This document shows positions 1 to 37,824 of a stretch of DNA of 37,824 bases, in pieces. Within the stretch, counting starts at the first letter, position 1, and every line of letters begins with the position of its first letter. Source of the stretch: an uncultured Gammaproteobacteria bacterium (GTDB taxonomy: Bacteria > Patescibacteriota > Patescibacteriia > 2-01-FULL-39-33). Position numbers and translations under genes: made by a program. Below the pieces are notes generated by a model. It was not told the origin of the DNA. It saw nothing but the letters and a program-made list of their open reading frames with translations, and did not search any database. The stretch lies in contig CAZSPT010000001.1 in the NCBI GenBank assembly GCA_964608895.1, positions 16,626 through 54,449 of the forward strand. Direction: 5' to 3'.

Positions 1-1402
1 CCTGCCCGCCGTATTCTTCAGTCAAAGTATCCCAATCAATAATTTCAGAATTAAGATGGGCCTTGATTCTTATATTCCGCAACTCCTCCTGGCCGGTGTT
101 TTGATAATGGAGAGAATAAACCAAAAGCTCATCAAAAGCGATTGGCTGGTCCTCGGCCGAACCGTTAACAATCAAATCTAAGCCGAGCTGGTCTTTGATT
201 ACTTTAGTCACTAAAATTTCTTCGTTCTGGGGATAATAATCGCCGCCTTGGTTAAGCTGAATCCTTACTCTAAATTCCTGATTGCCTCCTTGGTCAACCG
301 CCGAATAACTGCCAGTGATTTCAACTTCACCGGATTCTTCCGGAGCAATACTTTTAATTTCCCAGAGAAAATCGCCGGCGGCGGCCAATTCCGGCTCAGC
401 CGAGCTAAAAACAAAACCGTCCGACGGCTCCGCGACCAATTGAAGATCAGTTAATTCTTCCTGACCGGTATTTTGATAACTGATGAGATAGCTTAACTCT
501 TGATTGGCCAGAGTTTTTTCCGGACCGCTGATTTCCAAATCCAAAACCGACGAGGCAACCGCGACATCAACAATTGCCTCCTGTTTAAACCGAGCATTCA
601 GGTTGGCCGGTTTGAATTCCAAGGTTCCTTTGAAAGTTTTAACCGAATTAATCGCCGCGATTGTCTTGCCGGTCAAAGTGATTTTCTTGGTTTCGCCGCT
701 TTTTAAAACACTGAAATCCCAGATATTTTGACGATCTCCCTTAGCGGCTGGCTCGGCTTGGAGATAAGAAAAATTTTCCGGGTAATCAAGCTCCAGCCGG
801 GCGTTGTAGAGATTTACCGCCTCTTGATTGGTGATTGAAACGACATATTCCGCCGGCTGCCCGGAAATCAAAGTAATCGGAGGAGAAATTTTTAAATCAA
901 TCTTTTCATTAGTAAAACTTTCTTCCCCCCAATAACGGTTAAATAGGAAAAACCCGGCCAAACCGGCAATCAACAAAACAGCAAAAACAATAATTAAAAA
1001 ATAAACAATTTTCTTCCAAAGCGGCTGACGGCTTTTGCTTAACTTGGTTAAATCGGGAATATGGCCGTTTCCGTCAGTATAAATTTCAGCGAGATTTCGC
1101 TGAATTTCCCGGCTGATTTTCCGATTAGACTTCTTTTTGCCGGCTTTTTTGAAAAAATTAGTGGATTTTCCTCCGGCCGAATCTGATTTTCCTCCGGCCG
1201 AATCTGATTTTCCGGCTTTATTATTAGAGGATGAAACCGCGGTTTCAGCGACATTATCCTGCATAGTTTTAACTTCTTTTTTAAAAATTCCAAAATCTCC
1301 AAGTTTCTTCTTGAGCGGTTTAACAACCGATTTTTTTTCTTTGGATTTTTTAGAACTATCGGAGTTATCTTTATTTTTTTTAAAAAAGCTGAACTTTACC
1401 AT
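1..1402 (-). CDS. Membrane-anchored surface protein with DUF11/CARDB-like repeat domains; the 3' end runs off the left edge
   Basis: The reverse frame is open from ATG (1402..1400) to the window edge: 467 codons with no stop. I read it by hand because the ORF track lists only closed ORFs. The N-terminus is Lys/Ser-rich (MVKFSFFKKNKDNSDSSKKSKEKK...). One TM helix follows (IVYFLIIVFAVLLIAGLAGFFLF). At least 3 modules of about 120 aa carry a DUF11/CARDB-type signature (AEYVVSITNQEAVNLYNARLELDYPENF; LSYLISYQNTGQEELTDLQLVAEPSDGF; LVYSLHYQNTGQEELRNIRIKAHL). The gene starts 11 nt after the DUF4012 stop. Confidence 0.75.
   Translation of the reverse strand, partial: MVKFSFFKKNKDNSDSSKKSKEKKSVVKPLKKKLGDFGIFKKEVKTMQDNVAETAVSSSNNKAGKSDSAGGKSDSAGGKSTNFFKKAGKKKSNRKISREIQRNLAEIYTDGNGHIPDLTKLSKSRQPLWKKIVYFLIIVFAVLLIAGLAGFFLFNRYWGEESFTNEKIDLKISPPITLISGQPAEYVVSITNQEAVNLYNARLELDYPENFSYLQAEPAAKGDRQNIWDFSVLKSGETKKITLTGKTIAAINSVKTFKGTLEFKPANLNARFKQEAIVDVAVASSVLDLEISGPEKTLANQELSYLISYQNTGQEELTDLQLVAEPSDGFVFSSAEPELAAAGDFLWEIKSIAPEESGEVEITGSYSAVDQGGNQEFRVRIQLNQGGDYYPQNEEILVTKVIKDQLGLDLIVNGSAEDQPIAFDELLVYSLHYQNTGQEELRNIRIKAHLNSEIIDWDTLTEEYGGQ
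1164..1216 (-). repeat. In-frame 21-bp tandem repeat inside the edge gene
   Basis: The unit gattttcctccggccgaatct occurs twice back to back, followed by a partial third copy. On the minus strand it encodes KSDSAGG-KSDSAGG in the cytoplasmic Lys/Ser-rich tail. Confidence 0.85.
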
Positions 1403-1413
1403 GAAAATTTCTA

Positions 1414-4233
1414 TTAATTATTAAACTCCAGGAAATAAAAACGATCTTGATCAAGCCGAGTCTTAAAAACCGTTTCCTGTCCGGAGATAACCAAATTTTC
1501 CGAAGGTCGGCCGGCTTTGACCAACCAATCTTTAGGAAAATTTAATTGGCTGACGATTTCATCTGAACCGCTTCCCGGCTGTTTTTCAATAACTAAGCTG
1601 TAGAAATCATATTTTTCCTCCTTGGCCGGAGAAAAAGCCGCTTGAATTTTCTCGGACCAGGAAATTTGCTTGGACCGGCGAACCGGTTGAACTTTGAACG
1701 GCAGCTGATAAGTCAAAAGGACTTCTTTGGTTTCACCCGGACCAACCATCAACCAGTTTCCAAAAACCGTTCGGCCGTTTTCAAGATAAATTTTAGTTCC
1801 AGAACGATAATCAAGAGACGCTAAATTTTCAGCCGCTAAATCAGGATCCGGCTGGAGAAAATCGGGAATTGGAGCAAATTGTTCAACCGGCGGCTGGTCA
1901 AAGCCGACTGCTTTAATCAACCGGCTGCCAGCCGGGAGATAAACCCGAAAATAACTGCGGTTAAGCTGATTGGTGAAATTTTCTTCAATCGGCCCAAAAT
2001 GGCGCCGGCGAATCAAAAGCTCGCCAATAACTGTTCCGTCAGGAGCGATTTCGGCCCGATGGAATATCTTCTGATTAATCGCCTCGTCAGTCTTGCCACC
2101 CCCGACATTGGCGGCCACTACTTTAAAATAATCTTTTGAAGTGTCCAGCCGGCGGCCGCCCCAACGATTTTCAACAACTGTTTGTTGAAGCTCAGAATCG
2201 CTTAAATAAATCATAATGTCTTTAACTTTTAATCCGCGGCTGATTGCGCCGAAAAAATCAAGAAACTTCGGCGGCTCAATCGCCGAAACCTCATTAAGCA
2301 GCCGAGCGGCCAAATCGCCGAGAATTTCCTTCGGCTTAGTCCGGTCGGGATGTTCCAATTCAACCGTCTTCTGAACTTCTCTTTCAAAGTTGGCCGCGGT
2401 GACGATTTTGCCGTATTTTTCCAATTCAAGCGGTCCGGTTATCTTAAGAAGCTCACTTAGCCAGTCGGAATTAACAGCGATTACTCCGTCAACAGTCGGG
2501 CCGCCGCTCTTGTTATAAAACCAAGCTATTTTTTTCGCTGAAGTCGGCCAATCAGCCCACCAATTGGCGTCCTGAAACTCCCAACGAGGATTAATCAGCC
2601 GAATCGGCTCGGGAGCGGCGACTGTTTCAGTCATACCGGCCCGAACATCATAACTGCCGCCGGCCGGCAAAGAAATTTCCTTAATATCCCCGGAAACTAA
2701 GTCAACCAAAGCAAAACTTCCCAAAAAACCGCCAGACGGTCTAAGCTCGTTGTCGTTCTGAAAAACTAAAAGATAGCGCTTAAGCCGATTTTCTCCGAGA
2801 AACTTCCGAGTAAACTCAAGATTGCCATCCAATTCTTCCAAGCCGCTGACCAAAACCGGCAGCTGAGCCTGAAGCTCTTGAAATCCAGAACGATTTTCCT
2901 CGGGAAGATGACTTATCTTTATTTTTTTGATTTTTTCTTCAGCCAGCCGGAGTTCTTTGGCGGCGATTCTGATTTCTCTCTGAAATTCAGACAATCGGAC
3001 GGTTAGAGGAGAATTTCCGTCTCTTGAAAGTTGTTCCGCCGCCTTAGCCAATCGGCGGCCGGCGGCCGAAACAATTTCTCCAAGCTCCAGAACGTTTTTT
3101 CCGCTTCGGAAACTGTTGGCAATCGGCAAAGCTCCGACGGCCGCCGTTAAAAACGACTGAATTTCTCCGAGCTGAGTCCGAGCCGAGGTGAACTTCTGAT
3201 TAGCCGAGGAAAAATCGCTTTCAGCCGATTTCAAATCAAAAACGGCTAATTCACTTTTAGCTGATTCAAGACTGGCCAGCCCTTGACGAGCCTGACCGAG
3301 AACCGCTCCTTTGGTTTCTTGAATTTCCTGCCAATAGGTAAAAACTTTCAAAGGGGCGATAAGCAACAAGCCGATAATCGCGAATCCGACCAACTGACGG
3401 ATTGAAATTAATTCCCAATGAAATTCCGGCTTTTTAAGCGGCCGAGGCCGAGTAAAACTTTTAAAAAAATTCTTGATTCTATCCCAACCGAACCGCTGAA
3501 TCGCCTGAACGGCCGACTTTTTAGAAGCCGAAGAAAAAGCTCCGCCGAATCCGGAAAAATTCCGAAGATTAAACTCAACCACTTCATCGGTCAGCCAGGG
3601 CCGAAAACGCCGACTATTCCAAAAATACCTTTTTAAGCAAATTATTCCTTCAACCGCCCGAAAAGCCAGGGAACCAAGAAAAAAAATCAGATTAATCAAA
3701 ACAACTTCCTCCCAAAGCGAACGATTTTTTTCGGTTAACAGCCGAGAATTTTTCCGCGCCGGCAATTTTGGCGAAAGATCAAGCGGACGGAAAAAACTTT
3801 TTAGACTAACTCTCTTTTTTTGAATTTTTCTTTGAATTCCGGACAAAAATTCCGTCTCCACCAGAGAAAACAATTCAAAAAGATAAAGTTTCGCCAAAAA
3901 TTCCTCACCAACGGCCGCGGCCGGGCGGGCGGCCGGTTTAACTCTTTCAATAAAACGAACTTGGGAAAGATCCAAACAATGAGGTGAAAAATAATTGTCT
4001 AAAGGATTGGCAGCGACTTCTATTTTTACCTTTTTCTCCGAGTCTTTTGGCAAAGAAACTTTTTTTGACGAAAAAACCGGCCAGTCCTGATTTTTCTTTG
4101 TTAAATCAACCAGCTTGACCGGCCTGTTTTTATAAAAAGAATTCTTAACTCGGCGCGATAGAATAACCTGTTTTTTCCGAGATTTTGGCCGTCCGGCTCC
4201 TAAATTGCTTTTTTTTGGGGATTTTTTAGTCAC
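1414..4233 (-). CDS. DUF4012 domain-containing membrane protein with a long N-terminal extension
   Basis: 939-aa ORF. The C-terminal half carries DUF4012 hallmarks (YLLVFQNDNELRPSGGFLGSFALVDL; FQDANWWADWPTSA; VDGVIAVNSDWL) and is paralogous to 26762..28732. It has a Lys-rich N-terminus, two hydrophobic helices and an Ala/Glu/Leu-rich coiled-coil-like segment. The start codon at 4233..4231 is GTG, so the exact start is uncertain. Confidence 0.85.
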   Translation of the reverse strand: MTKKSPKKSNLGAGRPKSRKKQVILSRRVKNSFYKNRPVKLVDLTKKNQDWPVFSSKKVSLPKDSEKKVKIEVAANPLDNYFSPHCLDLSQVRFIERVKPAARPAAAVGEEFLAKLYLFELFSLVETEFLSGIQRKIQKKRVSLKSFFRPLDLSPKLPARKNSRLLTEKNRSLWEEVVLINLIFFLGSLAFRAVEGIICLKRYFWNSRRFRPWLTDEVVEFNLRNFSGFGGAFSSASKKSAVQAIQRFGWDRIKNFFKSFTRPRPLKKPEFHWELISIRQLVGFAIIGLLLIAPLKVFTYWQEIQETKGAVLGQARQGLASLESAKSELAVFDLKSAESDFSSANQKFTSARTQLGEIQSFLTAAVGALPIANSFRSGKNVLELGEIVSAAGRRLAKAAEQLSRDGNSPLTVRLSEFQREIRIAAKELRLAEEKIKKIKISHLPEENRSGFQELQAQLPVLVSGLEELDGNLEFTRKFLGENRLKRYLLVFQNDNELRPSGGFLGSFALVDLVSGDIKEISLPAGGSYDVRAGMTETVAAPEPIRLINPRWEFQDANWWADWPTSAKKIAWFYNKSGGPTVDGVIAVNSDWLSELLKITGPLELEKYGKIVTAANFEREVQKTVELEHPDRTKPKEILGDLAARLLNEVSAIEPPKFLDFFGAISRGLKVKDIMIYLSDSELQQTVVENRWGGRRLDTSKDYFKVVAANVGGGKTDEAINQKIFHRAEIAPDGTVIGELLIRRRHFGPIEENFTNQLNRSYFRVYLPAGSRLIKAVGFDQPPVEQFAPIPDFLQPDPDLAAENLASLDYRSGTKIYLENGRTVFGNWLMVGPGETKEVLLTYQLPFKVQPVRRSKQISWSEKIQAAFSPAKEEKYDFYSLVIEKQPGSGSDEIVSQLNFPKDWLVKAGRPSENLVISGQETVFKTRLDQDRFYFLEFNN

Positions 4234-4382
4234 CTTCCCTTATAAAATTATCAAATTATAAATTATCAAAATTAAGCCTAAATCACAGTTAAGTCAGGCT
4301 TAACTTCCGAATATTTCTTAAAATTATTATAACACAAAAAACAATCCTGAAACAAGCCCGTAAAAATCAAAAAAACCGATTT

Positions 4383-5507
4383 TTAAAAAAAAGATTGATA
4401 AACCGTCAGAGTTTTCCGGGCGGTTTTTTCCCAGGAATATTTTTGGGAATTGGCCAGCCCCTTGCCGGCCAGTTCCCGGCAAAGCTCCGGCTGGGACAAA
4501 AGCTTGATTAGCTCGGCGGCGATCGCTTCAGAATCTTCGGGATTAAAATAATGAGCGGTTGAACCGAGAATCTCCGGAAGCGATCCTCGGTCAGAAGCAG
4601 CGACCGGCACTCCCCTGGCTTGAGCCTCCAAGGCCGGCAGGCCAAAACCCTCAAAAAGACTCGGAAAAACATAAATTTTTGCCCGGCGGAAAAAGCAATT
4701 AATCTGAAAATCGGAAAGATAACCCGGAAAAAACACTTTTCCTTGAAGCTCGGGAAAATTCTCAATCAGAAACCGTTTTAGTCGCTGATAAAAATAACTG
4801 TCTTTTCCGGCTAAAACCAGCCGCTGGTCGGGAAATTTATCAACTACTTTTTTGAAAGCGGCGACAAGATTTTCCAAATTTTTATGGGGATAAGCCGAAC
4901 CGAGATAAAAAAGATAGCCGGGCTTCAAGCCGTATTCTTCCTCTGTCAGCCGGCAGTTTCCGGCGGCTCGGCCGAGCTCAACCCCTTCATAGACAACAAC
5001 GACTTTTTCCGAAGGAATTTTCAACAGCCGAACAATATCTTTTTTAGTGGCTTCAGAAACAGCGATAATTTTTTTGGCCCGGCGAGCGGCCCGGGAAATA
5101 ACCAGTCGGTAGCCGAAAAGCTTCAGCCGGTAGCTGAACAGCCGCCGAGTGGTCGCCCGGCTGCTCGGAAACCGAGAAATAATCAAATCATGAATAGTTA
5201 CCAAAAATTTTCCCCAATAGACAAGCGGAACATTAAAATGCCCGAAATGGACCAAATCCAAACGATATTTCCAAAGAACTGCCGGAAAAATAAGCTGCTC
5301 CTGCCAGCTGTACGGTTTAAAATCAGCGAGAATTTTCCGAAAATTCGGCTGATTCGGCCGGTAGTCGTTGAAATTTTCCTTGGTTAGAAAAATCAAATAA
5401 TCGTTTTTTTGGTCAAGCTGTTCAAGCCGGCTAATTAACTTTTCCAAATAGCGGCCCAAACCGGCGTTTTTTGTCCCGTAAAGCCGGGCGTCAATTCCGA
5501 TTTTCAT
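4383..5507 (-). CDS. Glycosyltransferase family 4
   Basis: 374 aa with the GT-B/GT4 C-terminal motif [25 protein letters not shown]. The N-terminus MKIGIDAR is shared with the other GT4 paralogues. Confidence 0.9.
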
Positions 5508-6621
5508 ATTTTTTAAAAATTTCTAAAAACTGTTTGGCGGCCGCCGGCCAACTAAACCGCCGAGCCTGGATGATTCCAGCTTCAGCCAGCCGCCGGCGGA
5601 GCCGGTCGTCTTTTAACAGGGCTTCGGCGGCTTTGGTAATTTCTCCAAGATTATCGGGATTGACCAGCAAGCCGGCTTGGCCGACAACTTCCGGCTGGGA
5701 AGAATTTGCTCCGGCGATTACCGGACAGCCCGAGGCCAGCGCTTCCAGCAACGGTAGACCGAATCCTTCATAAAACGAGGGGTAAATTAAAAATTCCGCC
5801 AGATTATAAAGAGCCGGCTTGTCTTCTTCCTGAAAATAACCGGTTAAAGTAATTCTTGAATCTTTCTCAGCTTCGGCCAGAAGCGGACCTGTTTTCCAGC
5901 CCCGAGGGCCGGCCAGAACCAGCCGACAATCGTCTGGAGCGAGTCGCTGAAACGCCCTGATAACACCGGCAATGTTTTTTCGGGGCTCCAAAGTGCCGAG
6001 ATAAAGGATAAACTTCGGAGGGAGACGATATTTTTTCCGAACCGCCTCCAGTTGAGTATCAGATTTTGGAATAACCCGGAACCGCTGATGGTCAACCGCC
6101 GGATAAATCACTCTTATCTTATTTGGATCAACCCCTAAAACCGCCTCCAAATCTTTAGCGGTATTTTTGGAATCAGCGACCACTAAATCAGCTTGGAAAA
6201 CTATTTTTTTTAGAATAATCAACTTGTGCCAAAGCCGCATTTTCCAAGAAAAAAATTCCGGAAAAAGGATAAATGATAAATCATGAACAGCAAGAATTTT
6301 TCGGCAATTATCCGACCAACTAACAAAATGGAGGTTTGGAGCGAAAAAAAGGTCGGCTGAACCGGCCAAACGATCAAGTTTGGGAAAATTCCCAAAATTC
6401 AAAGCAAGGTTAAAGAGTTTGTTCGGCCAATGGTAGCCGAGATAGCGGGCGTTTTTTCGCTCAAACGGCGGCAAAGAAATTTTTTTTGAAGAATTATAAA
6501 AAAGAAAATATTGATTGTCGCGGTCAAGGTTCAATAAAGCCTCCAAAAGACCGGCAGTATAGCGGGAGACTCCTGAATATTGAGCGGTCATCAGGCAACG
6601 GACATCAACGGCTATTTTCAT
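5491..6621 (-). CDS. Glycosyltransferase family 4
   Basis: 376 aa with [25 protein letters not shown] and N-terminus MKIAVDVR. It overlaps the downstream GT4 by 17 nt. Confidence 0.9.
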
Positions 6622-7711
6622 TTTGAAAAATCTTATTGACTAAATTGATTATTTGGTTTTTGAAAATTTCCGGCCGAAAATTTTCAGCCCAGCGCTTTAT
6701 TTCTTCGGAAGAATAATCCTCCGGCCTAAATCTGATAACTTTGTCAGCAATCTCCTCCCACCACTGATTTTCAAAAAATTCTCCAGTTCGGCCGGGGATA
6801 ACAGTCTCCAAAGCGCCGCCGGCCTGATAAGCGATCACCGGCCGTCCGGCGGCCATCGCCTCAATAGCAGTAATACCGAAATCCTCTTCTTGAGGATGAA
6901 GATAAGCGATTGCTTCGGCGTAAAGCCGACACTTCTCTTCCTCGGAAACTTTTCCAAGAAATTCAATTTTGGAACTGTTGGCGGCCAACTTTTTCAACCG
7001 AGCCATTTCCGGACCGACTCCAAAAACTTTCAAAGGAATCCCCAACCGGCCAAAAGCCTGAATAACCAAATCAATTTTTTTGTAGGGAACAAGCCGAGAA
7101 CCGGCCAAATAATATTTCTTCGGTGCTGAAGAAATCCAAAAATTATCAACATCAACCGGCGGATAAACAACCTCGCTTGGACGGTGATAATATTTCTTAA
7201 TCCGCTCCCGGACGGTCGCCGAACTAGTGGCAAAAAAATCAACCCGATCGGCCGCCAAACGATCCCAACCCCGAAGCCGATGAAGAGTTAAAGGAAGAAA
7301 AATCTTAAAAATCGGATTAACTTTCAGCTCTTTGATATAAGAATGAGTGTCAATCCAAAGAAATCGAGTCGGGGTGTAGCAATAGCAAAGATGACGACTG
7401 CCGGGCTTGGTAATAACACCCTTGGCAAAGGCTGAAGCGCTTGAAATAACCAAATCATAATCAGTTAAATCATAACTCTCAATCGCCGCCGGCATAATTG
7501 GCAACCACCATTGATAACAGCGAACCCCCAAAGGAAACTTCTGAAGAAAAGAAGTCCGGATATCCTGGGAATAAAAAAACCTGTTGGTGTTTTTTGGATC
7601 AAAAACTAAAGTAAAAATCGGAGCTTCTGGAAAAATTTCCTTCAAGGCTTTTAAAACCCGTTCCGCCCCGCCGTCCTGAACCAAATGGTCATGAATTAAA
7701 GCAACCTTCAT
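6605..7711 (-). CDS. Glycosyltransferase family 4
   Basis: 368 aa with LHPQEEDFGITAIEAMAAGRPVIAY and N-terminus MKVALIHDHLVQDGGAERV. It overlaps the downstream GT4 by 17 nt and is the first gene after a 245-bp AT-rich spacer. Confidence 0.9.
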   Translation of the reverse strand: MKVALIHDHLVQDGGAERVLKALKEIFPEAPIFTLVFDPKNTNRFFYSQDIRTSFLQKFPLGVRCYQWWLPIMPAAIESYDLTDYDLVISSASAFAKGVITKPGSRHLCYCYTPTRFLWIDTHSYIKELKVNPIFKIFLPLTLHRLRGWDRLAADRVDFFATSSATVRERIKKYYHRPSEVVYPPVDVDNFWISSAPKKYYLAGSRLVPYKKIDLVIQAFGRLGIPLKVFGVGPEMARLKKLAANSSKIEFLGKVSEEEKCRLYAEAIAYLHPQEEDFGITAIEAMAAGRPVIAYQAGGALETVIPGRTGEFFENQWWEEIADKVIRFRPEDYSSEEIKRWAENFRPEIFKNQIINLVNKIFQNENSR

Positions 7712-7879
7712 AACAAATTAAACTAAAACTGTTGTTAATATAATACCATAAAGGCAAAAAGACAAAAATAATTTATTTGATAAAAAAACAAAAAACACTA
7801 ATTATTGACTAATTTTACAAAAATAAACAAAAATTCACCGCTAAAAAAACAATAACAATATAATAAACTTTTTTTAACC

Positions 7880-7908
7880 TTGACAAAAATAAAATTATGT
7901 GCTATATT
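7880..7908 (+). promoter_or_regulatory. Sigma-70-type promoter with extended -10 for the 41-codon gene
   Basis: TTGACA (7880..7885), a 17-nt spacer ending in TGc, then TATATT (7903..7908). It lies about 50 nt upstream of the ATG at 7957. Confidence 0.7.
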
Positions 7909-7919
7909 TATCTGATGTG

Positions 7920-7931
7920 CTGAAAATTCAG
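7920..7931. promoter_or_regulatory. Inverted repeat CTGAA-aa-TTCAG just downstream of the -10
   Basis: ctgaaaattcag has 5-bp arms. It sits at the predicted 5' end of the small-gene transcript. A related palindrome is at 8142..8157. Confidence 0.3.
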
Positions 7932-7956
7932 GGTAGAAAGTAAAAGGAGAGGAGCT

Positions 7957-8082
7957 ATGGAAAAAGATGACATGGAGAACATTATGGCCATTTTGGTGGC
8001 CTGCATCGGGGAATTAAAGAAAAAATTCCCCGACGAGGTGGATGAAATCCTGGCAAAGGCCAGGGAAATTGCGGAAAAATAA
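7957..8082 (+). CDS. Small acidic helical protein, 41 aa, no recognisable family
   Basis: ATG preceded by aaaaggagaggagct (a strong SD). Translation: MEKDDMENIMAILVACIGELKKKFPDEVDEILAKAREIAEK. It has its own consensus promoter and an intrinsic terminator. It is below the length shown in the ORF track. Confidence 0.6.
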   Translation: MEKDDMENIMAILVACIGELKKKFPDEVDEILAKAREIAEK

Positions 8083-8090
8083 TGGTTCCC

Positions 8091-8127
8091 AAAGGGCAGT
8101 TTAGAAATAACTGCCCTTTTTTATTTT
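8091..8127 (+). terminator. Rho-independent terminator of the small gene
   Basis: A 10-bp stem (aaagggcagt / actgcccttt) with a 9-nt loop, followed by ttttttatttt. Confidence 0.8.
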
Positions 8128-8141
8128 GGAAAATACAGAAA

Positions 8142-8157
8142 TTCTGAAATTTCAGAA
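8142..8157. promoter_or_regulatory. Perfect 16-bp palindrome TTCTGAAATTTCAGAA
   Basis: Perfect dyad in the convergent intergenic spacer. The core CTGAA..TTCAG resembles the dyad at 7920..7931. Confidence 0.3.
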
Positions 8158-8188
8158 AATAAATAAGCCGCTCTTTTGAGAACGGCTC
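8158..8188 (-). terminator. Probable intrinsic terminator for the minus-strand PGT-lipoprotein unit
   Basis: On the minus strand: agccgttctc-aaaa-gag(bulge)cggct, followed by ttatttatttt. The stem is imperfect. Confidence 0.5.
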
Positions 8189-8283
8189 TAAAAAATCTCT
8201 GGCTACTTTAGTGAGAAAATAATTCGGTCCAATTCTTCGCCAGTATTGAAATCATAGGAGCGAATTGAAAAAAATCCCGACAT

Positions 8284-8766
8284 TTAGATATAGTACCTCA
8301 CCGCCACAGCGTTAAAACCTCTCCCAAACCTTATTTTGGTAGTCGCCAGCAGCAACGAGGCCTCTCCTCCTTCCAACTTGTAAAGCCTAATCAACAGTTT
8401 GTCGGTTTTGGCTGGAACAGGCTGGACAAAGAAAAATTCTTTGCCTATTTGAAACTCCTGGCCGGCCTGGAAAACCTCTTCTCCAAAGCTGATCAGGCCG
8501 TCCAGATTAACATCTTCAAATTTCTGGCAAACAAAACAATTCGGTCCCGATCCGGCCGACTGAAAGCCCTTGAGCGTAATTTTATCCAATCTCGGCTCCC
8601 GAAGGGAGACAAAGAGATAGGAAGAATCGCGATTATCCCTTTTCTTGCTAAAAAAGGAATCTTCCGGTCGATAGGATTCGCTAAAAACACTTTCAGTTTG
8701 ACAGCCGGCAGTCAAAATCCCCGCTAAAACGGCTATTTTTAAAAAGAACAACCTTCCTGTCATCAT
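8284..8766 (-). CDS. Lipoprotein, unknown function
   Basis: 160 aa. Signal peptide with a lipobox (MMTGRLFFLKIAVLAGILTAG-C). A strong SD (agaaaggaggataa) sits in front of the ATGATG start. Confidence 0.75.
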   Translation of the reverse strand: MMTGRLFFLKIAVLAGILTAGCQTESVFSESYRPEDSFFSKKRDNRDSSYLFVSLREPRLDKITLKGFQSAGSGPNCFVCQKFEDVNLDGLISFGEEVFQAGQEFQIGKEFFFVQPVPAKTDKLLIRLYKLEGGEASLLLATTKIRFGRGFNAVAVRYYI

Positions 8767-8842
8767 TTATCCTCCTTTCTCAACAACCTTCAAAAAAACT
8801 CGTTATTACCTTATCAAACCCTAACTTAAAAAACAAATTTTT

Positions 8843-18791: not shown

Positions 18792-20042
18792 TTATTCTTT
18801 TCCGACTGGCCGGAAAACAGATTTTTTTATCATCTCCAAAGCCCGATCAAGAGTCATTAACTCGGCTTTTTCGGCAGTCCGTTTTTTAACTTCCACTTGA
18901 ATACCGGTCTTGGCGCTAACAACCAGCCGCCAAGGAAGACCGATAAGATCGGCATCAGCGAATTTTTCCCCGGGGGAAAGCTCGTCCCGGTCATCATAAA
19001 GAACTTCTAATCCCGCTTCTTTTAAGGCTTGAAAAACTTTCTCAGCCGCTTCCGGCTGATTCAAAGAAATCAACTGAACCATAAACGGCGCCAAAGATTC
19101 CGGCCAAACAATTCCCCGAGAATCATGGTTAACTTCAACAGCCGCCGCCAAAAGCCGCCCAAGACCAATACCGTAACAACCCATGATAATCGGCTTAGTC
19201 CGGCCATCCTCAGCGACAAACTCCGCCTTCATCTTCTGGCTGTAATTTTCATCCAGTTTAAAAATATGGCCGGCTTCAATTCCCTGCCTAACTTTAATCT
19301 TAGCTCCGCATTTTGAACAATTTTCAGAATCACCGACTGCTTCTTGGTTGGCCGCCCAATTACAATTAGAACAAACAGCCACTTTGTCTTCGCCAGAAGA
19401 AGCAAACACCATAAATTCATGGCATTGATTACCGCCGATTGAGCCGGAAGTCGCTTCAACCATTACTGCCTCCAGTCCGCAGCGCCGGTAAATTCGGAGA
19501 TAAACCTCAGCCATTTTGGAATAAAACTTCGCCAAATCTTCAGGGTCTGAATGAAAGCTGTAAAGATCTTTCATAATAAATTCTCTCACCCGAAGCAAAC
19601 CGCCGGTCGCCCGAAGCTCGTTCCGAAATTTATTCTGAATTTGATAAAGGAAAAAAGGCAAATCCTTATAAGAATTAATCCGTCGCCGGACCAAATCAGT
19701 AATCACCTCTTCATGAGTCGGGCCGAGTGCGAGTTCTTTGCCGTGGCGGTCTTTGACGACAAAAAGCGGCGGGTCAATCGTCTCCCAGCGGCCGGTTTCC
19801 TGCCAAAGATTCTTGGGGATTAAAGTCGGCATAAAAAATTCCTGACCGCCGGCGGCATTCATTTCTTCCCGAATAATTTCTTCTATTTTTTTAAATACCC
19901 GCCAGCCAAGCGGCAGTAAGGTATAAATGCCGGCCGCCAATTGATCAATAAAATCTCCTCTAGCCAGCAGTTTATGAGAAACAGAAACCGCTTCTCGGGG
20001 AGCTTCTTTTTTAGTCCGGGCAAACAACTGAGATTGGCGCAT
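18792..20042 (-). CDS. proS: Prolyl-tRNA synthetase, short bacterial-like form lacking the INS editing domain
   Basis: 416 aa with class II motifs (FRNELRATGGLLRVREFIMKDLYSFH; GCYGIGLGRLLAAAVE) and a C-terminal anticodon-binding domain. About 50 residues, including CSNC...CSKC, sit where the INS domain normally lies. Confidence 0.9.
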   Translation of the reverse strand: MRQSQLFARTKKEAPREAVSVSHKLLARGDFIDQLAAGIYTLLPLGWRVFKKIEEIIREEMNAAGGQEFFMPTLIPKNLWQETGRWETIDPPLFVVKDRHGKELALGPTHEEVITDLVRRRINSYKDLPFFLYQIQNKFRNELRATGGLLRVREFIMKDLYSFHSDPEDLAKFYSKMAEVYLRIYRRCGLEAVMVEATSGSIGGNQCHEFMVFASSGEDKVAVCSNCNWAANQEAVGDSENCSKCGAKIKVRQGIEAGHIFKLDENYSQKMKAEFVAEDGRTKPIIMGCYGIGLGRLLAAAVEVNHDSRGIVWPESLAPFMVQLISLNQPEAAEKVFQALKEAGLEVLYDDRDELSPGEKFADADLIGLPWRLVVSAKTGIQVEVKKRTAEKAELMTLDRALEMIKKSVFRPVGKE

Positions 20043-20057
20043 ATGGTTGATTAATCA

Positions 20058-20441
20058 TTATTGGTAAATCTTGTCATTTTTATTTTTTTTTGTCAAAAAC
20101 GGCCCAAAAAACCGCCGCCAGCCCGATTGCCGGGACTCCTGACCCCCGGCCGGCTTATTTTTCTCGGTCGCCAAGCCGGCAATTACTCTCCAAAGCCGTT
20201 CTTTCTCTTGGTTTAAAACCCCGCTTTGACCGTATTCGGCGTTGTGAGCCCGCTGACCCTGATAGCTTGGAGCCTTTTGGTCAAGATGGATATTTAACCG
20301 GCGTCCTTGAAGATAGATATGGAACCGGGGATATCTTCCTTGGCCGAGTCGTCGGGTGTAATTTTCCCGACCAAGCCGACCGTAACCGGCTCGGCGAACG
20401 ACTTCAACCGGATTTAAATTTTCCGGAATAGAAATTTTCAT
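20058..20441 (-). CDS. Hypothetical basic protein, 127 aa
   Basis: It has an ATG start and is co-directional and tightly packed between rseP and proS. It is Arg/Gly/Gln-rich. A 113-aa ORF fully overlaps it on the opposite strand, so the strand call rests on context. Confidence 0.5.
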   Translation of the reverse strand: MKISIPENLNPVEVVRRAGYGRLGRENYTRRLGQGRYPRFHIYLQGRRLNIHLDQKAPSYQGQRAHNAEYGQSGVLNQEKERLWRVIAGLATEKNKPAGGQESRQSGWRRFFGPFLTKKNKNDKIYQ

Positions 20442-20474
20442 AATTCAACCGATATTTAAAAATTAAAAAACGGC

Positions 20475-21827
20475 TTAAAACCAACTTTTTAAATTATCTA
20501 AAAAACCACTGCCGTATTTTAAGATATCCTGGAAAGTAACCACCGCGATTAAAGCCATTAATAAAATAAAACCGATATTATTGGCAAGATTCTCCCATTT
20601 TGACTTTAAAGCCCGGCCTCTAATTTTTTCAATTCCAAGAAAAAAGAGCCGACCACCGTCCAAAGCCGGAAAAGGCAAAATATTTAAAATCGCCAAATTT
20701 AAAGAAAGAATCGCCGTGAATTGAAGCAAATAGCCAAAACCGAGTCTCGCCATTTGACCGGTCAAAACGGCAATGCCGACCGGTCCGGCCACTTCAATTC
20801 CGGCCGGCGCTCCAGTAATCAAATTCTTAACCAAAACCGCCAGAGCGACAACAATCGTCGCTAGCCAAATAAAAGTCATCTTAATCCCCTGCCAGATCGC
20901 CAAATGCCAAGGATAGCGAACAATCGCTGTTTCCACCAAACTCACTCCGATTCCGACAACCCCTTGATATTCTATCACTTCAACCGTTTTAATAAGATCC
21001 CGGTCATGGCGCCTGACTGCCACAGCAACTTCCCGTCCTTGGCGGGAAACAAGGTAGTCGTGAAAATCGTCCCAGCCGGAAACCTTCCGATCGTCAACTT
21101 TCAAAATAACGTCGCCGGGCCGAAAGTCAGCCTGATCAGCCGAAGTTTCGCTGATTACTTCAACCACTTGAACCTCTGGCGGTGAAACCGCCAGTTTGGC
21201 GGTTGTTTCGTCCAGAACTGCCGGAATTCCCGAACCAAATCCAATCGTCAGAAGAACAGCGGCTAAAACAACATTCATCGCTACTCCGGCCGTCAAAATA
21301 ACCGCCCGCTGCCAAATCGGCCGACTGGCAAAACTGTCGGATTCAGTTTTTGCCTGGCCGTCTTCTCCTTTTATCTTGACAAATCCGCCGATCGGAATCC
21401 AGTTAAGAGAATAAATTGTCGGCCGCTCCTGGACAATCTGCTCCCGGGTTTCGGCTGAATCAGCGCCAGATTCCGAAATTTTGCCAGACTCTGAATAACC
21501 GGCCGTCCGACCCCAAAACCAGCGCCAACTCTTAAACGGAATAATTTTTTCAATTTCAGAAACTTTTTCAGTGATAATTTTTTGAACCGCCTGACGACCG
21601 TCTTGAAACTTCTTCCAGACCGCCACCAACTCTATTTCCTTTTTTTGGCCGGTCTTTTTTAGTCGCCAGCCCTGAAATCGGGCTAGGCCGAAAATTCTCG
21701 GCGGCAAACCAAAACCAAACTCTTCCACTTTCGCTCCAAAAATTCTGGCGGTGATAAAATGTCCAAACTCATGGACAAAAACCAAAATTGAAAGAACAAC
21801 AATAAGAATTAAAATAGTCACCGCCAT
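20475..21827 (-). CDS. rseP: Site-2 (M50) intramembrane zinc metalloprotease RseP
   Basis: 450 aa. HEFGHF in TM1, a PDZ-like segment (ADFRPGDVILKVDDRKV) and the C-terminal LNLAILNILPFPALDGG motif. Confidence 0.9.
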   Translation of the reverse strand: MAVTILILIVVLSILVFVHEFGHFITARIFGAKVEEFGFGLPPRIFGLARFQGWRLKKTGQKKEIELVAVWKKFQDGRQAVQKIITEKVSEIEKIIPFKSWRWFWGRTAGYSESGKISESGADSAETREQIVQERPTIYSLNWIPIGGFVKIKGEDGQAKTESDSFASRPIWQRAVILTAGVAMNVVLAAVLLTIGFGSGIPAVLDETTAKLAVSPPEVQVVEVISETSADQADFRPGDVILKVDDRKVSGWDDFHDYLVSRQGREVAVAVRRHDRDLIKTVEVIEYQGVVGIGVSLVETAIVRYPWHLAIWQGIKMTFIWLATIVVALAVLVKNLITGAPAGIEVAGPVGIAVLTGQMARLGFGYLLQFTAILSLNLAILNILPFPALDGGRLFFLGIEKIRGRALKSKWENLANNIGFILLMALIAVVTFQDILKYGSGFLDNLKSWF

Positions 21828-21828
21828 A

Positions 21829-22380
21829 CTAAACTTCCATTATTTCAGTTTCTTTTTTTTCTCCAAGCTCCTTGATTTTTTTATTGAACTCTCCGGTCTT
21901 CTGGTCAAGCTCTTCAATCAACTGATATCTTTCATCTTCGCCGAATTCCTTATTTTTTTCGGCCTCCAAAATTTCTTCCTTTATTTGATCTCTGGCGGTC
22001 CGGAGAGCAATCCGGGCTTGTTCCATTTTTTGATGGAGGCTGGCGGCTGTTTTCTTCCGGGTTTCTTCAGTCATTTTTGGAAAAACCGCCCGAATTTTAT
22101 CAGACTCGTTGATTATATCCAACCCTAAATCAGCCGCTACCAAAGCTTTTTCAATTTCTTTAATAATATTTTTGTCCCAAGGAGTAATAATTAAACTGCC
22201 CGGCTGAGGTACTGAAACCGAAGCGAGTTGATTGATCGGAGTTTTTACTCCGTAAGATTCAACCGTTACTCCGTCTAAAATGGCCGGAGTCGCCCGGCCG
22301 ATGTTTAAACTGCCGATTTCCTCCTGAAAATGCTCAATGATTTTCTGAAATTTTTCCAAATTGTCTTCAATTATTGACAT
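21829..22380 (-). CDS. frr: Ribosome recycling factor
   Basis: 183 aa with the typical RRF pattern (GRATPAILDGVTVESYG; ITPWDKNIIKEIEKA; TEETRKK...RIALRTARDQ). Confidence 0.93.
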   Translation of the reverse strand: MSIIEDNLEKFQKIIEHFQEEIGSLNIGRATPAILDGVTVESYGVKTPINQLASVSVPQPGSLIITPWDKNIIKEIEKALVAADLGLDIINESDKIRAVFPKMTEETRKKTAASLHQKMEQARIALRTARDQIKEEILEAEKNKEFGEDERYQLIEELDQKTGEFNKKIKELGEKKETEIMEV

Positions 22381-22391
22381 AATTTAAATTA

Positions 22392-23459
22392 TTACTTAGC
22401 TTTAAAAACCCCGAGATAAACAGTTTCGGAATTTTCCGGATTAATCGCAATTTCATTGGCGATTAAACCGCCATTAAAAGGAAACTTCCGGGAAGACCAG
22501 CTTTTCCCTCCGTCAACTGATTTAACCAGAGAATTCTGGGCGCTGTAGTAAATTTCATTACTGTCTTTGGGATTGACGGCAAGCGCCTGAATATCGGCTT
22601 CTTTTGAAGCCGGCAAGAGTTCAACCAGCTCCCAATTATCGCCCCGGTCAAGACTTTTAAGCATTCCGTATTGGCTAACCAAAAATAAACTCCCGGGAGT
22701 CGCCGGAGCAACCGCCAATTGGCGGTAATTATGACTGCCGCTATACTGCCGAAGTCCTTCGCCGAGCGACTGCCAATCACGGCCGCCGTTCTTAGTCCGA
22801 TAAATACCGTTTTTAACGGTGGCGGCGTAAATAATCCGGCTGTCATCAGGGTCGCCGACCAAATCAACCACTACTCCCCGATCAACCCGGTGAATAGTCG
22901 TCCAGCTGTAGCCGCCGTCAAAACTTTTAAGAACTTCACCGGCGCTTGAAGAAAGATAAATCATTCCGGGAGCGTAAAAATCAATCAAAATATCGGTTAA
23001 AACCACTTGGTGGTCCTGATGATAATAAATGGTTTCCCAGGATCGCCCGCAGTCATTTGACCGAAAAATCTTATTTTGGCTAATGGCGTAAAGAATACAT
23101 TTTGAATTAGGATGAACGGCGATTGACCGAACCCGCTGGCCGGCAAATTCAGAAAACTGCCGCCAACTTTCTCCCCCGTCATAGCTGTAGAAAATTCCAT
23201 TGCTTTCAGTCGCCAGATAAAGCGTTTCAAAATCCTGAGGGTCAAAAACAATCCGCCGGACGTCCACTCCTCCGATATTTGCCTTTTTTTCTCCAACCGT
23301 TGGAATAGCCGCCTTCTGCTCCCAAGTTTTGCCGGCGTCCAAGGATTTCCAAACTCCTTTTTGGCCGCCGCTCGGCCCGCTGCCGAACCGGACGGTGCAA
23401 CCGGAAAAAATTATCCCGACCACTAGAATTAATCCGAAAAATTTTAAAAAACTTTTCAT
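22392..23459 (-). CDS. Lipoprotein with seven BNR/Asp-box repeats (beta-propeller)
   Basis: 355 aa. Signal peptide with lipobox (IIFSG-C). There are seven SxDxGxxW-type boxes (SLDAGKTW, SYDGGESW, SNDCGRSW, SFDGGYSW, TKNGGRDW, SLDRGDNW, SVDGGKSW). Its start overlaps the holB stop (ATGA). Confidence 0.85.
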   Translation of the reverse strand: MKSFLKFFGLILVVGIIFSGCTVRFGSGPSGGQKGVWKSLDAGKTWEQKAAIPTVGEKKANIGGVDVRRIVFDPQDFETLYLATESNGIFYSYDGGESWRQFSEFAGQRVRSIAVHPNSKCILYAISQNKIFRSNDCGRSWETIYYHQDHQVVLTDILIDFYAPGMIYLSSSAGEVLKSFDGGYSWTTIHRVDRGVVVDLVGDPDDSRIIYAATVKNGIYRTKNGGRDWQSLGEGLRQYSGSHNYRQLAVAPATPGSLFLVSQYGMLKSLDRGDNWELVELLPASKEADIQALAVNPKDSNEIYYSAQNSLVKSVDGGKSWSSRKFPFNGGLIANEIAINPENSETVYLGVFKAK

Positions 23460-24502
23460 AAGGTTATCATTAAATTTTCTAAAACCAATTGAGGGTTAAG
23501 ATTCTGCCGAAGCTGACTCCGAGCGGCGGCTAAGCCGGCCAAAAAACCGGTTAACTTAGCAAAAGAAAAGAGCCGACTGAATTTTTCAATATCTTTTTGG
23601 TGGTCAAAATTGATAATTAAAGGCTGATTGCCGTTCTTAGCCAACAAAAGGTCCCGAATCACTCCTTGCCAAATATCAAAAAGCCGATCTAGCCGAAACT
23701 CATTTTCAATTAAGTCCGAACTCCAGTTAACTGCCGTCTTCAAAAGCTCAAACCGACGATTAAGATCGGCTTCCAAAAGATTAAAAAAACCGGAAACTTC
23801 CTGAAAATAACCTTCTTGAAACTCGGAATCTTTGGCGAATTTCCAGGCCAGCCCCGGCCGGCCCCGCGCCAGCCGAGCCAACTGGCCATTTTCGGCGATT
23901 TGATGCTTATGGAGATATTTTTCAATTTCCCGTCGGCCAACCGGCAAAAACCGAAAAACCTGACTTCGAGAAATAATAGTTTCCGGTAACCAATCAGAAC
24001 TGGCGGCGACTAAAATAATTACCGTTTTGGGAGTCGGCTCTTCAAAAAATTTCAGTAAAGCGTTGGCGGCGGCCAGACTGAGCTCTTCAGCTTCGTCAAT
24101 TATCGCCGCCTTATAGCCGCTCAATAAACTGGTTTGGCTGAGCCGAACCTTTAAATTCCTTATCTGATCAACAGCAATTTCTTTTTTCTCCCGTTTTTTT
24201 TTATCATCCAATTCTCGGCGGATAATGGAAACATCGGGATGGACGCCAGCCGTCAGCTGGCGACAATCAGAGCACTGGCCGCAAGGAACCGCTCCCTGAT
24301 CGGCCCGGCAGAAAAGAATTTTAAGAAATCTCTCCGCTAAAGTATATTTTCCCAATTCCCGAGGGCCGAGAAAAAGATAGCTCTGGGCTAAATTATCGCT
24401 AGTTAAAGCGGTTTCAAGAAAATTAACGATTTTTTCCTGGCCGCAGAAATCCCAATCAAAATTTAAAAATTCCCGAGATTCGGCTTTGTTTTTTTCCGGC
24501 AT
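23456..24502 (-). CDS. holB: DNA polymerase III subunit delta'
   Basis: 348 aa AAA+ clamp-loader fold. It has a degenerate P-loop (GPRELGKYT), a Zn module (CGQCSDCRQL), IIDEAEELSLAAANALLKFFEEP and SRSQVFRF. Confidence 0.85.
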   Translation of the reverse strand: MPEKNKAESREFLNFDWDFCGQEKIVNFLETALTSDNLAQSYLFLGPRELGKYTLAERFLKILFCRADQGAVPCGQCSDCRQLTAGVHPDVSIIRRELDDKKKREKKEIAVDQIRNLKVRLSQTSLLSGYKAAIIDEAEELSLAAANALLKFFEEPTPKTVIILVAASSDWLPETIISRSQVFRFLPVGRREIEKYLHKHQIAENGQLARLARGRPGLAWKFAKDSEFQEGYFQEVSGFFNLLEADLNRRFELLKTAVNWSSDLIENEFRLDRLFDIWQGVIRDLLLAKNGNQPLIINFDHQKDIEKFSRLFSFAKLTGFLAGLAAARSQLRQNLNPQLVLENLMITL

Positions 24503-24533
24503 ACATTGACAATTGTATCATAAAAAAGACTTT

Positions 24534-25661
24534 TTAATCAACCAAACCAGCCGCCAGCCGCCAGACTCCTTCGGCGGTTTTCCGCCAAGAAAATTTTTCA
24601 GCCCGGACCAAACCTTGAGAAACCTTTTCCTGATAAAACCGCTGGTCAACGAGAAGCTTTCTAACCGCCTCGGATATTTCCCGAGGATTTTCCGGGTCGG
24701 CGAAAACCGCCGCCGCTCCGGCAACTTCCTGATGGACCGGCCGCTGAGAAGCGACTACCGGCGTTCCCGAGCCAAATGCCTGAATAATTGGCAGACCAAA
24801 ACCCTCATAGCGGGTCAGAAACAAAAAAATTTCAGCTTGGCTGAAAAAAACCGGCACAACCGCTTGATTAAGATAACCGGGAAAAATTATTCTCTTCCCG
24901 ACCGGACCGAGTCCACCGGCCAGCCGCTTGGCTTCGGCGGCGACGTTTCCCGAACCTCCGGCTAAAACCAACTGAAGCTCGGAAAAATCTCCGGCTAGCA
25001 AAGAGAAGGTTCTGATTAAGTTAAGGATATTCTTTTTTTTCTCCAGCCGGCCGAGATAGAACAGAAACGGTTGGCGAACTCGCAGCCGCTTAAGAATATC
25101 CGGCCGGTCTCGACCGGCCGCCGGCTGAAACTTCCGCCGGTCATAGCCGGGGAAAACTACTTTGATTTTTTCTTCAGGCACTCCGGCCAAATCAATAATT
25201 TCCCGCCGGGAAAATTCAGAAATTGTCAAGACAATATCGGCTCGGCACTTGATTCTCTTTAAAGTCAAATCATGATACCAGCGGGTAATCGGACGATAAA
25301 GCTCGGGAAACCGCCGCCAGCCAACATCGTGAACGGCGACAATTATTTTAACCTTCCGAGGAAAAGGTAAGAAAGGAATAGTGTGAGCCGGAACCAATAA
25401 AACGTCCGGCGGACTAACAATCAGCTCAAACCAAAGCCGGAGCTGGGTCCAAAGATATTTCGGCGGCCAACCAAGCCGCTTTTCCCGCCAATGGCCAGGC
25501 AACTTTCCCAGAGCTCCTTGAAGTTTGCGGCCGCTGTATAAAATTGGCCGGTCAACTTCGGGAATGATTTTCTTCAGCTCCTCAATCAGCCGATAAGAAT
25601 ACCATTCGGTTCCGGTTTTTAATTCCCGATTAGCCCGGGAAGCGTCAATCCCGATTTTCAT
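24534..25661 (-). CDS. Glycosyltransferase family 4
   Basis: 375 aa with TRYEGFGLPIIQAFGSGTPVVAS. The N-terminus MKIGIDASR is paralogous to the GT4 trio at 4383..7711. Confidence 0.9.
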   Translation of the reverse strand: MKIGIDASRANRELKTGTEWYSYRLIEELKKIIPEVDRPILYSGRKLQGALGKLPGHWREKRLGWPPKYLWTQLRLWFELIVSPPDVLLVPAHTIPFLPFPRKVKIIVAVHDVGWRRFPELYRPITRWYHDLTLKRIKCRADIVLTISEFSRREIIDLAGVPEEKIKVVFPGYDRRKFQPAAGRDRPDILKRLRVRQPFLFYLGRLEKKKNILNLIRTFSLLAGDFSELQLVLAGGSGNVAAEAKRLAGGLGPVGKRIIFPGYLNQAVVPVFFSQAEIFLFLTRYEGFGLPIIQAFGSGTPVVASQRPVHQEVAGAAAVFADPENPREISEAVRKLLVDQRFYQEKVSQGLVRAEKFSWRKTAEGVWRLAAGLVD

Positions 25662-25701
25662 ATTAAAAATTATTTCCGCCGATTAACCGCTAAAACGCCG
25701 G

Positions 25702-26712
25702 TTATTTAGTCGCCAAAATACTCCGCTTGTAATTTTCCAAATTATCCAAAGCAATGCCCGTTCCTTTGGCAACGCAAAAAAGCGGATCATCGGCGACATA
25801 AGCGACCACTCCGGTCGCTTGAGTAATCAGTTTATCAATATTCCGAAGCAGGCTTGAACCGCCGGACATCACCACTCCCTGATCAATAACATCAGCCGAA
25901 AGCTCCGGCGGGGTTTTTTGAAGAACATTTTTAACCGCAGCGGTTATTCCTTCCAATTCTTTAGAAATCGCCTCGGTAACGTCGTCAGAAGAAACAGTAA
26001 TTGTTTTTGGCAGACCGCTGACAATATCCCGGCCCCGAATATCTATAGTCATTTTTTCTTGAAGATAAAGAGCCGAACCAATATTTATCTTAACGTCTTC
26101 GGCGGTCCGTTCGCCAATCGCCAAACCATACTTTTTGCGAATATGCTCAGAGATTGAATAATCAAACTTACTCCCGCCAATTCTGATGGAAGTTGAAGCG
26201 ACAATTCCGCCGAGGGAAATAACCGCGACTTCGGCGGTACCGCCGCCGATATCAATAATCATATGGCCGGCGGCCGAGCCAATCGGAATATTTGCTCCAA
26301 TGGCGGCGACAACCGGCTCTTTGATAATATAAGCGGCTTTTGCTCCGGCGGCGATTGTCGCGTCAATGACCGCCCGGCGCTCAGTAGAAGTGATTCCGGC
26401 CGGAACCGCAACCATCACTTCCGGCCGGAACAGCCGAACTCCACCAAGAGCCTTGTTTACAAAATAACGAAGCATCGCCTCGGTTGTTTTATAGTCGGCA
26501 ATCACTCCGTCTTTTAAGGGTTTTCGGGCGACAATGGTATCCGGAGTCCGGCCAAGCATCTCCTTGGCCTCCATGCCAACGGCAATGATTTTTTTGTCAA
26601 TATCGGAAATCGCCACCACCGAAGGCTCGTTGATGACGATTCCTTTCTTGGGAACATGAACTAAAATATTGGTTGTTCCCAAATCAATTCCGATTTTTTT
26701 TATCAAAAACAT
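25702..26712 (-). CDS. mreB: MreB, canonical rod-shape actin homologue (second paralogue)
   Basis: 336 aa with the full canonical motif set: IGIDLGTTN; KDGVIADY; IKEPVVAAIGA; IIDIGGGTAEVAVISLGG; SGGSSLLRNID; DPLFCVAKG. Confidence 0.92.
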   Translation of the reverse strand: MFLIKKIGIDLGTTNILVHVPKKGIVINEPSVVAISDIDKKIIAVGMEAKEMLGRTPDTIVARKPLKDGVIADYKTTEAMLRYFVNKALGGVRLFRPEVMVAVPAGITSTERRAVIDATIAAGAKAAYIIKEPVVAAIGANIPIGSAAGHMIIDIGGGTAEVAVISLGGIVASTSIRIGGSKFDYSISEHIRKKYGLAIGERTAEDVKINIGSALYLQEKMTIDIRGRDIVSGLPKTITVSSDDVTEAISKELEGITAAVKNVLQKTPPELSADVIDQGVVMSGGSSLLRNIDKLITQATGVVAYVADDPLFCVAKGTGIALDNLENYKRSILATK

Positions 26713-26761
26713 AATTTGCCGGGTTTAAAAACTATTTCGGAAAAACCTCCAAAAACAGCGG

Positions 26762-28732
26762 CTAAAAATTGACTAAATAACAACGGTCTTCTTTAAGGTC
26801 GGACTGCCAACCAAGAATTTTATTTTCTGCCGTAATCGGCGGCCGGTAGCTGGAATAGGATTTTACCCGCTGGTTGAATTTTAAGACTATCTTGAGATTA
26901 TGTCCAGCGGAACCCGGCTGTTTTTGAACACAAAAATTATACACCCCCCGGCGGTACTGTTCGGCAATTCTTTCCGGCAACCGATATTCCAAAACAACCG
27001 TCTTTTCCCGACCCGGCTTAACGGTAAAGAAAAACCCAAGATATTTCTTTCCAAACTCTTCTTTAATATCAACTTCTTCAGGAATTCCCAGCTCAACCAA
27101 ATGGTCGTTCTGACGGAGACCCGCTTTCAAAAACCAACTTTCTTTAGGAACATAAACCCGAAGATAATTGCGGTATTCAGTGATTAAATCTTTCAAATAC
27201 TCGCCTTGATGAAGATAATTTATCTCCAGCCGGGCCGTCAGCCGACCGCTGTCATCGGCGGTTAACTGATAACTGAAAGACTTCTCCATTACTGAATTGG
27301 TTTTTAAGGAGGCAAAGTTGCTGTCAACCGCCAAAAAATAATCACCAACAGCCGTCTGAAGCTCGCCCGACCAATTTTTCTGACTGAAATAACGCTGAAG
27401 CTCGGGAGCGGTCAAATAAACAAGAATCTGCTTCTGGTCAATATTATTTTTGAAAGCCAGCCAAAACGAAAGAATTTTTTCCGGCGGCAGATGATAAACT
27501 TTTTTCATTAATTTTTCGGTCAGCTCTCCGATAATCGCCTTTCGCTGATGAACCGGAATTCCATAATCAGCATAATCAAACTCAACAAATTGCTCCAAAT
27601 CCATCGCAAAATTATCAGCCTGAAAAACAACTCCCCGGGCTTCCAGCGGTCCGACTACTTCCAAAAGATTGGCGATAAAATCGGGAGTCAAAGCAATTAC
27701 TCCGTCAAAATCAATTTTAGTCAGTCCGGCCGCTTCCCGCTCTTGATTAAAAAACCAGAGGATTTTTTCGGCCGCCGTCGGCCAATCCGGTGACCAATTG
27801 GCGTCCCGAAGATACCAGTTTCGCTGGTTGTTGTAGCGCCAAAACGGTTCAGGAGCGGTTATCGCCAGCTTACCCTCGGCCAAACGGTCAAGGTTGTAAA
27901 CATCATTAGTTTTAATTTTAACAATCTTACCATTTCTAACGGTGATAATCCCATAGCTGCCAATAAAACCGCCGGTCGGCCGAAGCTCCATATTATTCTG
28001 AAAAATCAAAAGATATTTTTTTTCTCCGCCAACCGCTCCGAGCTCCGGCAGATTGGCGAGAATTGGGATGGCGGTTTCGGTTCCGGTAATCGTTTCATCC
28101 AAAAACTGATAAAGAAAAACCAGCTTAGACTGAAAAATTCCGGAAAAATCGCTTGTTTTAATTTCAATAAAATCCTCTTTTGCCCGGTTGATTTCTCCGG
28201 AAACCTTTTGAAAAGATTCTTTTTCTTCTTGAAGAGCTTTTAAAAACTCCAGCCGATGCTCGGGACTTTCAAAACTCAAGGCCATTTCCTTTGCCTGAAA
28301 ATGCCCCTGAAGCCCTTCAATAATCAAAAAAACTTCCTGATAACCGGTAACAATGTCTTGAGAAACAAGCAACAGCTGGTCAAGGCCGGTTAAATTCCGC
28401 TTAATTGGAGGAAGATAGCCGAGCGGACCAAGCCAATCCAACCGGCGCCTGATTTTACCAAGCTGGCCGTTCAACCCTTCAAGCTCTTGCCGAGCGGTCG
28501 GCCAGTCTCCCCGGCGGCCGGCTTCAACGACTATTTCGGCCTTCCCGGTCATTTTAAAAAAACCGGCCGCTATTCCCAAACCGGCAAAAACCGCCGGCAG
28601 AATAATCACCGCCAAAAAAATTATCCCGGCGGCCAAAATTATCCTGCCAACCGGCCGACCGGGTTTTTTTAACCGACAACAGACTAAGAAGCGCTCAAAC
28701 AACCTTTTTAAAGGAAGTAACTTTGAAATCAT
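26762..28732 (-). CDS. DUF4012 domain-containing membrane protein
   Basis: 656 aa. N-terminal TM (IILAAGIIFLAVIILPAVFAGLGIAAGFF), a helical linker and the DUF4012 core (YLLIFQNNMELRPTGGFIGSYGIITV; LRDANWSPDWPTAA; FDGVIALTPDFI). The track start overlaps the upstream GT2 by 38 nt. Confidence 0.88.
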   Translation of the reverse strand: MISKLLPLKRLFERFLVCCRLKKPGRPVGRIILAAGIIFLAVIILPAVFAGLGIAAGFFKMTGKAEIVVEAGRRGDWPTARQELEGLNGQLGKIRRRLDWLGPLGYLPPIKRNLTGLDQLLLVSQDIVTGYQEVFLIIEGLQGHFQAKEMALSFESPEHRLEFLKALQEEKESFQKVSGEINRAKEDFIEIKTSDFSGIFQSKLVFLYQFLDETITGTETAIPILANLPELGAVGGEKKYLLIFQNNMELRPTGGFIGSYGIITVRNGKIVKIKTNDVYNLDRLAEGKLAITAPEPFWRYNNQRNWYLRDANWSPDWPTAAEKILWFFNQEREAAGLTKIDFDGVIALTPDFIANLLEVVGPLEARGVVFQADNFAMDLEQFVEFDYADYGIPVHQRKAIIGELTEKLMKKVYHLPPEKILSFWLAFKNNIDQKQILVYLTAPELQRYFSQKNWSGELQTAVGDYFLAVDSNFASLKTNSVMEKSFSYQLTADDSGRLTARLEINYLHQGEYLKDLITEYRNYLRVYVPKESWFLKAGLRQNDHLVELGIPEEVDIKEEFGKKYLGFFFTVKPGREKTVVLEYRLPERIAEQYRRGVYNFCVQKQPGSAGHNLKIVLKFNQRVKSYSSYRPPITAENKILGWQSDLKEDRCYLVNF

Positions 28733-29507
28733 TTTTTTTGGAATATTTTTTAAGATATTTTAACCAATCAGAAATATGAATCCAGAAAATTTTGGAAAAA
28801 ATTCCGCTCTGAGCCGATTGCCGCTGGTGATAGTGGACAATTTCAGCGTCAACAAAGTAATAGACCTGGCAACCAAGCCGCCAAAATTTTTGGCACCAAG
28901 CAATATCTCCAAAATATAAAAACAAATCTTCGTCCATTGAACCGGCCTCTCTAATGACGCTCCGGCGAACCATCGCGAACGCTCCGAGAATCCAATCAAC
29001 TTTTCTGGTTGATTGATGGTCAAAATCTTTCATTAAATAACGGTCAAGCTTTCGCTTAGCGAACGGCAGCCGGCCGAGAAAAGTCCGGCGGTAGATTGGA
29101 ACCAACCGATCCGGAAACCGCAGACAGGAAGATTGAATCGTTCCGTCGGGATTTTTCAGCCGGGGGCCAACCAGAGCGACTTCCGGCCGACTTTCCATAA
29201 ACCAATAAAGCTTGTCAAAAGAATTGTCCAAAACGGCAATATCAGTGTTAAGAATCACTAAATACTTCCCTTGGGAATTCTTAATGCCCAAATTGTTTCC
29301 TTTGTGATGGCCGAGATTTTTTGAAGAAGCAATCAGTTTAACTTCAGGAAACTGTTCTTTAACCAACTCAACCGAACCATCCCGGGAATCATTGTCAACA
29401 ACAATCACTTCAAAATCAACCGAAGGAGGATAAAGGTAAATTCCTTTAAGGCATTGTTTAAGCAATCCCCGGGTTTTATAATTGTTGATAATAATTGAAA
29501 GCTCCAT
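28695..29507 (-). CDS. Glycosyltransferase family 2
   Basis: 270 aa GT-A fold (LSIIINNYKT...VIVVDNDSRDGS...LILNTDI-type DxD region ILNTDIAV). Confidence 0.88.
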   Translation of the reverse strand: MELSIIINNYKTRGLLKQCLKGIYLYPPSVDFEVIVVDNDSRDGSVELVKEQFPEVKLIASSKNLGHHKGNNLGIKNSQGKYLVILNTDIAVLDNSFDKLYWFMESRPEVALVGPRLKNPDGTIQSSCLRFPDRLVPIYRRTFLGRLPFAKRKLDRYLMKDFDHQSTRKVDWILGAFAMVRRSVIREAGSMDEDLFLYFGDIAWCQKFWRLGCQVYYFVDAEIVHYHQRQSAQSGIFSKIFWIHISDWLKYLKKYSKKNDFKVTSFKKVV

Positions 29508-29510
29508 AAA

Positions 29511-30551
29511 TTAGGAAAACCATTTTTCAATTTCTTCCGGCTTAATCCGAGATTTGGCGGAAATCACTCGGCGTTTCTCAAGCATCCGGCCGGCCAGCCG
29601 AGCCCAGTCAGCGGCGGCTTTAAAATTTCCAGGCTCAAAAATCAAGGAATAGCCAAATTTTTTCAGTTCATAACCGAAAATCGGGAAAAACGATTTTAGA
29701 ATATTAGCCGAAAATTCATTTTTAAGCAAGAGAAAAAAATGATTTCGATAAGAAAAATATCGGGCTAAAGCCGACTGTTTTTTCCGAGCCGCCCGAAGCT
29801 CCCGAAATTTTCCGCCGGCCGGAGCGCCGACCGCCCGGCGATGATAAGCAACCGCCTCAGACACCAAAAGCGACCGCCAGCCGAGCCGCCGGACCCGCCA
29901 GGCCAAATCAACATCTTCTTTATAAATAAAAAAATCTTCGTCAAAGTATTCTCCGGCCGGCTGGAAATCGGTTTTTACCAAGCAATCCTCAAGAGCGGTT
30001 CGGCGATAAAGCGCCAAAGCGCCCGAAGGGCCAAAAATCTCTTGGGTTTTTAAAAAATTCCGTCCGCCGTCCCGGCCGGCTCCAAGCTCTACTACCCGCC
30101 GGCTGGCCAAAGGCCGGAGACCGCAGGAGTCAATAATTTCAGTTTTTTTAAATTCATCAAAATCCCCGGCCGCCAGCTCAAGTTTCAAAAGTTTGCCGCT
30201 AAAACCAGCAAACCCGGCAAATTCCGGTGATTCGGCCCGGCTGACCATTTTTTCCAGCCAGTCAGAATTTAAAATAATGTCAGGATTGCAAAAAACAGTG
30301 TAACGGGATTTCAAAAGCCTCAAACCTTGATTATTCGCCTTAGCAAAACCAAAATTTTTCTTATTTTGAAAAACAGTTACTTCAGGATAATTTTTTTTAA
30401 CAAATTCAACTGTTCCGTCCTGGGAATTATTGTCAATGATTAAAACCTGAAAATCCTTGTAAGTCTGATTAAAAATAGACTTAAGGCATTCTGGCAGACA
30501 GCGCCGGTTATTATAGCTGACAATTTGAAAAATTACTTTGGGATAATCCAT
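29511..30551 (-). CDS. Glycosyltransferase family 2
   Basis: 346 aa GT-A fold (FQIVSYNNRRCLPECLKSIFNQTY; VLIIDNNSQDGT; FCNPDIIL; FIYKEDVDLAWR). Confidence 0.88.
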   Translation of the reverse strand: MDYPKVIFQIVSYNNRRCLPECLKSIFNQTYKDFQVLIIDNNSQDGTVEFVKKNYPEVTVFQNKKNFGFAKANNQGLRLLKSRYTVFCNPDIILNSDWLEKMVSRAESPEFAGFAGFSGKLLKLELAAGDFDEFKKTEIIDSCGLRPLASRRVVELGAGRDGGRNFLKTQEIFGPSGALALYRRTALEDCLVKTDFQPAGEYFDEDFFIYKEDVDLAWRVRRLGWRSLLVSEAVAYHRRAVGAPAGGKFRELRAARKKQSALARYFSYRNHFFLLLKNEFSANILKSFFPIFGYELKKFGYSLIFEPGNFKAAADWARLAGRMLEKRRVISAKSRIKPEEIEKWFS

Positions 30552-30554
30552 AAA

Positions 30555-32057
30555 TCAGCGATTAAGCCGTTTCTCGGTCACCCAGAAGCCGAGCCGCCAG
30601 CGGCCGCCGAGCATTAATCTGGTTTGAGCGTCAATTGCCGGAATTGAACCAAAAATTATCATAGTGACCGGGAAAACCGCCCATTGAGCAATCATAATTA
30701 AATAATTATACCAATAATATCCGGCTGGACGGTTTGGGAGCATAAAAGTATAAAAAATCGCGTTGACAACCAGTCCGAACATTCCGATTATCATCAATCT
30801 TTCCAAAGTATAAGGGGCATTTTGAAAAAAAGCGGTCGCTTTTATCTGATCAGAAGCCAACCAAAGCGGCAGCCGGCCAACGACCAGAATCAAAACCGGA
30901 GCAGTCGCCCAGGAATACATTCCTTCAAACTGATTCCAAAGATAACCAAGCCGCTTTTTCAAGGGAATCCGAGAATTTTTCCAGCGGCCGAAAAAATGAT
31001 TCCACATCCAGGGGAAATGTTCCACCCCCCAAGCCCAGCGCCTCATCTGCTTATATTGATTTTTGAAACTTTTCCAAAAAGAGCCGACTTGCACGGTGTC
31101 CATTGACAGAGTGATAAACATCGGAACCACTTGATAATCTCCATCATAGCGGTCAATTCCTTGAAGGCAAATTCGGGAATCTTCAGTGACAATCATCTTG
31201 TCGTGGAAGCCGACGTCAACAAGCATCTGAAAACTCATACTGTGGGAAGAAAAGGTAAGCAGCCGTTCCGGCCGAGACAAGTCGGTTAAAAGCCAAAAAG
31301 TAGTCGCCGAAGCAACGACTCGAATAATTGGGTTGGACTGCCAAATGTTATTATTGTATAAAATCAACGGTTGATAACTCGCTCGAGTCGGCTTAGAATT
31401 GGTTAAATATTTATAAGTCAGGTAAGAAAAATACTGGGGATCGGGCAGAGTTTCAATATCAAAGCAGGAAACGATTATTTTGTCATAAGGAATTTTCCAT
31501 TGATCAACCAGCTGCTTGAGATTTTTTTCCATATGATGGACATTGGAACCTTTTCCGGGAAGCTCGCCCGGCGCCGGAGGGTGGACGGTAATCACTAATT
31601 TAAAAAATTTATCACCATATTTTTCCTCAATTCTCCGGGCAATCTCCCGAAAATTTTTCTCGTCGCGCTGTTCCCCTCCGAGAGCGACAATCATCCGGTC
31701 TTTAGGATAATCGGTTTTTAAGAGCTTCTCAAAAGAACGCTCAATTATTTGATAAGATTCTTGATAGGTCGGATAAGTGACAATGTGGTAATACTGACGA
31801 TAATCTTGTTTAAAATTTTCAAGTTTTTCCAACCAGTTAACTTTTAAAGTTCGGCGGTAGCGAATCCAGGAAAAAATCAGCCAGACCATCATATAAAAAA
31901 TCCGGACAATCCAATAAACGGCGAAAATAATAATAAAATAAATCGCCCAAAGCGGCCGAATCAGAGATAAAACAACGACAATTCCAAAAGTCACCCAAAC
32001 CAGCAGGGCTGGAAAAATTTCAGCCGGACGATTTTTTTCCTGATTAGCATTAGTCAT
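30555..32057 (-). CDS. Membrane-embedded processive family-2 glycan synthase (cellulose/chitin-synthase-like)
   Basis: 500 aa with 2 N-terminal and several C-terminal TM helices flanking a GT2 core. The core has PGKGSN, SCFDIET (DxD-type), VTEDSRI (TED motif) and QMRRWAWG (QxxRW motif). Confidence 0.85.
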   Translation of the reverse strand: MTNANQEKNRPAEIFPALLVWVTFGIVVVLSLIRPLWAIYFIIIFAVYWIVRIFYMMVWLIFSWIRYRRTLKVNWLEKLENFKQDYRQYYHIVTYPTYQESYQIIERSFEKLLKTDYPKDRMIVALGGEQRDEKNFREIARRIEEKYGDKFFKLVITVHPPAPGELPGKGSNVHHMEKNLKQLVDQWKIPYDKIIVSCFDIETLPDPQYFSYLTYKYLTNSKPTRASYQPLILYNNNIWQSNPIIRVVASATTFWLLTDLSRPERLLTFSSHSMSFQMLVDVGFHDKMIVTEDSRICLQGIDRYDGDYQVVPMFITLSMDTVQVGSFWKSFKNQYKQMRRWAWGVEHFPWMWNHFFGRWKNSRIPLKKRLGYLWNQFEGMYSWATAPVLILVVGRLPLWLASDQIKATAFFQNAPYTLERLMIIGMFGLVVNAIFYTFMLPNRPAGYYWYNYLIMIAQWAVFPVTMIIFGSIPAIDAQTRLMLGGRWRLGFWVTEKRLNR

Positions 32058-32067
32058 AGTTGCTTAA

Positions 32068-32096
32068 AAAATAACATTTTTAAAGGAAAAAATCAA
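32068..32096 (-). promoter_or_regulatory. Candidate extended -10 promoter immediately upstream of the synthase gene
   Basis: On the minus strand: TTGATT, a 17-nt spacer ending in TGt, then TATTTT. Only 10 nt separate the -10 from the ATG, and there is no SD. Confidence 0.35.
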
Positions 32097-32100
32097 ATTT

Positions 32101-32128
32101 AAAAATATCCGGTTAACCGGATATTTTT
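32101..32128. terminator. Intrinsic terminator after gpmI (perfect palindrome)
   Basis: aaaaatatccggtt/aaccggatattttt is a fully self-complementary 28-mer with A/T-run flanks. It lies 16 nt after the gpmI stop. Confidence 0.75.
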
Positions 32129-32143
32129 AGCAGTTAAACCTAC

Positions 32144-33730
32144 TTAAATCAAGCTTTTGCCGGTCATCTCGTCCGCCTGCTTTAGATTCATCACTTTTAG
32201 AATAGTTGGAGCGACGTCGGAAAGCAGGCCAACCGGCTGAATCAAACTTAAATCAGAACTTAGCCCTTCAGACAAACCGGCGGTCTTGCCTTCCCATTCC
32301 TTTCCGACAACAATAAACGGAACCGGATAAGTGCTGTGCTCCTTAACCATCTTGCCGGACTGAAGATTAATCAACTCTTCAGCATTGCCATGGTCGGCGG
32401 TTACCAAAGCGATTCCTTCTTTACCGAGAATCGCTTCAACCAGCTGTTTTAAGTAACCGTCAACCGTCTCAACCGCCTTAATTGTCGCTTTAAGGTCGCC
32501 GGTGTGGCCGACCATATCGGGATTGGCAAAATTTAGAACGATTAAATCGTATTTTTCATCCATAATCGCCTTAAAAGTCTTTTTAGTAATCTGCTTGGCC
32601 GACATTTCCGGCTTTTCGGCGTAGGAAGACGCCCGAGGGGAAGGAACCAGAACTCGGTCCTCGTTTTCAAATTGAACCTCTTGACCGCCGTTAAAAAAGA
32701 AAGTGACATGGGCGTATTTTTCGGTTTCGGCGATTCGAAGCTGTTTCAACCCGGCGCCAGCGACAACTTTTCCAAGCGGTTGGTTGATTTCCTGAGGCTT
32801 AAAAGCAATTTCAACCGGCAAATCTCTTTCATATTTAGTCATAGCGACAAAAAACAAATCCTTAAGATATTCATCGCGGGGAAATTTCTCAAATCCGGGT
32901 AAGACAAAAGCTTTGGTGATTTGGCGAGCTCGGTCGGCCCGATAGTTGAAAAATATCAAAGAATCGCCGTTTTCAACCGTCGCCACCGGCTTATTTTTTT
33001 CAGTAATAACCACCGGAACAAATTCCTCGTCATAAACCTTTTTATTGTAGGAAGCCTTAACCGCCTCTTCAGGGTCGGAAAATTTTTCTTCAGACTCCCC
33101 TTTGACCATCGCCCGATAAACCAAAGCGATCCGCTCCCAATGATTATCCCGATCCATGGCATAAAACCGCCCGGACAAACTGGCGATTTTTCCGAATTTC
33201 TGGTCAGCCAGCTTTTTCTGAACTTTTTGGATAAAATCAATTCCAGAATTATAAGGCATATCTCGGCCATCCAGAAAAAGATGAAGAAAAACTTTTTTCA
33301 TCTTTTTTTTGGCGCAAAGTCTCAACAAAGCGTAAAGATGTTCAATTGAACTGTGGACATTGCCGGAAGAGGCCAAACCCATCAAATGAAGAGCGCTTTT
33401 CCGATTTTTCGCCTGTTCAACCGCCTTAACCAGCTTGGGATTTTCAAAAAAGCTTCCTTCAGTAATCGCTTTGTCAATCCGGGGAAGATTTTGATAAATC
33501 AACTTTCCCGAACCAAGATTAAGATGGCCGACTTCGGAATTGCCCATCTCTCCCCAAGACAGCCCAACTGACTCGCCGGAAGCCTGAAGAGTTAAAGTCG
33601 GATATTTTTTAACCAAATCGTCAAAAGTCGGGGTTTTAGCCAAAGCAACCGCGTTACCTTTGGATGGAGGAGCGACTCCCCAGCCGTCCAAAATCAACAG
33701 CGCGACTGGTTTTGGTCTTCGTTTCAACAT
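32144..33730 (-). CDS. gpmI: 2,3-bisphosphoglycerate-independent phosphoglycerate mutase (copy A)
   Basis: 528 aa with all iPGM signatures: LLILDGWG; MGNSEVGHLNLGSG; FLDGRDMP; GRFYAMDRD; FFNYRADRARQ; ETEKYAHVTFFFNGG; NPDMVGHTGD; TADHGNAE; KEHS. Confidence 0.92.
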   Translation of the reverse strand: MLKRRPKPVALLILDGWGVAPPSKGNAVALAKTPTFDDLVKKYPTLTLQASGESVGLSWGEMGNSEVGHLNLGSGKLIYQNLPRIDKAITEGSFFENPKLVKAVEQAKNRKSALHLMGLASSGNVHSSIEHLYALLRLCAKKKMKKVFLHLFLDGRDMPYNSGIDFIQKVQKKLADQKFGKIASLSGRFYAMDRDNHWERIALVYRAMVKGESEEKFSDPEEAVKASYNKKVYDEEFVPVVITEKNKPVATVENGDSLIFFNYRADRARQITKAFVLPGFEKFPRDEYLKDLFFVAMTKYERDLPVEIAFKPQEINQPLGKVVAGAGLKQLRIAETEKYAHVTFFFNGGQEVQFENEDRVLVPSPRASSYAEKPEMSAKQITKKTFKAIMDEKYDLIVLNFANPDMVGHTGDLKATIKAVETVDGYLKQLVEAILGKEGIALVTADHGNAEELINLQSGKMVKEHSTYPVPFIVVGKEWEGKTAGLSEGLSSDLSLIQPVGLLSDVAPTILKVMNLKQADEMTGKSLI

Positions 33731-33836
33731 AATTTCTTATTTCAATTAGATTATTATTAAAATTTCAAGCGTTTTTTGCCAATTAATTTGAATTTAAGCT
33801 TATTTTATTTCCACTACCCAGCCAACCAAAACCCGA

Positions 33837-35414
33837 TTATTTAATCAAACTTTTTTCGGTTATTTCCGGAGCCGAAGCAATTCCAAGGAGATTAAGTACG
33901 GTTGGAGCGACGCCGCCGAGAACTCCGGCCCGGCCGGCCAGCTTATTTTTTTTTGAAATTCCCTTCCCGGCAACAATCAATGGAACTGGATTAGTGGTAT
34001 GTTCAGTAATAATCTCTTTGGTTTTTAAATTAAGCATTGACTCTAAATTGCCATGGTCAGCGGTGATTATCAGACCCGCCTTCTTCCAAAAAATCGCTTT
34101 GGCTAATTTTTTTAAATTTTTGTCAACCGCTTCAGCCGCCTTAATTCCGGCCGCCAAATCGCCGGTATGGCCGACCATATCCGGACCGGCGAAATTAAGA
34201 CAGATAAAATTATAACGGCTTCGGAGCGCTTTTTTTCCTTGAGAAACAATTTTGGCAGTCGCCATTGCCGGAGTTTCGGCATAGGACTTAACTTTTGGCG
34301 AAGGAACATTTACGCGGTCTTCGCCGGCGATCGGATCAGCGTAACCGCCGTTAAAGAAATAAGTGATATGGGCATATTTTTCCTCTTCAGAAATGTAGAT
34401 CTGACGGCAGTCCTCCAGAACGGCCGGTAAAGTTCCTTTTAAATCCCGGGAGGGATAAGCGGTTAATATGCTGTCTAAGTCAGGACCAAAATCAGTCATG
34501 GCGACAAAAACCAACTGAGAATATTTCTTCTTCCGTTTAGGCGCTTTGGGATTCATAACCTCAAATTTCTTCTGGACAAAAGGCTTGGCCAGCTGACGGG
34601 CCCGATCAGATCGGAGATTGAAAAAAATGACTGCGTCGCGGTCGGCGATCCTGGAAATCATCTTGCCTTGATGATAAATAACTACCGGCTCAATGAATTC
34701 ATCAGTGATATTGGCGTTGTAGGCTCGCATAATCGCCTCCTGGGGACTCTTCGCCCGGTGCTCAATTCCGTCGCCGACCATCGCGTTATAAGCCCGAATC
34801 GTTCGGGACCACTCTTTTTTTCGATCCATGGCGTAAAACCGGCCAATTACCGTGGCAATCAACTCATTCGGCTTTAAAGAACGCTCCAAAGCCATTACCG
34901 ACTTAAGAGACGAGCGCGGCGGGGAATCGCGGCCATCGCTAAAAAGATGGAGAAAAACCTTTTTCACTTTCTTTTTCCGAGCCAGACTCAACAAAGCCAA
35001 AAGATGATCAGGGTCGCTGTGGGGACTCTGGCCGTTGGAAAGCATCCCGATTAAATGAAGAGCTGAATTATTTTTTTTGACCCGTTTAATCGCCGCCAAA
35101 AAAGCGGAATTCTTAAAAAAACGTCCATTAGTTATCTCTTGAGAAATTTTAACGACATCTTGATTAACAATCCGCCCGCCGCCAAGATTTTCATGGCCGG
35201 CCTCGGAATTGCCGACCTGATTTTCCGGCAAACCGACCGAGCGGCCACTCGCTCTAAGTTTGACCCAAGGATATTTCCGATAAAAAGAATCAAGAAAAGG
35301 AGTTTTGGCTAAATGAATCGGATTACCGCGGTTCGGCCGGCCAAGCCCCCAGCCGTCCAAAATCAGCAAAACTACCTGATTAAATTTGGGAAAATTGTCT
35401 TTTTTTTCAGTCAT
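33837..35414 (-). CDS. gpmI: 2,3-bisphosphoglycerate-independent phosphoglycerate mutase paralogue (copy B)
   Basis: 525 aa with the same motif set, though diverged: LLILDGWG; VGNSEAGHENLGGG; FSDGRDSP; GRFYAMDRK; FFNLRSDRARQ; EEEKYAHITYFFNGG; GPDMVGHTGD; TADHGNLE; TEHT. Confidence 0.88.
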   Translation of the reverse strand: MTEKKDNFPKFNQVVLLILDGWGLGRPNRGNPIHLAKTPFLDSFYRKYPWVKLRASGRSVGLPENQVGNSEAGHENLGGGRIVNQDVVKISQEITNGRFFKNSAFLAAIKRVKKNNSALHLIGMLSNGQSPHSDPDHLLALLSLARKKKVKKVFLHLFSDGRDSPPRSSLKSVMALERSLKPNELIATVIGRFYAMDRKKEWSRTIRAYNAMVGDGIEHRAKSPQEAIMRAYNANITDEFIEPVVIYHQGKMISRIADRDAVIFFNLRSDRARQLAKPFVQKKFEVMNPKAPKRKKKYSQLVFVAMTDFGPDLDSILTAYPSRDLKGTLPAVLEDCRQIYISEEEKYAHITYFFNGGYADPIAGEDRVNVPSPKVKSYAETPAMATAKIVSQGKKALRSRYNFICLNFAGPDMVGHTGDLAAGIKAAEAVDKNLKKLAKAIFWKKAGLIITADHGNLESMLNLKTKEIITEHTTNPVPLIVAGKGISKKNKLAGRAGVLGGVAPTVLNLLGIASAPEITEKSLIK

Positions 35415-35427
35415 AAAACTTCGTTTT

Positions 35428-35456
35428 ATTATAGCAAAAAATCCAATATTTGTCTT
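35428..35456 (-). promoter_or_regulatory. Candidate extended -10 promoter in front of gpmI copy B
   Basis: On the minus strand: AAGACA, a 17-nt spacer ending in TGc, then TATAAT (a perfect -10). Only 13 nt separate the -10 from the ATG, and there is no SD. Confidence 0.35.
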
Positions 35457-36705
35457 ATTTTAACTCCTGCCAAATTTCAGTCAGCCGATTGTATTTAGCG
35501 ACCCGTTCACCTCGGGAAAGCGAGCCGGCTTTAAGATAGTCGGCTCTGGCGGCCAACGCGAGATCAGCGATAAAATCATCCGAAGTCTCACCGCTCCGAT
35601 GGGAGACCGAAACTTTATAACGATTTTTTTGAGCGAGCTTGATACAGTCAACCGTTTCTGAAAGACTGCCGATTTGATTGAGTTTTATTAGGATGCCATT
35701 GGCAACTTTTTCTTTAATTCCCCGCTTTAGCCGAGCAGTGTTAGTGACAAAAAGATCATCGCCGATTAAAACGGTCCGACGGCCGAGTTGAGCGGTCAAC
35801 TCCCGCCAACCATCCCAATCATCTTCGGCCAAACCATCTTCAATTGACTCCAAAGGATATTTTTTCAACCAGCTGGCGAGCATTTTAATCATTTCCTTAA
35901 CAGTCCGATTTTTTTTGTCAGCCTTCATCTGATAGATCTCTTTTTTGAAAAATTCCGAAGCAGCAACGTCAACAGCGAATTTTACCTCGGCTCCCGGCCG
36001 ATAGCCGGCTTTCTTGACTGCCCGAGAAATCAACTTAAGCGCCTCAAGATTACCACCAAGCTTCGGGGCGTAGCCGCCCTCGTCGCCAACAGTAATTGAA
36101 TGGCCTTGTTTTTTTAAAATCTCCTTCAAAGTTTGGAAAACTTCAGCGCCAACCCGAACCGCTTCAATAATATTTTTTTGCTGGGGAACAATCATAAATT
36201 CCTGGATATCAATTGACCAGCCACTGTGGGCGCCGCCGTTCAAAATATTCATTGTCGGTTTGGGGAAAACCCAGCTCTTTTCTCCCGGCCAGAATTTTTT
36301 TCTAAGATAACGATAAAGCGGCTGGCCAGAGTCAAGAGCGGCCGCCCGAGCCAGAGCTAAAGAAACTCCAAGAATCGCGTTTGCCCCGATTTTTGATTTA
36401 TCAGGACTGCCGTCAAGCTTAATCATTAACTGGTCGGCTTCCCGTTGGCGATTAGGATGCCATCCTTTCAGCCGCGGGGCGATTTTTTTATTAATGTTTT
36501 TAACTGCCTGGAGAACGCCCCGGCCCCCGTAGCGGCGGCAGTCTCCGTCCCGAAGCTCATGAGCCTCGTGCCGACCGGTTGAAGAGCCGCTTGGAACAGC
36601 GGCCCAGACTTTTTTTTCATCTGATAAAAGCGCTTCAACCTCAACCGTGGGATTACCTCGTGAATCAAGAATTTCCCGAGCTGAAATTTTTTTGATTTTT
36701 GCCAT
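35455..36705 (-). CDS. eno: Enolase
   Basis: 416 aa (ISAREILDSRGNPTVEVE; VPSGSSTGRHEAHELRDGD; IKLNQIGSLSETVD; VSHRSGETSDDFIADLA). Confidence 0.95.
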   Translation of the reverse strand: MAKIKKISAREILDSRGNPTVEVEALLSDEKKVWAAVPSGSSTGRHEAHELRDGDCRRYGGRGVLQAVKNINKKIAPRLKGWHPNRQREADQLMIKLDGSPDKSKIGANAILGVSLALARAAALDSGQPLYRYLRKKFWPGEKSWVFPKPTMNILNGGAHSGWSIDIQEFMIVPQQKNIIEAVRVGAEVFQTLKEILKKQGHSITVGDEGGYAPKLGGNLEALKLISRAVKKAGYRPGAEVKFAVDVAASEFFKKEIYQMKADKKNRTVKEMIKMLASWLKKYPLESIEDGLAEDDWDGWRELTAQLGRRTVLIGDDLFVTNTARLKRGIKEKVANGILIKLNQIGSLSETVDCIKLAQKNRYKVSVSHRSGETSDDFIADLALAARADYLKAGSLSRGERVAKYNRLTEIWQELK

Positions 36706-36714
36706 ATTATTGGA

Positions 36715-37824
36715 TTATTTCTTAATTTTAATCGCCTCAAGACCGGGTAAAGACCGGCCTTCTAAAAATTTCAGCATCGCCCCGCCGCCGGTTGAAACAA
36801 AATTAAATTTTTTAAGCAGACCAAGCTCTTTAATTGAAGCAACTGTCTCCCCGCCTCCAACAATCGTTTCAGCCCGGCTGGCGGCGAGAATTTTTACCAG
36901 CGATTCGGTTCCGCCGGCAAAAACCGAATTTTCAACCAATCCCATCGGACCGTTCCAAACAACCATTTTAGCACCGTCAATGATTTTTTTGTAAAATTTG
37001 ACAGTATCTTCACCAATATCCAGAATCATCTCGTCTTTCCGTATATCCCCCAAGGCGTCCTTCCGACCCCTTTTTGCCTTAAAACTTTTAGCCATTAAAC
37101 CATCCAAAGGCACCCGGAGCTTATTGTCAGTTAGTTTTATTTTTCTGATTTCTTTAAACATTCCGGGCTCAACAACCGACTGGCCGATTCCAATGCCCAT
37201 TACTTTAAGAACTGAATTAGCCAAAGCACCGCCAAGCAACAACTGATCAGCTTTTTTTAAAAATTTTTTAATAACCATCATTTTGGTTGAAATTTTCGCT
37301 CCGCCGATAATCGCCACCAACGGCCGGGGCGGATTTTGAAAAACTTTTCCAAGATTGGCGATTTCTTCCTCAAGAAGAAATCCGGCAAAACTCGGCCGCA
37401 GAGCGGGAAGAGCGGCAATTGAGGCGTGCCGCCGATGGCAGACAGCAAAAGCGTCATTAATATAGAGATCGCCGAGCTGAGCGAGCCGCCGGGCGAATTC
37501 TTTGGAATTTTTCTCTTCGCCGGGATGGAACCGAAGATTTTCCAAAAAAAGAATTTCTCCGTTTTTCAATTCAGCCACTTTAGCTGAAACTTTCCGACCA
37601 ATCACTTGGTCGCTTTTATAGACTTCCCGGCGGAGTAGCTGGGCCAGCCGAATTGCAACCGGATCAAGCCGAAATTTTTCAACTGTTTTACCGCCGGGCC
37701 GGTTAAGATGACAAAGAATAATTATTTTAGCTCCTTTTTTTTGAAGATACTTGATCGTCGGCAAAACCCGGACAAGCCGGAAGTCTTCGGTCTGGTCCAC
37801 TTTCAAATCGTCACCGACCGGAAC
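36715..37824 (-). CDS. pgk: Phosphoglycerate kinase; the 5' end runs off the right edge
   Basis: The frame stays open upstream of the track's TTG start all the way to the window end (VPVGDDLKVDQTEDFRLVRVLPTIKYL...). PGK motifs are present: LCHLNRPGG; YINDAFAVCHRRHASI; IIGGAKISTK; FVSTGGGAMLKFLEG. Confidence 0.92.
   Translation of the reverse strand, partial: VPVGDDLKVDQTEDFRLVRVLPTIKYLQKKGAKIIILCHLNRPGGKTVEKFRLDPVAIRLAQLLRREVYKSDQVIGRKVSAKVAELKNGEILFLENLRFHPGEEKNSKEFARRLAQLGDLYINDAFAVCHRRHASIAALPALRPSFAGFLLEEEIANLGKVFQNPPRPLVAIIGGAKISTKMMVIKKFLKKADQLLLGGALANSVLKVMGIGIGQSVVEPGMFKEIRKIKLTDNKLRVPLDGLMAKSFKAKRGRKDALGDIRKDEMILDIGEDTVKFYKKIIDGAKMVVWNGPMGLVENSVFAGGTESLVKILAASRAETIVGGGETVASIKELGLLKKFNFVSTGGGAMLKFLEGRSLPGLEAIKIKK

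What the first reader, a model, noticed from the sequence alone, without database searches (positions are those of the whole stretch)
24534..32057. Synthase-type glycan cluster with a DUF4012 protein and an embedded MreB: candidate uncharacterised envelope-polymer assembly module
Six consecutive minus-strand genes have gaps of 49 nt or less. They are a multi-TM processive GT2 synthase (TED and QxxRW motifs), two soluble GT2s, a 656-aa membrane-anchored DUF4012 protein, a canonical MreB and a GT4. Nowhere in the 37.8 kb do I see a Wzx flippase, Wzy polymerase, Wzz-type co-polymerase, ABC exporter or LCP ligase. To my knowledge DUF4012 has no experimentally assigned function. Both copies here share a TM helix, a long helical segment and a large extracytoplasmic domain. 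That layout would suit a co-polymerase, export or wall-attachment component. An actin-like filament gene sitting between DUF4012 and a GT suggests spatially guided deposition of the polymer.
Basis: partly seen in the sequence, partly recalled or inferred. Interest (0 to 1): 0.7.

Follow-up and report, generated by a model that had tools for sequence, protein, structure and literature searches.

The report
Conserved glycan gene cluster with embedded MreB
In a large group of ultra-small Patescibacteria (CPR), a very highly conserved second copy of the actin-like protein MreB sits inside a sugar-polymer gene cluster next to a widespread membrane protein of unknown function (DUF4012), which points to an undescribed, possibly cytoskeleton-organised, envelope-glycan machine.

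Summary
Six co-directional genes at 24534-32057 encode:
- a multi-TM GT2 with TED, QxxRW and FxVTxK motifs, whose model best matches hyaluronan and cellulose synthases;
- two soluble GT2s;
- a single-TM DUF4012 protein;
- a genuine MreB;
- a GT4.

The window is Patescibacteria. The MreB adjacency is not unique to this contig. Of 79 DUF4012-seeded species loci, 59-64 have this MreB paralog (MreB2) directly downstream. Of 60 MreB2-seeded metagenome loci, 47 have DUF4012 directly upstream. At least 15 loci keep DUF4012-MreB2-GT4 between unrelated flanks.

MreB2 orthologs are 75-98% identical to one another but only 39-44% identical to the mreCD-linked MreB1.

DUF4012 lies in glycan clusters in CPR, Streptomyces, Rhodococcus and Bifidobacterium. 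Outside CPR it has no MreB beside it. Its confident model has a helical bundle, an α/β core with no PDB match among those listed, and a β-sandwich.

Some lineages keep synthase-GT2-GT2-MreB2 without DUF4012. So DUF4012 is not obligatory there.

The module is best read as a conserved envelope-glycan module. MreB-guided deposition and the biochemical role of DUF4012 remain inferences. I found no literature on the association.

The parts
30555..32057 (-). Syn500. A 500-aa membrane-embedded GT2 of the processive synthase type (BcsA/HAS-like). It has 2 N-terminal and 3-4 C-terminal TM helices around a cytoplasmic GT-A domain.
   Evidence: It has no Pfam hit at or below 1e-3. Its motifs are DIE200, TED291, QMRRW337 and FWVTEK491, all conserved in 43 orthologs. 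The AF2 model has pLDDT 83.1. Foldseek best matches are CvHAS (TM 0.58, E 4e-9), BcsA, XlHAS1 and chitin synthases. Orthologs are 58-74% identical and many carry PF13632.
29511..30551 (-). GT2_346, a soluble family-2 glycosyltransferase.
   Evidence: Glycos_transf_2 at 1.6e-28. No hydrophobic segment. It is conserved upstream of DUF4012 in many loci.
28695..29507 (-). GT2_270, a soluble family-2 glycosyltransferase with weak rhamnosyltransferase-like similarity. Its 3' end overlaps the DUF4012 start by 38 nt.
   Evidence: Glycos_transf_2 at 2.2e-20. TIGR01556 at 1.2e-15, below its cutoff. Similar overlaps occur in orthologous loci L001, L002 and L006.
26762..28732 (-). DUF4012 protein, 656 aa. 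It has a short basic cytoplasmic tail, one TM helix (about 31-49), a helical bundle (about 60-231), an α/β core (about 237-460) and a C-terminal β-sandwich (about 464-656).
   Evidence: PF13196 at 4.9e-29. The AF2 model has pLDDT 89.3 and pTM 0.86. There is one hydrophobic segment. Foldseek against PDB matches only about 220-255 aligned columns, to β-sandwich-containing proteins, with TMq at most 0.21. 25 columns are invariant in 72 sequences.
25702..26712 (-). MreB2. A bona fide MreB paralog of the Gram-positive/Thermotoga type, distinct from the mreCD-linked MreB1.
   Evidence: MreB_Mbl at 2.6e-129, and it passes the NCBIfam MreB cutoffs. It is 43% identical to MreB1. Orthologs are 75-98% identical to one another but 39-44% identical to MreB1. 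It scores 379 bits to Geobacillus MreB, and its GGVRLFRP aligns to TmMreB GGMNLFKP.
24534..25661 (-). GT4_x, a soluble GT-B family-4 glycosyltransferase. It is the third member of the recurrent DUF4012-MreB2-GT4 triad.
   Evidence: Glycos_transf_1 at 1.6e-26. A GT4 lies within 1.5 kb downstream of MreB2 in 40 of 58 MreB2-seeded loci. It is present in the triads found in unrelated contexts.
32100..32129 (-). Perfect 13-bp hairpin followed by a T-rich run, in the 86-nt gap between iPGM and Syn500. It is a candidate terminator of the upstream glycolytic genes and the 5' boundary of the module.
   Evidence: This is a pattern match only and its function is untested.
17736..18776 (-). MreB1, the paralog in the mreB-mreC-mreD-PBP2 operon. 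It is included as a comparator and is not part of the module.
   Evidence: Pfam and NCBIfam hits. It is followed by MreC, MreD and a PBP2-type transpeptidase.
1414..10243 (-). Second DUF4012-containing glycan cluster. It comprises a PGT (8843-10243), a hypothetical gene (8284-8766), three GT4s (4383-7711) and a 939-aa DUF4012 (1414-4233).
   Evidence: Bac_transf 8.3e-63, three GT4s, DUF4012 4.9e-26; EPS_sugtrans, 384 bits.

Best explanation
The six genes form a conserved Patescibacteria envelope-glycan module.

Shown:
- Syn500 is a BcsA/HAS-type membrane-embedded GT2 with the catalytic and UDP-contacting motifs of processive β-glycan synthases.
- It is flanked by three soluble GTs.
- DUF4012 is a single-TM membrane protein. 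Its conserved ectodomain (helical bundle, α/β core with no listed PDB match, β-sandwich) carries many invariant polar residues.
- MreB2 is a genuine MreB under very strong constraint and is a separate orthologous group from the mreCD-linked MreB1.
- DUF4012-MreB2-GT4 stays together in about 80% of sampled loci, including loci where both flanks differ.

Inferred mechanism:
- The cytoplasmic GT2s and the GT4 prime or decorate the glycan.
- Syn500 polymerises a UDP-sugar-derived β-linked glycan and threads it through the membrane.
- The DUF4012 ectodomain acts on the emerging polymer outside the cell by binding, trimming, remodelling or anchoring it. A membrane-anchored GH-A glycosidase appears in the same gene network.
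- MreB2 filaments on the inner face of the membrane organise where this happens. MreB2 carries the hydrophobic LF loop used by Thermotoga MreB.
On this reading the cell has one MreB for the peptidoglycan elongasome (MreB1-MreCD-PBP2) and one for a secondary glycan.
For: - Gene content, motifs and fold. The FxVTxK and QxxRW roles are described in PMC10592267 and PMC10374906.
- Conservation of order: L001-L008. MreB2 is next to DUF4012 in 59 of 79 DUF4012-seeded loci by a strict criterion, or 64 of 79 from the listing. DUF4012 is immediately upstream in 47 of 60 MreB2-seeded loci.
- 15 non-redundant triads have unrelated flanks on both sides.
- Gaps between DUF4012 and MreB2 are mostly -11 to +30 nt.
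- MreB2 is a distinct, more conserved paralog group.
- DUF4012 associates with glycan genes beyond CPR (PMC5412050, PMC6744442).
- A membrane-anchored GH-A glycosidase follows MreB2 in Syn-GT2-GT2-MreB2 loci and lies next to DUF4012 in L075 and L037.
- DUF4012 has 25 invariant columns at 33% mean column identity, including N246, E249, R251, D282, D310, N312, E384, K398, D464, N472 and K477.
Against: - The downstream housekeeping genes (holB, BNR, frr, rseP, proS, mreB1CD) are syntenic too, so much of the conserved order could be inherited synteny.
- DUF4012 and MreB2 are separable: Syn-GT2-GT2-MreB2 occurs without DUF4012, and DUF4012 occurs without MreB2.
- Outside CPR, DUF4012 has no MreB partner.
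- The cytoplasmic tail of DUF4012 is short and only weakly conserved, which gives little support for direct MreB binding.
- No transcript, interaction or product data exist.
- Syn500's FxVTxK lies in the C-terminal tail rather than after IF3, and the tail's orientation is unresolved.
- The DUF4012-seeded loci are the best 80 of 593 relatives, so the statistics describe this ortholog subgroup and not the whole family.
Confidence: 0.5

Rival explanations
1. Synteny without mechanism. MreB2 is simply the main housekeeping MreB for peptidoglycan elongation. It sits in an ancient, slowly rearranging string of envelope and housekeeping genes. The GTs and DUF4012 make a secondary glycan independently of it.
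For: - The whole block through holB, frr, rseP, proS and mreB1CD is syntenic across the same genomes.
- MreB2 is the more canonical and more conserved of the two MreBs.
- MreB2 keeps its position when DUF4012 or GT4_x is lost.
- In L007 and L008 the triad lies just downstream of murG-murC-murB.
Against: - At least 15 loci keep DUF4012-MreB2-GT4 together with both flanks replaced.
- DUF4012-MreB2 gaps are mostly -11 to +30 nt.
- A separate MreB1 is already linked to mreCD-PBP2 in the same genomes.
- 95 of 102 non-redundant MreB2 loci have a DUF4012, GT2 or GT4 gene as an immediate neighbour. That set includes the DUF4012-seeded loci, so the figure is biased upward.
Confidence: 0.28
2. The DUF4012-MreB2-GT4 triad is a peptidoglycan-related accessory unit. 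DUF4012 would act as a bitopic membrane adaptor for MreB2 (RodZ- or MreC-like in role), and GT4_x would act on a lipid-linked wall precursor. The synthase and GT2s would be only lineage-specific neighbours.
For: - The triad is the unit that moves, while Syn500 is present upstream in only 25 of 65 loci.
- The L007 and L008 context is murG-murC-murB.
- DUF4012 has an N-in single-TM topology with a short basic tail that carries a semi-conserved motif in close orthologs.
Against: - DUF4012 sits in Wzy-type EPS clusters with no MreB in CPR and Actinobacteria, and in Bifidobacterium (PMC5412050).
- The tail is not conserved family-wide.
- There is no sequence or fold similarity to RodZ or MreC: Pfam finds only DUF4012, and neither appears among the listed Foldseek matches.
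Confidence: 0.1
3. The module does not make a free envelope polymer. It makes a glycolipid or lipoglycan, or glycosylates surface proteins such as pilins or S-layer proteins. Syn500 would act as a short-chain or lipid-directed GT2.
For: - GT4_x's best sub-threshold NCBIfam similarities include lipid-directed GT4s (GlcN-PG synthase, IagA/BgsA, a processive DAG glucosyltransferase).
- Three non-processive GTs accompany the synthase.
- L001 has type IV pilin genes upstream.
Against: - Syn500 has the full processive-synthase motif set, including TED, QxxRW and FxVTxK, and a HAS/BcsA-like channel fold.
- A membrane-anchored GH-A glycosidase in the same gene network fits a polymer better.
- The pilin genes are only a variable flank.
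Confidence: 0.1

Closest known systems
Bacterial cellulose synthase BcsA-BcsB (synthase-dependent secretion) and related β-glucan synthases (BgsA, RiGT2)
   Same: - A membrane-embedded GT2 with D/DxD-like, TED, QxxRW and FxVTxK motifs (PMC10592267, PMC10374906).
- BcsA is among the top Foldseek matches.
- A single-TM partner with a large ectodomain is encoded nearby.
- A glycoside hydrolase is present in related loci.
   Different: - No PilZ domain, and no BcsB, BcsZ or BcsC homolog.
- Syn500 is 500 aa, the size of HAS.
- FxVTxK is in the C-terminal tail.
- DUF4012 is N-terminally anchored, and BcsB is not among its listed fold matches.
- Three extra soluble GTs and an MreB gene lie inside the cluster.
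Class I hyaluronan synthase (Chlorella virus HAS, Xenopus HAS1) and chitin synthases
   Same: Best global structural match: TM 0.57-0.58 over about 495 aligned columns, with similar size and TM architecture.
   Different: - Sequence identity is 12-14%.
- Syn500 has FxVTxK, not the WGTR/KG loop motif of HAS and chitin synthases (PMC10592267).
- It has TED rather than the (G)DDR/EDR-type motif (my own recollection for the latter).
MreB-associated wall teichoic acid / LCP machinery of Bacillus subtilis (MreB, Mbl, MreBH with TagTUV and Tag enzymes)
   Same: The concept is shared: MreB paralogs organising synthesis or attachment of a secondary wall glycopolymer in a monoderm, with a single-TM extracytoplasmic enzyme as partner.
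   Different: - In Bacillus the genes are not operonic with mreB.
- No LCP, TagO or TagF-type domains occur here.
- DUF4012 shows no LCP Pfam hit and no LCP structure among its listed fold matches.
Actinobacterial and Bifidobacterium Wzy-dependent EPS/CPS clusters containing DUF4012
   Same: The same Pfam family (PF13196) lies next to priming GT, Wzz/BY-kinase, Wzy_C and GT4 genes (PMC5412050). The window's second cluster (PGT, three GT4s, DUF4012) resembles this layout.
   Different: - No MreB is adjacent in those clusters.
- Identity to the window protein is 23-25%.
- The pathway type there is Wzy-dependent rather than synthase-type.
RodZ / MreC (membrane partners of MreB in the elongasome)
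   Same: A bitopic membrane protein encoded directly next to an mreB gene.
   Different: - No HTH or MreC β-barrel domain.
- The cytoplasmic tail is only about 20-45 residues long and is poorly conserved.
- DUF4012 occurs widely without MreB.

Membership tests
MreB/Mbl (PF06723; NCBIfam TIGR00904 / NF010539) | Profile score above the curated cutoff over the full length | tested here: met
   431 bits against a 27-bit cutoff. TIGR00904 432.6 against 365.75, and NF010539 444.8 against 293.
MreB/Mbl (PF06723; NCBIfam TIGR00904 / NF010539) | Actin-fold nucleotide-binding motifs (DLGT, DIGGGT, GGxxLL) and close similarity to solved MreB structures | tested here: met
   IGIDLGTTN, IIDIGGGTAEV and MSGGSSLLRNID are present. 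The protein aligns essentially end to end (two 2-residue gaps) to Geobacillus MreB 7zpt at 379 bits and to TmMreB 1jce at 332 bits.
MreB/Mbl (PF06723; NCBIfam TIGR00904 / NF010539) | Membrane-binding element (hydrophobic loop or N-terminal amphipathic helix) | tested here: met
   GGVRLFRP aligns with TmMreB GGMNLFKP. That L93/F94 of TmMreB form the membrane-insertion loop is my own knowledge (Salje et al. 2011).
MreB/Mbl (PF06723; NCBIfam TIGR00904 / NF010539) | Polymerisation into antiparallel double filaments; role in cell shape | not testable with these tools
   Needs biochemistry or imaging.
Processive membrane-embedded GT2 synthases (BcsA/CesA/HAS/chitin synthase type) | Catalytic motifs: DxD-type, TED (catalytic base), Q(Q/R)xRW | tested here: met
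   DIE200, TED291 and QMRRW337. D200, E292, D293, Q337, R340 and W341 are invariant in 43 orthologs.
Processive membrane-embedded GT2 synthases (BcsA/CesA/HAS/chitin synthase type) | Gating-loop motif FxVTxK (β-glucan synthases) in the loop after IF3 | tested here: inconclusive
   FWVTEK491-496 is present and conserved. It lies in the C-terminal tail after the last TM helix, and its orientation is not resolved (pLDDT below 50).
Processive membrane-embedded GT2 synthases (BcsA/CesA/HAS/chitin synthase type) | GT-A domain packed on a TM channel (fold) | tested here: met
   Foldseek matches: CvHAS at TM 0.57-0.58 and E 4e-9, plus BcsA, XlHAS1, Chs1 and Chs2.
Processive membrane-embedded GT2 synthases (BcsA/CesA/HAS/chitin synthase type) | Curated sequence-profile membership (Pfam GT2 families) | tested here: not met
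   The window protein's best hit is PF13641 at 19 bits, below the 27-bit cutoff, and it has no NCBIfam hit. Many orthologs carry a precomputed PF13632 hit, marked weak in the four context loci where it is listed.
Processive membrane-embedded GT2 synthases (BcsA/CesA/HAS/chitin synthase type) | Processive polymerisation coupled to translocation | not testable with these tools
   Needs an in vitro or heterologous assay.
DUF4012 (PF13196) | Profile score above the gathering threshold | tested here: met
   102.1 bits against a 28-bit cutoff for residues 236-377. All 72 aligned relatives match.
Bcs cellulose secretion system | BcsB partner, PilZ/c-di-GMP control, BcsZ (GH8) endoglucanase | tested here: not met
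   No such domains in any of the 29 main ORFs. BcsB is absent from the listed DUF4012 fold matches.
Polysaccharide co-polymerase (Wzz / PCP, PF02706) | Wzz domain flanked by two TM helices, with a long periplasmic helical hairpin | tested here: not met
   DUF4012 has one hydrophobic segment and no Wzz hit even at E up to 0.5. No Wzz structure is among the listed fold matches. Streptomyces clusters carry a separate Wzz protein beside DUF4012.
LCP (LytR-CpsA-Psr) glycopolymer ligases | LCP catalytic domain (PF03816) | tested here: not met
   No Pfam hit. No LCP structure among the 50 listed Foldseek PDB matches. Ten further matches with E at or below 0.001 were not displayed.
Wzx/Wzy-dependent pathway | Flippase and polymerase genes in the cluster | tested here: not met
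   None among the window's 29 main ORFs. Wzy_C is present next to DUF4012 in other CPR loci, for example L033.

The most novel reading that the evidence does not exclude
Patescibacteria of this group run two actin-based envelope machines. MreB1-MreCD-PBP2 serves peptidoglycan. A dedicated MreB2, together with GT4_x and the DUF4012 ectoprotein, serves a secondary β-glycan made by a minimal BcsA/HAS-like synthase. DUF4012 would be a new class of extracytoplasmic glycan-processing or anchoring enzyme, shared with Wzy-type pathways of Gram-positive bacteria.
Probability: 0.25. Interest if true: 0.85.

Novelty: new variant of a known kind. Interest (0 to 1): 0.62.

Why it matters
CPR/Patescibacteria envelopes are almost uncharacterised. 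Here a roughly 1-Mb-class streamlined lineage keeps two MreBs, and the more conserved one is embedded in a glycosyltransferase cluster in over a hundred sampled lineages. That gives a concrete, testable link between the bacterial actin cytoskeleton and a non-peptidoglycan glycan.

It also gives DUF4012 a defined genomic context in three pathway types. The family has 14,299 clusters at 50% identity with E at or below 1e-3 and spans CPR, Actinobacteria and Firmicutes. Its confident model has a core domain with no solved-structure analogue among the listed matches. That makes it a good target for structural and biochemical work.

Syn500 is a compact, highly conserved synthase carrying BcsA-type motifs on a HAS-sized scaffold.

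Tried and rejected
- Sequence searches of the PDB found nothing meaningful. The DUF4012 profile hit only helical-bundle noise at E of 0.005 or above. Syn500 as a single sequence or a profile had no hit below E=0.4.
- Foldseek of the whole DUF4012 model matched only about 220-255 aligned columns, to β-sandwich-containing proteins (ERAP1/2 and APN, an OST subunit, ITIH1, 4g2a, 3kd4). I assign these matches to the C-terminal β-sandwich from their length and identity; residue ranges were not reported.
- A relaxed Pfam scan of all 72 DUF4012 relatives found no second recurrent family.
- The window's own DUF4012 is not indexed for contig look-up, so I could not retrieve the source genome.
- I tested whether a small gene just upstream of DUF4012 is a conserved partner. 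The Streptomyces one is a secreted protein ending in a TM segment and basic tail, and the CPR one is a cytoplasmic HVO_A0114-like protein. They are unrelated, so I rejected the idea.
- I considered non-orthologous displacement of DUF4012 by the membrane-anchored GH-A glycosidase. It is weakened because the two are adjacent in L075 and L037.
- The promoter scan was uninformative.
- The left end of the window (1-1413) has no ORF of 100 aa or more, no tRNA and no Rfam hit.
- Literature searches for PF13196/IPR025101 and for MreB with CPR or glycosyltransferase terms found nothing on this association.

Full report
**What is in the window.**
- The 37.8-kb window is a Patescibacteria (CPR) contig. 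Almost all large ORFs are on the minus strand with short gaps.
- Every close homolog of its proteins comes from Patescibacteria MAGs, mostly Falkow-, Buchanan-, Uhr-, Kerfeld-, Komeili- and Kuenenbacteria.
- Pfam and NCBIfam scans of the 29 main ORFs give the following order, 5'→3' on the minus strand:
  - PGK, enolase and two tandem iPGM genes;
  - the six genes of the finding;
  - holB, a BNR/sortilin-like β-propeller, frr, rseP, a small hypothetical gene and proS;
  - mreB-mreC-mreD-PBP2, then greA;
  - a plus-strand gyrB/parE-type gene and an RNase P RNA;
  - a second glycan cluster: PGT, a hypothetical gene, three GT4s and a 939-aa DUF4012 protein.

**Checking the observation.**
- The six ORFs, their coordinates and their gaps (40, 49, -38, 3 and 3 nt) are as described.
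- GT4, MreB, DUF4012 and the two soluble GT2s all pass Pfam thresholds comfortably.
- The 500-aa 'synthase' does not. Its best hit is Glyco_tranf_2_3 at E=0.0016 and 19 bits, and it has no NCBIfam hit.
TED (291) and QMRRW (337) are present, along with DIE (200) and FWVTEK (491). These residues are invariant or at least 90% conserved in 43 orthologs.
- FxVTxK is the gating-loop motif of BcsA, CesA and related β-glucan synthases. HAS and chitin synthases use WGTR/KG instead (PMC10592267 and PMC10374906).
- An AF2 model (pLDDT 83, pTM 0.85) best matches Chlorella virus hyaluronan synthase (TM 0.57-0.58, E 4e-9). BcsA, Xenopus HAS1 and chitin synthases follow.
- So 'synthase-type GT2' is supported by motifs and fold, though not by curated sequence profiles.
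- The motif sits in the basic C-terminal tail rather than after IF3, which is unusual and unresolved.
- No Wzx, Wzy, Wzz, ABC-exporter or LCP domain was found in the window.
- One caveat: the six-gene boundary is arbitrary at its 3' end, where holB follows after 31 nt. At the 5' end an 86-nt gap contains a perfect 13-bp hairpin plus a T-run.

**The two MreBs.**
- MreB2 (25702-26712) and the mreCD-linked MreB1 (17736-18776) are 43% identical.
- Across related loci, MreB2 orthologs are 75-98% identical to each other and MreB1 orthologs are 68-77% identical. The two groups are only 39-44% identical to one another.
- MreB2 is the closer of the two to solved Gram-positive and Thermotoga MreBs: 379 against 301 bits to Geobacillus MreB.
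- MreB2 has an LF pair aligned with the LF of the Thermotoga MreB loop GGMNLFKP. That this loop inserts into the membrane is my own knowledge of the literature.
- MreB1 instead starts MLKKILGKLSRDLG. From memory, this resembles the N-terminal amphipathic helix of E. coli MreB.
- Both are intact MreBs. MreB2 is the most conserved protein in the block.

**Is the adjacency conserved?**
- Six look-ups of DUF4012 homologs on long contigs gave two patterns.
  - At 37-45% DUF4012 identity, the same order is kept: Syn500-GT2-GT2-DUF4012-MreB2-(insert)-GT4-holB….
  - At 33-34% identity, the context is entirely different. murG-murC-murB and MacAB-type ABC transporter genes lie upstream. An S8 peptidase, an epimerase, a small GT2, DUF2304 and two GT4s lie downstream. 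DUF4012-MreB2-GT4 is still intact there.
- A scan of GTDB species representatives returned 80 loci, which I annotated by BLASTP against the window's proteins.
  - Of 79 non-redundant DUF4012-seeded loci (these plus the look-up loci L001-L008) with at least 1.1 kb of downstream sequence, 59 have MreB2 within 400 nt. The count is 64 if longer gaps are allowed.
  - Gaps are mostly -11 to +30 nt.
- In the reverse test, 80 metagenome loci were seeded with MreB2.
  - 47 of 60 with enough upstream sequence have DUF4012 immediately upstream.
  - 40 of 58 have a GT4 within 1.5 kb downstream.
- Among non-redundant DUF4012-MreB2 loci with long flanks, 15 have neither GT2 or Syn500 upstream nor holB downstream, yet they keep the triad.

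**Limits on that conclusion.**
- The downstream housekeeping genes are also syntenic in most of these genomes, so part of the conservation is inherited gene order.
- The components are separable:
  - Syn500-GT2-GT2-DUF4012 followed by dnaE, with no MreB2 (L034, L035, L046, L054);
  - DUF4012-Wzy_C-GT4-GT4 without MreB2 (L033 and similar loci);
  - Syn500-GT2-GT2-MreB2 without DUF4012 (L131, L142, L174, L175);
  - MreB2-GT4-holB preceded by unrelated genes (L145 and similar loci).
- Across these sampled loci MreB2 nearly always has a glycan gene beside it: 95 of 102 non-redundant loci have a DUF4012, GT2 or GT4 neighbour. That figure includes the DUF4012-seeded loci and is biased upward.

**DUF4012 itself.**
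- The family is large: 14,299 clusters at 50% identity with E at or below 1e-3.
- The literature has no functional study. There is one mention in a Bifidobacterium longum EPS cluster and one in a CPR protein-family survey.
- An AF2 model built from 72 sequences is confident (pLDDT 89.3, pTM 0.86). It shows:
  - a short basic N-terminal tail;
  - one TM helix;
  - a bundle of 30-36-residue helices up to about residue 231;
  - an α/β core (about 237-460) that contains the Pfam domain;
  - a C-terminal β-sandwich (about 464-656).
- Foldseek against PDB and BFVD matches only about 220-255 aligned columns, to β-sandwich-containing proteins (ERAP/APN, an OST subunit, ITIH1, 4g2a), with query TM at most 0.21. 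I assign these matches to the C-terminal β-sandwich. No enzyme class, Wzz, LCP or BcsB appears in the listed matches.
- The profile has no PDB relative by sequence and no second Pfam family.
- Twenty-five columns are invariant at 33% mean column identity, many of them polar (N246, E249, R251, D282, D310, N312, E384, K398, D464, N472, K477, Q605, D649). I read this as a specific ligand or active site. That is inference.
- The cytoplasmic tail is 20-45 residues long and basic. It is only semi-conserved: close orthologs share a pattern close to [DE]-[FY]-L-x-x-H-[HN]-L-[IV]-K-[RK]-P. This gives little support for a RodZ-like MreB dock.

**DUF4012 neighbourhoods outside CPR.**
- tblastn against plasmids found annotated DUF4012 genes in Rhodococcus, Streptomyces and Lachnospira.
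  - In the Rhodococcus plasmid, O-antigen-ligase-family, glycosyltransferase and acyltransferase genes lie within about 9 kb.
  - In the Streptomyces plasmid, DUF4012 sits between a BY-kinase and LMW phosphatase on one side and O-antigen-ligase-family, glycosyltransferase and acyltransferase genes on the other.
  - The Lachnospira context is uninformative.
- Two Streptomyces chromosomal loci show DUF4012 next to Wzz/BY-kinase, LMW-PTP, a Bac_transf priming enzyme, Wzy_C, GT4s and nucleotide-sugar enzymes.
- None has an adjacent MreB. The PF06723 hit on the HSP70 protein in L173 is DnaK.
- DUF4012 is thus a general companion of envelope-glycan pathways: synthase-type, Wzy-type and, in L007/L008, a cluster with a small GT2, DUF2304 and GT4 genes. 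The link to MreB2 appears specific to this Patescibacteria group.

**An extra member of the network.**
- In Syn500-GT2-GT2-MreB2 loci that lack DUF4012 and GT4_x, the gene after MreB2 encodes a 337-aa protein. It has an N-terminal TM anchor and a clan GH-A catalytic domain.
- It passes the GH10 and/or GH42 Pfam cutoffs and has ENEP and TELQ motifs.
- Homologs lie immediately upstream of DUF4012 in L075 and L037.
- A membrane-anchored glycanase is a classic accessory of synthase-dependent β-glycan systems. This supports the view that the product is an exported β-linked polymer, and that DUF4012 works in the same extracytoplasmic space.

**Interpretation.**
- The best-supported reading (confidence about 0.5) is a conserved envelope-glycan module.
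  - Cytoplasmic GTs and a BcsA/HAS-like synthase make and export a β-linked glycan.
  - The DUF4012 ectodomain handles it outside the cell.
  - A dedicated, strongly constrained MreB paralog is co-inherited, and probably co-expressed, with the module and may organise it spatially.
- The steps shown are gene identities, motifs, folds, paralog structure and neighbourhood statistics.
- The steps inferred are the polymer type, the DUF4012 activity, co-transcription and any MreB2-machinery contact.
- The main rival (about 0.28) is that MreB2 is simply the housekeeping MreB in an ancient envelope gene string.
- Less likely rivals are a peptidoglycan-related DUF4012-MreB2-GT4 unit and a glycolipid or glycoprotein product.

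**Novelty.** Each part belongs to a known kind: a synthase-dependent glycan cluster, an MreB paralog and a DUF family. I found no description of the conserved embedding of a second MreB in a GT cluster next to DUF4012, nor of the compact synthase with BcsA motifs on a HAS-like scaffold, in the searchable literature. I rate it a new variant of a known kind, interest about 0.6.

Noticed in passing
window 1414-10243 (-): A second glycan cluster: PGT (EPS_sugtrans, 384 bits), a 160-aa hypothetical gene, three tandem GT4s and a 939-aa DUF4012. This DUF4012 has a roughly 280-residue basic cytoplasmic N-terminal extension before its TM helix. The layout resembles the actinobacterial priming-GT plus DUF4012 arrangement.
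   Followed up: partly
window 10324-10721 (+): Bacterial RNase P class A RNA (174.8 bits, E 5.7e-55). It fills the apparent gap between the PGT gene and the gyrB/parE-type gene.
   Followed up: yes
window 32144-33730 and 33837-35414 (-): Two tandem paralogs of cofactor-independent phosphoglycerate mutase (iPGM). The duplication is conserved in related loci (L002, L003, L006, L174, L175). Why a streamlined genome keeps two copies is unexplained.
   Followed up: no
window 1-1413: About 1.4 kb with no ORF of 100 aa or more, no tRNA and no Rfam match. It contains a perfect 21-bp tandem repeat (2.4 copies) at 1164-1213.
   Followed up: partly
L174 14156-15169; L175 13556-14569; L075 6506-7504; L037 about 6792-7685: A membrane-anchored clan GH-A glycoside hydrolase (GH10/GH42-like, with ENEP and TELQ motifs). 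It directly follows MreB2 in synthase loci that lack DUF4012, and it lies directly upstream of DUF4012 in Kuenenbacteria-type loci.
   Followed up: partly
L003, L004, L005 at 5127-6511: A diversity-generating-retroelement-like pair (bAvd accessory protein and RVT_1 reverse transcriptase) lies immediately upstream of the synthase gene in a Falkowbacteria lineage. The DGR target gene was not identified.
   Followed up: no
window 22392-23459 (-), overlapping holB by 4 nt: A BNR/sortilin-Vps10-like β-propeller protein (355 aa). It is conserved directly after holB in nearly all related loci. Its function is unknown, and it may be another envelope or glycan-related member of the block.
   Followed up: no
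window 28642-28732 (DUF4012 residues 1-30) and orthologs in alignment A1: The cytoplasmic tails of close DUF4012 orthologs share a loose motif ([DE]-[FY]-L-x-x-H-[HN]-L-[IV]-K-[RK]-P) ahead of the TM helix. More distant orthologs have ...NF..L......P.VKKRRR.... This is a possible docking peptide, but it is not conserved family-wide.
   Followed up: partly
window 17736-18776 (-): MreB1, the mreCD-linked copy, starts MLKKILGKLSRDLG. From memory this resembles the E. coli MreB N-terminal amphipathic helix, whereas MreB2 lacks it and has the Thermotoga-type LF loop. The two paralogs may use different membrane-binding modes.
   Followed up: partly
L173 9435-10004; L090 7910-8524: In Streptomyces, DUF4012 is preceded by a small secreted protein. 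In L173 the two genes overlap at stop/start; in L090 they are 62 nt apart. The small protein ends in a TM segment plus a basic tail; I read LASTG/LAATG before the TM as a possible sortase-type anchor. It is unrelated to the small HVO_A0114-like gene that precedes DUF4012 in CPR Wzy-type loci.
   Followed up: partly
L009, L010, L013 and many other loci: Many of the MAG records carrying these Patescibacteria-type loci are titled 'uncultured Gammaproteobacteria bacterium'. This looks like a placeholder or mislabel in the public records.
   Followed up: no
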